A DNA stretch of 64,000 nucleotides, taken from the IMG/VR virus record IMGVR_UViG_3300027708_000016. The stretch is one strand, 5' to 3'. This document shows, in pieces, positions 1-64,000 of this stretch. Source of the DNA: a virus. Taxonomy: Duplodnaviria; Caudoviricetes. Position numbers and translations under genes: made by a program. How positions within the stretch are numbered: position 1 is the first letter of the stretch; every line of letters starts with the position of its first letter. The notes under the pieces are model-generated. The model was not told where the DNA came from. It worked only from the letters and a program-made list of their open reading frames with translations, and made no database searches.

Positions 1-1201
1 CAATTTCCAATCCATGATCACCACTTCCATCATTTGCATCAATTTTAATATTTGCACCCTTTAAAACGGTTTTACCCTTTGATGCCAAATTCAATGTACC
101 ATCACTTGCAATGATATTCATACTACCAGCAAGATAATCAGAATGTCCATTAGTACCTAAAACTATTCCATGAGCACCAGCATTTATAGAAACTTTATTA
201 TCTGCAACGATATGATACTCACCGCCTGGCGTCATATCAGGTGGTACACTATCATACTGGATACAAGAGCCTGGCGACGATGGAACAGGAATAGATGTTG
301 CATCTTTACCCTTTTCCAGTGCTACCATTTGAGGCGCAGCAACACCTTTTGCATATGCTGGTAAATCATTAATTTGTCCAGAACCAACAATTATTGAAAA
401 ACTACCTTTATGGTGTTCACAAACACTACTAACAGATAATTGTTGTTCAAGTTTGTTAATGTCATCAGTTTTTATCTTCCATAATTCATCAGCAGCAGCA
501 TTAGCAGCTTCGGTTTTACCAGAAGAAGTTTCAATCATTCCGTTTTCGCATGATGGATTACTACAATTTTTACCACCTTTTGCGGCAATTGCAGACCCGC
601 TACTCATAAATGGAACAATTAAACATGAAAGAATAAACTGAACTGCATTCATTGGAAATTTAATTTTTGGGGGCCAAAAATACTTTCCTATTGTTCTTGC
701 TATTGCTGTAGCTTTTTCACTTGCTCTATCTTGTGCAATTTTAGTTGAACAAACAGGACATTCTACTTTATCACCTTTAGTTTGTTCATAAGCATTAATT
801 TTTGCAGTTTGTATTTCAGCTAAATGACTTTTTAATTGTGCATGTAAATCGGTTGCAGCTTGTCCATGATCACCACCCAATTCAACTTTATCACCAATGG
901 TGTAATGATTTCTATCACCCTGAACTGTATCTTGAACAGCACCCCTTACGGATGTAACTTTATTACCACCAACTTCCAACGAGTAATCACCATAAGTTTT
1001 AAATAAACCACCACCAGCCATAAACTTTAAAAAGCTTTTTGAGGTTCCATCTTGGAAAGTAGCACTTGAATAGTTATTCCAAACTACCGATGATCCATCT
1101 TTATTATAAATAGTATTAAAACTTAATGAACCTGCTTCTGCATTAATACCGTCGAGTTTTATTACGTTGTTTGGTGTTGAAATGTCTCCTGTTGTTGCCA
1201 T
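1..1201 (-). CDS. gp5-like spike C-terminal (beta-helix) protein, 3'-truncated by window edge
   Basis: Hand-translated open frame from ATG 1201 (MATTGDISTPNNVIKLDG...) to base 1; beta-repeat segments (VTSVRGAVQDTVQGDRNHYTIGDK; YHIVADNKVSINAG); directly follows the gp5 OB-fold gene; missing from ORF track because it has no stop. Confidence 0.7.
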   Translation of the reverse strand, partial: MATTGDISTPNNVIKLDGINAEAGSLSFNTIYNKDGSSVVWNNYSSATFQDGTSKSFLKFMAGGGLFKTYGDYSLEVGGNKVTSVRGAVQDTVQGDRNHYTIGDKVELGGDHGQAATDLHAQLKSHLAEIQTAKINAYEQTKGDKVECPVCSTKIAQDRASEKATAIARTIGKYFWPPKIKFPMNAVQFILSCLIVPFMSSGSAIAAKGGKNCSNPSCENGMIETSSGKTEAANAAADELWKIKTDDINKLEQQLSVSSVCEHHKGSFSIIVGSGQINDLPAYAKGVAAPQMVALEKGKDATSIPVPSSPGSCIQYDSVPPDMTPGGEYHIVADNKVSINAGAHGIVLGTNGHSDYLAGSMNIIASDGTLNLASKGKTVLKGANIKIDANDGSGDHGLEI

Positions 1202-1205
1202 ATTT

Positions 1206-2474
1206 TTATACTCTTGTTAAATTTTGATTTCCTACTTGATAATTAGTTGCTTCTTGTACACTTGCAAAGTATACAGGTCTTTGAACGTCTCCATCATAGA
1301 AAAACACCCAAACTTTTGCACCAACTGCGGGTCTTGAAAAGAAACCAGCAGCACCACCAACTGAACTTGGCATAGGAACACCTGCTTCTGCTGCTAGTGT
1401 ATCTTGTATTTTAATGGGTTGAGCAGTACCCGTTGGGGTTGGAGAAGGTGTTGTTTGTGGACGTTTAACACCTGCTAATTTATCTGATATAACATTTGGT
1501 GATAATCCAGCAAAACGATTTACTGTACCATATTCACTAGCTACACCTTTATGTTTAATTAGTTTTCCATTAGAATTATAAACTGGAGACCCAAAAATGG
1601 CATTTTCAGAATTACTCAATTTATCTACAATTTTTCGTGCAGTTGCAGCACTTTGTGCTGCTGGATCATATATGTTTGCAGCGGTTACCCCTAAATCGCC
1701 TATACTATTACTAAATAAACCTTCTGATATTGCATATGTTTTTCCATCATTTGAGAAATTTTCTGCATATTGATTATTAATTGCTATATATTGTCCATAT
1801 GTTACAGATTCATGTAAAGCTAGGGAATCTAGAAAATTAGCCCATTGATCAGCTGTTGGTTGAGAACCAGCAGGACCTAATGCGTAACTTTCACCATCAG
1901 ATGGGGATGGTACATTAGCCAAATATTGTTGTGCTGTTTGTAAATTAATTTTATGCATATCATCTAAAGTAATATAATCTAGATTTGAATAATCAGTCCT
2001 TAAATCAACCGTTGGATATCTACCATCATTTTGAACATTTCCTGTTTGACCATTAGCACCAATATCAGTTCCATGATATGCGGTAACACTTATTGCTGGT
2101 TGATTATTTAAATTTTGAGATTTTGCATTAATAAGCATTAATGCTGGTGTCACTGCCAAAGGGTTAGCAGTATAAGATGGCATTGCTGATGCATTACCAG
2201 TAAATTTAATTGGTCCTGCCGTACCACCACCAAAAGCAGGAACCGCTATTTCACTCCAAGGTAATTGCTCCTTTAGTCTTTCCAAAACACCACCACCAAA
2301 AGCAGAATTATTAACTTCTGAGGATTTAAAAATCTTATCGGTTAATCCTTGATTCCAATCTGCAAACAATGTATTTGATACATGAGGAACAAATATCTGT
2401 AACCTTCCTCTGTTTTCTGGATCTTGGTTATTTATTACAATACCAACATGATTTGAAAAAACTGGATCATACAT
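1206..2474 (-). CDS. Baseplate gp5/VgrG OB-fold protein with inserted putative lytic transglycosylase-like domain
   Basis: GIVINNQDPENRGRLQIFVP...LPWS and RPAVGAKVWVFFYDGDVQRPVYFAS are the two halves of the gp5 OB fold; insert has ALHES / GLFS / YDP. Confidence 0.8.
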   Translation of the reverse strand: MYDPVFSNHVGIVINNQDPENRGRLQIFVPHVSNTLFADWNQGLTDKIFKSSEVNNSAFGGGVLERLKEQLPWSEIAVPAFGGGTAGPIKFTGNASAMPSYTANPLAVTPALMLINAKSQNLNNQPAISVTAYHGTDIGANGQTGNVQNDGRYPTVDLRTDYSNLDYITLDDMHKINLQTAQQYLANVPSPSDGESYALGPAGSQPTADQWANFLDSLALHESVTYGQYIAINNQYAENFSNDGKTYAISEGLFSNSIGDLGVTAANIYDPAAQSAATARKIVDKLSNSENAIFGSPVYNSNGKLIKHKGVASEYGTVNRFAGLSPNVISDKLAGVKRPQTTPSPTPTGTAQPIKIQDTLAAEAGVPMPSSVGGAAGFFSRPAVGAKVWVFFYDGDVQRPVYFASVQEATNYQVGNQNLTRV

Positions 2475-2479
2475 AAAAG

Positions 2480-4291
2480 TTATTGGGTTTTGCCCGTGAA
2501 TATATTTCCAATAGTAGTTCCAACTGCTTTAGTTGCATTACCAACATCAGATGGTATACCTGCCAACCCTCCACCAATATCACCAAATGCTTTTGAAAAA
2601 TTGCAAGCATCGTTTCCAAGGTTTGTTACGGTTTGACCAGCAATAGCTCCAATGTTACTACCTAAATTAGCAGTAGCTGTTGCTAATGGATTTACATCAC
2701 TAATAATTGAAGTATTAACAGTTTTTAACGCAACAGGATTAGAATTAACATCAATTTGTGTACCATCTGTTGCAGTGTAAGAATTTGCATTGATCGGTGC
2801 AAAATTAGGTGGAAACTGACCACCAAAATGAGTATAAATTGCCGTTGCCTTGGATAAAATATTACCCAATGGACTTTGTGATGCAGCATAAGAAGAACCA
2901 TATTTACTTGCCAATGCACCTAACATATTACCTTGCAAAGCTTGTAAAACATAACCATATTGGAAATTTGTCATTTTATCACTGATGAATCCATTTGGAT
3001 CATTAGCCATTTGATTAACCATAATTATAATATTGTTAATCTGTGGCGGTAAAAACGATTGAATTGTTCCTAATGGATTTTGAACAAATGAAGAAGTTAT
3101 ATTTAAATATTGTTGAAAACTATTTAAATAATTTAACCAAGGACCTGCCATTTGAAAAAGTGAAGTAAAAAAATTAATATCATTTAAAACAACTTGTAAA
3201 GTATCTAAAATTAAACATAATAGATCAAGTGGTATAATATCATTTATTATACTAATAATTTTCTTTTGTATCTGAGCCATGATACCGTTTATATATGCAT
3301 AAATTTGTTTAACTATTGCAATACATCCTTGATATATATCTGTTATCATTTTTTGGAATGCAGCTATTGATGCTTCGATACCATGAACCAAACGACTCAA
3401 AGAACTAAAACTTCCTTTTGGTGCAGCTAACCACGAATGAGTTCTTATTTTATTACAGAAGGATTCTAAAGCGGCTGTGGTGCCAGGATGTATACCCTCT
3501 AATATTTTTTCCACTAAACTTGGAGCATGTTTTGCGGGTCCTGTAATAGGACTTGAAGGTTGAGCAGTGCTACTGGCAGCAGTAGCACCCCATGCACCAG
3601 CACTTTTAAAACATCCTTTTTTCCACGCAGGAGTTAATTTTAAGTAAGGAATTAAATTTGCATCTTTACCCATTAATACAAATCTTTTCTTAAATGCATC
3701 GTCGATAACAACTTGATTTTGTGTTGGTGATAAATTTGCAGACATTACATCACAATCAAATCCTTTAACCAACATATGTAATAATAAATATCTTGCATTT
3801 TTATTCAAGTGACATTGTCTAAAAAATAAATAAATTGCAGTCAAGCCTGGTGAGGTTCCATCTTTGTTAACTAAGTTAGTTTGTTTTTCTAAATTTAAAA
3901 TCTTTTTATCAGTTACTTGTTGAGAATTAGTATACGCTGCTTGTTGCTTATCATTATGAGAATCTATGGTTTTTTTAGGATTATTTTGTGCAGCAGAAGC
4001 TGCACTGCCTTGTTGGGGGACACCCAATCCACCACCTATAAATGGTGCATTTGGATCTGAACTACTAGCAGCACCCTGCCCTTGACCATAACCTGCCAAA
4101 TTACCCATTTGCATTGTTGTATCAATGGTAGAAGTTTGCAGAGTCTGATTTATATTTAATGAACCGCCAAATTGCGTCATTGAATTATTTCCAGATGCAC
4201 CATTTGGATTAAATTTATTAATAATATCACTACCACCGTTAATCGGTTGTGAATTTACGGAAGTAGGAGTAAATGTTGTATTGTCAGCCAT
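2480..4291 (-). CDS. Hypothetical 603-aa protein in baseplate operon, probably virion-associated
   Basis: Long ORF co-oriented with and abutting gp5; Gly/Asn-rich termini, helical core. Confidence 0.6.
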   Translation of the reverse strand: MADNTTFTPTSVNSQPINGGSDIINKFNPNGASGNNSMTQFGGSLNINQTLQTSTIDTTMQMGNLAGYGQGQGAASSSDPNAPFIGGGLGVPQQGSAASAAQNNPKKTIDSHNDKQQAAYTNSQQVTDKKILNLEKQTNLVNKDGTSPGLTAIYLFFRQCHLNKNARYLLLHMLVKGFDCDVMSANLSPTQNQVVIDDAFKKRFVLMGKDANLIPYLKLTPAWKKGCFKSAGAWGATAASSTAQPSSPITGPAKHAPSLVEKILEGIHPGTTAALESFCNKIRTHSWLAAPKGSFSSLSRLVHGIEASIAAFQKMITDIYQGCIAIVKQIYAYINGIMAQIQKKIISIINDIIPLDLLCLILDTLQVVLNDINFFTSLFQMAGPWLNYLNSFQQYLNITSSFVQNPLGTIQSFLPPQINNIIIMVNQMANDPNGFISDKMTNFQYGYVLQALQGNMLGALASKYGSSYAASQSPLGNILSKATAIYTHFGGQFPPNFAPINANSYTATDGTQIDVNSNPVALKTVNTSIISDVNPLATATANLGSNIGAIAGQTVTNLGNDACNFSKAFGDIGGGLAGIPSDVGNATKAVGTTIGNIFTGKTQ

Positions 4292-4332
4292 ATTTTTATT
4301 GCAATAACAAAATTCTTTGCTATACTATATTT

Positions 4333-4944
4333 ATGCGTAAAACCATATTTTCATACCCTAATATCATTGGAATATCAGGTGCTGCTCGTTCTGGAAAAGA
4401 TACTCTCTGTAGAGCTTTACAAAGACAATTTGCTAAAAAAGATATTTTAGCAGTAAGAAAATCAATTGCTGGTGATACTGTAAAGTCAGATTTACAAGAA
4501 TTAATTGAAAGAAAGTTTAATTTAGATTCTTTTACGGAAAAAAACGACGAAAAAGAATTCATGCGTCCTCTTCTTGTTGAATATGGTAAAATGCAAAGAG
4601 CAAAAACCCAAGGCAGATACTTTATTGAAAGATTTGAACCAGAACAATACGCAATAAACATATTACCAGATATTCGTTATGTTGAATATCTCAAGGATGA
4701 AGTTCAATGGCTTAAAAATGAAGTCGGTGGCTTTTTGATTTTTGTAGAAAGAGATGGAATTTATGATGCCAATGATACAGAAAAGGTGAACAATAAAATT
4801 ATTTGTAATCTAGCAGATTATAATGTTAAATGGAGTTCATTGTCTGAAAGTATACCTGATGAAAAGGAGCAAATTGATCAACAGGCTCATAGAGTTATAA
4901 GTTGGATGACTACCATTTACCAATTGGACAAACAGCAGCCTTAA
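4333..4944 (+). CDS. Deoxynucleoside monophosphate kinase (T4 gp1-like)
   Basis: IIGISGAARSGKDT P-loop, RPLLVEYG, ILPDIRY motifs; start moved to ATG 4333. Confidence 0.8.
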   Translation: MRKTIFSYPNIIGISGAARSGKDTLCRALQRQFAKKDILAVRKSIAGDTVKSDLQELIERKFNLDSFTEKNDEKEFMRPLLVEYGKMQRAKTQGRYFIERFEPEQYAINILPDIRYVEYLKDEVQWLKNEVGGFLIFVERDGIYDANDTEKVNNKIICNLADYNVKWSSLSESIPDEKEQIDQQAHRVISWMTTIYQLDKQQP

Positions 4945-5212
4945 TATAGGTTTTAACTGCCATAAAACACCCACATTTTGTGCATCTTTGGGATGTTTTT
5001 TGATAAAATTCACACCCTTCGCAAATGTTTTTTCTTTTATTTGAATCTTCATTAGAAACATTCAATGGATTACCTTCTGCAATTCCTTTAACACTATCAA
5101 CGGTTGTTCTTACTATATTCTTAGCCATTTGTAGAGCAGTAGGCATTTGAACTTTAGGCGTTATATTGGCAGCATTACGAATTAACAACTTCTTTAATTC
5201 TTCTTTATCCAT
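4910..5212 (-). CDS. Small Cys-rich protein (DUF6171-like)
   Basis: CEGCEF...RCTKCGCFM..K....A.CPIGKW pattern. Confidence 0.6.
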   Translation of the reverse strand: MDKEELKKLLIRNAANITPKVQMPTALQMAKNIVRTTVDSVKGIAEGNPLNVSNEDSNKRKNICEGCEFYQKTSQRCTKCGCFMAVKTYIKAAVCPIGKW

Positions 5213-5213
5213 A

Positions 5214-6914
5214 TTAATATTTACTATTATCCTTTGTGAATAAATTTGACCAGCTATCAATTTTAACTGCTACAACCTCAGTGTTATAATCGTCTTGGGA
5301 AAAAACATGATTAACTTTTACAATTAACCATTGCCCTAAAACTCTATCATCAAAAGGATTTTTATCTGCACCCGAAGATCCTAATCGATCTATGAAAATA
5401 AACTTACCCGGCGTTCTCATTGTTATCCCTTTAACTTTAAATGTTAAAGTTTCGTTTAAAAATATAGCATCTTTTAACATTTTTGCTCCAGAATAATTTG
5501 GGGGAAAATATTTACTGGGAACAAATATATTTTTTAAATTTATACCTTTTCTGTTGGTTTCATTTATATTTAACAATATACCAGCACCACTTGGATTAGG
5601 ATGGGATGATGAAAAATTAAACAATCCAGTTTTAGCTAATTTTTCTAAATTATTTTTTACATCTATTGCCCTGTTTCCAGTATGTTTTACACTAAATTGA
5701 TTAGTTGAAAAATCATAAGTGTGTACAGGTGCATTTGTTATTCTTGCTGAATCCATTGCAACCATTGGTGAAAAACTATATTGAAATATTCTTGAAGCAA
5801 TAGCAGATGAAAAGTTTACAGTGTTTTTATCATTTGTTGCATTTGGTGCTCTTGAAACAGAAGGTTGAGCGTTTTCAGCACCATCTTCTATAAAAAGTCT
5901 TTCTATTTGATTTTTATTAGCATTACTAAAAAAATTAGATAGTGAATTAAGTTTCCAAGTTTTATCAAGACTTGATCTACCAAAATTAAGTAAAACGGGT
6001 CCGTTATCCAATCCTATACATCTATCCAAAGCATATTTTACATCATCCAATGCACTAGAGTTTGAGGGTGAGCTATAATTAATATAGTTATCGGGCGCAC
6101 CAATATCCCAATTTTTATTATCAAAATTTGCCATTGATTGAGTAGGTGAAGCAATAGATTCACTTTGTAAAAATCCAACTTTTATAAAATCACCTTGGTT
6201 TTGATTTATGGTAAATGGATTATTTCTAATTGTCGGTGTGACTGATGCAGCAGTCATTATTATGTCCTGTAAAGCTAACGAGGGATTTATTGATCGTTGT
6301 GAATCCGTAAGACTAGCTGCGGTTAAAGTTGAACCAACATTATTTAAAAGACCACCCGTATTAACTGGTAATTTTTTTCTATATATTGAACTATAAACAG
6401 TTGAGTATTCTATGTTTCGTTCTGATAATATTTGAAATCTTTCATCCCAAAAATAAAGTTTTTTTAATTTTTGTTGATTGTTACCAGTTTGTATATCTTC
6501 AATATCATAAATTGAAAAATCAAAAGACATTTCCCACATATCATGAGGGTATACATCTTCAGTATTTGTCGGATCAACTGGATAAATTCTAAAACTAATT
6601 TTATTTCTACCATCTGTTCTAAAAACATAAGGAGCTTTAATTGCTGGTAATGTTATTTGATTATTATTTTGTGATACTATAGTACTATTAGAACCTCTTT
6701 CAAATATTTCAAAATCACTTCTTAGAATAATCCATCCTTTTGTTATCCAATCAATTAATGATTCGTTAATTGAAAAAGAATTTACAAATAAAAATGGAAC
6801 TTTTACAGGTGGATAACCTTCCAATTGATTATAAAGATATATTTCTATATAGTAACTCTGATCTCTTATCTGTACTATAAAAGGAGAGTCTGTATAATTT
6901 TTATTATCAGCCAT
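5214..6914 (-). CDS. Baseplate hub protein (gp27/gp44-like)
   Basis: C-terminal TFKVKGITMRTPGKFI...GQWLIVKVNHVFSQDDYNTEVVAVK typical of hub proteins; context. Confidence 0.7.
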   Translation of the reverse strand: MADNKNYTDSPFIVQIRDQSYYIEIYLYNQLEGYPPVKVPFLFVNSFSINESLIDWITKGWIILRSDFEIFERGSNSTIVSQNNNQITLPAIKAPYVFRTDGRNKISFRIYPVDPTNTEDVYPHDMWEMSFDFSIYDIEDIQTGNNQQKLKKLYFWDERFQILSERNIEYSTVYSSIYRKKLPVNTGGLLNNVGSTLTAASLTDSQRSINPSLALQDIIMTAASVTPTIRNNPFTINQNQGDFIKVGFLQSESIASPTQSMANFDNKNWDIGAPDNYINYSSPSNSSALDDVKYALDRCIGLDNGPVLLNFGRSSLDKTWKLNSLSNFFSNANKNQIERLFIEDGAENAQPSVSRAPNATNDKNTVNFSSAIASRIFQYSFSPMVAMDSARITNAPVHTYDFSTNQFSVKHTGNRAIDVKNNLEKLAKTGLFNFSSSHPNPSGAGILLNINETNRKGINLKNIFVPSKYFPPNYSGAKMLKDAIFLNETLTFKVKGITMRTPGKFIFIDRLGSSGADKNPFDDRVLGQWLIVKVNHVFSQDDYNTEVVAVKIDSWSNLFTKDNSKY

Positions 6915-6916
6915 AA

Positions 6917-7528
6917 CTATTGACAAGCAAGACTATTAACATCTGCTAATAATGAAACATCAAGTTGATTAAATGAAAAGGTTACGGTACAATTTATTTC
7001 ACTTGGATCTTGATTGGAAAAATTTATTTCACCTAGTGTAGTTGGAAATGCATTACTGTAAGTAAAAGAAATAATTTTATTATTATATTCATCTAAAGAT
7101 ATTATTGAAAATTCAGAAGTGTATTGGTGTACAGGATTAGTTAATATTGGAAGTTGATTTGGTTGTATAGGTGTATTACGAGCAGTTGCTATATCTGATG
7201 AAGATCTTTTAGAATCATTAAATAGATTCATCCATTTCCACAATATCCAATAATTCTTATAACCATTATCAACTAAAAATTTTATACTTAATGGATTATA
7301 AGCTGGTCTAGAATTTGAAGAAATTTTATGAACCTGTCCACCAAAAGGAACACTTATATCTGGTACGGAAATTTGTGGTACAGGAGAACCGTAAATTGAA
7401 AATTGTAAAGGATCAATCTTGTAATTTTGACCCAAAACATGATCATATTGATCTTTCATTGCCTTTGGCAAATCCAAAACCATTATGAATTTATCATTAC
7501 GTGACCTATTTAAACTTGCTTGATTCAT
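6917..7528 (-). CDS. Tail completion protein (T4 gp3-like, tube fold)
   Basis: PLSIKFLVDNGYKNYWILWKWM and FSNAFPTTLGEINF-type tube-fold motifs. Confidence 0.75.
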   Translation of the reverse strand: MNQASLNRSRNDKFIMVLDLPKAMKDQYDHVLGQNYKIDPLQFSIYGSPVPQISVPDISVPFGGQVHKISSNSRPAYNPLSIKFLVDNGYKNYWILWKWMNLFNDSKRSSSDIATARNTPIQPNQLPILTNPVHQYTSEFSIISLDEYNNKIISFTYSNAFPTTLGEINFSNQDPSEINCTVTFSFNQLDVSLLADVNSLACQ

Positions 7529-7530
7529 TT

Positions 7531-9417
7531 TTAAAATAATATGCTTGGCATATATCCTTCTCCTTCATATTTATCTATTTTTTCAGGTCTTAATGTCTTT
7601 AAAATAGGTAAATCATTCTGTGGTGGAGGATTTATACCATCCCATTTGGTTAACCAATTGGTGAATTCGGCAACGTCATTGTCCATTAATGGGTTGTGTT
7701 GTTCATCAAACGTTCCAACCCATGCCATTGGCGTTGATGTTATAGAGCTTTTTTTGTAAATTGATACTTTACCTTCAAAAATAGGACTTTTTTTAATTAA
7801 ATCTGTATTATCGATCAATGGTTTTATCTTTAAAGGTCTCCCTTGATCATCAAATTCGGTGATATTAAAATATTTCATAGCCAAGGATGGATCTAATAAG
7901 AATAACGCCCAAACCAATGCTAAAACTCTGTCATCTAAATCTTTGTCTGTTCTTTTACTGAATGTAAAATTTGGAAGTTTAACAAAAGTTGACAATTCTA
8001 TTGCAGTATCAAGATCATTCAACCTTAATGCCTTCAAACTATTTGCCCAATATCTAAAATTTGTTATACCTTTGTAACGGGTATTAGTATGATTATGTAT
8101 ACCAAGTCTATTATCATTGTTATAATGCTTACTCATACCCTCAAATGTGTAGGTAACTATGTTTTCATAGTTGTGTGTACGAGCCAAAACGTCTAAAACT
8201 TGTTGACCATTGTTATTATTTTCAATTAATATAGGTGGTCTACCCCAATCTTCCAATACTCCCATTAATCTTGTTCCAAAATTATAAGGGTTTATTGTAT
8301 TTGACGCATAAACTGCAACTTGTTCAACACAGGTTAAATCAGAAACATCTAATATTTGAGCAACACTATTTGATCTTCCAATTCCTTCACCAACGTCAAC
8401 GCCAATTACATAAAAAGATCCTTCCTTTGGCTGGGTAAATATTTTATAGTCACCGTTATCCATAACTAAAATTGGATCTCTACAAGATGATTTTAATCTT
8501 TCTAATTCTTCGGGGTCAATTGCAGTTTTACCTTTTTCGTGGAAAACATTTCCATACTCCTGATCAAAATCTTCCTTGGAACCACCTAATAAATCAATAG
8601 CTTCTTTTTTCCAAATCTCGTCACGACCTGGCACATCCCACCAGTTAACAGTTTCCAAATGCCATCCACTTTTTGGGTCTTTACCTTGTTGAACAAGATC
8701 ATAAAATTGATTATCTACTCCATTAGGAGTACTAATAACCACAAGTTGTGATTTTTTCATCGAAGAAATAATAGGAATAGCTGATTTCCATAATTCTTTC
8801 ATCAAATCGTTAGGACAGTGAGCCATTTCATCAATAATCAGAAGATTACTTGTTGTTCCACGAGGTCCAGCACTTGATGTGGAAGAAACAGTTATCTTTG
8901 ATCCGTTTTCCAATTCAAATCCATCTTTTCTCCATGACTTAACCGAAGGTTTCATCCATATGGGAAGTTCTTCAAAAGACATTTTGATACGTGCAAAAAT
9001 TTCTTTTGCAGTATCTTCCTTGTTTGCTACGATTGTAATCCTCTTATCATCTTGGAAACACACCATCCATAGCGCATAAATGGTGATTGTGGTCGTTTTT
9101 CCACTCTGACGGCTTGAAAGTACCACATTAAATCTATTATTAACAAATGCCTTTAATAATTGTTTTTGATATTTGTATAATTTAATTTTTTCTTTACCGC
9201 TTTCGGTAATAATATAAAAATATTCTTCAGCAAAATGCAAAATTTTCTTTGCACAGGTTTTTATCTCCTCAATCATCTCAGGAGTCCACTTGATTTGTGC
9301 GTTACCTCTTAAAAGATTTTCGTTTCCCTTATAAAAATTACCATCAATTAATACGTCTTTGTTACTGAGATCAGATAATGAAGGAGTATCATCTACTATT
9401 TTAGGTTTTCTTCCCAT
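7531..9417 (-). CDS. gp17: Terminase large subunit (T4 gp17-like)
   Basis: SSRQSGKTT Walker A, LLIIDEMAH Walker B, ISTPNG, FDQEYGN, IGVDVGEG nuclease motif. Confidence 0.97.
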   Translation of the reverse strand: MGRKPKIVDDTPSLSDLSNKDVLIDGNFYKGNENLLRGNAQIKWTPEMIEEIKTCAKKILHFAEEYFYIITESGKEKIKLYKYQKQLLKAFVNNRFNVVLSSRQSGKTTTITIYALWMVCFQDDKRITIVANKEDTAKEIFARIKMSFEELPIWMKPSVKSWRKDGFELENGSKITVSSTSSAGPRGTTSNLLIIDEMAHCPNDLMKELWKSAIPIISSMKKSQLVVISTPNGVDNQFYDLVQQGKDPKSGWHLETVNWWDVPGRDEIWKKEAIDLLGGSKEDFDQEYGNVFHEKGKTAIDPEELERLKSSCRDPILVMDNGDYKIFTQPKEGSFYVIGVDVGEGIGRSNSVAQILDVSDLTCVEQVAVYASNTINPYNFGTRLMGVLEDWGRPPILIENNNNGQQVLDVLARTHNYENIVTYTFEGMSKHYNNDNRLGIHNHTNTRYKGITNFRYWANSLKALRLNDLDTAIELSTFVKLPNFTFSKRTDKDLDDRVLALVWALFLLDPSLAMKYFNITEFDDQGRPLKIKPLIDNTDLIKKSPIFEGKVSIYKKSSITSTPMAWVGTFDEQHNPLMDNDVAEFTNWLTKWDGINPPPQNDLPILKTLRPEKIDKYEGEGYMPSILF

Positions 9418-9434
9418 TGTTAATAAATACTTAG

Positions 9435-9827
9435 GTGAAAACTAATAAATCTGAACTACCAAAGGGACAAAAACTGGTAGATTTGGGTAAAAAAGATGGT
9501 GTTTTTCAATATAATAGTAATTGGCCCATCTTTGTTTTGCATAAAACAGACCCAACTGGTATATGGACAAGATTACAAAACAAACTTAACATTTTAGAAT
9601 ACCAGAATATTTTACAAAAATTACCAGTTAATGAAGTTGAACAATATCTATATGATAACCCTGATATTGATTTTGAATTAAATATGTTTGATGAGGAATT
9701 TCCTGATTTTTACTTTTTTAAATATAAAAATCAAATATATTGTTATACAAGTGGTAAAAAAGGAAAAGACAAAAATAAAATATATGCTAGGTTTTACTTT
9801 GACTTAGAAGATATTATTAGCTGTTAA
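9435..9827 (+). CDS. Hypothetical protein, opposite orientation inside the tail module
   Basis: 130-aa GTG-start ORF filling the gap, TAAATA 9 nt upstream. Confidence 0.55.
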   Translation: MKTNKSELPKGQKLVDLGKKDGVFQYNSNWPIFVLHKTDPTGIWTRLQNKLNILEYQNILQKLPVNEVEQYLYDNPDIDFELNMFDEEFPDFYFFKYKNQIYCYTSGKKGKDKNKIYARFYFDLEDIISC

Positions 9828-10176
9828 GTTGCAAATTAAGCTGTTGCATTACGGGCCAAACGTATTGAGATTTTAGTAATTTTAATGTCGTTCCAACTTC
9901 GGGTAAAGTTGTTGCATCTTTTATTTGGTTATATTCACAAACTAACCACCATAAATCCATAGTATTATAATAATTATATGATATTAAATACCAAGTATCA
10001 TTTCCTTTTGTAACATATGTATCTTCAACTGATGTATTTTTTGCGGGGAACACATTTATATTTGCTAATAAGTTATAAAAATAAGATCCATCGTTATTCT
10101 GATAGACATTAAAAAAGTTTTCATATCTATAAAGGGATGGTAGATTTGGTAAAGCTGGTAAATTATCTTGTTTCAT
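9817..10176 (-). CDS. Baseplate wedge protein (gp53/LysM-like)
   Basis: YVTKGNDTWYLISYNYYNTMDLWWLVCEYNQI pattern. Confidence 0.8.
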   Translation of the reverse strand: MKQDNLPALPNLPSLYRYENFFNVYQNNDGSYFYNLLANINVFPAKNTSVEDTYVTKGNDTWYLISYNYYNTMDLWWLVCEYNQIKDATTLPEVGTTLKLLKSQYVWPVMQQLNLQLNS

Positions 10177-11296
10177 TTGCTATTGGAGTTTGTTTTGTAT
10201 AATCAACTGGTGTTGATCCTGTTGGCGTTTTGTTTGCAAATTCAACATTGTCTTTAACATATGTAATACCTGCATTTAATTTATTTTTTGTATATTCACC
10301 AGCAGCAGCAGCAGGGGTTGCCACCTGTTCTTGAAATTGATTTGTAATTTTATTAATATCATTCAATCCAGATATAACAACTTTTTGTCCACCCATAGTT
10401 CCTGCAAATATATTTGAACTTTGGGATATTAGTTCCTTAAATGTTATAGTTACTTTATATGCTTCTGGAACTAAAATATTATTTCCGTTTGTTATTTCTA
10501 AATAAGATGAAATATCTCTTGTAGTTCCTATACTATCTATTTTAAAATTGGATACATATGCTAAGGGCCAATACAAACCTCCTAAATTTTTACTATCTAA
10601 AGTATATAACTTAGGTGGAATAAAAGTCATAAAGGATGTTCTGGTTTTTAAATTTTGAAAAGTAAACATAGATACAAACGCATAATTGTTAAATGCATCT
10701 ATAATTGTTGTCGTGTTATATAAAGGAAAAGATATTGTTATTTCCTGTAATTCTGTTTTTTTAAATTCGTTAATTTCTTCAAACCCAATTCCTGGCGATA
10801 TTGCACCAAACCCAGCAGCTGCACCTGCACCAAGTATAGAACCAATTGTAGCTTTTTCGGAAACTTTTTTCAAAAGTCCTGGCAATCCTTCCACCGTACC
10901 CCAACTATTATTAATACTTCTAATATTTTCCCCATCTTTTAATAACCAAGGAAAACTATAATTAAATCCAGTTGGTTGTGATGCATACAATTGCAAATAT
11001 GCATCAATTTGACTATGAGTAAAAATATTTTCAACTAATGTTAATGCTTTTGCAAAATTCTGTGTCCACATTCCATACTGAAGTTCTAACTCTCTGGCAA
11101 AAATTCTTGGAACTTCGGCTGCATTACCAGAATTTTTCCATTTAAATTTATTAACAATATCAATTAATCCACCTGCGGTTTTTGGTGTTAATTTCGGAAC
11201 TGCATTAAACAAATTACCGAGACCATATACTTGTTTTTTTGTAGTTGTTACATCATAAAGTAATGTTGGCAACAGTGGTATGTTATTTGTATCCAT
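10163..11296 (-). CDS. Baseplate/tail-tube junction protein (gp48-like)
   Basis: Tube-initiator-like C-terminus (PLAYVSNFKI...PEAYKVTITFKEL); position next to gp53. Confidence 0.55.
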   Translation of the reverse strand: MDTNNIPLLPTLLYDVTTTKKQVYGLGNLFNAVPKLTPKTAGGLIDIVNKFKWKNSGNAAEVPRIFARELELQYGMWTQNFAKALTLVENIFTHSQIDAYLQLYASQPTGFNYSFPWLLKDGENIRSINNSWGTVEGLPGLLKKVSEKATIGSILGAGAAAGFGAISPGIGFEEINEFKKTELQEITISFPLYNTTTIIDAFNNYAFVSMFTFQNLKTRTSFMTFIPPKLYTLDSKNLGGLYWPLAYVSNFKIDSIGTTRDISSYLEITNGNNILVPEAYKVTITFKELISQSSNIFAGTMGGQKVVISGLNDINKITNQFQEQVATPAAAAGEYTKNKLNAGITYVKDNVEFANKTPTGSTPVDYTKQTPIANETR

Positions 11297-11309
11297 AGGT
11301 AATTAATAT

Positions 11310-13526
11310 TTAATGTCTCAAGCCAGGGTTTATACCCCAATACTCTTGTCTAAAATCAAAGTTTCTGTCTCTTGATGATCCCTCACCTCCACCACCTCCA
11401 GCAGATACATTAACCGATGAAAAATTATTTGAACTATTATTAGACATTGCTGCAATTTGTTCGGAAAAAGATTTAAATATAACTTTCATGTTTTTATTAA
11501 GATCAGAAATACCATCAACCTTTAACATATTATCATCTGGTAATAGGGTTAATGGTTCATTTGGTTCGGGAGTATATTGATTTCCATCTGATCCCTGCAT
11601 ATTAAATATTTCACCTATTGGCATACTATCGACTGTATCAATTTTTGTATTTAAAGATTCTATTTCTTGATTTCTTGTATCTTTATTTCTTAGATAATCG
11701 TCCACTATTTGATTATTTTTATCATAAGTTGATTTCCATGCTTCATCTAATACATCTTGTCTTCTTTGATTTTCAACACTTGGATTTTTACTAAGTTGAT
11801 CTCGTAATCGAGAATTGCGTCTCATTATTAATCCATTTTTATCATACTCATCATTTTCAAATCCATATCTTGATTTTTTATATTCTTTTTGACGATCAAA
11901 TAAAGCAGTTAATTGGTTGTTTAAATTATCAAGTTTATCTTGTGCATCAATTTGTTCTTGAGTGCCAAATTTCATTTTACTAGTCAATACTTCCTTATTA
12001 TCTTCTTGGAATTTATCACGTATTAATTTTAATGTTTTTAATTGTTCGTCGTTTTCGGCAATATCAGCAGGTGAAATAGAACCTCTGGCTACGGGTTTAC
12101 TAAAAGCAGCAATATTTTTATTAAATTGATCATTTTTTTTATCATTTTCGTCTGGTATAAAAACATCTTCACCGTTATAATCCATACCCATTATGTTAGC
12201 AAACATTTTTCTCATACCAAACCAATCAGGTATCCACTTTAAAACAGTTTTACCTATTTCTTTTCTTAGATTTTTAGCAAAATCACCAAAATTAATACTA
12301 TTAAATTTTCCTTCTTGGTCTGTGGTTGTAGAATCCAATAATGCTTTAAGCACTGATGGAAAATATCCTAACATAGGAAAACTTTCAAGCTCGTCTAACC
12401 CTTGCATGAATTGACTAGTATTTCCACTTGCTAAACCTTCAAAGAAATTTTTAAAACCAGAACCAATCGTAATCAATGTTCCTATAATTGGTACATCTTT
12501 AAATTTTTGTACAAATTTTTCTTGCCAACCTGAAAGTATATTTAATTTTTTAGCACTTGCTTCAGCAGAAGACCCACCAGCTTTCTCATCCAAAATTGCA
12601 TTCAATACATCAACACCACTTGCAAGAACAAATCCCAAGCCTGGCACCACTTCATCCAAGAGATTAACTAATCCCGATACAACTTCTAAAATTCCCCCTA
12701 CTACATCACCGTTATTAAATCTTTCAATAGCAAAACCAAATGCAAATATTGTTCCAATACCAAGTGGTATTCTTTTTAATGCCACCTTACTAAGATCTTT
12801 AAAAATTAATTTTGCAATATTCTTAATACCAAAACGCAAACCGTTTTTACCGATTATTTCTAAGATGCCCTTGGCAGGTCCATTCACGGAAAATGCTGCA
12901 ATGGTTCCAGCTACACCAGCTAATAACAAAGCAAGAGGTCCCATCAGTTCGGAAACTAAAGCACCTATTTCACCAAACATTCCTTCCTTCTTCGCACCCG
13001 TAACCTTTAAATCAACTTTTCTAAATTTTTCAAAATTTTGACCTAAAAAAGTTTTTGTGTCTTCCCCAATATCAAAAGTTTGTTTTTTAACACCAAATCC
13101 TTTTTGTTCACCATCATCCATTAATTTTTTTGATGGTTGTTGCACCATATCACCAGTTTTACTTGATGATAAAATATTTAAAAATCCTTTTTGATCTTTT
13201 GTAAAATCCGTATCCAATAACTTTGCCATTTTTTCTTTATAGGCATTTATTTTTTCTTTATATTCTTCGGAAATATCACCTATTCCAAATGGATCAACTA
13301 TTTTTTTTGTATTAACATTATCTATGTCACGATTTAATTTAACATAAAGAGATTTTAGTTTGTTTGCTACGGGTGTGAAGAACCCATCTTTAAATGTTGA
13401 ACGAAACTCATCAACATAACTTGAATTGCCTTCAAACAACAGTCTATCCAAGAATTCTTTAGCAGGAACTTCTCCTGTAAAGTCATACTTTGATAAAATC
13501 TGGTTTAATGCATCTAAATCTGCCAT
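11310..13526 (-). CDS. Probable tape measure protein (gp29-like)
   Basis: 738 aa, helical, Gly/Ala hydrophobic segments (KRIPLGIGTIFAFGFAIERF..GD..GG.LE); context. Confidence 0.65.
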   Translation of the reverse strand: MADLDALNQILSKYDFTGEVPAKEFLDRLLFEGNSSYVDEFRSTFKDGFFTPVANKLKSLYVKLNRDIDNVNTKKIVDPFGIGDISEEYKEKINAYKEKMAKLLDTDFTKDQKGFLNILSSSKTGDMVQQPSKKLMDDGEQKGFGVKKQTFDIGEDTKTFLGQNFEKFRKVDLKVTGAKKEGMFGEIGALVSELMGPLALLLAGVAGTIAAFSVNGPAKGILEIIGKNGLRFGIKNIAKLIFKDLSKVALKRIPLGIGTIFAFGFAIERFNNGDVVGGILEVVSGLVNLLDEVVPGLGFVLASGVDVLNAILDEKAGGSSAEASAKKLNILSGWQEKFVQKFKDVPIIGTLITIGSGFKNFFEGLASGNTSQFMQGLDELESFPMLGYFPSVLKALLDSTTTDQEGKFNSINFGDFAKNLRKEIGKTVLKWIPDWFGMRKMFANIMGMDYNGEDVFIPDENDKKNDQFNKNIAAFSKPVARGSISPADIAENDEQLKTLKLIRDKFQEDNKEVLTSKMKFGTQEQIDAQDKLDNLNNQLTALFDRQKEYKKSRYGFENDEYDKNGLIMRRNSRLRDQLSKNPSVENQRRQDVLDEAWKSTYDKNNQIVDDYLRNKDTRNQEIESLNTKIDTVDSMPIGEIFNMQGSDGNQYTPEPNEPLTLLPDDNMLKVDGISDLNKNMKVIFKSFSEQIAAMSNNSSNNFSSVNVSAGGGGGEGSSRDRNFDFRQEYWGINPGLRH

Positions 13527-13532
13527 ATATAA

Positions 13533-13540
13533 TATTTATA
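13533..13540 (-). promoter_or_regulatory. T4-type late promoter TATAAATA
   Basis: Exact match 6 nt upstream of tape-measure ATG; TAA(A/G)TA variants precede most late genes. Confidence 0.7.
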
Positions 13541-13560
13541 TGGCGCATATGATTTATGTC

Positions 13561-14370
13561 TTAACTTAAAAATAATAAACTATCAACTGATATTACCTTT
13601 GTTTTGTCTCCAACACTAACAGTTAAGAAAGAATCTATCTCTTTTTTCCAATTTGACACCTTATCTAGTATCTTTTGGATCAAAGTCGATGGTAATTTTT
13701 CCACAATTTTGATTTTTTGATCAAGAGTCATGGTTTTAAAATTAAATTTGCTATCATTGATGAGCATATAGTTGATATATTTGGAAGTTTCACCTATAAA
13801 TGCATCAGAAATAATACCCTGAACGTCTTTTGTTGACTTCACATCATCAATATTCTTATATTTTTTATAAAATTGCTCTTCGTAATCAACTTCATCCTTC
13901 ACGGAAGGCAAACTTACGTTACATATTATGGTTACAACTTCATTTTTGATTACTAAATCATCAGAATCAGGCAAATTATAGTTTCTAAAATTAGAAATTA
14001 AAGGTTCTAATTTAACTTTTTCGGTGATTTCATCCGTGAATTTTACACTAATTTCTTCTGAAATTTGTGATCTGAGTGTAATTCCAATGAAATATTTGTC
14101 AACAATTGTAAAATTATCTACTATAGACTTGTCTTCGTTTAAAAGGTTTTCTTTCAATATATTATAAAAAGATTTAATAAATTCGGAATTATAAACCGAA
14201 TTATCCATTGCTGCACTTAATAAACTCTTTTGTTGCTTGGCATCTATCTCTTTAAAGGTTAGTGTTTTCTTCAATGATGGAATCCATGCATCGATTTTAA
14301 AAGATTCAGATACACTGTTAAGTGCCGCAATAGCATCGTTAAAATTTAAAATTGGAGTTTCTTCTGACAT
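13561..14370 (-). CDS. Baseplate hub assembly protein (gp51-like)
   Basis: IPSLKKTLTFKEIDAKQQKSLL; paralogous pattern to the adjacent gp26-like gene. Confidence 0.6.
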   Translation of the reverse strand: MSEETPILNFNDAIAALNSVSESFKIDAWIPSLKKTLTFKEIDAKQQKSLLSAAMDNSVYNSEFIKSFYNILKENLLNEDKSIVDNFTIVDKYFIGITLRSQISEEISVKFTDEITEKVKLEPLISNFRNYNLPDSDDLVIKNEVVTIICNVSLPSVKDEVDYEEQFYKKYKNIDDVKSTKDVQGIISDAFIGETSKYINYMLINDSKFNFKTMTLDQKIKIVEKLPSTLIQKILDKVSNWKKEIDSFLTVSVGDKTKVISVDSLLFLS

Positions 14371-14374
14371 ATGA

Positions 14375-15355
14375 TTATTTAGGTGGAGAATCTCCAAATT
14401 CAAGTGCTAAATCTTGAACTGCCCTACTGCTATTACTGTTAATTTTATTAAAATCATAGTTGTCTTGTTTGTTTTCCATTTTTTTAGCTTCCTGAACTAA
14501 CGTAGAATAGATTTTTCTTTCGGATGGAGATATACTCAAGACATATTCTGGCGTTATACCCGATCTTGCTAAATAAGAAATCTCTTGATATATTGCTCTT
14601 ACATCATTTGAATAAAATAATCTTATATAATCTATAAAATTTAAATTAAAAAAGTTAAACGTATAGTTTTTAAAAGTAGAAATTCCAAATAAATCATATG
14701 TCAGAACGTATTTTACACAATCTAAAACTCTGTCTTTTATCTTTTTTATCATCGATATGGATAATTCGTCCATTAAATCTATTTTTTGTTTTAAATTAAA
14801 ATCATTAAAAGAAATTTTTTTATTATTTATTTTTATATATTCTATAAATTCATGATAAGTTTCGTTGAAAATTTGATATTGGTTTTTTTCTAGTGTTAGT
14901 AAGTCTTGAAAAAGCTTTACAGACTCCACCGTGGGCCATCCTAATTTGACTTCTACATTGTTTTCTAACAAAATACTATCAACTAGAGCTTCAGTTGTGC
15001 AACTGTATAGATTTTTCAAAAATACATTTAAATCTATTGTAGTTTTAGTTGATTTAAATTCTTTGTTTTTTGACTCGGTTGTTAAAGTAATAATATTACC
15101 GATGCTTACAATTCTTAATTTTGTAAGAAACAACATATAATCAACAATATTGATTTTATCAAAATCATTTTTATTTTCTAAAATGTTTTTAACAGTGGTT
15201 AATACAAAATTATTAAAGGGAAAATAATTATCCTTTGAGTTATTAAATGATAAATTAGCCTTTGCTAATGCCATTTGTTCATTAGTATTAATTTCCCGAA
15301 ATGCTACAACCTTTTTAGAAAAAGGTAATTCAATATTATAATTGTAATATTCCAC
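14375..15355 (-). CDS. Baseplate hub assembly protein (gp26-like)
   Basis: YNIELPFSKKVVAFREINTNEQMAL N-terminus; C-terminal SPSERKIY. Confidence 0.65.
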   Translation of the reverse strand: MEYYNYNIELPFSKKVVAFREINTNEQMALAKANLSFNNSKDNYFPFNNFVLTTVKNILENKNDFDKINIVDYMLFLTKLRIVSIGNIITLTTESKNKEFKSTKTTIDLNVFLKNLYSCTTEALVDSILLENNVEVKLGWPTVESVKLFQDLLTLEKNQYQIFNETYHEFIEYIKINNKKISFNDFNLKQKIDLMDELSISMIKKIKDRVLDCVKYVLTYDLFGISTFKNYTFNFFNLNFIDYIRLFYSNDVRAIYQEISYLARSGITPEYVLSISPSERKIYSTLVQEAKKMENKQDNYDFNKINSNSSRAVQDLALEFGDSPPK

Positions 15356-15369
15356 TTGTGTTACTTATT

Positions 15370-16146
15370 CTACTGTAACCCAATATAAAGACTTGTACCA
15401 GCATCTTGCACAGCATAACTATCGTAAACAAATTCAACATTACTAGTTCTTAACCCTTCTTCCATGTAGGAATACTCCTCACCTGGCATGTTAACTGGAG
15501 CAACATTATAAAATCTATAAATTTTTCTAATCCCCATCGGTGCAGCAATATTTGAATAACTATTAGAGGGTGCTGCTGCATAAAAATCATTCATTCTTCC
15601 TGTTTTTGCCAACATTACAACATCTACAAAGTTTGATTTTACATAAAGAGGTGAGTTTGTTGGTCTAGCAACTAATCCGTTATAACCAACTGAAATAATC
15701 CAAGGTCTTAAAACTAAATCTAAAAAAGATGCATTAGTTTCAAGCATGGTTACACCCAATTTTTTATAATTTTCTCTATTTGAAGCAGTTGCAGGAGCTT
15801 GAAACCCACCATAATCTAACCCCTTATTACCAGCATCTATGGTTTCACCTGGCAAGCTCACCTGTCTTGCAAATGCACAACCCATTATATTATTTCCAGC
15901 ATATTGTAAGCTACCATCCAACAAATATTGAGTAACATTACTATTTAAATTCCACTGGTCGATAGTTTCTCTGTCTCTTAATATTCCCTGTAAATTACCC
16001 ATTAAGGAATTTACGGAAGTAAAATCAAAATATATCAACCACTGACTAGCAAGAGCTAGACCAGTGGGCCATTTACCCAGTAAATTTAGGTAATAAGAAT
16101 ACGCACTAATACCCCCAAAGGGAGGAAGCATGAAATTATTTGGCAT
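15370..16146 (-). CDS. Tail tube initiator / tube-fold protein (gp54-like)
   Basis: ARQVSLPGE, TMLETN, LRPW, YRFYNVAPV tube-fold motifs. Confidence 0.65.
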   Translation of the reverse strand: MPNNFMLPPFGGISAYSYYLNLLGKWPTGLALASQWLIYFDFTSVNSLMGNLQGILRDRETIDQWNLNSNVTQYLLDGSLQYAGNNIMGCAFARQVSLPGETIDAGNKGLDYGGFQAPATASNRENYKKLGVTMLETNASFLDLVLRPWIISVGYNGLVARPTNSPLYVKSNFVDVVMLAKTGRMNDFYAAAPSNSYSNIAAPMGIRKIYRFYNVAPVNMPGEEYSYMEEGLRTSNVEFVYDSYAVQDAGTSLYIGLQ

Positions 16147-16174
16147 AATAATATTTATGCCTTAGTTCTTATTA

Positions 16175-16714
16175 TTAAGAATTTCTCCAATACTGGTATG
16201 CAATAGTTGCCTGTTGTGTGAGAACATCTCCAGCAGCTGTGATATCCAATGAGAGTTCACCAATTTGCTGTAACCATGCACCATATAATGTATATGTCTC
16301 AAGAGGATTACCTTGCTTATCGATTAAAACTAAAACAACTTGGTTTGATGCAGCAGTTGATGGAATATTATATGCACCAGTACTTGTTGAATCATCAAAA
16401 ATTGATCTTTGCCATGCTTCAAGTTTCTGACGAATTGAAATATTTTGTGGTAAACGGAATGTTACTTGCCATCCCGCACTGTTTGGATAATTCACCGTGC
16501 CTGGCACGTTAAATCTTAATCCCATGAAAGGCACTTCAACGTTCTGAATTGCCTTTGCTGGTAATGTTGTTGTTGTCACATAAAGCAACTCGTTAGTATC
16601 AAAGGTTGTTCCACCTAGTGCTACTACTCTGAATAAATTCGTTCTTGCGAAGTCATTTACTTGGGCTGTGTTATAGAAGTTTTCGATTCCGTATTGGTCT
16701 AGTATTCCACTCAT
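16175..16714 (-). CDS. gp19: Tail tube protein (T4 gp19-like)
   Basis: ARTNLFRV, EVPFMGLRFNVPG, IRQKLEAW, YTLYGAW, TIAYQYW. Confidence 0.92.
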   Translation of the reverse strand: MSGILDQYGIENFYNTAQVNDFARTNLFRVVALGGTTFDTNELLYVTTTTLPAKAIQNVEVPFMGLRFNVPGTVNYPNSAGWQVTFRLPQNISIRQKLEAWQRSIFDDSTSTGAYNIPSTAASNQVVLVLIDKQGNPLETYTLYGAWLQQIGELSLDITAAGDVLTQQATIAYQYWRNS

Positions 16715-16732
16715 ATATTAATATTTATCCTT

Positions 16733-19162
16733 TTATTGTCCAACTATTTCGTTAAAATTAACGCCTGTTTGGGTTGCGATAAAGTCACAGAGAATAAACT
16801 CTGCGGTTTTAACTGGTTGGATGTAAATCGATATCGCTAATTGATTTGAATCGATTACTGAAGGTGTATTGTTTCTTTCGTCACAAACAAGAAGGTAATC
16901 ATATAAACCATTGTTGATTTTTGCATTATCAAATATTGGTCTTAATGCTCCGACTAATCTTGTTCTTGTACTGAATGTATTTGGCTCAAACACAAAGTAC
17001 TTTAATAAAGCCTGTGTTTGTTTTTCCAAGGTTAAGAAAAGTCTACGAACATTAAGGCGATCAAAAGCTGATGGTGTGCGATAGAGAGTCTTCTGTCCGT
17101 ATACCACATAACCTTCATTTGGGAAATATGCAATCGGATTGATATTACCTTTGTAAAGCAAATCTCTCTGTTTCTGTGTTGGGTTTATTGCAACATCAGT
17201 AACATTTGATAATGTACCTCTGCTGAATCCAGCAACTGCACTCCAAGGGAATGATGTTTGAGATGATGAAGCAATTAATCCTGCTACATATCCAGATGGA
17301 GGAAGCCATACTGGTGAATTTGAGAACGTATCATTATATTTGAGCCAGTTGCCATAAGTTACAACATAACTGCTGATATTAGGTGAATACAAGTTGTTAA
17401 GGGGCCAGTATATGTGATCAGAGAACACATAATCAGGTAATGCCGAAGTCTTTTGGTTAGCACCAACTACAAATATATGTCTCAGAGGATCTGCGATGAA
17501 TACGTGATCTTTTCTCGTGTCATTTGCGAGAGATATAAACTGATTTGCAATTGCTTGATAATAAAATCCAGCACCTTGCCCAGTACTACCCGAAGCATTC
17601 GATGTATTATAAAGATTTGCTTTATTGTTGCGATCACTATTAAGATAATTGTATGTATCATCATATGTGATAGGGAGAGTACTATTTGCATTAGATGCAC
17701 TTAATGAGGCGCAACTTGCCCAGATTGTTCCTAAACCTGCTTCAGCAGTTATATCCAAGTTAATTTCATCACTGTTTTGTAATGAATTTAATACATTTTG
17801 TAACTTAAGAGGAATATTACCAACTTTAGCAGCTGATGTATCGGTATCTGATACATAAACACCAAGAGGATATAAACTTTGGGCAGCAGCACCAACGGTA
17901 ACAGTTTTGAGAGGAGTATATACTCCATCAAGTGTAGTGTTACTCCAGTTTCCAACCTTTGAAATATATGGATTTATTAAAACCTGAATATTTCTTGATG
18001 CATTATCAACAACTGTTTCTAACGAGAATGACTTAGCAGCCCCACCATTTGGATTTGGAATTGTTCTATTTGCATAAAGCGAACCAGTATAAGCTTCAGC
18101 AACCTTATAATTTAAAGATATAGTATCTTTATTATAATTTGATGTAGTTATTTTGAAAAGACCAATGACCAAACTGTCATTGTAAGATTTTGAAGCAAAC
18201 GAGAATCCCGTTGGATATTGCTCAATAACCTGTGAAAGACTTGTACCTCCAAAATTTGCATATGCTGCGGTTAATTGGAAATTAAGTCTACTTTGCGGAA
18301 CAGTTGCATATGATTGAACTATACCCGTGTTTGATACTGCCGTTTGAATTGATGTAACCGAAGTAAAGTTTGTTGATGGGTTTACATTCTGGTTACTGAT
18401 AACACCAACATAATATCCTTGGAAAAGACTATCGATACTTCTCTTTGAAGTATTTAAAATAATTAATCCAGCATTAGCTAATGCAGATACGGAATCTGTT
18501 GTAGTTGGAGTAATTGAAGATGTTACATATGATCCACTACTGGAATAATACCATGTTACTGCTGATAAAGTTGGTGAAATTGCACTTACACTCGTAACGT
18601 CTGAAGAAACTGCACTAGCACCCGTGTAAAACGCTGCAAGTGTTGCATAAGTTGCTCCACTACCAATCTGCGTGGAAGATAAAGCATATGGTGTTGTTGA
18701 CCATGTTATATTACCAGATTGTAATTGATTAAATTGATTATTTGTTAAAAGAACAGATGTTGGTGCACCTAAAACATATGCTGATGCATTTTGAAATTGT
18801 GTATTTGATGTTCCAGTAGTATTAGTATCTAATGTTACTGGATAAACTAATGCACTATATGTATTGGAAAAACCCTGACCTGCTTGATCACCATAAGGTA
18901 ATCTGTTTACCAAAAGATTGCCTGGTGAAGTATTTAAAATCTGTCTTGCTGTGTGATAAAGATATCGTTCTGCTGCATTTGTAGGAACGCCAAACGTATC
19001 TTCAAATTCAGAAATACTTGAAATTCTTACAAATTCTTCTGTTGGTCCGTAGTTTGTGAATCCAGTTATAAGGATATCCGTTGCTCCGATTGGTCTTGAT
19101 ATTACGCTAAGATCAGTTTCGCTGATTTGCACACCTGGTGATGTTAAAGTTAAAGTAGACAT
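16733..19162 (-). CDS. gp18: Contractile tail sheath protein (T4 gp18-like)
   Basis: SPGVQISETDLS N-terminus; INPIAYFPNEGYVVYGQKTL, FDRLNVRRLF, FEPNTFSTR; ATG 19162. Confidence 0.96.
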   Translation of the reverse strand: MSTLTLTSPGVQISETDLSVISRPIGATDILITGFTNYGPTEEFVRISSISEFEDTFGVPTNAAERYLYHTARQILNTSPGNLLVNRLPYGDQAGQGFSNTYSALVYPVTLDTNTTGTSNTQFQNASAYVLGAPTSVLLTNNQFNQLQSGNITWSTTPYALSSTQIGSGATYATLAAFYTGASAVSSDVTSVSAISPTLSAVTWYYSSSGSYVTSSITPTTTDSVSALANAGLIILNTSKRSIDSLFQGYYVGVISNQNVNPSTNFTSVTSIQTAVSNTGIVQSYATVPQSRLNFQLTAAYANFGGTSLSQVIEQYPTGFSFASKSYNDSLVIGLFKITTSNYNKDTISLNYKVAEAYTGSLYANRTIPNPNGGAAKSFSLETVVDNASRNIQVLINPYISKVGNWSNTTLDGVYTPLKTVTVGAAAQSLYPLGVYVSDTDTSAAKVGNIPLKLQNVLNSLQNSDEINLDITAEAGLGTIWASCASLSASNANSTLPITYDDTYNYLNSDRNNKANLYNTSNASGSTGQGAGFYYQAIANQFISLANDTRKDHVFIADPLRHIFVVGANQKTSALPDYVFSDHIYWPLNNLYSPNISSYVVTYGNWLKYNDTFSNSPVWLPPSGYVAGLIASSSQTSFPWSAVAGFSRGTLSNVTDVAINPTQKQRDLLYKGNINPIAYFPNEGYVVYGQKTLYRTPSAFDRLNVRRLFLTLEKQTQALLKYFVFEPNTFSTRTRLVGALRPIFDNAKINNGLYDYLLVCDERNNTPSVIDSNQLAISIYIQPVKTAEFILCDFIATQTGVNFNEIVGQ

Positions 19163-19244
19163 ATTTCTAAATGTATTTACCCTACGAAATACCACTTTTT
19201 ACAAAATCTTTTTTTATTTGATTACGATGGTAAGTATTTGCACG

Positions 19245-19514
19245 ATGAGTAAATTTGATTTAGCTGTAGCTTCAATATTAGAAGAAGCAAATTGCACAAA
19301 AACAACACAAAAAACGCATTCAACAAGAAAAGGCAAAAAGTGGATGAAGTGTGTTAAGAATCCAAAAGGTGGATACAAAAGAATCCATTGGGGTCAAGCT
19401 GGTGTAAGAGTTGGAAAGAATAATCCAAAAAGAAGAAAATCATTTCGTGCTAGACACAAGTGTTCAAGTGCAAAGCCAGGCACACCAAAGTATCAAGCTT
19501 GTAAAGATTGGTAA
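19245..19514 (+). CDS. Small basic Cys-containing protein (RRKSFRARHKC type)
   Basis: ATG 19245 after TAAGTA; motif familiar from T4-like phage head-associated small proteins. Confidence 0.65.
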   Translation: MSKFDLAVASILEEANCTKTTQKTHSTRKGKKWMKCVKNPKGGYKRIHWGQAGVRVGKNNPKRRKSFRARHKCSSAKPGTPKYQACKDW

Positions 19515-19533
19515 GTAATAGTATAATAATATT

Positions 19534-19977
19534 ATGAGCAAACAATTTGACAAAATAATAAACAAATTTTTAACCGAAAGTGGAGTTGAAGATGCAATTA
19601 AAAATAATCCACCATTAGATAATGCGCTTAAAACAATTTATAAAAGCAACCCACAAGTTGCTAAAATAACTGGCGCACTTGGTGAAAAGCAAGCCGAAAT
19701 AGCAAACGAAACAGATCCTTCTAAACAAAACGATCCAGCTACTTTGGTTCAACAATTAGCAAGCACAGATCCTGCACACAGCGATATTTCCCATGTAAAT
19801 AATATATTACATCATCAAGGTGTTCCCGAATATTTAACCAAAATTGGTTTACAACCAATACAACCCCAAGAACAAAAAACAAACAGCGAAAAGGCAAAGG
19901 CTGGAGAGCAGCCAAATACCAATCCAAGCGCAAACGACACTAATCAAGCTGCTACCTATAATAAAGCAGTACAATAA
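19534..19977 (+). CDS. Hypothetical protein, putative internal head protein
   Basis: N-terminal FDKIINKFLTE leader; TAAGTA upstream. Confidence 0.55.
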   Translation: MSKQFDKIINKFLTESGVEDAIKNNPPLDNALKTIYKSNPQVAKITGALGEKQAEIANETDPSKQNDPATLVQQLASTDPAHSDISHVNNILHHQGVPEYLTKIGLQPIQPQEQKTNSEKAKAGEQPNTNPSANDTNQAATYNKAVQ

Positions 19978-20000
19978 TATCATTTAGATATTAAATTTTT

Positions 20001-20855
20001 ATGAGCAAAAAAATGCGCCCTAGTAAAAAGGGTTCTGACAGACCTCAATCTGGAAGAATTCGTAACATAACAACAAACAATGAAGCAGGAAAACAAGATG
20101 ATAATTCTCCTTATGTTTTTCAAAGAGATAAAATAAATTTTGATTTATCAATTAAAAATTTACCTTGGACAACAAAACAAAAAGAAATTATTGCAAGATT
20201 TTTAGATAAGGAAACAAAGGTTCTTTTACTTAAAGGACCCGCTGGTACTTCCAAAACAACGCTTGCCATGTATTGTGGATTAACTCTCCTTCAAAATAGA
20301 AGAGTTTCTGATATGGTTCTTGTTCGTTCAGCGGTTGAGTCTTCGGATTCAAAACTTGGATTCTTGCCAGGCACGTTAGATGAAAAAATTGCCGTTTATC
20401 TTACACCTTTCCATGATAAATTTGAGGAATTACTCTGCAAAGCTCAATTAGACAAGCTTCAGAAAGACAATAGATTAACAATTTGTCCAATTAATTTTGC
20501 ACGAGGACTTCATTTCTCTGCAAAATTTATTTGTGCTGATGAAGTTCAAAACTTTTCAAAAAAAGAAATTCATACATTAATGAGTCGTATTGGAGAGTTT
20601 TCAAAAGTATTTCTTTGTGGAGATCCAGAACAATCGGATCTTCCTTATGGTAAGTCTGGTTTTGACAAAGTTTATAATTTATTTGATAACGAAGAAGCAA
20701 GAGAACAAGGTATTTTCTGCATGGAATTAGGGGAAGAAGACATTGTTCGTTCCGTTCTTTGTAGATTTATCACTCATAAGTTCAAAGAATTATATTTGGC
20801 AGATCAACCAAAAGATTTTAATAAAGACAATTGGAAACCATCTGAGGGTAAGTAA
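20001..20855 (+). CDS. phoH: PhoH-like ATPase
   Basis: GPAGTSKT, VRSAVE, GFLPGTLDEK, ARGLHF, DEVQN, GDPEQSD, DIVRS. Confidence 0.95.
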   Translation: MSKKMRPSKKGSDRPQSGRIRNITTNNEAGKQDDNSPYVFQRDKINFDLSIKNLPWTTKQKEIIARFLDKETKVLLLKGPAGTSKTTLAMYCGLTLLQNRRVSDMVLVRSAVESSDSKLGFLPGTLDEKIAVYLTPFHDKFEELLCKAQLDKLQKDNRLTICPINFARGLHFSAKFICADEVQNFSKKEIHTLMSRIGEFSKVFLCGDPEQSDLPYGKSGFDKVYNLFDNEEAREQGIFCMELGEEDIVRSVLCRFITHKFKELYLADQPKDFNKDNWKPSEGK

Positions 20856-20865
20856 GTATAATACG

Positions 20866-21048
20866 ATGAATAATAATCCTCAATATCAAATACTAGAGAA
20901 TCGCCCTATTGCTTGCACCTTCTGTGGAGCAAGTGTTCAGGGTAAAGTATCACCAAAGCAAGACCCAAAAACAAAAGCCATTGTTCAAGAATGTCGTTGG
21001 ACTTGCTCAAGATGCAATAATTTAGTTAGAATTGGTAACTTAAAATAA
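20866..21048 (+). CDS. Small zinc-ribbon protein
   Basis: CTFCG ... WTCSRCNN. Confidence 0.6.
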   Translation: MNNNPQYQILENRPIACTFCGASVQGKVSPKQDPKTKAIVQECRWTCSRCNNLVRIGNLK

Positions 21049-21051
21049 ATA

Positions 21052-21537
21052 ATGGAATTGGAGAAGGTCATAACAGAAGTCTATGATACTGCCAACAAAA
21101 GTTATGGTGGATACAGTGCACCAGCCAGAAAAGACTTTGTTCCACAGTCATCAAAAAATACTGCAAACTTCCCTTACCAGAAACAGGATGATTTAACCAA
21201 TCCTCCACCCGAATCAATTGCCAGCATACCTTGGCCCCTTCAAACAGTGGTTGATGATTTAGCTGATAGTTTTGTTTTTCTTTCCACTGCAATGGATAAG
21301 ATGGCATCTTGTGTTAAACACAATCCCTCAATAAGAGGTGATCAAAAAGATGAATTAATAAAGCTTTATAAGCTTTCTAAGAAAGCTCTCTTAGCAATTA
21401 GAAAGGTTGGTTCACATTTAACAGGTGTTGTAAATATTGCTGGCGACCAACCATCTCAGAATCCTGTTCAAGGACCTGAATATAAAGAGCCTGAGTCAGA
21501 TCCAATAAAGAATACTATTAAAATAAGAATAAGATAA
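21052..21537 (+). CDS. Hypothetical protein
   Basis: 161-aa ORF in tight co-oriented run. Confidence 0.6.
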   Translation: MELEKVITEVYDTANKSYGGYSAPARKDFVPQSSKNTANFPYQKQDDLTNPPPESIASIPWPLQTVVDDLADSFVFLSTAMDKMASCVKHNPSIRGDQKDELIKLYKLSKKALLAIRKVGSHLTGVVNIAGDQPSQNPVQGPEYKEPESDPIKNTIKIRIR

Positions 21538-21575
21538 TTATTGACATTTAATAAAAAATATACTAATATTAGTAT

Positions 21576-22016
21576 ATGTCAAAATATAGTATTCCTTGGA
21601 ATTTTTTAAAATCAACAATTACAGTTATTGTAATATCAACTATTGCCTCGCTTGGTATAAAATCTATTGGTGGAAATTTCTGGGCAAGTTTTAGTTTGTT
21701 TTTTGTGATACAATATGTTTTGTTTTCTTTTATTGCATCGATAATTAAAAATCATCAGATTCAAAAAACTATTCAAAAAGAACTTGAAGTTCTTGAACCA
21801 CTTTCTACAATATTAGAATGTGCATATTGTAATACATCAAATGTTATGACATTTGTACCAGACCAGAATGAAAGAGCAGAGTTTTCTTGTTCATCGTGTA
21901 ACGAAAAGAATTCCGTTACTATTCAGTTTGTTGTTGCAAGAGTAACCAAACCCGTAAACACTGGAACTACAATTGGAACAGCATCTATTCAAACAACGAC
22001 CAATGAAAAGGAATAA
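21576..22016 (+). CDS. Membrane protein with C-terminal zinc ribbon
   Basis: Two hydrophobic helices, then CAYC and CSSC. Confidence 0.6.
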   Translation: MSKYSIPWNFLKSTITVIVISTIASLGIKSIGGNFWASFSLFFVIQYVLFSFIASIIKNHQIQKTIQKELEVLEPLSTILECAYCNTSNVMTFVPDQNERAEFSCSSCNEKNSVTIQFVVARVTKPVNTGTTIGTASIQTTTNEKE

Positions 22017-22278
22017 CAAAACTTGGAGAGTAATTACCGAAGAGTCTGCTAAATGGGCAAGATGGATAGCCTTTTATGAAGCTATAAACATGATTATAGA
22101 TAGTGCAGAAGATAAAAATATACCTCTTGATAAAGTTGTCTTTAAACCTCTCAAGATTAGAGAATATATCGAATCTACCGAAGATTTAATTTTAAGAAAG
22201 CTTCTCAGACAAGAGCACAATATCGATGTTGCTTACCATGAAGAGAAAGTTAAAAAAAACGATTTTCAATTTGTTTAA
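22003..22278 (+). CDS. Hypothetical protein
   Basis: ATG 22003 overlaps upstream stop. Confidence 0.55.
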   Translation: MKRNNKTWRVITEESAKWARWIAFYEAINMIIDSAEDKNIPLDKVVFKPLKIREYIESTEDLILRKLLRQEHNIDVAYHEEKVKKNDFQFV

Positions 22279-22904
22279 TATTCACCGTAAACACTTGTAT
22301 TGCTACAAGGATTTTCTTCAACATAATTAAAGTTAGAATCCGCCAATGCCTCTAGTGCATCATTATCATTGTTTGGTTTATTACCAATACCAGAACCAGG
22401 CGATCCATCTTCGAAGCTGTAGTCGTATCTTTTTGCTTTAAAAAACCAAACATAATGCCCACCTAATGCATTTGTAACAAACTCATCTATGACCTCCGTA
22501 AGCTCATAGACAGTAGCTCCACGTTTGGGCCAGTTGATTCTATCACTACCAAATTCTGATAACTGCAAAAGATCACTTGGTTTTGGTTCACTACCAGCAC
22601 CAAAAACTTCATTAAAATCAGCAGGGTGTAAAACACCATTTAAATCACTGTCAGCAATAATACCAAATTTTGATAAAAGATATGAATCGTTACTGAGGTT
22701 TAATAAAACAACCAAAGGTTGACCTTCTAAAAATCCTGCCTGTGGATCTTCACCATAAAGAACATTCATACCAGATAAAGTAGATTTGTTCGTGAAGAAA
22801 TTTATTTGTTGACCGTAAATATTAATTTGTTCTCTCCACCAATTACTAAAGAGATTTCTCTCATTCTGGTTTATTTCTTTATTTAAATAACGAAGCTTTT
22901 CCAT
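22275..22904 (-). CDS. Neck / head-closure protein (gp14-like)
   Basis: WREQINIYGQQI, EPKPSDL, YVWFFKAKRYDYSFE. Confidence 0.7.
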   Translation of the reverse strand: MEKLRYLNKEINQNERNLFSNWWREQINIYGQQINFFTNKSTLSGMNVLYGEDPQAGFLEGQPLVVLLNLSNDSYLLSKFGIIADSDLNGVLHPADFNEVFGAGSEPKPSDLLQLSEFGSDRINWPKRGATVYELTEVIDEFVTNALGGHYVWFFKAKRYDYSFEDGSPGSGIGNKPNNDNDALEALADSNFNYVEENPCSNTSVYGEY

Positions 22905-22905
22905 T

Positions 22906-23316
22906 TTACTTTAAAATAAATTGAAGTTTATTAGTTGCACGATTTACACTCTTATATAATCTAAGTTGTTGATTGGTTTTTTCGTTTTTTATTTTATTGT
23001 TTATAACCTTACCTTCTGCTGACATACTTTTTAAAGTTTGATCTGGTGTTTCAAAGCCTAAATCACTTAGCATTTTTAATGCTTCATCATAACCAATAAT
23101 TTGTGGTACGCCTTTTTTTGCATTTTTAATTTTAGGATTGTCAAAGTATGAATCCGTTCTGTATTTAGCAACTCTTGGTTTAACGGTTTTAAGATGTGCG
23201 CTTGGGTCTTTACTTGTTAAATTGCCATCAGGTAAATCTCCTAGATTATCTGTATGATGTTGAGCATTAGCCAAAGGTCCCATCTTTTGTTCTAATACAA
23301 ATTGTTTAAAGTTCAT
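22906..23316 (-). CDS. Hypothetical protein, putative internal head protein
   Basis: MNFKQFVLE leader resembles T4 internal-protein leaders; TAAGTA upstream. Confidence 0.6.
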   Translation of the reverse strand: MNFKQFVLEQKMGPLANAQHHTDNLGDLPDGNLTSKDPSAHLKTVKPRVAKYRTDSYFDNPKIKNAKKGVPQIIGYDEALKMLSDLGFETPDQTLKSMSAEGKVINNKIKNEKTNQQLRLYKSVNRATNKLQFILK

Positions 23317-23333
23317 TACTATTACTTACCAAC

Positions 23334-23360
23334 AAAAAAGCCCTCCGAAGAGGGCTTTTT
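23334..23360 (-). terminator. Rho-independent terminator with cUUCGg tetraloop
   Basis: AAAAAGCCCTC-TTCG-GAGGGCTTTTTT on minus strand, just after stop at 23382. Confidence 0.9.
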
Positions 23361-23381
23361 ATGATTTTGTTGTTTTATTTT

Positions 23382-24308
23382 TTACTCTTGGTCGAAATGT
23401 GATCTACCTGTCTTTACTCCGCCAACGTTATTGTTTTTTCCTTGGAGTGAACTGATTCCACCTTCGTTTTTGAAATCTTCTGGCTTACCATTGACTTTCT
23501 TACCCTTTACAATTTGAGCACTTTTCTTTTTAACAGGAACTGCACCCTTAACCGTGAATGATGTTTTCTTTGTGTGTCCAGCTTCCAACTTCTCCTGATC
23601 AACGAGTGCGTGTCCAAGAACTTCTGCGTCAACTGCCTCACCAAAAGGATTCTCTTCGTCTTCCTCATCCTCGTAGTCTTCATCTTCGTCTTCAAACTCA
23701 TGACCGTCTTCTCCAACCTCGCTCTCTTCTTCACCTTCTTCCTCACCCTCTTCACTAACACCGAGTTTCTCTCCGATCTTAGCTACTAACTCTTTAAGCT
23801 GTGCGAAAAGATCTTCTGCCGACTCTTCTTCCTCTCCGAAACCTTCATCTTCACCCTCTTCATCTTCGTCGCTTTCAAATTCGTTTTCTTCATCTTCATC
23901 TCCAGAAGCATGACCGATCCCCTCAGGTCCACCAAAGTTACTATCAGGCTTTAATGTGTTGTCTCCTGTCTCGAAATCAAATGAATCTTCTGAAATGATT
24001 TTGTTAAATAATACATCAAAAGGATTCTTTGCTTCACCCTTTAATGTTAACTTTTCACCCTTCTTTAATTCTTTTGGCTCACACTCTGAACCATCAGTTG
24101 TTAATTCACAAGGTGCTTCTTCTGGGGATTCAATGTCTTTTTCAACACGTTCTGTTCCAGACTTTGCGTAAAACTTTGAGGTATTTACTTTATTTTTAGG
24201 ATCACCAAAAGGTTCTCCCACTTTTAAGGATTGTCCTTCGACTTTTCCGTTAGATGCGTTTTCATTGATTACCTTGAGGTAAGCTGATGTGATAGGATCT
24301 TGTTTCAT
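23382..24308 (-). CDS. Highly acidic protein, putative prohead core/scaffold component
   Basis: Long Glu/Asp tracts; AYLKVINE leader; start may be 24335. Confidence 0.55.
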   Translation of the reverse strand: MKQDPITSAYLKVINENASNGKVEGQSLKVGEPFGDPKNKVNTSKFYAKSGTERVEKDIESPEEAPCELTTDGSECEPKELKKGEKLTLKGEAKNPFDVLFNKIISEDSFDFETGDNTLKPDSNFGGPEGIGHASGDEDEENEFESDEDEEGEDEGFGEEEESAEDLFAQLKELVAKIGEKLGVSEEGEEEGEEESEVGEDGHEFEDEDEDYEDEEDEENPFGEAVDAEVLGHALVDQEKLEAGHTKKTSFTVKGAVPVKKKSAQIVKGKKVNGKPEDFKNEGGISSLQGKNNNVGGVKTGRSHFDQE

Positions 24309-24380
24309 ATATTGTTTTGAATATTTACTCTTCACTTATCCCATTTTCAACAATTTTTTTTAAAAAATAAAAAATCGTGT

Positions 24381-25205
24381 TTATACATTGTCTAAAAGAT
24401 GCTTTGCTTCTTTTTCAAGATCAATAATATTTATCAATTCATAATCCTCTTTACCAGCAACCCAAACAATATTACATTCACCAACTTCAAATGGTGAGTT
24501 TCTTTCAATGATTAATTTGTATAATAAAAGTTGAATACTGTACTTTGAAAGTTCACAATTTGGGATATGATCAAACGGTTTCAATAACATTTCATCTTTA
24601 TAACCTTTGGTTTTTATTTCTTTATTTGTCTTATAATCAAATAATACAAGCTTACCTGTTTTCTTATTAAACGAAAGATTATCAATCGTTCCACAAACTT
24701 TCTTTTCTTTATCACCTATCACAAATTCAGATTTTAAAAGAATATGATCTTGTTTCCACCATTCGTAAAAGTTTCTAAAGTTTTTAATTAACAATGCCAT
24801 TTCGGTATAATAGTTTTCTAAATTATTATTTCCTCCACTTTTATTTATGAGTTCAATCGCTGCTTGTTTATCAATTGGTATAGTTCTTCTCTCATAAAAA
24901 TTCTCAACCATTAAATGAAATTCGCTACCTTTATGACATGAATAATCACCATTATATTTCCATTCATCCAATATAGCTTCAACGGGTTTGCCATCTCGTC
25001 TGGCAATATGAGAAGCAATTTTTTCTTTTTCAAAAGGCTTTTCATATTTTTTAATAAGCTGTGAAACAGACTTCTTTGCTCGTACTCCGTCTATTTCATA
25101 ATAATGACCTTTTTCAAAAAACTTAATATCTGAAAATGCATCTAACAGTGTTATTAAACTATTAAAATTAGGTTTTTCCAAATCCAATGATTCTTTCTTT
25201 GTCAT
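24381..25205 (-). CDS. PD-(D/E)xK exonuclease (Cas4/RecB-like)
   Basis: KGSEFH, CGTIDNL, LFDYKT, YSIQLLLY. Confidence 0.85.
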   Translation of the reverse strand: MTKKESLDLEKPNFNSLITLLDAFSDIKFFEKGHYYEIDGVRAKKSVSQLIKKYEKPFEKEKIASHIARRDGKPVEAILDEWKYNGDYSCHKGSEFHLMVENFYERRTIPIDKQAAIELINKSGGNNNLENYYTEMALLIKNFRNFYEWWKQDHILLKSEFVIGDKEKKVCGTIDNLSFNKKTGKLVLFDYKTNKEIKTKGYKDEMLLKPFDHIPNCELSKYSIQLLLYKLIIERNSPFEVGECNIVWVAGKEDYELINIIDLEKEAKHLLDNV

Positions 25206-26382
25206 CTTTTATTTTTTCCTCGTTTAAATCTACATCCTTTTCCAAATTATAAATGTCTGCAACAGACATTGCTTTTGTAATTTTATCAATGGTTTTTTTA
25301 CTATACTTCAAAGTTTTTGCTAATTTCTTTGCATCAGTTATAGGTAGCGCACCAAATTCATAATCAACTTGTAATCTACCCTTTCTTCTGAGAGCAGAAT
25401 CAATTTCGTTCTTTGGACAGTTATAAGTCAATATAACGGAAGTCTTTAGAATATCACTCATAATTCCATCAGACAAATTAAGAAGCGAAGAAACAGCAGA
25501 TGAATCCATACCATCACCATGTCTTTTCATAATTGCTTTTTCTGCGTCTTCCAAAATAATAATTGAATTTGGTTTTTGAATAAGCATACTTAAACAATTC
25601 GGATCAGATGTAAAAGTCTCAACCATTGTTGTTGGGATATAGATAAAATCTCTATTAACTTGCCCAGCAAGATATTTAATATATGTAGTTTTTCCAGTTC
25701 CTGGCAAACCATGAAACATAAATAATCCACTTTTATTATTAGTTAGTCTATCCTTAATGGTTTTATCAATATCTAAAAATTTAGATCCATAATTTAATTC
25801 TAAATCAATATTTTCTGGTACACTAACTGAAATTGGTTCAAATGCAAAATCACCATACTGATTTTTAATAAAAAGATGAACCTTTGATCCTTCTTCTTTA
25901 ACTATAAAATTTTCAAAGTCTTCAAAATGATAATCTTGCACCTGTGCAGGTGCTGCAATCATTAAATCAAACTTTTTTAATAAGATTTTTTTATCATTTC
26001 TAGCTTTTTCATCTTCATCAAACTTAAATGGCAATCCACCAACATCCATTGTTACATTATCGTCATCTTGACCACTTGCAGATAGTTTAATATAAATATC
26101 TTTATATTTAAACCAAAAAGTACCACCTCTAAAATGTTTGTAATTTTCTTTCATCTGAGTTAATTTCCCAGTTGAACTGAATTTAATTAATTTTGAATTA
26201 TTTAAAAGATATTCAAAAATGTCTTCATTAAATTTTTCATCAATGAAAAAAAATGATACAGATGAGTTATAAGTCAATGAAATATAACGAGTTATATTAA
26301 ATTCACTTCCTGATGAATGAGCATAAAGATCGTTATTTTTATCTGTATGTTTAAAAATCTTTGATTCTTTTAACTTGAACAT
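25168..26382 (-). CDS. AAA+ ATPase (BCS1-like)
   Basis: HGLPGTGKT, ILEDAE, LLNLSDG, IDSALRRKGRL. Confidence 0.9.
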   Translation of the reverse strand: MFKLKESKIFKHTDKNNDLYAHSSGSEFNITRYISLTYNSSVSFFFIDEKFNEDIFEYLLNNSKLIKFSSTGKLTQMKENYKHFRGGTFWFKYKDIYIKLSASGQDDDNVTMDVGGLPFKFDEDEKARNDKKILLKKFDLMIAAPAQVQDYHFEDFENFIVKEEGSKVHLFIKNQYGDFAFEPISVSVPENIDLELNYGSKFLDIDKTIKDRLTNNKSGLFMFHGLPGTGKTTYIKYLAGQVNRDFIYIPTTMVETFTSDPNCLSMLIQKPNSIIILEDAEKAIMKRHGDGMDSSAVSSLLNLSDGIMSDILKTSVILTYNCPKNEIDSALRRKGRLQVDYEFGALPITDAKKLAKTLKYSKKTIDKITKAMSVADIYNLEKDVDLNEEKIKDDKERIIGFGKT

Positions 26383-26466
26383 CTATTAAATTTAACAGAT
26401 ATGTAACATAAAGCAACAATAAAATTTATAGTTGACTTTTTTAAATAAAAAATTTATAATTTAAAT

Positions 26467-26658
26467 ATGAAACTATTAATTTTATTACTTTTTACTATAA
26501 TTTATGTTGTTGGGTCTCCGTTTCTAGTAATATGGAGCCTTAATAACCTTTTTAAGCTCAGTATAGAATTTTCTTATATAAACTGGCTTTCGGGTTTTGC
26601 ACTACTTAGTGTATTAGATATGCTTTTAAATGGTTCCAAAAGAATATCAAAAAATTGA
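26467..26658 (+). CDS. Small membrane protein
   Basis: Hydrophobic 63 aa; TTGACT...TATAAT promoter upstream. Confidence 0.55.
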   Translation: MKLLILLLFTIIYVVGSPFLVIWSLNNLFKLSIEFSYINWLSGFALLSVLDMLLNGSKRISKN

Positions 26659-26670
26659 TAAATATATGGT

Positions 26671-27054
26671 ATGGAAAAGCTAGGTAAAATCAAAACTAAT
26701 AAACTTTATACAAGATGTCTTAATCTAGCCAGAAGAAAACCACCTGAATTTTTTAATTTCAGAAAAATGAGGGGAACTCATGGTATTTGTAATTGGACGG
26801 ATTTGGAATTCAATCCTTCGGGGGAATTACTATCAACTGCATACCACGAATGTATTCATTATCTTGAACCAGATTGGAGTGAAACTCAAGTAATATATGC
26901 AGAATCCAGAGTTAGAAACATTGTCACATACTTGGAACATGCAAGATTTTTAAAATACATATCTATGAAACTTTACAAATCCGAACTCCAAAAGCATATT
27001 CTAAGCAAACCAAAAAAGAAAAAGAAAAAGCTCGCAACAATTAAAAAAAACTAA
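26671..27054 (+). CDS. Hypothetical protein with HExxH motif
   Basis: YHECIHYLE; basic C-terminus. Confidence 0.55.
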   Translation: MEKLGKIKTNKLYTRCLNLARRKPPEFFNFRKMRGTHGICNWTDLEFNPSGELLSTAYHECIHYLEPDWSETQVIYAESRVRNIVTYLEHARFLKYISMKLYKSELQKHILSKPKKKKKKLATIKKN

Positions 27055-27075
27055 TACACTTACTAAGTAAACTTT

Positions 27076-28047
27076 ATGATATTCGAAGAACAAATAAGCC
27101 GCAAACCTAACAACTATCCTTGGACAGAAGAATTTATCGAAGCAATGCACAATGGCTTCTGGACAGATAAAGAATTTAATTTTAAATCAGATGTTCAGCA
27201 GTTCAAAGTAAATTTGAATGATCAAGAAAGAGAAATTATCATTCGTACTCTTTCTGCAATTGGACAAATTGAAATCGCAGTTAAAACATTTTGGGCAAAG
27301 CTCGGTGAGAATCTTCCGCATCCATCACTTTCTGATCTTGGTTATGTGATGGCAAACGTAGAAGTTATTCACAATAATGCATACGAAAGATTAATTTCTG
27401 CCCTTGGGTTGGAAGATATTTTTGAAAAGAACCTAAAGCTAGATTGGATCGAAGGGAGAGTGAAATATCTTAGAAAATATACTCACAGATTTTATAAAGA
27501 TTCCAAGAAGCAATATCTATATGCCCTCATTTTATTCACATTATTTGTTGAGAATGTTAGTTTGTTTTCTCAATTCTATGTTATTAATTGGTTTGCTCGT
27601 TTTAAGAACGTTCTTAAAGACACAGATCAACAAGTAAAATATACTCGTAACGAAGAACAGATTCATGGTCTTGTTGGCACTAGAATCATTAATACAATTA
27701 GAGAAGAGTATCCAGAACTTTTTGATGCAGAACTTGAAGAGAAGATTGCACATGAAGCAAAAATGGCTTTTGAATCTGAATCAGAAATTGTAGATTGGAT
27801 GGTTAATGGAATTAAGGAAGAAAACTTAACTGCTCCAATTCTTAAAGAATTTATCAAGAATCGTATTAATGATTCTCTCATTCAAATTAAATTCAAGCCT
27901 GTATTTGATGTTGATAAGGAAATTCTTAAGAAGACAATGTGGTTTCAAGAAGAACTTCTTGGAAATACGATGACTGACTTTTTTTTCCAAAAGCCAACCG
28001 AATACGCAAAAAAAGATCAGTGTTTTGATGAATCTGAATTATTTTAA
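27076..28047 (+). CDS. nrdB: Ribonucleotide reductase class Ia beta subunit
   Basis: FWTDKEF, EVIHNNAY, LFVENVSLFSQF, RNEEQIH. Confidence 0.96.
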   Translation: MIFEEQISRKPNNYPWTEEFIEAMHNGFWTDKEFNFKSDVQQFKVNLNDQEREIIIRTLSAIGQIEIAVKTFWAKLGENLPHPSLSDLGYVMANVEVIHNNAYERLISALGLEDIFEKNLKLDWIEGRVKYLRKYTHRFYKDSKKQYLYALILFTLFVENVSLFSQFYVINWFARFKNVLKDTDQQVKYTRNEEQIHGLVGTRIINTIREEYPELFDAELEEKIAHEAKMAFESESEIVDWMVNGIKEENLTAPILKEFIKNRINDSLIQIKFKPVFDVDKEILKKTMWFQEELLGNTMTDFFFQKPTEYAKKDQCFDESELF

Positions 28048-28092
28048 GATTGCTATTCATTAGCAATTTGATAAGATAGATATATCAAATTT

Positions 28093-29769
28093 ATGAGTAC
28101 CGAAACGCAGCAAACAGAGATTTATTGGCTTAACAAAGATTCTAGAAAATTCCTTCAAAGAGGTTATTTATTAGAGGATGAAACACCAGAACAAAGAATT
28201 TCTGACATTGCAAAAACAGCACAAAAACTTTTAGTAGAATTTACAGGCGATACAAAGTTTGCAAAAAAGTTTGAGAATTATATGCACAGAGGATTTTATT
28301 CTCTTGCTTCTCCCATTTGGTCAAATTTTGGTCGTAAGAGAGGTCTTCCGATTTCTTGTTTTGGTTCTCATATTCCTGACACAATGGCAGGTATTTTAGA
28401 AAAAGTTGCAGAGGTTGGAATCATGACAAAGAATGGCGGTGGAACATCTGCTTACTTTGGCAATCTTAGGGCAAGAGGTGAGGCAATTTCTTCTGGTGGT
28501 GAATCAACAGGATCAGTACATTTTATGGAGCTTTTTAATAAGCTCATGAGCGTTGTATCGCAAGGTAATGTTCGTAGAGGATCTTTTGCTGCGTATCTTC
28601 CAATTGATCATGGTGACATTGAAGAGTTTTTAAAAATTCGTGGAGAAGGAAACGAGATTCAGGATCTTTCAATCGGTGTTACTATTACCGATGAATGGAT
28701 GAAGTCAATGCTTGATGGTGACAAAGAAAAAAGAAGAATTTGGGGTCTTGTACTCAAGAAAAGATTTGAGTCTGGTTATCCTTATATTTTCTTTACTGAT
28801 AATGTAAACAAGCAAGCACCACAAGTTTATAAAGATAAGAAGATGAAGATTACTCAATCTAATCTTTGCACAGAAATCATGCTTCCTAATAGTGAAGATG
28901 AATCATTTGTTTGTGATCTTTCTTCAATGAATCTTGAAAGATGGGAAGAGTGGAAGGATACTGATGCGGTAGAAACCATGATTTATTTCTTGGATGCAGT
29001 AATGTCAGAATTTATTGGAAAAACATATGGTATGGAGTTTATGGAAGCACCTCGTAAGTTTGCAATCAATCATCGTGCATTAGGTCTTGGTGTTCTTGGC
29101 TGGCATTCTTTATTGCAATCCGAGATGATTGCATTTGAGTCTATGCAAGCAAAAATTCTTAATACAATTATCTGGAGAACTATTCGTGAGAGAGCAGATA
29201 AAGCAACCAAAGAACTTTCTGAATTAATTGGTGAACCAGAACTACTTAAAGGTTATGGTCGTAGGAATACCACAACGCTTGCTGTAGCTCCTACAACGTC
29301 ATCCTCATTCATTTTAGGTCAGGTTAGTCCATCTATCGAACCAAACAATAGTAACTATTATGTTAAGGATCTGGCTAAAGGAAAATTTTCATATAAGAAT
29401 CCTTACCTCAAAAAACTCTTGAAAGAAAAAGGAAAGCATAATGATGAAGTTTGGATGGATATTCTTAAGCATAGTGGATCAGTTCAGCATTTAGATTTCT
29501 TATCTCAAGAAGAGAAAGATGTATTCAAAACTTTTGAAGAAACTTCACAAAAAGAAATTATCATTCAAGCTGCTTCTCGCCAAAAGTATATTGATCAAGG
29601 TCAAAGTTTAAATATGCTTATCCCTGCTGGTACACCACCAAAAGCAGTTAATGAACTTATTATTTTTGCTTGGGAGCAAGGTATTAAATCTCTTTATTAT
29701 CAGAGATCAACTAATCCAGCAAAGGAACTTGCTCGTTCAATTATGACTTGCAAATCCTGCGAAGCATAA
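28093..29769 (+). CDS. nrdA: Ribonucleotide reductase class Ia alpha subunit (short, no ATP cone)
   Basis: PISCF, GGGTS, SNLCTE, VCDLSS, APTTSSS, IDQGQSLN, KSLYYQRS. Confidence 0.96.
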   Translation: MSTETQQTEIYWLNKDSRKFLQRGYLLEDETPEQRISDIAKTAQKLLVEFTGDTKFAKKFENYMHRGFYSLASPIWSNFGRKRGLPISCFGSHIPDTMAGILEKVAEVGIMTKNGGGTSAYFGNLRARGEAISSGGESTGSVHFMELFNKLMSVVSQGNVRRGSFAAYLPIDHGDIEEFLKIRGEGNEIQDLSIGVTITDEWMKSMLDGDKEKRRIWGLVLKKRFESGYPYIFFTDNVNKQAPQVYKDKKMKITQSNLCTEIMLPNSEDESFVCDLSSMNLERWEEWKDTDAVETMIYFLDAVMSEFIGKTYGMEFMEAPRKFAINHRALGLGVLGWHSLLQSEMIAFESMQAKILNTIIWRTIRERADKATKELSELIGEPELLKGYGRRNTTTLAVAPTTSSSFILGQVSPSIEPNNSNYYVKDLAKGKFSYKNPYLKKLLKEKGKHNDEVWMDILKHSGSVQHLDFLSQEEKDVFKTFEETSQKEIIIQAASRQKYIDQGQSLNMLIPAGTPPKAVNELIIFAWEQGIKSLYYQRSTNPAKELARSIMTCKSCEA

Positions 29770-29785
29770 GTATATTACAGTTTGT

Positions 29786-30364
29786 ATGAGTCATCTTAAT
29801 AGGACAACCGTGCTCGTGCTTAATCGTAACTGGCAAGCAATCCATGTAAAATCTCCAGCAGAAGCATTATCAATGATGTATACTGATAATGCTACTGGAT
29901 TGGATATTTTAGGCGAGGATAATATGGTTCCTTATCGTTGGAAAGATTGGATTAATTTAACAAAAGATGAAACATCAGAATATGTTTCTACTGTTCGTGG
30001 AGAAATTAAAATACCAAAGGTTATTGTTCTTTGTAAGTTCGACAGAGTACCTCTTAAACGCCCCAAATTCTCTCTAGGAGCCGTTTGGAATAGAGATGAG
30101 GGTATTTGTCAATATACGGGTAAAAAGCTTTCTAAAAACGAAGGTAACGTCGATCATATTATGCCAAGAAGTAGGGGTGGTAAAACTACATGGGATAATT
30201 GTGTTCTTACACATAAGGAAGTCAATGCAAAGAAAGCTGATAGAACACCAGAGGAAGCAGGATTAAAGCTTATTAAAAAGCCCTTAGCTCCAAAGTATAT
30301 GCCATCTTCTCATTATATTAAGAATAAGCACAATATAAAAGAATGGGAATTATTCCTCTCTTGA
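29786..30364 (+). CDS. HNH endonuclease (McrA-like)
   Basis: VLVLNRNW, RDEGICQYTG, VDHIMPRSRGG..WDNCV. Confidence 0.9.
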   Translation: MSHLNRTTVLVLNRNWQAIHVKSPAEALSMMYTDNATGLDILGEDNMVPYRWKDWINLTKDETSEYVSTVRGEIKIPKVIVLCKFDRVPLKRPKFSLGAVWNRDEGICQYTGKKLSKNEGNVDHIMPRSRGGKTTWDNCVLTHKEVNAKKADRTPEEAGLKLIKKPLAPKYMPSSHYIKNKHNIKEWELFLS

Positions 30365-30379
30365 GTGTAAATATTAAAT

Positions 30380-30868
30380 ATGAGAAATAAAGATACAATT
30401 TTATTAGAAGAAGCTTATGAACAAGTCTTAATAGAAGAAAACTGGAAAGGCTTATTAGCTTCAGCAGCAATGGCTTTATCTAATCTATTAGCACCGCAAG
30501 CTAATGCAGCACAAGGACCTAATTTAGTTCAACAAGCAGCTTCAAATATAGAACAAGCTTACACTCAATCTGCTCAAGGTGTTAGCAAAGGTACTAATAA
30601 TGTAACATTCTATGACGCTGCTAAGAAAGATATCAATCAGCAGATATCTCAGAAACTCGGTATACCAGTTGATCAAGTAGAATCTCGTCTCCATAATATA
30701 TATAATTCAGATCCTGAAAAGTATAAAGGTTTGGAATTCTATTTCGGTAATGCGCCTGAGCTTAGAGATAATACTACTGCGTCAGTAAGGAATACTGACG
30801 CAGTAAGGAATACTGACGCAGTAAGCAATACTGATTCTATAGTTAATACAATATCTCAAGGTGGATAA
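30380..30868 (+). CDS. Hypothetical protein, putative internal head protein
   Basis: MRNKDTILLEEAYEQVLIEE leader; hydrophobic Ala-rich stretch; NTDAVR repeats. Confidence 0.6.
   Translation: MRNKDTILLEEAYEQVLIEENWKGLLASAAMALSNLLAPQANAAQGPNLVQQAASNIEQAYTQSAQGVSKGTNNVTFYDAAKKDINQQISQKLGIPVDQVESRLHNIYNSDPEKYKGLEFYFGNAPELRDNTTASVRNTDAVRNTDAVSNTDSIVNTISQGG
30783..30836 (+). repeat. 18-bp tandem repeat x3 (NTDAVR)
   Basis: cagtaaggaatactgacg x2 plus a diverged third copy. Confidence 0.8.
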
Positions 30869-30873
30869 TTATA

Positions 30874-31245
30874 ATGAACTTTGATATAATTTTAGAAGCA
30901 ATTAAAAAAGACATGGGTGTTGAGGATAAATTTGATGAATTTCTCAACAAACGTAAAGCTGGTGCTGAAAAATTAGAAGCACAGACAAGAAAAAAAGGTG
31001 GTTATTCTTTACTCACTGCCATCCATTATGCTGCTAAAGAAAAACCATACGCTGATGCCTTAAAATGGCAAAACAAGGAAGGTAAAGAAAAACATTTTAA
31101 AGAAAAAGCAGAAGAAATTTATAAGAAATTAGCTGATCTAGATTCGTTAACCCAACGAGAATTTCAAGATCTTATGGGTAGACTAGAAGTATATGGTGAG
31201 GTTTACATTCGTGCTACAAAGCCTAATAGTATTAAGCTTGATTAA
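30874..31245 (+). CDS. Hypothetical protein
   Basis: 123-aa ORF, MNFDIILEA leader. Confidence 0.6.
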   Translation: MNFDIILEAIKKDMGVEDKFDEFLNKRKAGAEKLEAQTRKKGGYSLLTAIHYAAKEKPYADALKWQNKEGKEKHFKEKAEEIYKKLADLDSLTQREFQDLMGRLEVYGEVYIRATKPNSIKLD

Positions 31246-31271
31246 TTTTTAAAAACATCTATAATATATAG

Positions 31272-31673
31272 ATGACTTGGGAACAATACGCTCTTAAACT
31301 TGCAGAAGTTGCTGCACACAAATCTAAAGATCCTTGGCAAACCGTAGGATGTTGTCTTCTAAGGCATGATAATAGTGTTGCATCGTTAGGTTATAATGGT
31401 TTCCCTGCTGGAATGCAAGAAGATTGGAATGATAGAGATGAACGCAGAAAGTATGTTGTTCATTCAGAGATTAATGCATTAAGATACGTAAAGCCCAATG
31501 AGTGCTATTTAGCGGCAACAACTTTATTACCTTGTAATGATTGTTTAAAATCTCTTGCTGCTTATGGTATCAAAAAAATTGTCTATAAAGACCTTTATAA
31601 ATTTGACCCATCAACTCTTGAACTTGCTAAAAAATTCGGAATTGAATTAATCAATATCGTGACGGTAGACTAA
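31272..31673 (+). CDS. dCMP deaminase
   Basis: SKDPW, GYNGFP, VVHSEINAL, PCNDC. Confidence 0.92.
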   Translation: MTWEQYALKLAEVAAHKSKDPWQTVGCCLLRHDNSVASLGYNGFPAGMQEDWNDRDERRKYVVHSEINALRYVKPNECYLAATTLLPCNDCLKSLAAYGIKKIVYKDLYKFDPSTLELAKKFGIELINIVTVD

Positions 31674-31697
31674 TACGTTAGCTACCTTATCTGATTT

Positions 31698-31946
31698 TTA
31701 GGCTTTACCTATAAGACTTTTTGCTTTTCTGATAAGGTCAGAAATAAAAGGAATTAAATCCACCACATCACCTTCATCAACTTTTTTTACAGCATCTGTG
31801 ATATTATCAATTGATGTTTCAAGATTGGCAGAATTTGCTGACGGGGTTTCCTCTGGTGGTGTTGGTGTAACTTCGGATGAATTAACTTCGTTTGAAGTAA
31901 CTTCATCATAGGCTTCCATTAAATTAAGGATATCCTTTTTATTCAT
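31698..31946 (-). CDS. Small acidic protein, putative internal head protein
   Basis: MNKKDILNLMEAYDEV leader; TAAATA upstream. Confidence 0.6.
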   Translation of the reverse strand: MNKKDILNLMEAYDEVTSNEVNSSEVTPTPPEETPSANSANLETSIDNITDAVKKVDEGDVVDLIPFISDLIRKAKSLIGKA

Positions 31947-31976
31947 ATGGAATATTTACCCACACGAATACCAAAA

Positions 31977-32213
31977 TTAGAAATTTATTTTAAATGTTGT
32001 ATATGTTCTTACTCTACTAATGCTATTAAAATTATTATAATCAATAAAATTTTCCCCACTTAATAGTATCGATTTCGATACCTTTAACCCATAAAGATTT
32101 TCTAATTTTTCTCTTGCTATTTCTTTATCTTGTAATCCAATATAGTTTATACTATTAGTATCTGCAAAACAAACACTTACAAATAATAAACTACATACGA
32201 GAAATAATTTCAT
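31977..32213 (-). CDS. Small secreted hypothetical protein
   Basis: Signal-peptide-like MKLFLVCSLLFVSVCFA. Confidence 0.5.
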   Translation of the reverse strand: MKLFLVCSLLFVSVCFADTNSINYIGLQDKEIAREKLENLYGLKVSKSILLSGENFIDYNNFNSISRVRTYTTFKINF

Positions 32214-32586
32214 GAAATTCCCTAGGGATAATTACATTACTTGGGTAATTTTTAAACATAGGTGCAACATCTTCTGGTGTCCATCCTGCTAATCCGCAAC
32301 CAACAGGCGTTAAAAGAAAAGTTTTATCGGGATTTTCTTTGGCAAAATCCAAAAAATCAATTATATGTCCTTGAATTTCAGTTAAAGGAAGAGTCCATAT
32401 ATTTTCATCTTTAGTAGGAAGAGCATAACATCTTCCTGTCATTCCAATACCGACTCCAAACTTTGCACCAAATACTTTATGTGCAAATCTTGCTGCTCCT
32501 GCTCCATGTATTCCAGCAAGATTGCTTCCAAATACAAATACTTCATTAGGTTTAAGTTCTATTATGTGATCAGGAGTATATTTCAT
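32191..32586 (-). CDS. Conserved phage protein (A1S_2505-like family)
   Basis: NEVFVFGSNLAGIHGAGAA, YALPT, TPVGCGLAG. Confidence 0.8.
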   Translation of the reverse strand: MKYTPDHIIELKPNEVFVFGSNLAGIHGAGAARFAHKVFGAKFGVGIGMTGRCYALPTKDENIWTLPLTEIQGHIIDFLDFAKENPDKTFLLTPVGCGLAGWTPEDVAPMFKNYPSNVIIPREFHEIISRM

Positions 32587-33566
32587 ATTTTTTTAAAAAC
32601 AAATGTTGGCTCGTATTTAAATCCGCCTTTTGTGATACTGGATAGTTGGAGTTTAAGAGTTTCAATCAATGTAAAGCCTTCTTCTTGTGCAATTCTAACT
32701 GTATCATCTTCCAAGGTTTTATGACTGATTACATTTGCTACATTGAGTATCATATGACCATTCCATTTAAGACAACTATAGCAGTTTTGTATCGTCTTAC
32801 GCAAGAAGTTTTCATTCCAAGAATCAACATTATCATAGGCTAAATAACTCTGTGTTGCTTCGTCTGAATACTTTTCAGTATTAAAATAAGGAGGAGAGGT
32901 AAAACATAAATCTACATCTTGAGAGAATATAAACTGGTCTTCGCTACCTCTTTTTTGAATCAATGAATACATTCCTGCGTATTGAAAATCTTTCTGCATT
33001 TGTTGTAACCCATTAAAGGTTTCTGTACTGGGATCAGAGCCATAATAGAACCTAACAGCACCACTTACCAATGCCCCTAGATATCTACCACCAAAGCCAC
33101 AAGACATATCCCAAACAACTCCACCACCTGCATAGGTTTGGTAAATTGCTGCTGCTGCTGACGGTCTGAAGTTTGATACAGCTTGAACACCAGAATAACT
33201 TCTGATTGCTTTTCTGATTTGAGAATCTGTCATCGAACCATCGGGTTTAAGCATGGGAAACCCTCCCCTTTTTAATCTTCTTTCAACGGCTTTTTTAAGT
33301 AGATCTTTGTTCTCAAAAACTTCCATAGGAGTTTTCATATTGCGAGTCTTCACACTCCATGCATGAGGAAAGTATGACCATGCCAATCCCAAACCGTGCA
33401 TGGTTTGTCTTATCACACCCCCTTGAATAATTTTTGATATATCATATTTTTTGATTTTCTCTAATTCTCTTTTCTTTTCATCTAAAGAGAATTCATAGTA
33501 AGGAAATCCCCTGCTTAATACATAAGCATAGGCTGTATCCAAAACATTACTATCAAATGTGTACAT
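32583..33566 (-). CDS. DNA methyltransferase (amino-MTase type)
   Basis: WDMSCGFGGR SAM-binding motif, FTSPPYFNTEKYS catalytic motif. Confidence 0.8.
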   Translation of the reverse strand: MYTFDSNVLDTAYAYVLSRGFPYYEFSLDEKKRELEKIKKYDISKIIQGGVIRQTMHGLGLAWSYFPHAWSVKTRNMKTPMEVFENKDLLKKAVERRLKRGGFPMLKPDGSMTDSQIRKAIRSYSGVQAVSNFRPSAAAAIYQTYAGGGVVWDMSCGFGGRYLGALVSGAVRFYYGSDPSTETFNGLQQMQKDFQYAGMYSLIQKRGSEDQFIFSQDVDLCFTSPPYFNTEKYSDEATQSYLAYDNVDSWNENFLRKTIQNCYSCLKWNGHMILNVANVISHKTLEDDTVRIAQEEGFTLIETLKLQLSSITKGGFKYEPTFVFKKI

Positions 33567-33731
33567 TATCCTTTGATATCAAATTGGGATTAGATTCAAT
33601 AAGTCTAGAAATTATACTGATAATATCTCTAGGTGTAAAGGAAGAAACCCAATCACATTCTTCACAGATATGATCAACCTCTTCCATATAAAGCTTATAA
33701 AGCCTTTCTCTCTCTATCAATTGCTATATTT

Positions 33732-34034
33732 TCAAACATTTTTATCTTCCTCCTCAATGTATTTTTTTAAGAGATCTGTTATAATGTCATTTACAGAAAT
33801 ATCTTTATCGCAAGATTCCTTAATAAGCATTTTGAGGACTTCTACTGGAAAATCATCCAATTCAATTTCTATTTTTTTATATGGTATAAGCTCAACAGAT
33901 CCATCATCATGTGTTTTAAATGTAAACTTTTGACCTTTTTCCCATCCAAACTCTTTTAGTTCCTCTTCCGTAAATTGAATATAAACATCATCAGAACGTA
34001 ATACGGATTTTATAAATGTTTTATTTCTTTTCAT
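33732..34034 (-). CDS. AbrB/MazE-like DNA-binding protein
   Basis: YIQFTEEELKEFGWEKGQKFTF..DGSVEL. Confidence 0.6.
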   Translation of the reverse strand: MKRNKTFIKSVLRSDDVYIQFTEEELKEFGWEKGQKFTFKTHDDGSVELIPYKKIEIELDDFPVEVLKMLIKESCDKDISVNDIITDLLKKYIEEEDKNV

Positions 34035-34566
34035 TATATGATTCTATCAATTTTTCAAACGGATGCAAGTTTTTATTATCAACAAAATATGCAGGTTTTT
34101 GATTGAACGGGTTATTCGTTTTGGAAAATTTTGTATTACCAAAAGACAATTCTGTAACTTCTACAGCATCTTTACCGACAATCCAACCCATAATCTCAAC
34201 CTCAACGGTGTTTGTCACATCAAGATTAACCCGTGTGTAAACATATTTTCTTGAAAGATCATCATTATCCCTCAATATTAATTTTTTAAAAGATTTATCA
34301 ATGCTTGATCTGACTTCAATATCTGGTTCGATGTCAGGAACCCGATGATAAACCCCAACCTTTGGTTTGAAGTTTTTTATACCAAGTGCACGGGCAACAG
34401 CAAATTCACCAGAACAACCCACAAGTTGATTTTCTATTTGATATTCTATGGGTTTCCATCCACTATATCTATTAGCATTTAAACCTTTCTTTTCGGAATC
34501 TTTAAGGAATTCCAATGCTGATTCCTTTATCCTTTTGTATTCTTCTTCAGTAAAACGAATTTTCAT
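34021..34566 (-). CDS. Hypothetical protein, possible PD-(D/E)xK nuclease
   Basis: GCSGEFAVARALG...DIEPDIEVRS. Confidence 0.5.
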   Translation of the reverse strand: MKIRFTEEEYKRIKESALEFLKDSEKKGLNANRYSGWKPIEYQIENQLVGCSGEFAVARALGIKNFKPKVGVYHRVPDIEPDIEVRSSIDKSFKKLILRDNDDLSRKYVYTRVNLDVTNTVEVEIMGWIVGKDAVEVTELSFGNTKFSKTNNPFNQKPAYFVDNKNLHPFEKLIESYNEKK

Positions 34567-34874
34567 AAATCATTTTTATTCTTTTTTGCGTCCTTATAAT
34601 CTTTCTTTATATCATTTATAGTTTCTTGTTTAAGAACATTGAATTTTTTCTTAAATTCTTCATAATTCGTTAGATCATTGAATCTAAATTCAGGTCTATT
34701 TTTTGGTTTTTTTTCTGGATGGAAAAAATTGGTGTATATTGCTAGGACTGCAACAATCACAACTGCTGCAATAATTGTTTTAAAAGCACCAGTAATGATT
34801 TTTTCAACTATCCATATTGAACCAAGTATTAAAATTATAGTTAATAGAATTTCTAAAGGATTATTAAAGTTCAT
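34563..34874 (-). CDS. Membrane protein
   Basis: Two N-terminal hydrophobic helices. Confidence 0.55.
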   Translation of the reverse strand: MNFNNPLEILLTIILILGSIWIVEKIITGAFKTIIAAVVIVAVLAIYTNFFHPEKKPKNRPEFRFNDLTNYEEFKKKFNVLKQETINDIKKDYKDAKKNKNDL

Positions 34875-35427
34875 GAATCCTATTATATATTATATTAACA
34901 GCTTTGTCAACTGTCATTTCACCATGATAAGGACTTTTGGGTGTTATCCAGATTTCTGGATTTATTGGTGCTTCATAAGGAGAATCAATACCAGTAAAAT
35001 CTTTAATCTCTCCTGCACGAGCTTTCTTATACAAACCTTTAGGATCTCTTTCCTCGCAGACTTCTAATGGTGTGTCCATATGAACCTCAATAAATCTTGC
35101 ATCACAATATTTCTGCAATATTTCTCTTGCATTATCTCTCATGCATTTAAGTGGAGAAATCATTGCAACAATAACAAGATTAGTATTTTGGAAAGTAAGC
35201 ATGTTTTTTGTCATATAAATAGCTTCCGATACCATTCTTTGTCTACTTGTCATATCAAACCCAATAGGCTTATCACGATTTGCTCTTATTGCATCACCAT
35301 CAACTAATCCTGTTCTGAATTGAAATATACACTTCTCATACAAAGCAGTAGCAACAGTAGTCTTTCCAGCACCTGATAAACCTGTCAGCCATACAACAGT
35401 TGGTTTCATTTTAGTATTTTTTTCCAT
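34864..35427 (-). CDS. cysC: Adenylyl-sulfate (APS) kinase
   Basis: WLTGLSGAGKTT, DGDAIR, MISP, EERDPKGLYKKARAGEIKDFTGIDSPYEAP. Confidence 0.95.
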   Translation of the reverse strand: MEKNTKMKPTVVWLTGLSGAGKTTVATALYEKCIFQFRTGLVDGDAIRANRDKPIGFDMTSRQRMVSEAIYMTKNMLTFQNTNLVIVAMISPLKCMRDNAREILQKYCDARFIEVHMDTPLEVCEERDPKGLYKKARAGEIKDFTGIDSPYEAPINPEIWITPKSPYHGEMTVDKAVNIIYNRIHEL

Positions 35428-35677
35428 ATTAACCCATATCCCATATATATGCCTCTTTATCTTTTCTCTCTACCTGTTCAAGCTCTCTAGGAATTTTTTC
35501 TTTCATTAAAAAATCTAATATAAAATATATACACCATTCTAGTATTTTATCAAAAGTTTTCATATTAATATTCAATCCTAAACCAAAGCCATTCGACAAA
35601 TTTTCTTAATTTACCACATCTTGTATCCATTACATAGTAAGAGTCAGGCTTGGATCTAAAATCTGTTATATAAAATT

Positions 35678-35908
35678 TCATTTGTTTAAATCTAAATTGT
35701 ATTCTTTCATTAGTCTCCAAAGCTCATCTCTTACCTTTGCCATTGTATCAGTAAGAATAGGATCTTCTCTATCGGATGGATACTTGACAAAGTTTCTAAG
35801 ATATTGATCTAAATCCCAAATAACAGAATAATACTTTGAAGCATTATTAGCTGTTTCAAACTCATCTTGTTCTTCAGGGAGGTTATACTCTATGTTTACT
35901 TTTGGCAT
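35678..35908 (-). CDS. Hypothetical phage protein
   Basis: [12 protein letters not shown]...WDLDQYLR pattern common in phages. Confidence 0.65.
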
Positions 35909-36825
35909 AATATAAAATCATTATACGCTAGTTTTATACCTTCTTCAAGATTTATTTTTGGTTTCCATCCTGTTTTAAATATCTCTGAACTATCTAAAAG
36001 CTTACGAGGTGTACCATCAGGTTTTGTTTTATCCCAAATAATTGTTCCTTTATATTCCACAACGCTTGCAACAATTTCTGTTAGTTCTTTAATTGTAACA
36101 TCAGAACCATAACCAACATTAATCCAATCTAACGGATCTTTAATTAAAAGACTTGTTAAGATAGCTTCAGCTAAATCATCTGCACAAAGAAACTCTCTAC
36201 TAGCACTACCAGTACCCCATGCTGTTACTGTTGGAGAGTTGTTTATTTTTGCTTCATGAAATCTTCTAATAAGAGCAGGTAATACATGAGAGTTTTCTGG
36301 ATGATAGTTATCTCCTATACCATAAAGATTAGTTGGCATTAATGAATGAAACATCACACCATATTGTTTACGATAGTATTGACAGAGTTTAAGACCTGCA
36401 ATCTTTGCAATAGCATATGCTTCATTAGTTGGTTCCAAAGAAGATGATAACAGACAATCCTCTTTCATTGGTTGTTCCGCATGTTTTGGGTAGATACAGG
36501 AACTACCTAAAAATAAAAATCTCTTCACATTATTTTTATATGCTGCATGAATTGTATTAGAAGTAATCGCCAAATTATCATAAATGAATTCCGCAGGATA
36601 TGTATTGTTTGCATGAATACCTCCAACCTTTGCTGCTGCCATGATAACAACATCAAGGAGATTTTCAGCAAAGAAATTATTAACAGCTGTCTGATTAGTA
36701 AGATCTAATTCATCACGAGATTTAGTTATGATATTACTATAACCTTTTTCTTTAAGTAAACGAACCACAGCTGAACCAACCAAACCTTTGTGACCTGCTA
36801 CATATATTTTAGAATTGAGATTCAT
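35896..36825 (-). CDS. fcl: GDP-L-fucose synthase
   Basis: [55 protein letters not shown]. Confidence 0.96.
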
Positions 36826-37783
36826 GTTTTGCTAATTTTAAATCTGCTTCTGTCATAATTTTGACAAGCTCTTTAAATTTGACTTTTGGCTCCCACCCAA
36901 TCTGTCTTTTGAGTTTTGATGGATCACCGATAAGAAGATCAACTTCCGCTGGTCTCTCGTATCTTTGATCATACTTTACATATTCCTTCCAATCAAGATC
37001 AAGCAAGCCAAAACATTCTTCACAGAATTCTTTAATTGTATGTGTCTCATTGGTAGCGCAGACATAATCATCTGGATTATCTTGTTGAAGCATGAGCCAC
37101 ATCACCTCTGCATATTCTTTTGCATACCCCCAATCTCTTTTTGCATCTAAATTACCAAGATAAAGATCTTTCTGTAATCCCATTTTAATTCTGGTTGCAG
37201 CACGGGTAATTTTTCTAGTAACAAAAGTTTCACCACGACGAGGCGATTCGTGATTAAAAAGAATACCATTGGAAGCATGGATACCATATGACTCTCTATA
37301 ATTAACGGTCAACCAATATGCAAACACCTTTGCGCAGCCATATGGAGAACGAGGGTGAAATGGTGTGGTTTCAATCTGTGGCACTTCATGAACCTTACCA
37401 AACATTTCAGAAGATGATGCTTGGTAATAACGAATACCCTTTGAGTTTGTTTCTTTAATGGCTTCAAGTAATCTTATTGTACTAAGACCAGTTACATCAC
37501 CAGTATATTCTGGAATATCAAAAGATACTCTCACATGACTCTGTGCTCCAAGATTATAAACCTCATCAGGTTGCAGATCATATAACAATCTTGTCAATTG
37601 AGATGAATCTGATAGATCACCATAATGTAAATGTAATTTATCATATATATTTTCAATTCTCTGGGTATTAAAATTAGATGATCGACGGATTACACCATGA
37701 ACCTCATAACCTTTATCAACCAAAAGTTCCGCCAGATATGATCCATCTTGACCCGTGATACCTGTAATTAATGCTTTAGGCAT
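36809..37783 (-). CDS. gmd: GDP-mannose 4,6-dehydratase
   Basis: [54 protein letters not shown]. Confidence 0.97.
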
Positions 37784-38892
37784 AGTATATAGTTGTTAAG
37801 TTGATCAATCAGTAGTTTGTGAATTTTTAATTGTTCTTCAAGCTTTGTAACTTTTAAAGCTAAATCAGATGCTGCTTCTTCCCAAGACTTTTCTTTAGGA
37901 ATTTTATGACCTGTAATCTTACATTCTTCAAATTCTTGGAATTGATTATATTGTTTTGTTTTCTCATGACAATCACCACAAGCACATTTAAGAAAAGCAG
38001 TCTCATCTTCCTTATCACATTGTTCATCTAAAGATTTGTCTAAGTCTACTTCAACACCCTCTACTAAATCATTAGCCTTTTGAAGTAAATTTCCAATTAT
38101 ATCAGCACTACCAACAACAGGTATCTTATCATATTCTTCTTTTGTAATAGATTTTAATCTCTTTAACTCTTCTTCAAAAAAATTAACCTGATTATCCTTC
38201 TCAAAGACATAATCAACAATATCTTTTTTTAGCTTCTCTACTTCTTTCTCCAGTTCAAGTCTCTTTTCTAACTCTCTATCAGCACTTTTAGCTTCTTGTT
38301 CATAAGCTTTTTTCATACTCTCAAATGACTCTTTATACTCATTCCTTTCCTTATTAGCTGCATTCAGTTGATGTTTATACTCGTCTCTTTCTTTAGCACA
38401 CTTTGTATAATTGTTCTGCACGATTTGTAATTTTGCTTCCATATACTTTAGACCACCCATTGTAAGAAAACCATTATACTTCTCAAGAAGTTCGGTTTTT
38501 TCTTTTTCAAGCTTTTGATTAAGTTCACCAACTGGTTCACAAGCATAACATGAACCCTGATATCCATCTCTGTATTTTGCAAGTATTTCAATAAGATCAG
38601 CATTCTCCTTTTTGAGATCTATAAGAATCTTCTTAAGTTCTACATTTTCTTCTCTGAGTTTAAAAATCTTTTCATTACAAAGTTCTGGTTGGTGAACATC
38701 CCTTTTAAGCTCTTGGATTTCTTTTTTAAGATCATGGTTTTCTTTAAGAAACTGTTCAATTAATTCATTTTGTGCTTGTAACATACTAGGAGTTTGAGTT
38801 GGAGTCCAAACGTCTGGAAACCAAGCTGGAGTTAAATTAGAATCTTCTATGATCTTATCAAGAGATTTCTTTTTTGGGAATAAATTAAACAT
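37768..38892 (-). CDS. Coiled-coil hypothetical protein with CxxC motifs
   Basis: Heptad-rich; CYAC and CACGDC. Confidence 0.6.
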
Positions 38893-38906
38893 AAATGTAG
38901 TATAGA

Positions 38907-39275
38907 TTAATCTGGTGCAATGTCAAGAACTTTCTTCTTAATGTCTTCAAGTTGTTCTTTATCATAACGAGTATGTTGATCCCATTCAGGATCTCCGTAA
39001 TGATCAAGAAAGTTATTAATTTCCATTAATATACCAAATTTTAATACATTGTGAATGAGCCAAACTTCTGCTTCGTGTTGAGTTTCAAACTCTTCTACAT
39101 CTCTTAAATAAGGCTGAAGAATATAACCAAAATGTTCTACTTCCCATTCCACTCTATCACCATAAAGATAATGAGTGCTTATTCTAAAGTGACAATCACG
39201 ATCTTTGTGGTAATCACCAGCAATTACATCATACCAGATTTTATTTAGTTCAATTATCTTTTCGTGATTTGTCAT
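38907..39275 (-). CDS. Hypothetical protein
   Basis: 122-aa ORF in operon. Confidence 0.6.
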   Translation of the reverse strand: MTNHEKIIELNKIWYDVIAGDYHKDRDCHFRISTHYLYGDRVEWEVEHFGYILQPYLRDVEEFETQHEAEVWLIHNVLKFGILMEINNFLDHYGDPEWDQHTRYDKEQLEDIKKKVLDIAPD

Positions 39276-39309
39276 TAAAAAATGATATCACAATAAAAAT
39301 TAAAGTCAA

Positions 39310-39492
39310 TTAAATTTGAAAGTCTTTTGATTTAGATGCTTGTTTAAGGTTTTTTCTTTTCTTTGCAAGTTTTTTATGTCTTTTTAGCATCTTTCTAAAT
39401 TCTGGTGAGATCATAAAAAGGAAAGAAACAAACCCTGCTACTAATAAAAAAACGGAGAAGCTTGCAATTAAATGTAAGGCTTCTCCGTTCAT
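39310..39492 (-). CDS. Small membrane protein
   Basis: Single TM helix plus basic tail. Confidence 0.5.
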   Translation of the reverse strand: MNGEALHLIASFSVFLLVAGFVSFLFMISPEFRKMLKRHKKLAKKRKNLKQASKSKDFQI

Positions 39493-39529
39493 AATAATAC
39501 TTATTCTTGAATGTTACGGAATTGTAACA

Positions 39530-40177
39530 TTAGTATCCCATATTAAGCTCTTGAGCTTGCTTTGTCAATTCATTTAAAGTTTCTTCACGATGATAATTCT
39601 CTCCAAATCCAAATATTTCTAATTCAATAGCTCCAAGCTCCATAGGAGTATAGTTGATATGCTCACAGGAGACACAGAAGTATCTTGGATCAATCTCATT
39701 CTTGTATACATATTCTTCCCATCTACTATCTAAATCGGGATATCTTGCGGTTCGATATACTTTCTTGTCGTGTATATGACCATGAACATTGATCTTATGA
39801 GCATTACCAAAGGTACTAGGATGCACAGGGATGTGACTCATGAGAATACCATTATCCAAACGATGAGTTGCACGAATATCTTTGAAATACTTTGCATACT
39901 CTTTCATCTCATAGATGTCGTGGTTTCCCTTGATAAGAATCTTCTTACCATTGAGTTTACCGAAGTTCTCAATATCTTTTCTTTTCTGAGCCACATCACC
40001 AAGAATATATATTTTGTCACTTGGATGAGTAACAACCTTGTTCCAGTTCTCAATCAAGGTAGCATCATGCTCCTCTACGCTTTTAAATGGACGCATAGGA
40101 TGTCCATCCTCTTTAACAAGACTGACCATGTCTGAGTCCCCAAAGTGGAGATCTGCAATCAGGAATATATTTTTCAT
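39530..40177 (-). CDS. Calcineurin-like metallophosphoesterase
   Basis: ADLHFG, LGDV, KGNHD, SHIP, VHGHIH. Confidence 0.88.
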   Translation of the reverse strand: MKNIFLIADLHFGDSDMVSLVKEDGHPMRPFKSVEEHDATLIENWNKVVTHPSDKIYILGDVAQKRKDIENFGKLNGKKILIKGNHDIYEMKEYAKYFKDIRATHRLDNGILMSHIPVHPSTFGNAHKINVHGHIHDKKVYRTARYPDLDSRWEEYVYKNEIDPRYFCVSCEHINYTPMELGAIELEIFGFGENYHREETLNELTKQAQELNMGY

Positions 40178-40410
40178 CCAAGCATCTTAACAGTATCTCT
40201 ATATGCTGTCAATGCTTTAATAATAGAATCTAGTTCTGTATTCTCAAAAGTCATAAATGATTTAGGTCTACGATTAGCATCAAAGTGACCAACATTTATA
40301 TCAGTATATGTCATTTCAGTCCAATCATAATTGTCTGGTGATTGTTTAAATGTAACAAGGAATTCATCCAATTTTACATTTACTTGTACGCTTGTATTTT
40401 TATTTTTCAT
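40174..40410 (-). CDS. Hypothetical protein, paralog of 45288..45524
   Basis: MKNKNTSVQVNVKLDEF...QSPDNYDWTEM closely matches the second copy. Confidence 0.7.
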   Translation of the reverse strand: MKNKNTSVQVNVKLDEFLVTFKQSPDNYDWTEMTYTDINVGHFDANRRPKSFMTFENTELDSIIKALTAYRDTVKMLG

Positions 40411-40615
40411 AAAGTTTACCATGAGGGTTTTTAAAATGCTCCCAAAGTCTTTCATGTACATAATAGAGAACAATCTTAGCAAAGAAGTCAAAGACTGATA
40501 CACCTAATGAGATAAAAGGCTTTCCTGTAAAGAATAAACAGGCTAGAAAAGTAACTAAAGAGCCAAAGATCCTATAAGAGATGGCTTTGAGTAATGATAC
40601 AGTTCTAGTTTCCAT
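40400..40615 (-). CDS. DUF2061 family membrane protein
   Basis: SLLKAISYRIFG...KIVLYYVHERLW. Confidence 0.8.
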   Translation of the reverse strand: METRTVSLLKAISYRIFGSLVTFLACLFFTGKPFISLGVSVFDFFAKIVLYYVHERLWEHFKNPHGKLYEK

Positions 40616-40621
40616 TATGCT

Positions 40622-40888
40622 TTAAGAGGAGGTGTCAAGTGATTTAGCCAAGCCAAGTTTATCTTGTACCTTACATAAAATTTTATTTAAATTTGCATCT
40701 AACTCCCAAGAAGCAATGCTTCTTGGGTCCCAAGAAGCATTTGACATACCATCTTTATCATATCTATTACCCAAACTTTCGATATATTGTTTGTTAAAAT
40801 TCAAATGACATACCCAATTATCATTTTCATCAAGTATAGATACATACACTGAAGAAAACCCATTATGTATTTCTGTCTTATATTTCAT
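40622..40888 (-). CDS. Hypothetical early protein
   Basis: Own promoter copy upstream; ends LDTSS within next repeat. Confidence 0.6.
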   Translation of the reverse strand: MKYKTEIHNGFSSVYVSILDENDNWVCHLNFNKQYIESLGNRYDKDGMSNASWDPRSIASWELDANLNKILCKVQDKLGLAKSLDTSS

Positions 40889-40906
40889 AATCTTATTCTA
40901 TGTGCT

Positions 40907-41134
40907 TTAGGAGGAGGTGTCAAGTTTTTGTTGATTCTTTTTGAATCTTACTAAACAATCAAAGATATAATCCTCTTCTTTATTTTGCATATTCTCTGGT
41001 ACATTCTGTAAAAACGAACCAATAATCATTAAACAATATTGAACAATTTCTTCTCTAGAAATAGAAGAAGTATTGAACTTAACACCTACACCATATTCAT
41101 CATTAGCTTTAAAAATTTCTAGTATATTCATCAT
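40907..41134 (-). CDS. Hypothetical early protein
   Basis: Own promoter copy upstream; ends LDTSS within next repeat. Confidence 0.6.
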   Translation of the reverse strand: MMNILEIFKANDEYGVGVKFNTSSISREEIVQYCLMIIGSFLQNVPENMQNKEEDYIFDCLVRFKKNQQKLDTSS

Positions 41135-41176
41135 AATATTCTATATGCTTTAAGAGGAGGTGTCAAGCTAAAATGC

Positions 41177-41767
41177 TTAAATCCAAACAAACAATACTCT
41201 ACGAATAACTTCTATTGGGTATTTAAAGTTTGTTCTATGTTTAAAAACAAACCATCCTAGTAATACAAAACAAAGCAACAAGACAGCTATAATAGTGTTA
41301 GGTTCAGGTAAGGGACAAATCTGATTACCAAAAGCTTGTCCAGTTCCTAGGAAATTAGTACCACTATAGAATACTATATTTTTTAAGTTACTACTATTTG
41401 GGACAGTAGTAAATTTTAAAACCTCTGATGTATTATTAGGATTATAGTTAATAATAGATAGAATATAATTATTAATGTTTATAAGACTATAAAAAGTAAG
41501 GAGAGTATTACCAGAGATTGTAGTAAAATCAATTGTACTATTAGCTGTTAGAGTAAGGGTTCCAAATGTTTGACTAATAGTTTTATCAGCAGTCCTATTA
41601 CCTCCATTGGACAATAATAAGGTTCCCCCATTTAGGACAACAGCAGTTCCTACAGTCTGTGGATTATTACCCTTTCCAACATTAAAAGTATCTTCAGAAT
41701 TAACAAGAATTACAGTACCAAAAGTATTACTAACAAAGAGTAGAAATATAGCAAGGAATCTAATCAT
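41177..41767 (-). CDS. PEP-CTERM sorting-domain surface protein
   Basis: Signal peptide; LNGGTL / GTLTLTANSTIDF beta-repeat; C-terminal LPEPN + TM helix + KHR. Confidence 0.75.
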   Translation of the reverse strand: MIRFLAIFLLFVSNTFGTVILVNSEDTFNVGKGNNPQTVGTAVVLNGGTLLLSNGGNRTADKTISQTFGTLTLTANSTIDFTTISGNTLLTFYSLININNYILSIINYNPNNTSEVLKFTTVPNSSNLKNIVFYSGTNFLGTGQAFGNQICPLPEPNTIIAVLLLCFVLLGWFVFKHRTNFKYPIEVIRRVLFVWI

Positions 41768-42018
41768 ATAATACTGTATGCTGTACCTCTTACTGGAGGT
41801 GGTGTTGGGTAAGGACTCTTTTTTGGCTTAGGAATAGGGGTTATTGCAGGTCGAGGGGTAGGTGTGGGTGTTGATGCAATAGGTTTAATTGGTTTGGCAT
41901 TAGGGAGGGTTTGCTTAGTAACTGGCGTGGGTCGAGGAGTTGGAGTTGGTGTTGACTTTATACTATCTTCAGCAAATACTGAGGTAGATAAAATTAACAT
42001 TATTAATATTTTTTTCAT
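41764..42018 (-). CDS. Secreted Pro/Thr-rich protein
   Basis: Signal peptide MKKILIMLILSTSVFA then TPTPTPRPTP repeats. Confidence 0.65.
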   Translation of the reverse strand: MKKILIMLILSTSVFAEDSIKSTPTPTPRPTPVTKQTLPNAKPIKPIASTPTPTPRPAITPIPKPKKSPYPTPPPVRGTAYSII

Positions 42019-42088
42019 AATATTATTATAATGATATTTAACAGGAAGTGTCAATATAATTGTCACTTAATTTATTTTAAGTAAATTA

Positions 42089-42262
42089 TTACAGTCTATA
42101 TGCTTTAGGAGGAGGTGTCAAAAGAATCTTATGAATTATCCAAAATTGTACTTTAGACATCCAATATAAAAACAACATTCCTAAGATAGTATAAACACAT
42201 AATGCTTCAAAAGCATTTGGTTCTGGTAAACTATCTAACCAATTAATAAATCTTTGTCTCAT
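42089..42262 (-). CDS. 57-aa membrane peptide with LPEPN-TM motif (not in ORF track)
   Basis: MRQRFINWLDSLPEPNAFEALCVYTILGMLFLYWMSK...; ATG overlaps upstream stop. Confidence 0.5.
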   Translation of the reverse strand: MRQRFINWLDSLPEPNAFEALCVYTILGMLFLYWMSKVQFWIIHKILLTPPPKAYRL

Positions 42263-42456
42263 TTAGATTCCAACTCTTTAATCTTATTCAAAAGCTGTTC
42301 ATTCTCTTCCTTAAGTGTCATATACTTTCGATTTAGATTCAAATAAGCATCAAGTGCTCCACTTAGTTCTTCTTTATGTAAAGAAGTTCTTGAATCATAC
42401 TCTTTAAGAGTATTGTCATTAATGTATTCTTGTAGGTTTTGTGTTTCTGTTGTCAT
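42259..42456 (-). CDS. Small coiled-coil hypothetical protein
   Basis: TTGACT/TATAAT promoter upstream. Confidence 0.55.
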   Translation of the reverse strand: MTTETQNLQEYINDNTLKEYDSRTSLHKEELSGALDAYLNLNRKYMTLKEENEQLLNKIKELESK

Positions 42457-42485
42457 ATTTTTAATATTATATACTATTAGAAGGA

Positions 42486-42767
42486 CTAGTCAAGAGAATC
42501 TTCAGCAACTTCTGGTATAAAGTTTTTAGGAATGTTATCATCCAACCACTCTTTTGGTCTTTCTGTAAACCTTCCCTCTTCACCCAACAAACTAAAATAA
42601 GCTGTCTCCAATCCAATAAGCATACCATACATATACTCATTGATGTTATAGTTGCCATTCTGCTTTTGGATGTCAATAAGACCTTTAATCTTTGGCACAG
42701 CATAATCTCTAAAGATTTCTTTAACCAAATTATCATTCCATCTTACTTCTTTTTGTTCTTCATTCAT
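42486..42767 (-). CDS. Hypothetical early protein
   Basis: GNYNINEYMYGMLIGLETA motif; promoter repeat upstream. Confidence 0.6.
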   Translation of the reverse strand: MNEEQKEVRWNDNLVKEIFRDYAVPKIKGLIDIQKQNGNYNINEYMYGMLIGLETAYFSLLGEEGRFTERPKEWLDDNIPKNFIPEVAEDSLD

Positions 42768-42807
42768 AATCTTATTCTATATGATTTAAGAGGAGGTGTC
42801 AAGCAGA

Positions 42808-43524
42808 TTACCAACCCTCCTCTTTCTTTCTTGGTGCTGTTACAAATACTCCCCAATCATCTCCACTGAATGAAATCTCATACTTGTCACCTTTAGGAAG
42901 AGTTTTAAACTTCTTATCAATGAGATCAAAAGCACCTTTGAAGTCTCCAACCGAGATCAAATTTTCTAGCTTCTTTTGAATACTCTTCGGAGCCTTGAAA
43001 AACTTCCTAGTACTAAATCCTTCTACAACTGGATTAGGAACATCAGAATAACTTCCCCAACAAGTATCAAAGTCTCTTCCAGTACCAGCGTATCCATCGT
43101 TTCTTTCGTATGCCATATATTGCCTTAGTGTCTTCTGAATCATATATGCTTCCTCTCCACCATAGCCATACTGACCAATTCCCCATGCAGCATTAGGAGA
43201 ACCAAGATCTTTGAAGTATACAGATCTAATAAGCTTCTCAATTTCTTTATTATCGCCATAATGATAATATTTTCTATCCTTTAACATCTTGGTTTGCTTA
43301 TCTGCATAACACTCATCAAGAGCCATATCAATCTGACCACTTCTCATTCTTTGAAATACTTCCAATGCTCTTACGAGGACAGGAAGATGCCTCTCATCAA
43401 AGATAACTGTGACTTTCTTATGTTCTTTTTTCTTTTTAGCTTTCAAATTTTTAACATGATTTTTCATTTCTTGGACATCCTTTTGGATTTGTTTGTGATC
43501 TTCTTTAATGTAATTGTGAATCAT
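42808..43524 (-). CDS. Hypothetical protein
   Basis: 238-aa ORF downstream of promoter repeat. Confidence 0.65.
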   Translation of the reverse strand: MIHNYIKEDHKQIQKDVQEMKNHVKNLKAKKKKEHKKVTVIFDERHLPVLVRALEVFQRMRSGQIDMALDECYADKQTKMLKDRKYYHYGDNKEIEKLIRSVYFKDLGSPNAAWGIGQYGYGGEEAYMIQKTLRQYMAYERNDGYAGTGRDFDTCWGSYSDVPNPVVEGFSTRKFFKAPKSIQKKLENLISVGDFKGAFDLIDKKFKTLPKGDKYEISFSGDDWGVFVTAPRKKEEGW

Positions 43525-43606
43525 TTTTATAGTCTATAGGAATCTTTAGGTGGTGTCAAGCTTCTTCTTCTAATTTTGCAATACAATTTCTTGTTATTAT
43601 TAAATA

Positions 43607-43834
43607 TCATAAACCAGTGTGATAGAATGCTTCATCAGAAGAACCAGTGGCATAACCATCACCATAGCCTTCACTATATTTTTCAAGTTTAATATCTTCT
43701 ATTTCTTCTATAAATTTATTATATTTTGATTCTAAAGATTTTGCTAATTCAATAAGACCATCTACCCAAGCATCATATGATTCATATTCATCTCTATTTT
43801 TAATATAATTTTCTACAATGGATTCTTTATTCAT
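43607..43834 (-). CDS. Hypothetical protein
   Basis: Downstream of promoter copy 43844-43872. Confidence 0.55.
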   Translation of the reverse strand: MNKESIVENYIKNRDEYESYDAWVDGLIELAKSLESKYNKFIEEIEDIKLEKYSEGYGDGYATGSSDEAFYHTGL

Positions 43835-43868
43835 GATTCTTATATTCTATATGATTTTTTAGGACTCT

Positions 43869-44003
43869 TCAAGCTTTTTTGCATTTCCACATCAAATAGG
43901 CATATGCACTGCGATAATTTTCAAAAGTCTTAGCCTGTCCTTTCATTAAGATTTTCCTTGCTTCTAGAAATGTATACTCTTTGTTATCTAAGATAAATTT
44001 CAT
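43869..44003 (-). CDS. 44-aa hypothetical protein (not in ORF track)
   Basis: MKFILDNKEYTFLEARKIL...; fills gap between promoters. Confidence 0.45.
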   Translation of the reverse strand: MKFILDNKEYTFLEARKILMKGQAKTFENYRSAYAYLMWKCKKA

Positions 44004-44037
44004 AATTTTAGTTTATATGATTCTTTATGATGAAATG

Positions 44038-44235
44038 TCAATAATTAAAATTAATATCATTTGTTTGGCTGGGTAGATCAATATTTTTATTCTTACTCCA
44101 ATTTTCCTTGACCATCTTGTGCCTAAGCATTTCAGTAACTATCTGGACGACATTAAACTCATTAAATTTCTTAAAACGGAACTTATCTGCGAACTCTTCT
44201 AGGAACTGTTCAATCTCTTCGTTCTTATTTTTCAT
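44038..44235 (-). CDS. Hypothetical protein
   Basis: ORF in early gene run. Confidence 0.5.
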   Translation of the reverse strand: MKNKNEEIEQFLEEFADKFRFKKFNEFNVVQIVTEMLRHKMVKENWSKNKNIDLPSQTNDINFNY

Positions 44236-44239
44236 ACTT

Positions 44240-44437
44240 TTATAATGAGGACACTAGTCCTGCTATACCCCATATACCTAATACTATCATTAATATAAAC
44301 AAAAGAAATTCTCCTATTGTTTTTAATACCTCTACTAGTCCTTTCCCAACAAAGAATTCTCCAAGGAATTCCATATAAAACATACACCCTAATAGGAATA
44401 ACAATGGTGCAGCAGCTATTGTATACAAGAAGATCAT
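44240..44437 (-). CDS. Small two-TM membrane protein
   Basis: Hydrophobic throughout. Confidence 0.5.
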   Translation of the reverse strand: MIFLYTIAAAPLLFLLGCMFYMEFLGEFFVGKGLVEVLKTIGEFLLFILMIVLGIWGIAGLVSSL

Positions 44438-44564
44438 TTTTTTACTGATTTATTTATATGGTTTTTGGTTTTTTATTTTTCATGCTATTAGCATATTCAA
44501 TTTTTTAATAATTGTCAAGATCCTTATACATATTCCCGAAATATGTAGTGGGAAGGTTACAAAA

Positions 44565-44822
44565 TTAAAAATCGGTATCACCAGTAGATCCTAGTGCATC
44601 CATGTATTCGTCTTCCTCTTGATAGTCTCTGACTAACCAACGACCAAGATCTTGCATGGCTTGGTTGTAACGATTCTGAAGCCAATCTGGAGTTTCATAA
44701 TATTTTGGATTCTCGTGATGGAAATACAAAGATTCATTCTTTGCATTGTTCAGATCTTCCAAGAACTGTATACCATTACGAATAAGTTCGTAATTGAATT
44801 TTTCTTTATTTTTCTTTTTCAT
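44565..44822 (-). CDS. Hypothetical protein
   Basis: Stop/start overlap with 44819 gene. Confidence 0.55.
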   Translation of the reverse strand: MKKKNKEKFNYELIRNGIQFLEDLNNAKNESLYFHHENPKYYETPDWLQNRYNQAMQDLGRWLVRDYQEEDEYMDALGSTGDTDF

Positions 44823-45151
44823 ATTCTATTAGGGTCAATTTTTTTAGGATGTCCTGCATCATGAACTGTTTCCCATAAAGAATCAATAGTGTGGCAAATC
44901 TCTACTTTCTTTCTACCAACTTTCTTGTGTGCTTTAAGAATCTTGCCATTAGGACTTTCTCTCTCATAAAGATACCAATCAATCCACTCAAGTTGATCTG
45001 TATTAAATGCTGCTGTAAAAAGTTCAGTAATTACATGTTCATAGTTCTCTTCGTACTGCATGAGATCAACTCCAAGTTTATACATCTCACGAGATCTCAA
45101 ACGAGCAGCTTGAAGGTTTAGGATTATTTTTTCAAATGATTGTTTATTCAT
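44819..45151 (-). CDS. Hypothetical phage protein
   Basis: EWIDWYLYE...TIDSLWE pattern. Confidence 0.6.
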   Translation of the reverse strand: MNKQSFEKIILNLQAARLRSREMYKLGVDLMQYEENYEHVITELFTAAFNTDQLEWIDWYLYERESPNGKILKAHKKVGRKKVEICHTIDSLWETVHDAGHPKKIDPNRI

Positions 45152-45166
45152 ATTTTTAAAAGTTGA

Positions 45167-45281
45167 TGACTAGGAACTACTTTTGTGGTAATTCGGACAG
45201 GCTACACGTTCATCGTATACTATGCTTCGCTATCACCTGTTGCGGAAGTTCTTTAGCTTATAAGAACTCGCACCCTAGTCA
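45167..45281. ncRNA. Candidate structured intergenic element (multi-branch hairpin)
   Basis: 8-bp closing stem TGACTAGG/CCTAGTCA enclosing AGTTCTT/AAGAACT and ACAGG/CCTGT stems; GC-richer than flanks. Confidence 0.4.
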
Positions 45282-45287
45282 AATTGT

Positions 45288-45524
45288 TTAGGTTAATACT
45301 GTAACAGTATCCCTATAAGCTGTCAAAGCATTAATGATTGAATCTAGTTCATGACTCTCAAAAGACATAAAATGTATTGGTCTACGATTTGTATCCATGT
45401 GACTAGGACAAATATCAGTAGTGAACATTTCAGTCCAATCGTGATTGTCTGGTGATTGTCTGAAAGTTACATAAAAATTATCTAACTTTACGTTTACCTG
45501 TACGGTTGTATTTGTGTTTTTCAT
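45288..45524 (-). CDS. Hypothetical protein, paralog of 40174..40410
   Basis: MKNTNTTVQVNVKLDNF...QSPDNHDWTEM. Confidence 0.7.
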   Translation of the reverse strand: MKNTNTTVQVNVKLDNFYVTFRQSPDNHDWTEMFTTDICPSHMDTNRRPIHFMSFESHELDSIINALTAYRDTVTVLT

Positions 45525-45558
45525 GATTTATATATAGTAAACGATGTTTTAAATTTTG

Positions 45559-45981
45559 TCAAATCAAAATTTTATTAAATTGATCAGCAGTACAATTATT
45601 TTTATGTCTTCCATCATCAACTAATAGACAAGGAATTCCTTCTAATTCGGCAGCAACTACATGATGAAGAATATCATCAACATGTAGAACGCTTTTGATT
45701 TTTTTTAAAATTGGTAATTTTGAACCACCAGAGGTATAATGAATTTCTTTGATAGGAAGCTGATAGTTATATACAAAACTCTTAACTTCTGGAATAGCCC
45801 ATTCCTCACGAGCAGTAACAATATGAATTTCATATCCTTCATTATGTTTTTCCATTAAAATATCAATAACGTCCTTGATGGGAACAAGTTCATCACTAAC
45901 AATTCCCCAAAGAAGTCCTTGCTTTTCTTCCGTCATTGATGCCAAAGTGTCATCAAAGTCAAACGAGACTATACCTTTCAT
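45559..45981 (-). CDS. HAD-superfamily phosphatase-like protein
   Basis: SFDFDDTL, IVTAR, K, LHVDD. Confidence 0.75.
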   Translation of the reverse strand: MKGIVSFDFDDTLASMTEEKQGLLWGIVSDELVPIKDVIDILMEKHNEGYEIHIVTAREEWAIPEVKSFVYNYQLPIKEIHYTSGGSKLPILKKIKSVLHVDDILHHVVAAELEGIPCLLVDDGRHKNNCTADQFNKILI

Positions 45982-46208
45982 GAAGAACGAGGAAGATATA
46001 CAGCATTAACCATATCTTGCAACCAAGCCATAGTTGGTGCTTTATCATACTCTCCATCATAATAAGCTTTATCATCTGGTAACTTTTTAAGTCCAGCAAT
46101 ATATTGTACATGGTGGACTTCATCAAATCCAGTTTCATATCCATCAACAACAACAATTTGTTCTGGATCAAATTTTTGAAGTTGTTCTATTAGTTCTTTT
46201 ACTTTCAT
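45978..46208 (-). CDS. Hypothetical phage protein
   Basis: MKVKELIEQLQKFDPEQIVVVDGYE pattern. Confidence 0.6.
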   Translation of the reverse strand: MKVKELIEQLQKFDPEQIVVVDGYETGFDEVHHVQYIAGLKKLPDDKAYYDGEYDKAPTMAWLQDMVNAVYLPRSS

Positions 46209-46621
46209 ATATTCCAAGTTGTTCTTCCTCCATGATGACCACAAGTCTCACAATTACCTTTGCTTTCCTCATAATCATCCGATTGAAAACATTCCATAAA
46301 ACTTTGAAAAGAACAAGTACCATCCTTAATTCCTTCTTTTAGTTTCAATAAAAGATAATCAAGAAGTTCATCATCTTCTTCAGGTTGCTTGACTCCCTCT
46401 TCTACTTCTCCACTTCTCCATACATCATTGATAGAAAATCCCCAATTATAACAGGACATCTCATCATAAACTATCTTGTATTTTGGTTCATCATTTATCT
46501 CGTTGAATTTCTGTTCAGTTATGATCATACCTTTAAGTCCATTGATCTCAGAAAGCCAAACGGTTCCCTGATCAATTTTTTTAACTTCCCAAAATATGTT
46601 ATCTATTTTTACAGTTCTCAT
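46205..46621 (-). CDS. Hypothetical protein with C-terminal CxxC
   Basis: CETCG; start/stop overlaps. Confidence 0.55.
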   Translation of the reverse strand: MRTVKIDNIFWEVKKIDQGTVWLSEINGLKGMIITEQKFNEINDEPKYKIVYDEMSCYNWGFSINDVWRSGEVEEGVKQPEEDDELLDYLLLKLKEGIKDGTCSFQSFMECFQSDDYEESKGNCETCGHHGGRTTWNI

Positions 46622-46826
46622 AATAATTTTTTTTGTCGAGTTTTTTTCTGATTTTCTCAACTTTTTTTTCTTCAATAATCTTTGGAATATCCTTTAATCC
46701 TTCTTGGATTCCTTCAATAAATCCAGTCAATAACCACCAACAAAAAGTAAAAATAAATATAACAAATCCTAATGCTATTATACTAAGAATAATTGCTGCT
46801 GATATTTTAATTATTTCTAGTATCAT
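46599..46826 (-). CDS. Small membrane protein
   Basis: Long hydrophobic helix. Confidence 0.5.
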   Translation of the reverse strand: MILEIIKISAAIILSIIALGFVIFIFTFCWWLLTGFIEGIQEGLKDIPKIIEEKKVEKIRKKLDKKNYYENCKNR

Positions 46827-47131
46827 ACACTCCAAGTTTTGCCATTGTATCCAAGACCAACCTGACCCCAAAATCCAGAATTTTGAACATCGGGAATAAT
46901 TGAATTTGATTTGTAATCAAATAGATCCTTTTCAATAAACTTAACATTCTCTTGAATTGGAATTACAATGGCAGCAAGATCATCTTCAAAGTCAGCTTTG
47001 ATAATGTTCACACCATTTTTATCATAACCTTCTCTCTTAATCTGATTCATAAAGTAATCAGAAGACTTCTTGCTAATAAAAATAGCATAGGTATTGTTAT
47101 TGTTGAATGTTTCGGATTTTAGTTTTGTCAT
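46823..47131 (-). CDS. Hypothetical protein
   Basis: ORF in operon. Confidence 0.5.
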   Translation of the reverse strand: MTKLKSETFNNNNTYAIFISKKSSDYFMNQIKREGYDKNGVNIIKADFEDDLAAIVIPIQENVKFIEKDLFDYKSNSIIPDVQNSGFWGQVGLGYNGKTWSV

Positions 47132-47135
47132 AATT

Positions 47136-47966
47136 TTAGAATACACCAAACTTTATAAGTTTGTCAATATTTTCTTTTGCCTTCTTATTTCTTTTTTCTT
47201 GTGCCTCAAGATAGAAATTAGGAAGCCCAGTATCAATAGCTGCACAGCTTCCATCTTCATCAATCTCAAGAACCTGATGTAGACCACAATCAATGTTGGC
47301 ATTCAACCCTCCGTTTTCATACCAAGTATTAATTTTACCCATCGTGGGGGTGTGTCCATAAACTTGACGTAATCCTCTAGTAACGTGACCTTCTTGAAAG
47401 TCATCACACCAAAGTATTCCACCAACCTTTTGCACACCACCACGACAACGACCTACAGCACCAATGGTTTCGTTCCATGTACGATTAAGGTAATCATCTG
47501 TAGCCTTTGCAATCTTATCAATGATAACTTCATTACTCATACCTTTAATGGGGTGTTCAAACCAAGTTGGATGAATACCAGCATGGGTAAACCATACGCC
47601 GTTACCAAGATGTGCAAACTTAATTTTATCCCATGCTTGTTGATCCATAACACGATTGATGACATCATCTTTCTTCATATCATAACCAGAACAATTGTAT
47701 ATGTTCTGAATATGACCACTTTCATCCTTGCTATAATTTAAATACGAATAATTGATATCGTGATTCCCCATCAAATGAATACGATTGGGTTTATCAAGCG
47801 ATTCTTTTAGCCAACGAGCAGTCTGAATTGCATCATTGGCGGTATCACCGAAATCATCAAAGTAATCACCAGTAAAAACTACAGTATGAGTCTTATCATA
47901 CAATGATGCAATTTCTTCAGCTTCTACCCAATGATTATGGATATCACCAATAGCTATAATGTTCAT
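47136..47966 (-). CDS. Calcineurin-like metallophosphoesterase
   Basis: IGDIH, TGDYFD, MGNHD, FTHAG, YGHTP. Confidence 0.88.
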   Translation of the reverse strand: MNIIAIGDIHNHWVEAEEIASLYDKTHTVVFTGDYFDDFGDTANDAIQTARWLKESLDKPNRIHLMGNHDINYSYLNYSKDESGHIQNIYNCSGYDMKKDDVINRVMDQQAWDKIKFAHLGNGVWFTHAGIHPTWFEHPIKGMSNEVIIDKIAKATDDYLNRTWNETIGAVGRCRGGVQKVGGILWCDDFQEGHVTRGLRQVYGHTPTMGKINTWYENGGLNANIDCGLHQVLEIDEDGSCAAIDTGLPNFYLEAQEKRNKKAKENIDKLIKFGVF

Positions 47967-48098
47967 CTTTTTATAATAGATGATTTAAAAAAATATGTCA
48001 ACCTTTAATTAAAAATATTGCTAATTTTATTACCCAATACCAAAAAATAAAACAACCAATGACAATAAAAAGATTTGGTGGAATGTATTTCATAAAAA

Positions 48099-48386
48099 TT
48101 ATCTCCGATAACACCCTCCACCATATCCATATCCACCACGATAACCGCCATATCCATATCCGCATCCGTAACCCCTACCCCATCCACCATATCCATATCC
48201 ATATCCACCCCACCCATAGTTTGCATAATATGGGTAAGAATAACCATAGTAAGGATAACTATAACCATAACTGTATGGATAAGAATAACCATAATTTACA
48301 GATGGTGTAGAAACAACATAATCACCATTCACGGTACAACCAACCGTGAAAATGCACATTAATAGAATTGTAAAGTATTTAATCAT
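48099..48386 (-). CDS. Lipoprotein with Gly/Tyr-rich low-complexity tail
   Basis: Lipobox TVG-C; YGYSYP repeats and GGYGYG tract. Confidence 0.7.
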   Translation of the reverse strand: MIKYFTILLMCIFTVGCTVNGDYVVSTPSVNYGYSYPYSYGYSYPYYGYSYPYYANYGWGGYGYGYGGWGRGYGCGYGYGGYRGGYGYGGGCYRR

Positions 48387-48387
48387 A

Positions 48388-49023
48388 TTAAGCAATATTT
48401 CTGTTAATCCAAATATCTACTTTGGTAAGTTTACTTCCAATTTTTGAAATAATTCTACCTAGTCTAAACCAGAATTTATTCCAATAACCCCAAGTATATT
48501 TTCTCAAAAATCTTCTAGCTTTATTGTTAAACTTTGCTTCTTCTTCGGCTAGTTTTTTCTTCCAGTATTCATCATTTTTCTTTATTTCTTCTGCGGTTTG
48601 CGACAGACGAATCTCAACTTTCCTAAGTTTTCCTTGAATGACACCATTTACAAACTTTCCACAAAATTCTGCCCAGTACTCATTCCCTTGTTTATCAAAG
48701 AAAGAATCATAAAAATAAAGATCACCAGTAAACTTTTCAAATTTGTATTTTCTAGATTTCTCCTTGAATTCGTAGGGCCAACAGAAACGACCCTGTCTTT
48801 TGATTTTTTTCTCATCTTTTTCAGATATTACACGAACATTTTTACCTTCAACAAATAGACCGTAAAGTTTACCGTTTTTTCTAATAACATAAGTTGACAT
48901 AGTACAATCAGTATCTTTTGTTTGAAAGCTAATATCATTCCAATTCATATTGGAAAACTTTTCTTGCTCTTTCTTGTTTAGAGGAAGAGGCAACTCACAT
49001 TTAATATTATCGAACATTCCCAT
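48388..49023 (-). CDS. Conserved hypothetical phage protein
   Basis: MGMFDNIKC...FQTKD...FTGDLYFY. Confidence 0.65.
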   Translation of the reverse strand: MGMFDNIKCELPLPLNKKEQEKFSNMNWNDISFQTKDTDCTMSTYVIRKNGKLYGLFVEGKNVRVISEKDEKKIKRQGRFCWPYEFKEKSRKYKFEKFTGDLYFYDSFFDKQGNEYWAEFCGKFVNGVIQGKLRKVEIRLSQTAEEIKKNDEYWKKKLAEEEAKFNNKARRFLRKYTWGYWNKFWFRLGRIISKIGSKLTKVDIWINRNIA

Positions 49024-49073
49024 TTTTTAATCTTATCAGTTTTTATTTTTTTGTCAAGTATAATTTACCATAC

Positions 49074-49146
<73 letters not shown>

Positions 49147-49150
49147 GAAA

Positions 49151-49601
49151 TGGTGGAGGCGAGGGAGAACTGCCCTCCCTGTCCTTAATATTGGTAACTA
49201 TATATTCGATACAAGCTTTGACAAAATTCGTACTTTCGTTGTCTAAAGGTAACTAGGCTTTGCCAACCTATCTATGTTTAGAGACCTACCTGTATGCGTG
49301 ATTAACGACCACATACCACCGCTTGCACTCTTTTACTAGTGTCACAAGACCCACTAAAACCTATTGTTATTCCACTACCCCTAATAGGATCAGGATTGTG
49401 GTGTTTATGCTGCCATGAGGCAAAGCTCATCTTCGTTTCCGAAGAGAGACTCTGCTGCATTTGTCACGAATGACTTGACTGCTTCAACTGCATTGGTTAT
49501 TGCCTTTGCGTTTATTTTTTAATCCGTTTTAAAGTAGCCACAGATCAACTACTGCTTGCATATATAGTTTTCAACGATTAAGTCGAATCTATTACGCCCC
49601 C
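49151..49601 (-). ncRNA. ssrA: tmRNA, 451 nt, tag AKAITNAVEAVKSFVTNAAESLFGNEDELCLMAA*
   Basis: 5' GGGGGCGTAATAGATTCGAC; 3' CGCCTCCACCA; G3:U70; AATAAAC-GCA resume context; tag ORF 49405..49509 ending AA-stop. Confidence 0.93.
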
Positions 49602-49631
49602 AAATTATACTTATCAAAGAACAAAGACTTT

Positions 49632-49708
49632 TGGTACACGAGGAGGGATTTGAACCCCCGCTAGGCAGAATGTAAATCTGCTGCTTTACCAGACTAAGCT
49701 ACTCGTGC
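49632..49708 (-). tRNA. tRNA-Val(TAC)
   Basis: GCAGA-TTTACAT-TCTGC anticodon arm; encoded CCA. Confidence 0.88.
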
Positions 49709-49709
49709 A

Positions 49710-50249
49710 TTAAGTCCACAAATACTTACGAAGCTTCACAAGATCTGCAAGGTATTCAGAATCTCTTTCGTGAATATCTTGTTCGACTTTAGAATACTCT
49801 TGCCAGTTATTATCAATAGATTCCAAATAATTTTGCATTTCTTTTTTACCCGTTTTAACCCATTTATAGATTTCCTGAAGTCTAAGATAATTTTTATAAT
49901 GAGCATTGTAATATTCCCAAAATAAATCAACACTCCCCCATTCATTTTTATTATACTCGTCATCCTTATGGAGAGATTTCATAATCATTTGAATTTGATC
50001 AAGACCTTTTTCCTCCTCAACAAATGATATGATAATAGCGGAAAGAACATTTTCTACGATCCCATCTAGATCTATCCAAGCTTTTGGGATAGCCTTGCGG
50101 ATGGATTTATGTTGCGGATTAAAAGTATAATAAACATACCAATATGCTTTATCTTTAACTCTAAAAATAGACCAATAAACTTCTTCCCACCAATTAAGCT
50201 TGGTAAAAGGAAATTGTATTTTCTTAACCTTTACGTGTTCTATATTCAT
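49710..50249 (-). CDS. Hypothetical protein
   Basis: 179-aa ORF; ends ADLVKLRKYLWT. Confidence 0.65.
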   Translation of the reverse strand: MNIEHVKVKKIQFPFTKLNWWEEVYWSIFRVKDKAYWYVYYTFNPQHKSIRKAIPKAWIDLDGIVENVLSAIIISFVEEEKGLDQIQMIMKSLHKDDEYNKNEWGSVDLFWEYYNAHYKNYLRLQEIYKWVKTGKKEMQNYLESIDNNWQEYSKVEQDIHERDSEYLADLVKLRKYLWT

Positions 50250-50910
50250 TGTTTAGATTTTTTAGTTGTTCAGATAGTTTGTTGATGATCTTGTTTTCCC
50301 TTTCAGAAGTTCCGTTTATTTCAGTGAGATTTTCTGGATCGGCAGAAAGATAAGCTTGAATCTCATCTTCAATGACTTTAGCAGAGTATCCAATACCAAG
50401 CAAGTGTTTTTTGAATTTATTGTAAAGTTTTTCTGGAAGTTGACTTGTAATCTTATTAGCAGCATTTTTATATGATGGATACAAATAATAAAAAGCATGG
50501 GCAACTTCATGATTTATAGTTGTTTTGTTTCCTGTTTGAGCACCTATGAGATAATACTTCGGTGCATTTGTATCACTATTTGTAATCTTATGATCAATTT
50601 CTTGAATCACATCATCGTATTCATTTATATCTTTAAAACTATCATGATAGCCATAACATTTATCAATGATGTGGCTAGGAACATTAAACCCTGCCCAATC
50701 AGAAGGATAGGTAAAGCAATCTTCACCCCTTCTCATAGTATAAAGTCTTTGAAATTCTGTCATTGAAAAATGCTTTCCTCTGATTTCTTTATATGGAGAT
50801 TCATAGAATTCTTGAACTCTGCAAAATGTCATTGCAAGATCATAAGAATTGTCCATAGTTACCAAGAATATATTGTGGTGAATTTCTTGTAGTTTGTATT
50901 TTACTTTCAT
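50224..50910 (-). CDS. Hypothetical protein with HExxH motif
   Basis: FCRVQEFYES, WAGFN, NHEVAHAFYY. Confidence 0.65.
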   Translation of the reverse strand: MKVKYKLQEIHHNIFLVTMDNSYDLAMTFCRVQEFYESPYKEIRGKHFSMTEFQRLYTMRRGEDCFTYPSDWAGFNVPSHIIDKCYGYHDSFKDINEYDDVIQEIDHKITNSDTNAPKYYLIGAQTGNKTTINHEVAHAFYYLYPSYKNAANKITSQLPEKLYNKFKKHLLGIGYSAKVIEDEIQAYLSADPENLTEINGTSERENKIINKLSEQLKNLNNEYRTRKG

Positions 50911-50936
50911 CTTTTATAAGTATAGAAGTAATTATT

Positions 50937-51377
50937 ATGCTTGTCAATCTTAAAGAACTCAGTATTAAATTAGCCGATAAAATTGCGGAGTTTATAGGAT
51001 CTTGGAGATTTATTATAATTCAATCGACCATACTGACGATATGGTTAATCGTAAATATATTAGGATTGTGTCATTTTGATCCTTATCCCTTTATTCTTCT
51101 GAATCTTTTTCTTTCTTTTGAAGCTGCTTATGCCACGCCTTTAATTCTAATGTCATCCACAAGGCAATCAGAAAAAGATAGAGCGCACCTGTTACATGAT
51201 GTTGAGTTAGATCAAAATGCATACAATCTAATGCTTCAGTTACATGAAGTTTTAATTCAATTAAAAGATGATTTAAGGTTAGATGAGAAAGCACTAGAAG
51301 ATCATAGTAAATTAAAAGATGATCATAGTCAACTCAAAAAAGAGTTAGAAGAGATTAAAAAATTACTTCAGAAATAA
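50937..51377 (+). CDS. DUF1003 family membrane protein
   Basis: GSWRFII, FDPYPFILLNLFLS..AAY..PLILMS..RQ..DR. Confidence 0.88.
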   Translation: MLVNLKELSIKLADKIAEFIGSWRFIIIQSTILTIWLIVNILGLCHFDPYPFILLNLFLSFEAAYATPLILMSSTRQSEKDRAHLLHDVELDQNAYNLMLQLHEVLIQLKDDLRLDEKALEDHSKLKDDHSQLKKELEEIKKLLQK

Positions 51378-51379
51378 AA

Positions 51380-51464
51380 TGGTGGGCAGAGAAGGACTCG
51401 AACCTTCGAACTCCAAGGAGAGGAGATTTACAGTCTCCAGCAATTGCCGCTATGCGATCTACCC
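51380..51464 (-). tRNA. tRNA-Tyr(GTA)
   Basis: GGAGA-CTGTAAA-TCTCC, long variable arm, CCA. Confidence 0.95.
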
Positions 51465-51473
51465 ATTAAAAAG

Positions 51474-51544
51474 CTGCCTCGTAAGGACTTGAACCTTAAC
51501 AAAGAGATTCAAAGTCTCTCGTGCTACCATTACACCACAAGGCA
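51474..51544 (-). tRNA. tRNA-Gln(TTG)
   Basis: AGAGA-CTTTGAA-TCTCT, U1:A72, G73. Confidence 0.93.
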
Positions 51545-51550
51545 ATATTT

Positions 51551-52195
51551 TTAAATTATTCTTTTATCATCATCCAAAGGAATTGGTTCATGCCAAATCC
51601 TATTATCTTCAACTTGATATCCTCTTTCCTTTAAATCTTTGATTGTTTTATCTTTATTATCATCCCAATTAAGAAAAAACAAATCTTTTAGTTTATCTTC
51701 AAACCAATTAATTCTTGGTTTGTTTTTATTGAAATGAACAATATGAGTTGGTGTATAATTCCATGACCATTTAATTTCATACCATTGAAACATTACAAAT
51801 CTTTTAAATCTTTCCCAAGGAGTAGAACTTTTATTTTTAATAAAATAAAGACCATCTTCTGTATATTTTTTATATGTTTTAAAATCAAATGGACGATAAC
51901 TACTATATTTTATATTGTTTAAAACAATCCAAACAGATTTAACTCTATTTTTCCAAGTGTATTCCATACTTGGATTAAGGCGGCAATCTTGTTCAATCGT
52001 ATTTCTAAATACTTTAGAAACATCAGCAACAGTTCTGGTCTCGTTATGCTTTGCAAGATATTCGTTTACATCCACATTATCTTCTTTACAGATTTCAGCG
52101 AGGTAATCTTTCACAGTTGGAATTACCATAGTTTCACCTTGTTTACCAGTTTCAACTGGCAAACTTTTAAATGCACTTGATGTAGAATTGCTCAT
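51551..52195 (-). CDS. Hypothetical protein
   Basis: 214-aa ORF. Confidence 0.6.
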   Translation of the reverse strand: MSNSTSSAFKSLPVETGKQGETMVIPTVKDYLAEICKEDNVDVNEYLAKHNETRTVADVSKVFRNTIEQDCRLNPSMEYTWKNRVKSVWIVLNNIKYSSYRPFDFKTYKKYTEDGLYFIKNKSSTPWERFKRFVMFQWYEIKWSWNYTPTHIVHFNKNKPRINWFEDKLKDLFFLNWDDNKDKTIKDLKERGYQVEDNRIWHEPIPLDDDKRII

Positions 52196-52242
52196 ATCTA
52201 TACTTTAGCACAATTACTAAAGAAAGCAATACAAATTTAATT

Positions 52243-52611
52243 TTAAGCGTTATATGCGACTACACTACCACTAGCTAACTTTATTGCACCAAATGAACCA
52301 TTAATGGTAAAAGATGCGGGAAAGGTTGGAACATTAATTGCACTAACAGTAACACCGTTTGTACCAGTTAAACCTGAAATTGTTGTTGCTGCAATTGTTT
52401 GAATTGCAGCAAAATTACCAGTTACTGTATTTGTTGTTGCTATTACTGTAATTCCATTACTACCTAAAGAGTTTACCTTGTATATTGCCTGTGCAAATAA
52501 TGGTCTATTTAAATCATTGTTAACATCAACCCAAGAATAATTTTGAGCCGCATTTGGGTTTGGGATTTGCGTAACACCAGAAACAGTTGGATAGTATGTA
52601 GAATAATTCAT
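52243..52611 (-). CDS. Putative virion surface beta-sandwich protein
   Basis: Thr/Val-rich beta pattern ending GSFGAIKLASGSVVAY; TAAATA upstream. Confidence 0.5.
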   Translation of the reverse strand: MNYSTYYPTVSGVTQIPNPNAAQNYSWVDVNNDLNRPLFAQAIYKVNSLGSNGITVIATTNTVTGNFAAIQTIAATTISGLTGTNGVTVSAINVPTFPASFTINGSFGAIKLASGSVVAYNA

Positions 52612-52629
52612 ATATAATATTTACTATAT

Positions 52630-53352
52630 TTAGGCTTTTTTGTTTTTATTTAACCACTGAGTAGTTAAGAATTGACCAGTTGGGGTTGTTTTATTTGTTA
52701 AAGGTGTACTTAACTTTGGTTGTCTTGTTGCCTTATCTGTTCCCATAACCTGATGCCAGTTACGATCCTTAAACATATACTGTTTTACGGGTTTAGTGTT
52801 TGTTGAATATGTTGCATTGTTTGGTATACCACCATTCATTTTTTCTAATGTTGAAGCAGCAGCTTCATCTGAAGGTGCGTACTCTTCTTTTTCCTCTGTA
52901 CTTGGTTCAGTATCCGTTGTTAATGGTGTAGTTTCCTTTGGTACTTCGGATGTGGGAGGCTTTGTAATTGGTTCTGGTGCCTCTGTTTCTGTTGGTTCAA
53001 TACCTACCTTTGTGGCAATAAAATCACCAAGCGACTTTGTTAAAGTAGCGGTATCTTCATCTGTTGCTTTATAATCTTTTCCAAGAACGCCCAATGATAC
53101 AAGATCGTTTAATGCATTTTTAACTATTGATTTGATAATATTTTCCCTTTTACCTTGTTTATAAACATCTGATGCACTTATTTCATTACCCTTGCCACCA
53201 CTAAGAGCACTATTTAATCCCTTTCCGTATTGTTTTGATGCATCATATGCTGCTTTTACTCTTGCACCAGTTTGACGAAAAATCCCTTCTTCAAGTGGTT
53301 TATTGTAAACTTGTGAATATGCTTCTGATATAGATGTAAACTTTTCGCTCAT
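52630..53352 (-). CDS. Hypothetical protein, putative internal head protein
   Basis: FTSISEAYSQVYNKPLEE leader; Pro/Thr/Glu linker; TAAGTA upstream. Confidence 0.6.
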   Translation of the reverse strand: MSEKFTSISEAYSQVYNKPLEEGIFRQTGARVKAAYDASKQYGKGLNSALSGGKGNEISASDVYKQGKRENIIKSIVKNALNDLVSLGVLGKDYKATDEDTATLTKSLGDFIATKVGIEPTETEAPEPITKPPTSEVPKETTPLTTDTEPSTEEKEEYAPSDEAAASTLEKMNGGIPNNATYSTNTKPVKQYMFKDRNWHQVMGTDKATRQPKLSTPLTNKTTPTGQFLTTQWLNKNKKA

Positions 53353-53395
53353 ATAGAATATACTTATTCAGTATATTAACATTTTCAAAGTAAAA

Positions 53396-53426
53396 TGGCT
53401 GTCGAGGTAGGATTCGAACCTACAAC
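53396..53426 (-). pseudogene. Orphan tRNA 3' fragment (T-arm + acceptor 3' strand + CCA)
   Basis: GTT-GTAGG-TTCGAAT-CCTAC-CTCGACA-G-CCA with no 5' half nearby. Confidence 0.8.
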
Positions 53427-53471
53427 AAAAAAATATTTTATTTTATGTATTATTTTCGAGTAAATATTATT

Positions 53472-53987
53472 ATGAAAAAATGTTTAACTTGTCAAAAAAC
53501 TCTCATAGGAAAATATAAAAAGAAATTCTGTAACGCTTCATGTGCTGCAAAGACAAATAATAAAATACCTAAAAGAAAAAAAGAAGGTGATTTAAAATTT
53601 TGTTTAAATTGTAATAAAGAATTTTATATAAGTCCTAGCAAAGGTAAAGGAAAATATTGTAGCATTAATTGTATGCATGAACATTATAATAAAGAATTTG
53701 ATAATGAAATAGAAAATCTTTTTAATTTAGGTAAACTAAAATATAGAGATAAAATAAAAAGAATTCTTTTAAAAAAAAACGGACATAAATGTTTATCGTG
53801 TGGATTAACTGAATGGAATAATCAACCAATACCTTTATGGGTTGATCATATTGATGGATGTGCAAATAATAATAATCCAGAAAATCTAAGACTTGTTTGT
53901 TTAAATTGTGATGCTCTATCTAAAACTTTTGGTGGTAAAAATAGAGGCAACGGAAGAAGATCTTTAGGACTTAGACCTTGGGATTAA
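53472..53987 (+). CDS. HNH homing endonuclease with zinc-ribbon repeats
   Basis: CLTC/FCNASC, CLSCG, LWVDHIDG..NN..ENLRLVCLNC. Confidence 0.9.
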   Translation: MKKCLTCQKTLIGKYKKKFCNASCAAKTNNKIPKRKKEGDLKFCLNCNKEFYISPSKGKGKYCSINCMHEHYNKEFDNEIENLFNLGKLKYRDKIKRILLKKNGHKCLSCGLTEWNNQPIPLWVDHIDGCANNNNPENLRLVCLNCDALSKTFGGKNRGNGRRSLGLRPWD

Positions 53988-53992
53988 AAAAG

Positions 53993-54066
53993 CTCCACTG
54001 GCTAGAGTCGAACTAGCATGATGAACAAATTAACAGTTTGCTGGCTTACCATTAGCCCACAGTGGA
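53993..54066 (-). tRNA. tRNA-Asn(GTT)
   Basis: TCCACTG...CAGTGGAG; GCAAA-CTGTTAA-TTTGT. Confidence 0.92.
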
Positions 54067-54073
54067 ATAAAAT

Positions 54074-54148
54074 TGGTCGAGCACCCCAGTTACGCTCCGG
54101 GTATATCAAAGTCCCAAACTTTGCGGATTACTATCTTCCTCGTGCTCG
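54074..54148 (-). tRNA. tRNA-Pro(TGG), non-canonical T-loop
   Basis: CAAAG-TTTGGGA-CTTTG; T-loop AGCGTAA; CCA. Confidence 0.85.
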
Positions 54149-54163
54149 TACATATTAATTATC

Positions 54164-54430
54164 TCAACCGCCAGCTATTGCTGGAACTATTGAAATTACA
54201 TCCTCATCTTTAATCTCCTGTGTATCTAAAAATCTCATATCCTCATCGTTTACAAAAATATTAATGAATCTACGAACCTCATTATTTTCGTCGTAGATTC
54301 TTTCCTTTAGATCTGGATATGACAAGCAAAGAAGTACCAAACATTCATCAAGAGTTTTTCCGAAACTTTTGATCTCTTCACTTCCACCTACTAATTTTCT
54401 CAAAGGTGTTGGGATTCGTATAATTGCCAT
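54164..54430 (-). CDS. Ubiquitin-like MoaD/ThiS/CysO-family protein
   Basis: IPTPLRKL.GG, RRFINIFVNDED, C-terminal IVPAIAGG. Confidence 0.92.
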   Translation of the reverse strand: MAIIRIPTPLRKLVGGSEEIKSFGKTLDECLVLLCLSYPDLKERIYDENNEVRRFINIFVNDEDMRFLDTQEIKDEDVISIVPAIAGG

Positions 54431-54481
54431 TTATATATCTTATGGAAAACTTAAAATTAATCAAGTAAAAAATAAAAAAAT

Positions 54482-54565
54482 CGGGTGACTGAGGTATCGA
54501 TCCCCATGCCTTTCAGCACCGCTAGTTTTCAAGACTAGGTTTAACGCCAGTTAAATTAATCACCC
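54482..54565 (-). tRNA. tRNA-Ser(TGA)
   Basis: CTAGT-CTTGAAA-ACTAG, long variable arm, G73. Confidence 0.88.
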
Positions 54566-54572
54566 TAAAAAA

Positions 54573-54650
54573 TGGAGCGTCAGACAGGATTTGCACCTGT
54601 GGCTTTAGAGTTTTGCAGACTCTTCCTTTGGGCTTCTCAGGCACTGACGC
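54573..54650 (-). tRNA. tRNA-Cys(GCA)
   Basis: AGAGT-CTGCAAA-ACTCT, U73, CCA. Confidence 0.9.
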
Positions 54651-54659
54651 ATTAAAATT

Positions 54660-54748
54660 TGGAAGGAGCGGTGGGATTCAAACCCACGGAACCTTTTGGG
54701 TTCTTCCGATTAGTAATCGGATACTTTAAATCACTCAGTCACGCTCCC
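54660..54748 (-). tRNA. tRNA-Ser(ACT)
   Basis: TCCGA-TTACTAA-TCGGA, long variable arm GAACC/GGTTC, CCA. Confidence 0.85.
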
Positions 54749-54793
54749 ACTTTTAATAACTTATCACATTTGGAATATTTGTAAAGAAAAGAA

Positions 54794-55003
54794 ACGTGGT
54801 ATTCAGAGATTTTATTGCGCAATTCGTTCTCTTATCAACTGATCCCCAACGTGGAACGTTAAGTTTCGGTCTAGCTAGATATTTTTCAAATCAGATGTGT
54901 CAACACTCTCGTAGCTTCGTTCTACATCCTAGATAAAACTTCTAATCACCAATCTAGCAACTCGGTTTTACCTTATTCTGGTAATGTGCTACCTACCAGA
55001 CGT
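54794..55003 (-). ncRNA. Candidate ~210-nt structured RNA of unknown family
   Basis: ORF-free; promoter-like TTTACA-16-TAAGAT upstream, U-rich tail; several hairpins and pairing ends. Confidence 0.45.
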
Positions 55004-55041
55004 ATTAATATCTTATCGAAAATATTATCAATGTAAAGAAA

Positions 55042-55644
55042 TTAATTTACAATATTATCAGCAAATGCTAATTCACCTAAAAAAGTTACTGAAATATTAT
55101 AAGAATTGTTTAGTATAAGACTTTGATCAGGATAAAGAATCGTATTATCTGCTGGTGTAGCATAATCACCCTCTACAACTCCATTAGATATATAAATGTA
55201 TGGAATTGATCCATCACCATATGGTATGGAAAGAGCATCTGAATAATCAGAAAATCCAGTAGAATTTTTTACAATTTCTCCAAGAGTTACATGGGGTCTT
55301 ATGCTTATAGAAATAGTCAGTCCTTGCTGACTAATTGGAATATTTGAAACCGTTATAATTTTATTTGAATAAGATACTATATCGAATATAGAACCATCGG
55401 ATAATTCCACATAATAAGGTTGGGATATATCCATTGTAATTTGACTATTGATAGTAATGGTAGAACCATTAACTAATCCATTGCCAATGTATATCGGTTG
55501 GTTTATAAAGGGAGAATTAATAAAATTAACGCCACCTTCCATATGAATAGTATTATAACCAAGTATTGGTGTATATGCAGTTGATGTTTGAGCATTAGCA
55601 TTTAAAACTAACAATAACAATACTAAAAAATATTTCATTCTCAT
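55042..55644 (-). CDS. Secreted beta-rich protein resembling verrucomicrobial TIGR02597-type surface proteins
   Basis: Signal peptide; AYTPILGYNTI...SPFINQP; YYVEL; IRPHVTLGEI; ILYPDQSLI. Confidence 0.5.
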   Translation of the reverse strand: MRMKYFLVLLLLVLNANAQTSTAYTPILGYNTIHMEGGVNFINSPFINQPIYIGNGLVNGSTITINSQITMDISQPYYVELSDGSIFDIVSYSNKIITVSNIPISQQGLTISISIRPHVTLGEIVKNSTGFSDYSDALSIPYGDGSIPYIYISNGVVEGDYATPADNTILYPDQSLILNNSYNISVTFLGELAFADNIVN

Positions 55645-55694
55645 TAGACAATATTAACACTATTAATGCTCATTAAATTACTAAATATTAAAGA

Positions 55695-56627
55695 GTGAAA
55701 GATAAAGATACAAATTTAATAGCCGAAGCATATTCAAAAATTGAGGTTATTTCTGAACAAAGAGATTCTCAATTTTGGTATAAGTGGCTTGAAAATTATA
55801 GAAATCCTAGTGGATATAATGATTATAAACATTACACTAAAAATGCTGATAACAGCATTAAAATTAATGGTTCTGTTGATTTAAGTGAAATGGGAATCAC
55901 TTCTTTATCGGAAATACCTTTTAAAATTAAAGAAGTTAACGGTAACTTTATAGTAAGAGGTAACAATTTAACTTCTTTGGAAGGTTGCCCAGAAATAGTT
56001 ACTTTTAGATTTGATTGTTCTGAAAACAATTTGAGCAGTTTAGAGGGTTCACCGAAATTTGTAATTGAGCAACAATATACTTCTTTTAATGAATATAATT
56101 GTAGCAAAAATATAAATTTAACATCATTGAAAGGAATGCCTTCTTCTGTAGGGGGTGAAATAAATGCTGATAAGTGTAATCTATTATCTTTAGAAGGAAT
56201 GCCCGATTATTGTGGGTGTTTAAAAATTAATAGTAATAGACATTTACAATCATTAGTAGGCGCACCTCAAAAAGTAAAATTATATATTGATTGTTCAGAG
56301 TGTGATCTTATAAATTTAATAGGGTGTCCACAGGAAGTTAGAATTATATTTTGTTCTCTTAATAAAAATTTAATATCATTAGAAGGTGCGCCCAAAAAAC
56401 TAAAATCAATATCAAAAGACGAAACTCAATTTCATTGTTTTGGCTGTGATAAGTTAAAATCTTTAGAATTCTTACCAGAAGCAGACAAGTATAACTTAGG
56501 CTTTGAATTGGAAAAACAATTAGAAGAAATAAAAAAACAAAGAAAAATTGATAAAATGGCTGGTGAAATATCAGATGATCCAAATGATGTATTTGTTAAA
56601 ACATTTAAAGATTTCAGTAAGTTTTAA
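55695..56627 (+). CDS. LRR-like repeat protein (LxSLEGxP repeats)
   Basis: LTSLEGCP, LSSLEGSP, LTSLKGMP, LLSLEGMP, LQSLVGAP, LISLEGAP; leader NLIAEAYSKI. Confidence 0.8.
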   Translation: MKDKDTNLIAEAYSKIEVISEQRDSQFWYKWLENYRNPSGYNDYKHYTKNADNSIKINGSVDLSEMGITSLSEIPFKIKEVNGNFIVRGNNLTSLEGCPEIVTFRFDCSENNLSSLEGSPKFVIEQQYTSFNEYNCSKNINLTSLKGMPSSVGGEINADKCNLLSLEGMPDYCGCLKINSNRHLQSLVGAPQKVKLYIDCSECDLINLIGCPQEVRIIFCSLNKNLISLEGAPKKLKSISKDETQFHCFGCDKLKSLEFLPEADKYNLGFELEKQLEEIKKQRKIDKMAGEISDDPNDVFVKTFKDFSKF

Positions 56628-56643
56628 GGTATAAGTATAAAAT

Positions 56644-57420
56644 ATGGCAAGAGACCCAAAAGATATTTTAAAAAGTTACAAATATAAAGTCGATAAAGAT
56701 GGTATTATTATCTATGGTGACTTTATGTTTAATGGAAACGGTTGGGGTGGAACTTTGCCTTTTAAAATTAAAGCTGTTCAAGAAACCGATAACGAATATG
56801 GTAATTTAAGATTGGTTTATGCGAGTAATTTCACAAATTGCCCCAAAGAAATTGATGGCGATTTGTTACTCGATCAATGTGTAATAAAAAGCTTTAAAGG
56901 TTGTCCTGTGCCTAAAATGGATTATGGTATTGGTACTAATTCACATTTGGATAATTTTATTGGTATGCCAACCAAAATAAGTGGATCTATATTTGCGTAT
57001 CACACAACAATAACGTCTCTTCAGGGTTCACCAAAAGAAGTTGGTGGATCGTTTTTAGTTGGAAATACTAAGATTACTAGCTTGGTTGGGGGACCAGAAA
57101 TGGTAGGATTTTCGGGAATTGAAAACAACCCTAAAGGTGACGGAATTATCTATGACATATCAAATTGTCATGGTTTAACTTCATTTGAAGGAGCACCAAA
57201 ACAAATTAATGGTACTTTCTGTTTTGACAATTGTAAAGGTATTAAGTCATTAGCTGGAATACCAGAAGCAAAAAATTATAGTTACAAGAATACAAACTTT
57301 ACAGAAGAAGACTTCAAACAATTTACAGAAGTTGAAAAATCAGCAAAAGAACTTGCAAGTTCTGGTACAGAAAATGCAGAAGCGTTTGCTGACGTATTTA
57401 GAGACTTTAATAACTTCTAA
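56644..57420 (+). CDS. LRR-like repeat protein (paralog)
   Basis: IKSFKGCP, ITSLQGSP, ITSLVGGP, LTSFEGAP, IKSLAGIP; C-terminal DVFRDFNNF similar to paralog. Confidence 0.8.
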   Translation: MARDPKDILKSYKYKVDKDGIIIYGDFMFNGNGWGGTLPFKIKAVQETDNEYGNLRLVYASNFTNCPKEIDGDLLLDQCVIKSFKGCPVPKMDYGIGTNSHLDNFIGMPTKISGSIFAYHTTITSLQGSPKEVGGSFLVGNTKITSLVGGPEMVGFSGIENNPKGDGIIYDISNCHGLTSFEGAPKQINGTFCFDNCKGIKSLAGIPEAKNYSYKNTNFTEEDFKQFTEVEKSAKELASSGTENAEAFADVFRDFNNF

Positions 57421-57421
57421 A

Positions 57422-57883
57422 TTATCTGCACCAAAAATAAAGGTGGTGCATTACGCTCATTGGGGTCTTTGCACCTCTGACGCAACCTAATAAGAAATCT
57501 TCTGTTTCCTGATTTATTGCTTCTTGATTAGCATAATTCTCAATATAACTCTTGAGATTTGCTAAATTTACATCCAAATATTTTCTTGGGCTTGGGTTAT
57601 CAATATCTAAATTGAATTTCTTTTCGATTTGATCAACGAGGTCTCTAACCACAGTTTTGTTTACCTTTGAATGATTTGTCATAGGTATACTTTTAGCTGG
57701 TTCAAATTCCTTCGGTGCTTCGCTGGTAGCGAGAGCATTTTCAAAAATCTGATCAAACATATTATCTTCTTTTATTAATCTTTTATACTTTGTCTTTCTT
57801 AAAAGATTTCTTTCCTTTAAGGTAAGATTCTTACCAAAGTAATAATGTTCTGTTGCTAATTTTTTAATTTCTTTTTCTTTCAT
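57422..57883 (-). CDS. Hypothetical protein
   Basis: Follows MoxR gene in operon; start uncertain (57883 or 57760). Confidence 0.55.
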   Translation of the reverse strand: MKEKEIKKLATEHYYFGKNLTLKERNLLRKTKYKRLIKEDNMFDQIFENALATSEAPKEFEPAKSIPMTNHSKVNKTVVRDLVDQIEKKFNLDIDNPSPRKYLDVNLANLKSYIENYANQEAINQETEDFLLGCVRGAKTPMSVMHHLYFWCR

Positions 57884-57890
57884 AAAATTA

Positions 57891-59597
57891 TTATTTTCTC
57901 TTTGCTGCTTCTGCACTTAACATTGATGATGTTTCCTGCATTTCTTTCATGAATTTTTGTGCAAAATTTGCCTTCTCGGTTGCATCATAATTTCCAGTTT
58001 GTAGATATTTAAATACCGTCATTAACGTATCTTTATCCAATCTGTTTTTCAATTGAATAAAAATATCTTGTGACCATTCAGGATGTAAATTGTTAAACAC
58101 CTTTGCAATATTTTCAAGGATGTATTGCTCATTTGGTGTAAGAGGACTATTAGGATTTTTATGTAATAATTTTGAAACGTATGCAAACTTACCAGCCAAG
58201 AATTCCGCAATCTTAAACATATCAGCTTGATATTTATCTTCAATTTTTCCACCCGTATCAAGATGACCAACTAATGATTTCATGTCATATGCTCGTAAAA
58301 GCTTTATGAAATTAACAAACTCATCTGCCCATGCTGAACCCAATAACCCAGCAGCCTTATCCCAAATATATCTATAAGGAGGAACTGGTAAAGTTTTACC
58401 TTCCTTTTTAGCCTTTGCGTATATTCGATATGCGTGTTTTAATTGATCTGAAAATTTCTCAATCTGTCTTGGTACTGGTAATGGATCGCCAGTTCGCGAA
58501 GATTTAATTTCACGATCTTCCGTAGGTATAAATATATTTGCCTTCCCTTCTCTACCTTCCTTACTTGGAGCAACCACTTCGTGTTTTATAAATGCTATAA
58601 TTCTTGGATCTACACCTTCATGCACAGCAAAATCACACCATGCTTCGGGATCAGCAACTAAAACACCAGACTCAAATCTTGTTACCAAGGCTAATGGTAT
58701 TGGCTCGTTTCCAAAAGCAGATGCCAAATTAGCAGCAGCCAAAATTGCCCACCCTTCACTGAATTTACCTTTTCCACCTGAACGATCTAAAACTACTTTA
58801 AATAAAGCTTTTAATGTTTGTTTATCACCTTGATTTAATTCGTCCAAAAAGAGAATACCATCCGAGCCTGGTCTTGTCATTAACCAAATCCATAAATCTT
58901 GATTGTAACTAACAGGTGCTTCAACGTCTTCGTTTTCACCTACTACTTGTTCAAGAGTTTTAAAGGGAATACCCTTGATATCAGAAGGTTCAAGTTCATT
59001 TGCTCTTACATCAACTAAAGCAAAATAATTTTGAGGATTTCTTAAACAATCCATGATTTCCTCTGGTTCTGCCTTTAAGAAATTAATATATTTTCTTTGC
59101 TTTCCCGTTCTTTGTTTTGTTTTTGGATCAATCGATTCACTTCCACCAACAAAAGAAGTCGATGCAAGATCTTTTGCAATACTTGCAACCATTGTACTTT
59201 TACCGATACCAGAACCACCGTAAATTAAAAGAGGTTGTTTTGTTACATAAGAATTTCTTATATACATGTCTATAGTTTTATAACTATATTGTGGTAATTC
59301 TGTATCTGCATAACTTTTTACCATCTCTTCGCCAGCCGTACCGTCACCTAAATCAAGATTATCTAAATCTGCTTCCAAGTCAGGTTCTTCAACTGGTAAA
59401 ACTAAATTCTCATGATCTTCTGCTGAAGCTGTTGATTTGGTTGGTGGTTTTGATAATTTTGCAACAGATCCTTTGATTTTATCAAACCCACCAACTTCTG
59501 ATGAATTATCCTTGAATTTTGCAGCGGACTCATCGGCTTCATTAAGATAAACAGCACCATAAGCTTCCATCAGTTTAAATAAATCTCTATTGTTCAT
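57891..59597 (-). CDS. MoxR-type AAA+ ATPase
   Basis: YGGSGIGKS, GILFLDELNQ, ILAAAN, ALVTRF, PVPRQ. Confidence 0.88.
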   Translation of the reverse strand: MNNRDLFKLMEAYGAVYLNEADESAAKFKDNSSEVGGFDKIKGSVAKLSKPPTKSTASAEDHENLVLPVEEPDLEADLDNLDLGDGTAGEEMVKSYADTELPQYSYKTIDMYIRNSYVTKQPLLIYGGSGIGKSTMVASIAKDLASTSFVGGSESIDPKTKQRTGKQRKYINFLKAEPEEIMDCLRNPQNYFALVDVRANELEPSDIKGIPFKTLEQVVGENEDVEAPVSYNQDLWIWLMTRPGSDGILFLDELNQGDKQTLKALFKVVLDRSGGKGKFSEGWAILAAANLASAFGNEPIPLALVTRFESGVLVADPEAWCDFAVHEGVDPRIIAFIKHEVVAPSKEGREGKANIFIPTEDREIKSSRTGDPLPVPRQIEKFSDQLKHAYRIYAKAKKEGKTLPVPPYRYIWDKAAGLLGSAWADEFVNFIKLLRAYDMKSLVGHLDTGGKIEDKYQADMFKIAEFLAGKFAYVSKLLHKNPNSPLTPNEQYILENIAKVFNNLHPEWSQDIFIQLKNRLDKDTLMTVFKYLQTGNYDATEKANFAQKFMKEMQETSSMLSAEAAKRK

Positions 59598-59631
59598 GTT
59601 TTAATTATAAATTACTTATCTCTATACAAGG

Positions 59632-60576
59632 TTAATATGTGTATTTTATATCAACTTTATAAATGAAATTTGTGTATCTTCCCTTTAAATATTCGTCTGT
59701 TGAGTTTCCATGTAGTAATACTACAGTTTGACCTTTAATTTTTGGTTTTATTAAAGTTCCCATTCCTTCTTCAATTCGTCCATCAGTAAAAATTAAAAGG
59801 TTGTCAACATTTACTTTTTCCAATTGTTTTATATCTTGATTTACCCACATAGAAACAGGGTTAATTCTCGTACCACCTTCAGCAATTGTAACGTTTTCAA
59901 GCTCTTCTTTAATTTGCTCAAAAGATTTTTCTGGTATTTTTAAATGAGTAAATTTATAAACTTTTTCAGTAAAATAAATTATGTATATATCAAGATGTTT
60001 AAATTTTTTAATTATTGTTAAAATCTGATTTCTTATTGTTCTTAAAACTGGTTCTCTCATACTACCAGAAGTATCGATTGCAATTACACCAGTAAATTTA
60101 TTTTCTTCTTTAGATTTGCCAGGTAAAAAGACACCAACCGCACCACTTTTTTTATGTCTTTTTGTAAAGTCATATCTTGTGTTAGCAGAATTTGTTAAAA
60201 ATCTTTGTAAAATAGTTTCCCAATTCATACCAGCTTGCTGCCAATTAAGATCTTTATCTAAAGCTTGTTCTTCGCCGTGTCCCGATCCACCTTCACCTTT
60301 TGCTTGTTCTGCGGTTTCTTTTCTATTTTTTCTAACTTTATTTTTTTGTTCTTCGGTTTTTGGGTTGGTTCTATATACAGGATTTTTTGTGTATTTTGAA
60401 ACGTCAATTATATCATGTTGATGATTACTATTATCGTAAATATGAGTATCACCTTGAACGTGTGATCTTTCAATTTTGGGTTTAGTTCCTTCAAATTTAG
60501 CAGTACCTTGACCAGTTCCTTCGCTAACTGGTTTTAGTTTTCTTACTTTATCTCTGTTTAAAATAATATCACTCAT
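59632..60576 (-). CDS. vWA domain protein (DUF2201 C-terminal-like)
   Basis: [48 protein letters not shown]. Confidence 0.88.
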
Positions 60577-61771
60577 ATTTTTTTCTATCGTTTTTTGATA
60601 ATGGTTTAATTTTATAATGACCATCTGGGGTAATTTCAGTTACTTCTCCAAAATTACCTCTGTCATCTTCGATTACATCACCTACACTAATATCATTGCC
60701 TTGGTCTTTTGTACCCGTACCAGTTGATGAACTAGTACCCGTACCAGTTGATGTTCCTCTTCCAGTTTGCGTAGATGTACCAGTACCTGTTTGGGTTCCT
60801 GTACCAGTTCCTGTTTGAGTTCCTGTACCTGTCTGAGTACCAGTTCCTGTTTGAGTTCCTGTACCTGTCTGAGTACCAGTTCCTGTCTGAGTACCAGTAC
60901 CTGACTGAGTACCAGTTCCTGTTTGGGTTCCTGTACCAGTTCCTGTTTGAGTTCCTGTACTTGTTTGAGTTCCTGTACCTGTTTGAGTTCCTGTACCTGT
61001 CTGAGTACCAGTTCCTGTTTGGGTTCCTGTACCAGTTCCTGTTTGAGTTCCTGTACCTGTTTGAGTTCCTGTACCTGTCTGAGTACCAGTTCCTGTTTGA
61101 GTTCCTGTACCTGTCTGAGTACCAGTTCCTGTTTGGGTTCCTGTACCAGTTCCTGTACCCTTACTTTTATTTTTTTCTAAAATGTCATATATTTGTTCTG
61201 CTTTTAAATCAGTAATATCAACATTATTAAGTTCCCATCTCGGAGGTGTCATCCAATCTTTTCCGTTAGCTATCCATCTTCCGTTTTTAAGAACAGGAAG
61301 TAAAGCCATACGATTTAATTTCAACCCAAAAATTTCCAAATATTTGTTAATAACATAATCAGTAGAAACATTCCAGAGAAGATTGTCTCTACCAAGTTGT
61401 CTATCAAAAGATGATAATAAATAATGATGAACCTCGTGAGCTAAAGTTGCGGTAAACTCATCTTCTGTTATTTCATAAGCAGCAAATTTTGGATTTATGT
61501 AAAGATTTTCATAACCATCAACTGCCATTGTATCAACAGACCAATCAAGATTAATAGCTAATTTTTTAAGGTGAATTCCTATTGTTTTAAAAAATCTCGA
61601 CAAAAACATTTTAGAATTTAAAAGTCTTTTATCAATTATTTCAAAAGCTTCTCTTTCGTTAAATTCATCTCCTCCTTTAGAGGTGGGTGTGGGTTCAGGT
61701 GCTGGCGAATTTTCGTTATATATTGAAATATAACGCTCCATAATAGATTGAAGATCTTTACTATATGCCAT
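60569..61771 (-). CDS. Putative metallopeptidase (DUF2201 N-terminal-like) with Thr/Gly/Gln repeat and SH3-like tail
   Basis: [30 protein letters not shown]; TGTQTG repeats; [10 protein letters not shown]... Confidence 0.82.
60711..61160 (-). repeat. Coding tandem repeat, 18-bp unit (TGTQTG), about 450 bp
   Basis: gtaccagttcctgtttga-type units with synonymous variants and occasional extra TG dipeptides. Confidence 0.95.
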
Positions 61772-61819
61772 ATGAATAAATACTTATACGATTTTAAATT
61801 ATTTCTACAAAAAAAAATG

Positions 61820-61890
61820 AGGGGGTAGAGGGAATCGAACCCTCTCATTAAGTTTGGAAGACTAACAGGCTACCGTTACATCATACCCCC
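61820..61890 (-). tRNA. tRNA-Gly(TCC)
   Basis: GGGGGTA...TACCCCC-T; loop CTTCCAA; one stem mismatch. Confidence 0.88.
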
Positions 61891-61894
61891 AAGT

Positions 61895-61969
61895 TGGCAT
61901 CGATACGGGGATTTGAACCCCGACTACAGCTGTGAAAGAGCCGTATGCTAACCATTACATTATATCGAC
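61895..61969 (-). tRNA. tRNA-Glu(TTC)
   Basis: CGGCT-CTTTCAC-AGCTG; CCA. Confidence 0.93.
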
Positions 61970-61982
61970 TTATTCATATATC

Positions 61983-62099
61983 TTAGTGATGTTTTCTTAT
62001 AAAGTCAACAATAAAAATAATAAGACTTAAAATAATATATCCTGCAAAAAATAAAATAACCATTACTCCTGTCATAGCTGCTTCTAGTGGATCAAGCAC
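61983..62099 (-). CDS. 38-aa single-TM peptide (not in ORF track)
   Basis: GTG start after TAAGTA; strongly hydrophobic. Confidence 0.4.
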   Translation of the reverse strand: MLDPLEAAMTGVMVILFFAGYIILSLIIFIVDFIRKHH

Positions 62100-62114
62100 A
62101 TATATACTTACAAA

Positions 62115-62134
62115 TGGCAGGAGAGGGAATTGAA
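62115..62134 (-). pseudogene. Possible orphan tRNA 3' fragment
   Basis: TTCAATT-CCCTC-TCCTGCC-A; resembles 3' end of tRNA-Met at 62814; only 20 nt. Confidence 0.4.
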
Positions 62135-62161
62135 AAACGAATTTCAATTGTAAGTATTAAT

Positions 62162-62887
62162 ATGAAAATGTTAATATCAATTGAAGAATTAGAAAATGTT
62201 TCTGTTGTTCCCTGTGAATGTCTTAATTGTAAACGAACATTTGAAGTTGGAAAGGGTGAAATAAAAAGAGCACTTAAAGGAACAAGGAAAGCTGAATATT
62301 GTTCTCATAAATGTAAAAATGAATATTATACTAGAAAACAAAATATAAATTGTAAAAATTGTAATAAATCATTTTTAAAATTACCAAATCAAATAAAAAA
62401 AACAATAAATCATTTTTGTAATCATTCGTGTTCAGCAACATATAATAATAAAAATAAAACACATGGAACAAGAAGGTCAAAATTAGAATCTTGGTTAGAA
62501 GAACAATTAACTATTCTATATCCAAAATTAGAAATACATTATAACAGAAAAGATATCATTAATAGTGAGTTAGATATTTATATACCATCTTTAAAACTTG
62601 CTATTGAACTCAATGGTATATTTCACTATGAACCAATTTATGGAAAAGATAAACTAAAACAGATTACAAATAATGATAATAGAAAGTTTCAAGCTTGTTT
62701 AGAAAGGGAAATAGAACTTTGTATTATAGATGTTTCAAAATTAAGTTATTTTAAACCAGCTAATGCTAAAAAATATTTAGATATTATTTTAGAAATTTTA
62801 AATAAAAAAAAAATGACAGGGGTGGAAATCGAATCCACGACGAATGGTTATGAGCCATTCTGGAGCACCAGCCCCGACCCCCTGTGA
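62162..62887 (+). CDS. Zinc-ribbon / PD-(D/E)xK putative homing endonuclease
   Basis: CLNC, YCSHKC, CKNC, FCNHSC; ELDIYIPSLKLAIELNGIFHY; ATG 62162 after TAAGTA. Confidence 0.82.
   Translation: MKMLISIEELENVSVVPCECLNCKRTFEVGKGEIKRALKGTRKAEYCSHKCKNEYYTRKQNINCKNCNKSFLKLPNQIKKTINHFCNHSCSATYNNKNKTHGTRRSKLESWLEEQLTILYPKLEIHYNRKDIINSELDIYIPSLKLAIELNGIFHYEPIYGKDKLKQITNNDNRKFQACLEREIELCIIDVSKLSYFKPANAKKYLDIILEILNKKKMTGVEIESTTNGYEPFWSTSPDPL
62814..62886 (-). tRNA. tRNA-Met(CAT), initiator-like, atypical
   Basis: GAATGG-CTCATAA-CCATTC; C1.C72 mismatch; unusual D-arm. Confidence 0.7.
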
Positions 62888-62892
62888 TAAAA

Positions 62893-62967
62893 TGGCACGT
62901 TGGGTGGGTAACGCTCCCACATAAGGCAGTTTTGGAGACTGCTGCATTTCTTGTCTGCCACCAACGT
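62893..62967 (-). tRNA. tRNA-Trp(CCA), non-canonical T-loop
   Basis: GCAGT-CTCCAAA-ACTGC; T-loop AGCGTTA; CCA. Confidence 0.87.
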
Positions 62968-62983
62968 ATGTTTAATATTTATC

Positions 62984-63054
62984 AGCCTAATAAAAGAATC
63001 GAACTTTTGTTTGATGATTACAAATCAACCGTTTTACCATTAAACTAATCAGGC
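62984..63054 (-). tRNA. tRNA-Thr(TGT)
   Basis: GCCTGAT...ATTAGGC; loop TTTGTAA. Confidence 0.85.
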
Positions 63055-63090
63055 GTTGTATTAATAACTTATCACAGATACCTCATGATG

Positions 63091-63270
63091 TCAATTAGTT
63101 TCTACGTCTTTTTTTGCAATTCTTAATGTTGGAGCATTGTCAAAGGGAGCCATAACCCAATAATCTTCACCTTCTTCTGAAATAATATCAATATATTGAC
63201 CTTCGCTTAGTATAAAGTGTTCTTTTGTTTTTACAACACCTTGGCGGTAATTAGATCTTTTATTTCTCAT
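63091..63270 (-). CDS. 59-aa SH3-like hypothetical protein (not in ORF track)
   Basis: LSEGQYIDIISEEGEDYWVM beta pattern. Confidence 0.5.
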   Translation of the reverse strand: MRNKRSNYRQGVVKTKEHFILSEGQYIDIISEEGEDYWVMAPFDNAPTLRIAKKDVETN

Positions 63271-63417
63271 TTATGACTTTTTCTTTTTATTCTTAACGCA
63301 ATTATTTACTCTCTTACCAGTTCTACCACTGGTTTTCATACCTTTTTTATGGTATCCATCCCAACACTTTATTTTCTTTTCTTCCAATATGGAAGCAACT
63401 AAAAGATCGTATTTCAT
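63271..63417 (-). CDS. 48-aa basic CWxGY...NC protein (not in ORF track)
   Basis: MKYDLLVASILEEKKIKCWDGYHKKGMKTSGRTGKRVNNCVKNKKKKS. Confidence 0.65.
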   Translation of the reverse strand: MKYDLLVASILEEKKIKCWDGYHKKGMKTSGRTGKRVNNCVKNKKKKS

Positions 63418-63418
63418 A

Positions 63419-63835
63419 TTATTGTGCGGTTAGTGTTGATATTGGAGCACTTGAACCAACTTTTCTTTCAATATAGATCAAACGCTGATCTAAGTTATCC
63501 ATTCTTTTATCTAAACCAGCTTCAGTCTGGTTGATATGTTTTAAATCTTCTGAGAAGATACTTTGATTATTAATAATTGTTTCTAATTTTGCCTGTGTTA
63601 CCTCAAATCTTTTTTGTGATTCTTGTGCTGAATGTTTATCATTTTCTATTTGTCTTTCAACGTATATTGCAAACCTATCTTGGGTTACAAAATGTTGACT
63701 CAACCATAATGTAATATAACTAAACACTACGAATGCAAATATCATTATTGCTGGTTTGATTAAAATTCCATACCATTTATCAGTTTTAAAATCAGGAAGA
63801 TGGTTAATTGGATCAAGAGGATTTAAACTACTCAT
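63419..63835 (-). CDS. Single-TM coiled-coil protein (possibly lysis-related)
   Basis: One TM helix then heptad repeats. Confidence 0.5.
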   Translation of the reverse strand: MSSLNPLDPINHLPDFKTDKWYGILIKPAIMIFAFVVFSYITLWLSQHFVTQDRFAIYVERQIENDKHSAQESQKRFEVTQAKLETIINNQSIFSEDLKHINQTEAGLDKRMDNLDQRLIYIERKVGSSAPISTLTAQ

Positions 63836-63898
63836 ATTATTACATGTATATGATTATACTTACAGTATGTTGTTACACTTTTAGTCTAAATATTATAG

Positions 63899-64000
63899 AT
63901 GACACAACCCAAAACATTAGTAATTTCGGACGTTCACCTTGGATCACCAGTTTGCCGAACCGATGCACTTTTGAAACTTTTATCAGAAGAAAAATATGAC
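63899..64000 (+). CDS. LpxH-like metallophosphoesterase, N-terminus only
   Basis: MTQPKTLVISDVHLGSPVCRTDALLKLL; runs off window. Confidence 0.7.
   Translation, partial: MTQPKTLVISDVHLGSPVCRTDALLKLLSEEKYD

Follow-up and report, generated by a model that had tools for sequence, protein, structure and literature searches.

A one-piece tmRNA with a 34-codon tag frame and a variant elbow in an uncultivated freshwater giant phage

A tmRNA gene was found in a 64,000-nt stretch of viral DNA (IMG/VR record IMGVR_UViG_3300027708_000016; the whole stretch is referred to as the window). It probably encodes a working, phage-borne one-piece tmRNA whose long tag would be translated and whose variant elbow would be a competent general design. 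The source is an uncultivated freshwater giant phage, a lytic-type myovirus; the GC content of the window is approximately 32%, and the sequencing runs holding the stretch came from freshwater, lake or pond samples.

Identification and genomic context of the tmRNA gene

The tmRNA (ssrA) gene occupies positions 49151–49601 on the minus strand at full length, 451 nt. Comparison with Rfam RF00023 gave 84.9 bits (gathering score 47, E 1.7e-31) over model positions 1–374, i.e., the whole model. The preliminary description of this DNA had proposed ARAGORN or Rfam as a check; Rfam supported the gene, but ARAGORN did not, as it called 12 tRNAs and no tmRNA in the window and likewise no tmRNA in a 1-kb cut-out. 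The MFE of the RNA was −134.1 kcal/mol (z = −4.83 vs. shuffles). Because of this fold score, and because the helices covary in 11 relatives, the tmRNA features are not attributable to chance.

The gene lies within a tRNA array. A tRNA-Val(UAC) gene (49632–49708, minus strand) lies 30 nt ahead of the tmRNA 5′ end in the same transcription direction, and a tRNA-Ala(UGC) gene (49074–49146, minus strand) starts 4 nt after its CCA, so that the tmRNA is indeed directly upstream of tRNA-Ala, as first described. The order Val–tmRNA–Ala was also kept in the related viral contigs L062 and L063. A sigma-70 scan returned no convincing promoter in the sequence immediately preceding the tmRNA, and a terminator scan returned no terminator-like site within 48950–49850. 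Since no such site separates tRNA-Val, tmRNA and tRNA-Ala, the three are probably made as a single transcript and cut by tRNA-processing enzymes.

The phage assignment made in the preliminary description was corroborated by the large terminase, tail sheath and ribonucleotide reductase (RNR) encoded in the same window. Together with the 12 tRNAs around it, the full length of the gene and the presence of the same locus in related viral contigs, this showed that the tmRNA belongs to a phage genome rather than to flanking bacterial DNA, and that it is no fragment left at an attachment site.

Contigs from four lake-water metatranscriptome libraries matched positions 49174–49594 at 100% identity with a word depth of 8–134; as contigs of this kind show neither strand, ends nor transcription as such, they were taken only as supporting evidence that the RNA is present in RNA preparations. 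One of them runs, after position 49594 and 7 nt from the predicted 5′ end, into what we take to be Illumina adapter. The contigs lacked flanking protein genes in three of the four runs, an absence that is uninformative.

Relatives among phages

BLAST searches with the tmRNA, with its 3′ 50 nt and with a permuted viral relative returned nothing useful from 50,697 deposited phages, and a Megablast search of deposited phages with 20 kb of the window matched tRNA fragments only. In IMG/VR, 59 TerL relatives of the window were present, on contigs of up to 170 kb that CheckV rated 73–77% complete, which suggests a phage genome of approximately 220 kb. Pattern scans combined with Rfam on related viral contigs yielded 11 distinct members of the tmRNA family, and metagenomes added two further tag variants. 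Scanning metagenomes for the 5′ motif of the family gave 79 loci, seven of which had the family 5′ end, five of these being full-length tmRNAs.

ARAGORN detected 0 of 79 variant-class tmRNAs and none of the family members with a canonical T arm. Its failure can thus not be explained by the T-loop alone, since canonical-arm members were missed as well.

Segment identities among the relatives were mosaic. The tRNA-like ends of the window tmRNA were 100 and 95% identical to those of L001 and L002, respectively, its tag–PK2 block was 90% identical to that of L063 (51–55% for others), and its PK3–4 block was 87% identical to that of L062. The L063 contig carries the closest TerL (85% identical to that of the window) and the same tag type; its tmRNA, however, differs in the acceptor stem and has a canonical T arm with G-G in the D-loop. 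The mosaic therefore suggests that elbow, tag cassette and 3′ pseudoknot block have been shuffled as modules among co-circulating phages, and that both elbows evidently work in this clade.

RNA architecture

On the minus strand, the elements follow one another in the order acceptor, D-loop, long helix 2, H-type PK1, A-rich linker with UAAAC, GCA frame, pseudoknot-rich 3′ half, GGAC and T arm. The acceptor stem is tRNA-Ala-like, with 7 bp formed by the 5′ strand GGGGGCG (49595–49601, minus strand), which includes G3 of the G3-U70 pair, and the 3′ strand CGCCUCC with U70 (49151–49161, minus strand, together with the discriminator A73 and an encoded CCA). The stem is fully paired in 11/11 relatives; pairs 4, 5 and 6 show compensatory changes, and G3-U70 is invariant. 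The D-loop analogue (..UAGAUUCGAC; 49582–49594, minus strand) carries A-G in place of the canonical G-G, as judged from a comparison of parsed tmRNAs. This reduced D-loop, followed by UUCGAC, places UAGAUUCGAC at tmRNA positions 11–20, and AAGGAC precedes the T arm.

PK1 (49520–49553, minus strand) consists of stem 1 (tmRNA positions 49–53/65–69), paired in 11/11 relatives with two compensated pairs, and stem 2 (55–61/76–82), in which 7/7 pairs form in all 11 relatives despite five different sequences. For the T arm and for stem 2 of PK1, which MAFFT misaligned between the two classes, pairing was assessed in each sequence and not by alignment columns. Overall, the acceptor stem, helix 2 and PK1 all showed covariation among the 11 relatives. 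PK2–PK4 were aligned by Rfam with low posterior probabilities; in the PK2 region, where this alignment is weak, a conserved CCUAUU/AAUAGG and covarying inner stems suggest that PK2 is present.

Resume codon and tag

The resume codon GCA (49507–49509, minus strand) lies 10 nt after PK1, is preceded by UAAAC and aligns to the Rfam consensus resume codon with the top posterior probability. Across the relatives, PK1 (both stems in 11/11) stands immediately upstream of this codon at a spacing of 10–13 nt, and UAAAN always precedes GCA. The frame that it opens has no start codon and comprises 34 codons (P0001; 49408–49509, minus strand), followed by a UAA stop (49405–49407, minus strand). Frames of 32–34 codons were found in all ten family tags, all ten ending in LAA, MAA, LAV or MVA.

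Translation of the frame was deduced from divergence. Between L001 and L062, the first 20 codons differ by nine synonymous changes and one non-synonymous change (1, 1 and 9 differences at codon positions one, two and three, respectively), and between the window and L078, five synonymous and three non-synonymous changes separate the first 13 codons (3, 0 and 8, respectively). The corresponding binomial values for the third-position excess were approximately 0.001 and 0.009. This synonymous-biased change lies upstream of any short-tag start and therefore indicates, at the level of sequence comparison, that the extension, and with it the 34-codon frame, is read as protein and is under protein-level selection. 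Both the placement of PK1 and these upstream codons vindicate the resume codon chosen in the preliminary description, and translation of the frame reproduced the 34-residue peptide quoted there.

With the charged alanine, the appended tag would comprise 35 residues. Tag lengths of 8–35 residues have been reported across species (PMC8012679), 10 being the commonest (PMC11915505), so a 35-residue tag reaches the published maximum without exceeding it. The tag is thus unusually long, as had been claimed, relative to the 10 codons of Escherichia coli, but it stays within published limits. By the same rule, Saccharibacteria frames among the bacterial loci of this analysis reached up to 36 codons.

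In a single-sequence AlphaFold model, residues 2–23 of the tag form a helix (pLDDT ~90), followed by a break at Gly-Asn and a less confident helix at residues 26–33. The 18-residue hydrophobic moment of the tag was 0.51, a value reached by 9 of 2000 shuffles. The amphipathic-helix pattern and the retained C-terminal AA, both pointed out previously, are thus borne out, the tag ending in ssrA-like ..LMAA. As modeled, the tag is a 22-residue amphipathic helix (codons 2–23) joined to an ordinary ssrA-like end; the last ten residues (..NEDELCLMAA in the window, ..EEESYALAA in L083) are like ordinary ssrA tags. Two tag types occur in the family, starting with AKAITNAV.. or AEDNTDAIL.., both with heptad-spaced hydrophobics. 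All eight alanine codons of the tag are GCA, which is read by the adjacent tRNA-Ala(UGC).

The variant elbow

The T arm (49162–49180, minus strand), next to the acceptor 3′ strand, has a 6-bp stem AGGGAG/CUCCCU and a 7-nt loop GGCAGUU (49168–49174), the non-canonical loop GGCAGTT recorded in the preliminary description, which departs from the canonical UUCRANY. It is two bases longer than a canonical T arm, an insertion that is visible in the Rfam alignment, and its stem pairs fully and stacks on the acceptor strand; the predicted acceptor/T stack of 13 bp is atypical. Compensated stems were common among 86 bacterial hits described below. In L078 and L132, ACGAG/CUCGU replaces AGGGA/UCCCU around the same G-GGCAGUU-C core. 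Because these two relatives carry compensatory stem changes with an unchanged core, the comparison indicates that the T arm is selected rather than decayed.

The T-loop was linked to the D-loop. Among 103 parsed unique tmRNAs, A-G (three and two bases before UUCGAC) was present in each of the 84 whose T-loop is GGC or UGC, where for five Saccharibacteria-type sequences the count needs the register to be set on CGAC, and G-G was present in all 19 sequences with a UUC loop. The D-loop was absent from every T-loop search pattern. A permuted viral tmRNA (L099) likewise has UAG for the UGG of its Rfam consensus. In tRNA numbering, G18 changes to A as position 55 changes to G, and G19 and C56 are unchanged; the GGCAG form additionally has G at positions 54 and 58 and a stem longer by one base pair. 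The tmRNA of the window belongs to this class, with G54 G55 C56 A57 G58, the extra G-C pair and the A-G D-loop. From these sequences, the linkage looks like covariation of two tertiary elbow contacts.

TrmA and TruB make the T-loop m5U and Ψ, the two modifications known in tmRNA, and D-loop/T-loop contacts are required for SmpB binding (PMC3968760). In a G54-G55 loop, m5U54 and Ψ55 are impossible. Among the 12 tRNAs of the window, nine keep UUCRA; the remaining three (Cys UGCAAAU, Trp AGCGUUA and Ser UUUGAAU) all lack the D-loop G-G.

Distribution of the variant T arm

Public collections were scanned with a pattern combining GGAC, the 9-nt core and a G3-U70-type acceptor end. The pattern occurred in 50 viral contigs and in 86 contigs among one-genome-per-species bacterial assemblies, where approximately four would be expected by chance (19 fixed bases in 596 Gb). 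A scan of viral contigs for the canonical arm gave at least 116 matches. The bacterial hits were from Eremiobacterota/Vulcanimicrobiota, Caenarcaniphilales and other Vampirovibrionia, Saccharibacteria, Bacillota MAGs and a few others, and most had a matching 5′ acceptor strand and D-loop 300–475 nt upstream. Approximately 38 of the 50 viral hits were circularly permuted tmRNAs, a form with no bacterial counterpart among the 86. In the one Saccharibacteria genome examined for gene context, a ksgA-like gene and a YkuD gene flank the tmRNA.

In five bacterial genomes from four phyla, the variant tmRNA was the only one above the Rfam threshold, and each of these genomes has SmpB. Since the same loop occurs in the sole tmRNA of these genomes, the non-canonical loop does not exclude the window gene from the tmRNAs. 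Canonical UUCGAWU, UGCRAUU and 6-bp GGCAG forms coexisted among 41 sampled Vampirovibrionia genomes. Judged by these genomes, the variant elbow is used by several bacterial phyla in their only tmRNA and appears as a general design that is not phage-specific.

The tmRNA gave no indication of the host, in that no bacterial variant-class tmRNA resembles that of the window outside the tRNA-like domain. The identity of L205 (Caenarcanales) with L078 and L132 in T arm and acceptor strand spans only 34 nt and proves nothing.

Partners and proposed mechanism

A profile search of all six frames of the window detected no SmpB (best E 0.33), and no SmpB, ClpP or Lon domains were found in five related partial genomes (contigs 33–77% complete). 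As no phage copy was found, host SmpB is presumed to serve the RNA, and from gene content the tmRNA presumably also uses host AlaRS, EF-Tu and proteases. That close relatives carry either elbow suggests compatibility of the variant elbow with host SmpB.

In the mechanism that we propose, the tmRNA would be transcribed inside the phage tRNA array (tRNA-Val, tmRNA, tRNA-Ala) and excised by host tRNA-processing enzymes. Host AlaRS would charge it with alanine via G3-U70 and A73, identity elements that are present in the RNA, and the charged tmRNA would pair up with host SmpB. It would then enter ribosomes stalled on broken mRNAs during infection and resume at the GCA 10 nt past PK1, a position shown by covariation and codon statistics. 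Alanine plus 34 residues would be appended, comprising the 22-residue amphipathic helix and a decapeptide like ssrA degrons (..LMAA), and the likely outcome would be delivery of truncated proteins to a host AAA+ protease. By analogy with the Lon-directed long tags of Mycoplasma, the helix is probably an adaptor-binding or protease-selecting handle. The earlier suggestion that the tag may change protease or adaptor preference thus has a published precedent, a 27-aa Mycoplasma tag that redirects tagged proteins to Lon (PMC8403727). The unusual T arm would act as an alternative elbow, in which the D-loop G18 is A, the T-loop position 55 is G, and C56 is retained along with its G partner in the D-loop.

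Alternative explanations

The preliminary description had proposed that the altered T-loop evades host RNases. In the extended form of this proposal, GGCAGUU was selected in the phage to escape a host RNase or other enzyme that recognizes the canonical elbow, so that the tmRNA survives an attack on host tRNA-like RNAs. The variant arm is frequent among viral contigs (50, of which approximately 38 are permuted and have no counterpart among the 86 bacterial hits), the Cys, Trp and Ser tRNAs of the window (3/12) also lack a canonical T-loop, and G54/G55, unmodifiable by TrmA or TruB (PMC3968760), would remove any dependence on those enzymes. However, free-living bacterial lineages of four phyla have this arm in their sole tmRNA, the relative closest in TerL (85%) combines the same tag type with a canonical T-loop, UUCRA is kept in 9/12 phage tRNAs, and no T-loop-directed defense nuclease was identified in any candidate host. 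An anti-RNase device is therefore unsupported, in particular because close phage relatives carry canonical T-loops, and we consider this explanation unlikely. A broader reading joins elbow and tag: a distinct tmRNA elbow independent of m5U54/Ψ55, phage-shuffled and phage-favored, would free or shield the RNA from elbow-reading host enzymes, and the helical extension of the tag would serve to bring in a dedicated adaptor or protease. In such an elbow, G18-Ψ55 may be replaced by A18-G55 and T54-A58 by G54-G58, with an extra stem pair. We regard this combination as somewhat speculative and rather improbable. The use of the arm in sole-copy bacterial tmRNAs and the presence of both elbows in the phage clade make an alternative, fully competent elbow the best reading.

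Other explanations concern the function of the RNA as a whole. A decoy role has been proposed for an RNA of mycobacteriophage DS6A that consists of the tRNA-like domain only (PMC4131195); here, the tRNA-like domain would sequester the SmpB of the host and block its trans-translation, with tagging being irrelevant. The lack of SmpB in the window and in five related contigs fits such a role, and the unusual elbow might alter SmpB binding, but the tag frame evolves as coding sequence (synonymous-biased, with conserved length and C-terminus) and PK1 and the resume context are conserved, neither of which a pure decoy would need; a decoy is accordingly very unlikely. It is still less credible that translation resumes downstream, e.g., at a GGA that would give the ordinary 11-residue tag G-N-E-D-E-L-C-L-M-A-A. 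The last 10–11 residues alone do resemble a normal ssrA tag, and an internal hairpin lies in the frame just ahead of them. Yet that GGA is inside the hairpin and has no A-rich context, whereas the upstream GCA, with its usual A-rich UAAAC, follows the end of PK1 by 10 nt, and in the 20 upstream codons synonymous changes outnumber non-synonymous ones 9:1, with 9/11 differences at third positions. A short tag from a downstream resume codon was thus rejected on the 32–34-codon frames and the synonymous bias of the relatives. Phages often carry 3′ fragments of tmRNA genes that stem from integration sites, and ARAGORN does not recognize the gene, both of which would fit a functionless relic, either a host tmRNA that was captured or the remnant of an attachment site. 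Against this, the gene is full length and clade-conserved, it combines covariation in acceptor stem, helix 2 and PK1 with a coding signature, it is found in RNA libraries, and it is embedded in the tRNA array of a lytic-type myovirus; we give a dead relic almost no credence.

Comparison with known systems and significance

The window is part of a clade of abundant freshwater giant phages with a functional-looking tmRNA that ARAGORN does not see, and surveys of phage translation genes will therefore undercount tmRNAs. The conserved, coding 32–34-codon tag with its two exchangeable cassette types offers a handle on why long tags exist. The pairing of D-loop G-to-A with T-loop U-to-G spans bacteria as well as one-piece and permuted phage tmRNAs, and this covariation bears on elbow folding in tmRNA and on SmpB binding when the customary modified bases are missing. 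These findings leave the established picture of trans-translation intact.

The RNA shares with the one-piece tmRNA of E. coli an acceptor with G3-U70, A73 and CCA, the UUCGAC/GGAC junction, a long helix 2, PK1 followed approximately 10 nt on by GCA, an Ala-Ala tag end and a downstream pseudoknot region. It differs from the latter in its size (451 vs. 363 nt), its tag (34 vs. 10 codons), its T arm (6 bp and GGCAGUU vs. 5 bp and UUCRANY) and its D-loop (A-G vs. G-G), and in being encoded by a phage, in a tRNA array with no SmpB gene found nearby.

Phage tmRNAs are known from Bxz1-group mycobacteriophages and Bacillus phage G (PMC4131195) and from huge phages (PMC7162821). ARAGORN reported tmRNA in 2.3% of deposited phage genomes, and two-piece forms occur in marine myophages, namely OM43 phage Melnitz and pelagimyophages (PMC9004378). 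Proposed roles are that ribosomes are kept free, or that degradation is directed, during infection. The present tmRNA resembles these in being a complete tmRNA of a large, tRNA-rich phage; unlike them, its family is unmatched in 50,697 deposited phages, is missed by ARAGORN, on which those surveys relied, and has a far longer tag and a variant elbow. New is thus the family, which joins a tag of maximal known length to a rare elbow, while the kind, a phage tmRNA, was already known.

The 27-aa tag of Mycoplasma has been called unusually long (PMC8403727), and where that paper cites Gur & Sauer, the long tag is described as Lon-directed, its extra length accompanying a protease switch. Mycoplasma and phage tags are both several times the usual length; unlike the former, the phage tags keep a ClpX-like ..LMAA/..ALAA end and add a helical N-terminal extension.

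In T-loop core, A-G D-loop and G3-U70, the window tmRNA is like the chromosomal tmRNAs (L135–L259) of Caenarcaniphilales/Melainabacteria, Eremiobacterota, Saccharibacteria and some Bacillota MAGs. Those of Caenarcaniphilales and Saccharibacteria have long tags too (20–36 codons), and the T arm and acceptor strand of L205 are those of the phage relatives L078 and L132. The bacterial tmRNAs differ in having no similarity to that of the window outside the tRNA-like domain, and the host is not established thereby. The elbow is accordingly a general, under-described tmRNA variant and not a phage invention. The literature searched records only isolated T-loop deviations: GG replaces U341/U342 in the mitochondrial tmRNA of Reclinomonas americana, G replaces U342 in Caulobacter, and Dehalococcoides has a possible sixth pair in helix 12 (PMC1168896). 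Positions 54 and 55 are changed to G here as in Reclinomonas, and the UGC form of some Vampirovibrionia corresponds to the Caulobacter-type change. In contrast to these remarks on single sequences (PMC1168896), the GGCAG form was seen across 86 species of bacteria as well as 50 viral contigs, in every case together with the D-loop G-to-A change and the extra pair.

Mosaic structure of the phage tmRNA gene

Segment-by-segment comparison of the tmRNA gene at 49151-49601 on the minus strand with four relatives (L001, L002, L062, and L063) showed that it is a mosaic. The nearest relative differed for each block, namely the tRNA-like ends, the block from the tag frame to pseudoknot 2, and the block of pseudoknots 3-4, and all four combinations of tag type and elbow type were found among the relatives. 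A canonical elbow was seen also in the metatranscriptome contigs: record 9 of run X9 matched the interior of the tmRNA (window 49517-49560), but its 5' end diverged and had the canonical D-loop CUGGUUUCGAC, indicating that a relative with a canonical elbow occurred in the same sample.

A member of the family was further detected in a bacterial bin. The tmRNA at L152:84-531, which shares the tRNA-like domain of the window tmRNA and has a type-B tag of 34 codons, lay on a contig of 1.4 kb assigned to a 'Proteobacteria' MAG from Lake Lanier; this contig is probably mis-binned phage DNA. L151, a 2.7-kb contig in a 'Cyanobacteriota' MAG, may be a similar case.

ARAGORN called no member of this phage tmRNA family (the window, L062, L063, L071, and L083), including those with a canonical T-loop, and it did call canonical Vampirovibrionia tmRNAs with tags of 17-20 residues. 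Since family members with canonical T-loops were missed too, a feature other than the T-loop, perhaps tag length, also prevents detection.

Elbows of the phage tRNAs

The canonical UUCRA T-loop was absent from three of the 12 phage tRNAs in the window, all on the minus strand: tRNA-Cys (54573-54650; UGCAAAU), tRNA-Trp (62893-62967; AGCGUUA), and tRNA-Ser(ACU) (54660-54748; UUUGAAU). The D-loops of these same tRNAs also lacked the usual G-G. Both tRNA-Trp and tRNA-Met scored under the Rfam tRNA threshold. Elbow remodelling in this phage may thus extend beyond the tmRNA.

Comparison with permuted and bacterial tmRNAs

The G-GGCAGUU-C T arm of the window tmRNA, together with a UAG D-loop, was found in circularly permuted (two-piece) tmRNAs on approximately 38 IMG/VR contigs within L088-L131, for example at L099:6579-6939. 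Among the 86 variant-arm matches in bacterial assemblies (one genome per species), no permuted tmRNA with this arm was found. The tmRNA of the Saccharibacteria genome G020 (L225:1501-1923) was flanked by genes for a KsgA-type methylase and a YkuD protein. Read by the same resume-context rule as in the phage family, the variant-arm tmRNAs of Saccharibacteria, Limnocylindria, and Velthaea (MAG loci L176, L169, L193, L153, and L190) had apparent tags of 25-36 codons, whereas tags of 8-10 codons were found with this arm in Bacillota and in most Eremiobacterota, indicating that arm type and tag length are not tightly linked.

Follow-up and report, generated by a model that had tools for sequence, protein, structure and literature searches.

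We describe, in a large T4-like phage of freshwater, an intact gene for a small sulfur-carrier protein which is of the CysO/MetO type by sequence and predicted fold, is embedded among tRNA genes and, as judged from sequence comparison, is held by phages long-term under purifying selection. The gene stands alone in the phages and its product probably runs on enzymes of the host. The reading that we favour, with somewhat less than even confidence, is that of an orphan auxiliary gene whose product would be charged by a host E1 and would sustain the methionine and cysteine synthesis of the host. The whole stretch of DNA that was analysed, 64,000 nucleotides of the IMG/VR record IMGVR_UViG_3300027708_000016, is called here the window.

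The Phage

The window covers part of the genome of a large, AT-rich (~32% GC) T4-like myophage, uncultured and known from freshwater metagenomes. It encodes 14 tRNAs and a tmRNA, RNR, PhoH and baseplate and tube genes, and also the following two.

7531-9417: terminase
16733-19195: tail sheath

The closest cultured relative was distant, with a terminase identity of at most 37%. No match was obtained when the window carrier and two divergent viral carriers (L025 and L028) were compared by tblastn with 50,697 phage records, so that there is no cultured model for the carrier. In the search for a host, positions 1-20000 of the window gave no DNA match with 401 Verrucomicrobiota genomes. A PEP-CTERM-like protein was also observed at 41177-41767; its LPEPN-TM-KHR tail is visible, and NCBIfam did not recognise it.

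The Carrier Gene and Its Protein

The open reading frame is intact and encodes 88 amino acids, with the C-terminus VPAIAGG followed by a TGA stop.

54164..54430, minus strand: ThiS/MoaD-family (CysO/MetO-type) sulfur-carrier protein ending in Gly-Gly, called from the ORF, Pfam, PDB and AF2/Foldseek

Residues 4-88 matched the Pfam ThiS family (PF02597) with 45.1 bits against a cut-off of 22.5 (E 1.5e-11). The AF2 model, with a pLDDT of 92.2, adopted the beta-grasp fold, and Foldseek related it to CysO, SAMP1, Urm1 and MoaD with a probability of 1.00 each; the intact beta-grasp protein with a GG end proposed in the initial annotation is thus confirmed. Among solved structures (PDB) the best sequence match was CysO of Mycobacterium tuberculosis (E 1.4e-13, ~38% identity), followed by the CysO of A. 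orientalis bound to BexX, a 2-thiosugar synthase (4n6e, E ~1e-13). The model superimposed on both CysO structures with a TM of 0.86-0.88 in Foldseek (0.88 for M. tuberculosis CysO); SAMP1 and Urm1 were next in the ranking of fold matches, and TtuB was remote (E 0.56, TM 0.45).

None of the NCBIfam equivalogs (moaD, thiS, SAMP1, Urm1-like) reached its cut-off for the carrier. The scores were 14.1 against 66.15 for TIGR01682 (moaD) and 13.4 against 37.45 for TIGR01683 (thiS), which places the protein outside the MoaD and ThiS equivalogs, and it also fell below the cut-offs of the Pfam Urm1 family (18.1 against 21.8) and of Urm1_like (34.9 against 70). A weak match to PHROG 32 was seen (E 0.0014). 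Considering the positions that are at least 90% conserved among cellular carriers, the phage protein retained 32 of the 36. By its sequence and its predicted fold, the carrier is of the CysO/MetO type. Because it is small, looks soluble and has a confident model, the protein lends itself to tests of E1 charging, of coupling with MetM or CysM and of complementation in laboratory strains, even though the phage is uncultured.

Location among tRNA Genes

Around the ORF, ARAGORN called only tRNA-Asn (53992-54066), tRNA-Cys (54573-54650) and tRNA-Ser(ACU) (54660-54748). Both elements that directly flank the carrier are tRNAs that this program misses. In minus-strand order, Ser(ACU), Cys, Ser(UGA), carrier, Pro and Asn, the tRNAs are as follows.

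54660..54748, minus strand: tRNA-Ser(ACU), the first gene of the run (ARAGORN and Rfam)
54573..54650, minus strand: tRNA-Cys(GCA) (ARAGORN and Rfam)
54483..54565, minus strand: tRNA-Ser(UGA)-like element of class II, directly upstream of the ORF (Rfam tRNA-Sec model, 43.3 bits, below the gathering score)
54074..54148, minus strand: tRNA-Pro(UGG)-like element (cloverleaf fold z -2.9; encoded CCA; odd T-loop AGCGUAA)
53992..54066, minus strand: tRNA-Asn(GUU), the next gene downstream (ARAGORN and Rfam)

The upstream element folds into a cloverleaf with a long variable arm and has the anticodon loop CUUGAAA, that is, Ser UGA; it can be aligned with the tRNA-Ser(UGA) of L001, L003 and L020. The downstream element is conserved in L003 and L006, where the changes in its anticodon stem are compensatory, and L001 and L020 have a tRNA-Pro(UGG) at the matching position. 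The tRNA-Ser with anticodon ACU was likewise called in L001, L003, L006 and L020. The ORF is separated by 52 nt from the tRNA upstream of it and by 15 nt from the one downstream. The position between tRNA-Ser and tRNA-Pro given in the initial annotation is therefore borne out by the two cloverleaves, and the tRNA-Glu(UUC) and tRNA-Gln(UUG) that it had listed are indeed encoded in the window.

The association extends to the relatives. About 12 of 16 viral contexts of the carrier lie in tRNA regions, at varying positions, and the carrier is within a tRNA cluster in 11 of 14 viral loci. It is at most 200 nt from a tRNA in 8 viral contexts and at most 1 kb in 3 more; as a background, only 3-4% and 7-14% of the genome, respectively, are that close to a tRNA in four large relatives. 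In the window, L001, L003, L006 and L020 the carrier has Ser/Cys on one side and Pro/Asn on the other, and in L008 and L019 it has Ile(UAU) and Asn, so the order carrier, then (Pro), then Asn is found in all six of these relatives. In G001 its tRNA neighbours are Ile(UAU) and Met, at a distance of 13 kb from the Ser-Cys cluster, and in G003 it lies about 700 nt after Pro-Asp. In a second viral clade, L028 and L232 have it in tRNA regions, while L026 and L235 (a replication module) have it elsewhere; the carriers of G012 and L023 are also away from tRNAs. The link between carrier and tRNAs, which had been put forward as something to look for across phages, is real and recurrent, and it is not obligatory.

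Accessory genes and homing endonucleases are known to accumulate in the tRNA regions of T4-like phages. HNH genes adjoin the carrier in the window (53445-53987), L001, L002 and L232. Part of the link can be put down to common descent and to the plastic nature of tRNA regions, where HNH genes are neighbours.

Promoter and Expression

Two sites upstream of the ORF were taken into account.

54437..54464, minus strand: sigma70-like promoter with predicted leaderless mRNA, TTGATT-N16-TAAGAT ending 6 nt before the ATG
54809..54838, minus strand: promoter-like site TTGATA-N18-TAAAAT upstream of the tRNA run, with 10 of 12 consensus matches and called by consensus match only

In the first, TTGATT occupies 54464-54459 and TAAGAT 54442-54437, with the 16-nt spacer that the initial annotation had reported. 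The promoter matches the consensus at only 8 of 12 positions, and for that reason it is absent from the list of a generic scan; yet CTTGAtT-N16/17-TAAGAT/TATATA is kept in five relatives, L006, L001, L003 and L020 among them, and the geometry recurs in the phage. The pattern TTG[ACT][ACT]N-N16-TAnnnT ends exactly 6 nt before the ATG in 8 of the 68 window genes, whereas among all ATG triplets only 1.1% are preceded by a site of this kind within 4-10 nt. The promoter of the carrier thus belongs to a recurrent class of leaderless promoters of this phage. Shine-Dalgarno motifs are scarce (12 of 68 genes), and this scarcity, together with the rigid geometry of the promoter, points to a carrier mRNA that is likely early and leaderless.

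L008 and L019 have no such promoter, and their carrier ATG is 13-14 nt after tRNA-Ile(UAU), so that the carrier mRNA would come there from the tRNA transcript. In the window, no terminator-like site was seen between the promoter-like site at 54809-54838 and the ORF. The RNA of the region 54795-55025 folded no better than shuffled sequence (z -1.15). One lake metatranscriptome contained an identical contig of 210 nt lying within the ORF (54203-54412), a single assembled contig from one run in which DNA carry-over is possible. The carrier sequence is therefore present in an RNA library. Such runs consist of assembled contigs in which RNA ends and strand are unreadable, and missing cover elsewhere does not mean lack of transcription.

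Search for Partner Genes

Among the window ORFs of at least 90 amino acids, no ThiF/E1, JAB, PALP or PP-loop thiolase was found, in agreement with the earlier observation that the window lacks E1/MoeB, JAB and synthase. IMG/VR held 14 records with carrier copies, at 39-83% identity. When the search for E1, JAB and TtuA was widened to these 14 viral records, which include genomes 91% and 88% complete, it gave no ThiF, PALP, Prok-JAB, rhodanese, MoaE, ThiG or cysteine desulfurase, and no enzyme of the TtuA/NcsA type. Neither a thiocarboxylate-using PLP enzyme (CysM/MetM) linked to the carrier nor a cognate E1 of the MoeZ/MoeB type in the same genome was found among the window ORFs and the 14 records. 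Three kinds of candidates were rejected: PP-loop (ATP_bind_3) matches considered as TtuA/NcsA were QueC, weak ThiG matches were IMPDH/GMP-reductase-like proteins, and a PALP match in G010 had 11 bits.

The window does encode an APS kinase.

34864..35427, minus strand: APS kinase (cysC), Pfam APS_kinase 1.1e-47, also matched by tblastx with the APS kinase of G001; 19 kb from the carrier and unlinked to it

APS kinase was present in 5 of the 14 viral records and absent from G003, which is 91% complete. Since the phages have no partner enzyme, the carrier probably runs on host enzymes.

Cellular Relatives and History of the Gene

With one genome per species for 185,579 species, the best cellular copies were 49-60% identical to the window carrier and none exceeded 60%. 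A ThrC-like PLP enzyme was near the carrier in 68 of the 80 nearest cellular loci, mostly ending within ~50 nt upstream. CysK/M was found in 49 of these loci, and a MoeB/MoeZ-like E1 and a NIL protein in 46 each. The homocysteine route by MetM, MetO, Mec and MoeZ has been described in Streptomyces albulus (Hasebe et al. 2024, as cited in bioRxiv 10.1101/2024.10.14.618325). By their gene content, the nearest cellular carrier loci represent this thiocarboxylate route to homocysteine together with the CysO/CysM route. In the Verrucomicrobiota genomes that have the nearest carriers, a MoeZ-like E1 of ~400 amino acids is encoded elsewhere in the genome, unlinked, so that partnering with an E1 encoded elsewhere is normal for this carrier family.

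Phage-like contigs of up to 204 kb carry copies at 70-98% identity (L001, 204 kb; L003, 161 kb), and the copies of the phage clade are 55-98% identical to the window carrier. In the tree, the window and nine viral rows formed one clade with support of 94/91. Its grouping with Verrucomicrobiota (Chthoniobacterales) carriers is weak, with support of 81/55, and it clashes with the GC content, which is 32% in the phage and 53-60% in the Verrucomicrobiota carrier loci. The nearest cellular relatives of the second viral clade (L026 type) are carriers of the Chloroflexota type. Taking into account that the two viral clades have different nearest cellular relatives, more than one acquisition of the carrier by phages is possible.

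In the first clade the synonymous sites were saturated (dS >1), with dN of 0.05-0.4 and dN/dS of ~0.03-0.2 for the closer pairs. The exact GG end was found in 16 of 16 distinct viral copies and in 35 of 82 cellular ones, the rest having a tail that needs trimming. On these alignments, the carrier is held by phages long-term under purifying selection. The initial annotation had considered that the gene might turn out to be a recent capture of a host MoaD; the lack of any cellular copy above 60% and the saturated synonymous sites under purifying selection show that it is not.

Recombination was seen too, P0063 being a mosaic of two phage alleles. At the same array position, the carriers of the window and G007 are only 56% identical, although their terminases are 85% identical. 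The 17 IMG/VR relatives found by terminase (47-86% identity) showed no carrier, but all are fragments, and the largest of them (G024, 77% complete) ends within its tRNA array, so that this result does not speak for absence of the gene.

Possible Roles of the Carrier

According to the reading that we favour, tentatively, the carrier would be made early after infection from a leaderless mRNA under its own host-type promoter or, in the lineages where it abuts a tRNA, from the transcript of the tRNA cluster after tRNA processing. A host E1 of the MoeZ type would adenylate the C-terminal glycine and turn it into a thiocarboxylate; because it ends exactly in GG, no trimming by JAMM/Mec would be needed. 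PLP enzymes of the host would then take the sulfur of the thiocarboxylate into homocysteine, cysteine or both, and the extra carrier would sustain the supply of sulfur amino acids during phage protein synthesis. The CysO-type role in cysteine synthesis suggested by the initial annotation holds as far as the carrier family is concerned, given the best match to CysO, the cellular loci with MetM, CysM, MoeZ and NIL, and the 32 of 36 conserved positions; the proposed tie to cysC is weak, with 19 kb between the two genes and with G003 lacking it. Several observations count against the methionine/cysteine reading: the weak affinity to Verrucomicrobiota carriers clashes with the GC content, no consuming enzyme was found in the phage records, the RNA evidence is a single contig, and the Cys (1.0-1.4%) and Met (1.6-2.0%) contents of the phage proteomes are ordinary, which weighs against a demand for sulfur. 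By itself, this reading leaves the placement among tRNA genes unexplained.

Because of the gene position alone, another explanation stays a live rival, although we hold it to be unlikely: the carrier would serve as sulfur donor for the thiolation of phage or host tRNAs, as TtuB, Urm1 and SAMP2 do, with a host E1 and a host enzyme of the TtuA/NcsA type passing the sulfur to U34 or to another position. The excess of carriers within 200 nt and 1 kb of tRNAs agrees with it, and so do the array position that differs between lineages, the tRNA regions reached also by the second, divergent clade (L028, L232), the shared strand with no terminator between carrier and tRNAs, the tRNA-Glu(UUC) and tRNA-Gln(UUG) of the array, and the weak matches to the Urm1 and Urm1-like profiles. 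The protein itself does not follow the position, since in sequence and fold it is CysO-like and far from TtuB, and the 14 viral records, in which the PP-loop matches are QueC, have no TtuA/NcsA-type enzyme. Bacterial s2U34 is normally made by MnmA and a cysteine desulfurase without a ubiquitin-like carrier, some viral copies (G012, L026, L235, L023) are outside tRNA regions, and the hot-spot character of T4-like tRNA regions offers another source of proximity. Of the tRNA thiolation first suggested for this gene, the position is upheld, and neither the likeness to TtuB nor the TtuA/NcsA partner is. A broader form, in which a carrier charged by a host E1 within the tRNA gene sets of large aquatic phages thiolates the own tRNAs of the phage or marks proteins by conjugation, seems to us equally doubtful. 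If true, it would be the first virus-encoded dual-function system of the Urm1/TtuB kind in bacteria, expressed from a tRNA-punctuated or leaderless mRNA.

The free GG end of every viral copy and the lack of a phage JAB would also suit a protein modifier (conjugation of the sampylation or TtuB type) or a sponge for E1 acting against Bil, type II CBASS-like defence or host cofactor synthesis. An early, host-type promoter is in line with such a role, as is the fact that SAMP1 and Urm1, the next-best fold matches, serve both as carriers and as modifiers. We regard it as rather improbable, considering that the entire conserved surface of the metabolic carriers is retained, beyond the tail, that the E1 of a defence system acts specifically on its own substrate, and that the literature search found no phage ubiquitin-like decoy. 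Three viral carriers gave no PADLOC v2 match at E up to 1, with a library of 2023 that may lack Bil models. The decoy proposed in the initial annotation thus found no backing in PADLOC or in the pattern of conservation. The second-best solved match, CysO bound to BexX (4n6e), brings to mind a donor of sulfur for other phage-directed chemistry, a thiosugar or a thio-cofactor, as CysO serves BexX in 2-thiosugar synthesis; with no ThiG/BexX-like protein, MoaE, rhodanese or cysteine desulfurase in the 14 viral records, this is very improbable. The poorest prospects are those of a near-neutral passenger moved within a plastic tRNA region by the neighbouring HNH homing endonucleases. The adjoining HNH genes of the window, L001, L002 and L232, the recombination seen in P0063 and the divergence of carrier from terminase between the window and G007 are what such a passenger would leave; strong purifying selection with saturated synonymous sites, the invariant GG end, the 32 of 36 family-conserved residues and the conserved promoter are opposed to it.

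Carriers of the ThiS/MoaD type connect primary sulfur metabolism with the modification of tRNA and with ubiquitin-like conjugation, and a carrier stripped of its partners and kept in tRNA arrays is a natural test of how a virus can use a single protein of 88 residues to drive a host pathway that depends on E1. If the carrier does feed homocysteine and cysteine synthesis by the thiocarboxylate route, as we favour, assimilatory synthesis of sulfur amino acids by this route would join the processes reprogrammed by freshwater phages. Should it serve to thiolate tRNAs or to modify proteins instead, it would represent a viral factor of a new type, acting in translation or in host takeover.

Comparison with Known Systems

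By sequence and fold, the best match of the phage carrier is CysO of M. tuberculosis (Cfp10A; PDB 3DWG/3DWM), which works with CysM, Mec+ and MoeZ. Both have the beta-grasp fold, the motifs IPTxLR, RFxNxxVNDED and AIAGG, and a free Gly-Gly end. The phage gene differs in being solitary: CysM, Mec and MoeZ are missing from its neighbourhood and from all 14 viral records. It also lies between tRNA genes and is preceded by a promoter of the leaderless class. The likeness to the MetO system of S. albulus is drawn from the nearest cellular relatives of the phage carrier, which lie beside an enzyme of the MetM type, and not from the sequence of S. albulus MetO; the phage differs in that it has no MetM. 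Many cellular carriers have residues after the GG that need trimming, whereas the phage copies never do.

The carriers for tRNA thiolation, TtuB of Thermus, Urm1 and SAMP2, are activated by E1. They share with the phage protein the superfamily and the GG end, and the phage gene has a physical link with tRNAs; they are set apart from it by the poor fold match of TtuB, by Urm1 profiles below the cut-off and by the lack of a TtuA/NcsA partner among the genes found. A ThiS/MoaD-related beta-grasp domain is also known in the tail assembly protein I of phages lambda and T1 (Iyer, Burroughs and Aravind 2006, PMC1779556). That protein has a conserved C-terminal glycine like the phage carrier, but it is fused to a C-terminal domain and lies beside a JAB/NlpC protein in tail modules, whereas the carrier is free-standing, outside the tail module and without JAB.

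The lists of auxiliary metabolic genes of viromes contain sulfur-relay entries of the kind 'moaD/mec/moeZR' (PMC12092443, PMC10134843), from bulk automatic annotation and with no analysis. The literature search found no report of a phage clade of the CysO/MetO type embedded in tRNA arrays. A parallel in strategy is given by DsrC, TusE-like proteins and SoxYZ, from which phages are reported to prefer carriers of sulfur to enzymes (Kieft et al. 2021, PMC8190135). These are of other protein families and belong to dissimilatory sulfur oxidation; the likeness is that in both cases what the phage contributes to a host sulfur pathway is a carrier and no enzyme. The route to homocysteine through a thiocarboxylate was described only in 2024, and the methionine/cysteine reading, if true, would extend to it this reported preference of phages.

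Possible exchange of carrier alleles

The carrier copy P0063, a protein of 88 aa found on metagenome contigs of up to 31.5 kb, was compared along its length with two phage carrier alleles. Its residues 1-50 were 72% like the allele of the L020 type (L020 being a relative's locus), against 38% to the window carrier, and its residues 51-88 were 89-95% like the window-type allele. P0063 is a mosaic, which points to recombination between phage alleles inside the carrier gene. The window terminase (7531-9417) shared 85% identity with that of the viral record G007 (L159), and the carriers of the window and of L020 only 56%, in an identical position of the array. From these identities, the allele would either have been exchanged or be evolving much faster than core genes.

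RNA genes and transcription around the tRNA run

The following RNA genes were annotated in the window and in related loci.

54074-54148 (-), tRNA-Pro(UGG)-like gene; T-loop AGCGUAA, not the usual TTCRANY; CCA encoded
54660-54748 (-), tRNA-Ser, called anticodon ACU (A34)
49151-49601 (-), phage tmRNA, adjoining tRNA-Ala; Rfam, 84.9 bits
L008 3586-3679, L019 4674-4764, L007 5193-5282 and L012 3469-3561, long tRNA (90-94 nt) called Ile(UAU)

The tRNA-Pro(UGG)-like gene, which neither ARAGORN nor Rfam detects, is conserved with compensatory stem changes in L003 and L006 (both at about 8285-8360). The tRNA-Ser(ACU) call also recurs in relatives (L001 7044-7133, L003 7305-7392, L006 7683-7771, L020 4581-4668), and a tmRNA lies within the array of a further locus, L028. 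In L008 and L019 the ATG of the carrier is located 13-14 nt 3′ of the long tRNA-Ile(UAU).

Immediately 5′ of tRNA-Ser(ACU) there is an ORF-free stretch (54800-55019, minus strand). Three of the four lake metatranscriptomes held contigs over this stretch, which begins close to a TTTACA-N16-TAAGAT site (55037-55010, minus strand); all the contigs shared an end at about 54800. The Rfam search of the stretch gave no match, and its fold was not better than that of shuffled sequences. It could be an RNA of about 200 nt, or the tRNA-cluster transcript could have its leader there.

The sequence TTG[ACT][ACT]N-N16-TAnnnT defines a promoter class of 8 window genes (among them 25168-26382, 31272-31673, 37768-38892, 48388-49023, and 51551-52195), and its end was always exactly 6 nt 5′ of the ATG. 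Taking into account this fixed spacing and the scarcity of Shine-Dalgarno-like motifs, any form of which was present in only 12 of the 68 window genes, the sequence points to widespread leaderless mRNAs in this phage.

Other genes and a possible hint of the host

57891-61771 (-), cassette of an AAA_16/MoxR-like ATPase, a VWA protein, and a DUF2201 metallopeptidase-like protein
L147 907-2755 (record G003) and L146 907-2755 (G012), QueC adjoining a RecA-like gene; both phages carrier-bearing
41177-41767 (-), secreted repeat protein; C-terminus LPEPN, then a hydrophobic stretch, then KHR

The cassette occurs in relatives (L003 12487-16267, L006 660-4540), where it keeps its place beside the tRNA region. 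The presence of QueC, adjacent to a RecA-like gene, in both of these phages suggests that the group uses 7-deazaguanine chemistry. The secreted protein was not recognised by NCBIfam; its tail resembles a PEP-CTERM sorting signal, and this likeness may hint at an exosortase-bearing host.

Follow-up and report, generated by a model that had tools for sequence, protein, structure and literature searches.

A split MoxR-type ATPase/vWA/zinc peptidase module with T4-like N-terminal leaders in a giant freshwater T4-like phage

Gene organization of the locus

The window, i.e., the whole 64,000-nt stretch of DNA analysed, belongs to a giant freshwater T4-like phage with a genome of ca. 218 kb and contains tail tube, baseplate, and sheath genes of the T4 type; the prohead protease and capsid genes of the phage would lie outside the window. 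Six contiguous genes in convergent arrangement are found in it at the positions given in the preliminary description, with all the sequence features listed there. Two lie on the plus strand and code for the LRR proteins LRR1 (55695–56627, 310 aa, with a GTG start codon kept in relatives) and LRR2 (56644–57420, 258 aa). Four lie on the minus strand and code for a zinc peptidase (60569–61771, 400 aa), a vWA protein (59632–60576, 314 aa), a MoxR-type ATPase (57891–59597, 568 aa), and a small helical protein of ca. 150 aa (57422–57883), the last separated from LRR2 by a gap of 1 nt at which the two strands converge. The cassette is situated among tRNA and homing endonuclease genes, as in T4.

The four minus-strand genes form one operon-like module, in which the widespread MoxR-type AAA+/vWA/zincin set of phages is present in split form together with a conserved small helical partner. 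The gene order peptidase–vWA, ATPase, small protein is kept in five more distant relatives (L005/L006, L007, L008, L009, and L016), and the vWA gene adjoins the ATPase gene in every locus examined. The cassette was once put forward as a candidate new system, but its core is not one, the ATPase being a member of phrog_1297 (9e-40), and the peptidase and vWA protein together corresponding to phrog_1314. The same PHROGs are present in phiTE and S-TIM5, and a pair consisting of a MoxR ATPase and a vWA protein with an N-terminal metallopeptidase was described in 2021 by Iyer et al. for T4-like jumbo phages of group 2.2 (PMC7824862). Besides the latter, the pair is known from Vequintavirinae, N4-like phages, and S-TIM5. 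The annotation reads "MoxR" in phiTE, rV5, and S-TIM5, and "N4 gp24-like" in the record of an N4-like phage; 378 phage records contain relatives of the ATPase core. The module shares with this pair the protein families, the adjacency and co-orientation of the genes, and intact Walker A/B, HExxH, and MIDAS motifs. It differs in having the peptidase and vWA domains on two chains, a repeat tail and a mini-domain on the peptidase, a ca. 100-aa N-terminal extension with a leader resembling the T4 capsid-targeting sequence (CTS) on the ATPase, and a conserved ca. 150-aa protein following the ATPase; moreover, the order peptidase–vWA then ATPase is reversed in S-TIM5 and phiTE.

Proteins of the module

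The peptidase chain comprises an N-terminal leader of 20 residues (61712–61771, minus strand), a DUF2201_N zincin domain (PF13203, 56.4 bits vs. a cut-off of 23.2) with the expected HExxH motif in the form HEVHH followed by a conserved TDYxxN, a (GTGTQT)n tail, and a C-terminal mini-domain of ca. 45 aa (60572–60706, minus strand). The tail is encoded by an 18-nt tandem repeat detected with TRF (60777–61151, minus strand), whose unit varies among close relatives, being GTGNETGK in L003. The vWA chain consists of the ancestral low-complexity linker, a pre-vWA helical region, and the vWA domain, and matches VWA_2 (PF13519, 38.2 bits vs. a cut-off of 27) and DUF2201 (PF09967, 27.8 bits vs. 26.4); its MIDAS, reported earlier as intact, is complete in alignment with fused homologues (DTSGS, GGT, FTDG).

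Positions 22–162 of phrog_1314 align to the peptidase and positions 161–390 to the vWA protein, so that the two represent one normally fused chain split in this phage, in agreement with the preliminary description. The domains are indeed fused in the homologues of L005, L007, L008, L009, and L016. In the window and in its relatives L003 and L004 they are encoded by two separate ORFs with an 8-nt overlap, ATGAGTGA (60569–60576, minus strand), with the vWA start codon falling within the terminal part of the peptidase gene. Such a conserved overlap, already noticed before, is suggestive of translational coupling, and no conserved slippery run able to re-fuse the two ORFs was found in the window, L003, or L004. 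As to the 150-aa tether thought to separate the two domains, the (GTGTQT)n tail with the mini-domain is on the peptidase chain, while the ancestral linker remains on the vWA chain. The mini-domain has no match in Pfam; the fused homologues lack it, and it recurs in an independent split form from a second lineage with the same peptidase/vWA split. The split and the gain by the peptidase chain of the tail and end domain are new here, and the recurrence of the split with the same small end domain each time points to the latter as the contact point of the peptidase and adaptor halves.

The ATPase begins with the leader MNNRDLFKLMEAYGAVYLNE, followed by Ala (59538–59597, minus strand), which precedes an acidic extension of ca. 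100 aa, an AAA+ core with Walker A (GGSGIGKS) and Walker B (LFLDE), and a helical C-terminal half. In a 17-sequence family alignment both motifs are invariant, as are N290, R307, and R377, a set that includes the sensor-1 Asn. The window protein itself scores 18 bits on AAA_5, under the cut-off of 22; among the 17 family members, AAA_5 is matched by 14 and bpMoxR by six (E <= 1e-3), while the family profile matches midasin (5e-12) and the MoxR protein 2r44 (1.6e-3). The best Foldseek match of the ATPase model is NorQ in the NorQ–NorD complex (E = 3e-6, TM 0.44–0.48 by target), with general AAA+ proteins close behind. Taken from sequence and model, the ATPase is a MoxR-like AAA+ protein, probably of the AAA_5, NorQ/CbbQ type; its sequence similarity to NorQ/CbbQ is very low, and a single-sequence search of the PDB gave no match. 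In the AF2 model residues 1–107 have low confidence and are not packed on the core, and the extension is thus probably disordered.

NorQ–NorD and CbbQ–CbbO, of the CGN subfamily, mature cellular metalloenzymes or Rubisco. The phage module resembles them in combining a putatively hexameric ATPase, probably of the AAA_5 type, with a MIDAS-containing vWA partner; unlike the module, they have no peptidase, leader, or C-terminal helical half.

The small protein is always encoded directly downstream of the ATPase (alignment over seven loci, and also in L016). It is the product of the third gene of the module, here the fourth because of the peptidase/vWA split. Its AF2 model is all-helical (pLDDT 73), with no fold match found for it. 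This conserved helical follower of the ATPase is among what is new here.

The LRR proteins

LRR1 starts with the leader VKDKDTNLIAEAYSKIEVISE, continues with about nine Cys-containing LRRs of 21 residues each, and has a C-terminal tail ending in VFVKTFKDFSKF. LRR2, a paralogue of LRR1 (29% identity, E = 1e-17), has about six 21-residue repeats, a degenerate leader without Glu, and the same kind of tail, here ending in VFRDFNNF; the private C-terminal tail common to both reads DVFxxFxDFxxF. Their designation as LRR-like is borne out by the family profile, which matches internalin-J (1e-15) and the LRR domains of IpaH/SspH1. LRR_4 is found in eight of 26 family members, and none of the Pfam LRR models is significant on the window's own two proteins. 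The likeness to internalin-J and the IpaH/SspH-type proteins lies in the 20–22-residue repeats and, for InlJ, the position of Cys, with profile E-values to the bacterial short LRRs from 1e-15 to 1e-4; the window proteins differ in being phage proteins devoid of an E3 ligase or anchor domain and in having a CTS-like leader and the private tail.

It was proposed that the LRR proteins are the target-recognition subunits of an ATPase/vWA/peptidase complex, i.e., that all six genes encode one machine. The LRR genes do adjoin the trio in three genus-level relatives, among them L003 and L004 (ca. 80% identity); LRR1 has the leader type discussed below, both LRR genes share an upstream box, and the private tail could serve as a docking peptide. 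However, the LRR genes form a transcription unit of their own on the opposite strand, and the same leader is found on other, unrelated ORFs. The co-occurrence of the LRR genes with the trio, examined by synteny, turned out to be limited to close relatives (L003, L004), the trio having no adjacent LRR gene in any of the five more distant relatives (L005/L006, L007, L008, L009, and L016). The LRR family is also large and dispersed, with 816 matches in many contexts; in Vibrio phage SRILMA the LRR gene adjoins a DnaB-like helicase gene, and the LRR gene, the ATPase match, and the DUF2201 gene are tens of kb apart. Since LRR adjacency is confined to this genus and the LRR family is so dispersed, a six-gene machine is not supported and we consider it quite improbable. 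LRR1 looks like a separate cargo of the same putative head-loading route rather than a subunit.

Upstream boxes, leaders, and a possible function

Four cassette genes are preceded by the TAA(A/G)TA boxes ascribed to them earlier: TAAATAT 7 nt before the LRR1 start (55682–55688, plus strand), TAAGTAT 6 nt before LRR2 (56632–56638, plus strand), TAAGTA 15 nt before the ATPase gene (59613–59618, minus strand), and TAAGTAT, resembling a T4 late promoter, 9 nt before the peptidase gene (61780–61786, minus strand). In the window, TAA[AG]TAT stands ahead of an ORF start in 29 of its 69 occurrences, vs. 10 +/- 2.7 for random positions. Besides the four cassette genes, TAA(A/G)TA(T) is located upstream of structural genes, 5–16 nt ahead of their starts and 5–11 nt in the case of the terminase, sheath, tube, and baseplate genes, while the block of small genes at 32–48 kb has TATAAT-like boxes instead. 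In L008, L005, and L016, (T)ATAAATA is found upstream of the module genes. From these motifs we infer late transcription of the module; since the box is also found before the RNR small-subunit gene, it may not be exclusive to late genes.

The leader motif [LIVMF]xE[AR]Y occurs eight times in the called genes; six occurrences fall among the first 15 residues (P = 4e-6), and all six genes with the N-terminal motif carry a TAA(A/G)TA box (P = 4e-4). A leader with hydrophobic-x-Glu within ca. 10–25 residues is present in LRR1, the ATPase, and the peptidase, the three proteins to which a head-targeting-like leader had been assigned, with the candidate cleavage sites (marked by a slash) LIAE/A and VISE/Q in LRR1, KLME/A and YLNE/A in the ATPase, and SIME/R and IYNE/N in the peptidase. 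Late-type boxes and head-targeting-like leaders are thus supported as real, non-random sequence patterns, and late expression and head loading are plausible, as far as motifs can tell. The hydrophobic-x-Glu motif is short and of limited specificity, and several leaders have Tyr or Val instead of Leu/Ile at P3.

Hydrophobic-x-E-[AGS] is found within the first 35 aa of 68% of 121 diverged long-form ATPases, vs. 3–12% in other windows, and the same kind of leader in 42% of the LRR-family proteins, vs. 3–24% elsewhere. The leader is supported as being conserved throughout the ATPase family, and this hydrophobic-x-Glu/Ala leader, which resembles the T4 capsid-targeting/prohead-protease signal, is new here. 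A fused peptidase homologue, P0246 (38% identity), keeps the leader type of the peptidase (MIYDKDMNQIFERYLSV). The short-form ATPase homologues of S-TIM5 and phiTE have no such leader, and the S-TIM5 record does not include the MoxR/vWA pair among the genes labelled as virion proteins, so that packaging would be confined to the long-form subfamily.

The T4 proteins IPI, IPII, IPIII, and Alt are head cargo whose capsid-targeting sequence is cut by gp21. Like the window proteins, they start with a short amphipathic leader that ends in L/I-x-Glu, Ala being the next residue, the IPII/IPIII leader MKTYQEFIAE/A being close in form to the window leaders; they are diverse, unrelated proteins with only the leader in common and are encoded among tRNA and homing endonuclease genes, and a late-type box is found upstream in the window. 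Cleavage by gp21 occurs after L/I-x-E, and the first 10 residues are enough to target IPIII to the head (PMC9026906); T4 cargo bearing the capsid-targeting signal is anti-defence (PMC3012670). The window differs from T4 in that the putative cargo is an ATP-driven enzyme set of 45–64 kDa chains, not small inhibitors, and in the leader consensus, xKDxxxLxEAYxxV, the targeting and cleavage of the window proteins being predictions.

The leader could, on the other hand, be an element intrinsic to the ATPase family that only resembles a capsid-targeting signal, the module remaining unpackaged as a late cytoplasmic chaperone-protease or anti-defence factor. The helix might then serve for docking, with its Glu held by the vWA MIDAS, or act as an autoregulatory plug or as a degron. 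The retention of the leader across diverged members of the family is what an intrinsic element would show, the S-TIM5 labels omit the pair from the virion proteins, the motif has the limited specificity mentioned above, and MIDAS sites bind acidic residues, as is well known of the vWA/MIDAS domains of integrins and midasin. Against this, the same leader type is found on the unrelated LRR1 and peptidase and on the ORFs at 30380, 31946, and 53352 of the window. Moreover, leader style tracks the phage and not the protein family, as exemplified by L005, where MKFxxLYxxhhE is found on ca. 12 ORFs, the ATPase among them, and AF2 leaves ATPase residues 1–107 at low confidence, off the core. The module's staying out of the head is considered unlikely.

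The reading we favour, though tentatively, is that of a late-expressed, head-loaded MoxR/vWA/zincin module that is ejected with the DNA and acts on host proteins, with LRR1 as a separate cargo. By analogy with NorQ–NorD and other MoxR–vWA pairs, the hexameric ATPase would use the vWA protein as an adaptor, whose MIDAS site would grip an acidic residue of the target protein, leading to its remodelling, and the zincin, usually fused to the adaptor, would cleave the target. The split peptidase may be held to the complex by its new C-terminal mini-domain on the flexible GT-rich tether. The ATPase and the peptidase begin with what resembles a T4 capsid-targeting-type propeptide, an amphipathic stretch ending in hydrophobic-x-Glu/Ala, the putative site of gp21-type prohead proteases; judging from these motifs, they would enter the prohead core and be trimmed there. 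The least certain steps are the last ones, in which both would follow the path of the T4 internal proteins out of the head along with the DNA and might remodel or degrade proteins of the newly infected cell in anti-defence or host takeover.

The same leaders might load the module into the prohead for action there, as a morphogenetic chaperone-protease and not an ejected effector. It would help to build, clear, or mature the large head, e.g., by extracting and degrading core or scaffold proteins. For the pair of the group 2.2 jumbo phages, Iyer et al. proposed a role in virion assembly with peptidolytic processing, citing as a precedent the MoxR–vWA system of the Acidianus two-tailed virus, needed for tail assembly (PMC7824862). 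The likeness to this virus-encoded chaperone system is one of description, and the virus is archaeal, with another virion biology and without the peptidase domain or a T4-type leader. In line with a morphogenetic role, the phage genome is of ca. 218 kb, the nearest solved relative of the ATPase is NorQ, partner of the vWA protein NorD, and in L008 the module genes follow directly, on the same strand, the genes of an S77 protease, a putative scaffold protein, and gp23, under TATAAATA boxes. The module is patchy, however, with most loci among metabolic or accessory rather than head genes, and the short forms are leaderless. In addition, a 2026 genetic screen connected the ATPase of Vequintavirinae with the evasion of a predicted host defence system, DS-28, which also speaks for the anti-defence reading: the MoxR ATPase of Bas54 is reported as specifically needed to overcome it, and so as conditionally essential rather than as an assembly gene (PMC13716836). 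Against the anti-defence reading, the Bas54 ATPase is leaderless and distantly related (ca. 25% identity to Vequintavirinae ATPases), and no requirement for its vWA partner was reported. Weighing both sides, action confined to the prohead is regarded as rather unlikely.

What matters most is the large uncultured branch of long-form ATPases with a conserved, putative T4-type head-targeting/cleavage leader, often found in a large phage LRR family as well. The leader gives these proteins a concrete predicted location, the head interior, and supplies a simple rule by which the ejected cargo of uncultured T4-like phages could be predicted from sequence. To our knowledge, the MoxR–vWA-peptidase pair is among the more widespread phage gene sets without an established function. 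In its full extent, the proposal is that T4-like jumbo phages from lakes and seas use a capsid-targeting leader to pack a whole ATP-driven machine for remodelling and cutting proteins, made up of the MoxR-type ATPase, the vWA adaptor, the zincin, and the small partner, along with LRR binders into their heads, and that they eject the machine together with the DNA as a weapon of the first wave against host defence proteins; this is rather doubtful. If true, it would provide the first known case of an AAA+ machine among ejected phage cargoes, and the hydrophobic-x-Glu/Ala leader would become a general, sequence-only readout of head cargo in uncultured phages.

The phage and its peptidase–vWA–ATPase module

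The window comes from the ~218-kb genome of an uncultured freshwater phage with a G+C content of 31% and with T4-type sheath, tail-tube, baseplate, and large-terminase genes; a protein identical to LRR1 is carried by a 218,343-bp contig (protein database match). No close DNA relatives were found among sequenced phages, and a scan of IMG/VR with ATPase-derived peptide patterns gave no match. The convergent six-gene layout of the preliminary description was confirmed, with the ORFs exactly where it had placed them. The genes for the peptidase (60569-61771), the vWA protein (59632-60576), the ATPase (57891-59597), and a small protein (57422-57883) lie on the minus strand, and LRR1 (55695-56627) and LRR2 (56644-57420) on the plus strand converge on them. 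The minus-strand genes are separated by an 8-nt overlap (peptidase/vWA), a 34-nt gap (vWA/ATPase), and a 7-nt gap (ATPase/small protein). A search of the cassette for sigma-70-like promoters and terminators returned 34 promoters against 33 expected from shuffled sequence, i.e., no excess. The divergent neighbour of LRR1 (55042-55644, minus strand) codes for a protein of 200 aa that bears an evident signal peptide (MRMKYFLVLLLLVLNANAQ) and has no family match; in the close relatives a conserved 198-aa ORF occupies the same place.

The core of the cassette is a known phage module, present here as a variant, and its proposed status as a new system did not hold. The ATPase belongs to phrog_1297 (profile match), and the peptidase and the vWA protein match positions 22-162 and 161-390 of phrog_1314, respectively; the pairs of Pectobacterium phage phiTE and cyanophage S-TIM5, annotated as 'MoxR' and a hypothetical protein, fall in the same two PHROGs. 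Relatives of the ATPase core are found in 378 phage records, including N4-like podoviruses, rV5-like phages, and Bacillus phage G, and the MoxR-vWA/metallopeptidase pair was described by Iyer et al., who proposed a role in virion assembly (PMC7824862). Above the Pfam cut-offs, the peptidase matches DUF2201_N and the vWA protein VWA_2/DUF2201, the latter with a complete MIDAS. The four-gene set is conserved, with intact catalytic motifs, and is reduced to three genes where the peptidase and vWA form one chain.

The ATPase has diverged strongly in sequence: by itself it falls below the AAA_5 cut-off of Pfam, and single-sequence searches of PDB (no match) and NCBIfam were uninformative. In an alignment of 17 family members, Walker A and B, the sensor Asn, and two Arg residues are invariant; 14 of the 17 match AAA_5, and the family profile matches midasin (5e-12) and MoxR 2r44. 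The best structural match of the AF2 model is NorQ in the NorQ–NorD vWA complex. The ATPase has an N-terminal extension, the phrog_1297 alignment beginning only at residue 103 and residues 1-107 being of low confidence in the model, and its C-terminal half has no Pfam match. Family members of ~950-1040 aa were considered as peptidase–vWA–ATPase fusions and rejected as such, having two Walker A motifs and neither HExxH nor DxSxS. Seven members of ~950-1220 aa (P0261, P0262, P0264-P0266, P0280, and P0390) carry two Walker A motifs apiece and are thus tandem double ATPases; they likewise begin with leaders resembling the T4-type capsid-targeting sequence (CTS), e.g., MKTFNSQIKQLVEE and MKFNEHIKIILE.

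One locus with this module and leader types that match those of the window, L016 (GCA_009918765.1, RGDD01000001.1, 217 kb), was deposited as 'MAG: Proteobacteria bacterium'. Like the window, it also has RNR and ThiS genes, and rather than a bacterium it probably represents a jumbo phage of ~217 kb from the same family.

Division of the peptidase–vWA chain

The view that peptidase and vWA are usually one chain, split here, proved correct: phrog_1314 is divided over two ORFs, and the more distant loci (31-39% identity; L005/L006, L007, L008, L009, and L016) encode a single fused protein of 476-581 aa. Alignment with the fused homologues places the whole ancestral low-complexity linker on the vWA chain of the window. 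The peptidase chain has acquired a (GTGTQT)n tail, encoded by an 18-nt tandem repeat, and terminates in a mini-domain of ~45 aa. In the two relatives of ~80% identity (L003 and L004) the repeat unit differs, being GTGNETGK. Neither the mini-domain nor the N-terminal region of the vWA protein has a Pfam match. The ATGAGTGA overlap of the two ORFs, also noted previously, is real and is kept in L003 and L004. Programmed frameshifting or slippage re-fusing the two chains was rejected, as the A7 run of the window is not conserved in these relatives, whereas the overlap is, and no slippery run is conserved across the three sequences. Likewise rejected was the possibility that the vWA chain supplies the third zinc ligand of a divided active site, since the conserved TDYxxN following HExxH is on the peptidase chain.

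In a second split lineage (P0247 on L015) the peptidase has a similar terminal mini-domain, and a separate linker and vWA ORF follows 7 nt on; its near relative P0246 on L016 keeps the fused form. The mini-domain thus accompanies the split, and on the likeliest reading it would stand in for the lost covalent link to vWA. The fourth gene, coding for a 131-161-aa protein, lies directly 3' of the ATPase gene in every relative; the AF2 model of the product has two helical parts with a disordered stretch between them, with no above-noise match in PDB Foldseek or the atlas and none in Pfam.

Upstream boxes and N-terminal leaders

Genes of the structural region, among them those for terminase, sheath, tube, and baseplate, have the sequence TAA(A/G)TA 5-11 nt upstream of their starts, and in the small-gene block at 32-48 kb its place is taken by TATAAT/TATAGAAT-like boxes. 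An ORF start (at least 50 aa) lies within 25 nt downstream of TAA[AG]TAT in 29 of 69 cases, versus 10 +/- 2.7 at random positions. As to the late promoters ascribed to four cassette genes, the boxes are indeed present upstream of LRR1, LRR2, and the ATPase and peptidase genes (7, 6, 15, and 9 nt from the start), but the box may not be exclusive to late genes, because the RNR small-subunit gene (27076-28047), expected to be early or middle, has TAAGTA 6 nt upstream of its start. Module genes of L008, L005, and L016 are preceded by (T)ATAAATA, the T4 late-promoter consensus, and in L008 the module directly follows, on the same strand, the S77 prohead protease gene, a putative scaffold gene, and gp23. 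Given the box before structural genes, the (T)ATAAATA of the relatives, and the L008 order, late transcription of the boxed module genes may reasonably be inferred. Both box classes (32000-48000 and the structural genes at 4900-19200) end 5-11 nt before the start codon without a Shine-Dalgarno sequence between, which suggests that mRNAs are leaderless, or nearly so, across the whole phage genome.

The head-targeting-like leaders reported for the ATPase, the peptidase, and one LRR protein are substantiated as an N-terminal enrichment: [LIVMF]xE[AR]Y occurs eight times in 96 crude genes, six times within the first 15 residues (P = 4e-6). These six are the ORFs at 30380, 31946, and 53352, LRR1, and the ATPase and peptidase genes, and the box precedes 6/6 of them (P = 4e-4). 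An exhaustive profile search gave 571 ATPase-family representatives at E <= 1e-30; among the 121 long-form representatives drawn from the best 150 of these matches, 68% carry hydrophobic-x-Glu-[Ala/Gly/Ser] within residues 1-35 versus 3-12% in other windows, with the Glu mostly at residues 10-22. The pairs of S-TIM5 and phiTE are short-form and have no leader, and in the S-TIM5 record the MoxR/vWA pair is not among the genes labelled as virion proteins. The motif falls within the first 30 residues in 42% of 118 LRR-family proteins versus 3-24% elsewhere, and many of the leaders resemble T4's own signal (e.g., MKNLKTYRQLFE/S; IPII and IPIII of T4 begin MKTYQEFIAE/A). In T4, cleavage by gp21 occurs after L/I-x-Glu, and the 10 N-terminal residues of IPIII are enough for head targeting (PMC9026906); the internal proteins are diverse anti-defence cargo with only the signal in common (PMC3012670).

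The style of the predicted leader goes with the phage. The form MKFxxLYxxhhE is used by about a dozen ORFs of L005, the ATPase gene (MKFAKLVKE/AA) among them, and six of these cluster beside the module. Also beside the module, six consecutive genes (L005:4210-8467, minus strand) have T4-CTS-like leaders (MKFNNLYQTILE, MNFKKLYKVLVE, MNFNLLVEE, MNFNFLVE, MITFKDYIGE, and MKFDTLYNLIIE), three of them with near-identical upstream DNA, and the stretch looks like an internal-protein-type locus, divergent from the peptidase-vWA gene. In the window the leader genes sit among tRNA genes and homing endonucleases, as in T4, a layout mirroring ipII/ipIII – tRNA cluster/segB – ipI. Twelve tRNA genes form two clusters (49074-54748 and 61819-63054), interleaved with HNH/homing-endonuclease-like ORFs (53445-53987 and 62087-62887) and leader-bearing genes; a tRNA-Ser with anticodon ACT was called at 54660-54748 (ARAGORN).

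LRR genes and the proposed site of action

Judged by the profile of their family, which matches internalin-J (1e-15) and IpaH/SspH1, LRR1 and LRR2 are true LRR proteins. They are paralogues with about nine and about six 21-residue repeats, respectively, and a common private C-terminal tail. This tail may be a wider family feature, since many LRR-family proteins of ~510-535 aa (P0141-P0161) end in ...GIGEVKGxIxKDF, recalling ...FKDFSKF and ...FRDFNNF of the window. The family is large and dispersed (816 matches, mostly viral by atlas), with members also in Lak megaphages and a Vibrio phage; in the latter the LRR gene adjoins a DnaB-like helicase gene, and the ATPase match and the DUF2201 gene are 35 and 80 kb distant. 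At none of the five more distant module loci does an LRR gene adjoin the module. The suggestion that the LRR proteins are subunits of the machine thus found no support: they lie beside the module in one genus only and on the opposite strand, which is weak evidence of a shared machine, and the common leader argues for the same destination rather than the same complex.

In NorQ–NorD, CbbQ–CbbO, and midasin, the vWA MIDAS holds an acidic residue of the client and the ATPase ring pulls. By analogy, the MIDAS of the phage vWA protein would grip the client's acidic residue, the ring would pull, and the tethered zincin would cut the client. The motifs point to late synthesis, after which the proteins would be loaded into the prohead through the leader and trimmed by the prohead protease. 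A role of the module in head maturation, as envisaged by Iyer et al., is consistent with these leaders and with the order of genes in L008, and is nearly as likely as action after ejection. The latter is favoured, as the least certain part of the proposal, because Bas54 is reported to need its MoxR gene specifically for overcoming the predicted defence system DS-28 (PMC13716836), the signal-bearing cargo of T4 is anti-defence, and the module is a rapidly changing accessory set. The cassette core represents a new form of a known phage module. Of most use is the head-targeting-like leader seen across the family, through which the location of the ATPase set can be tested directly.
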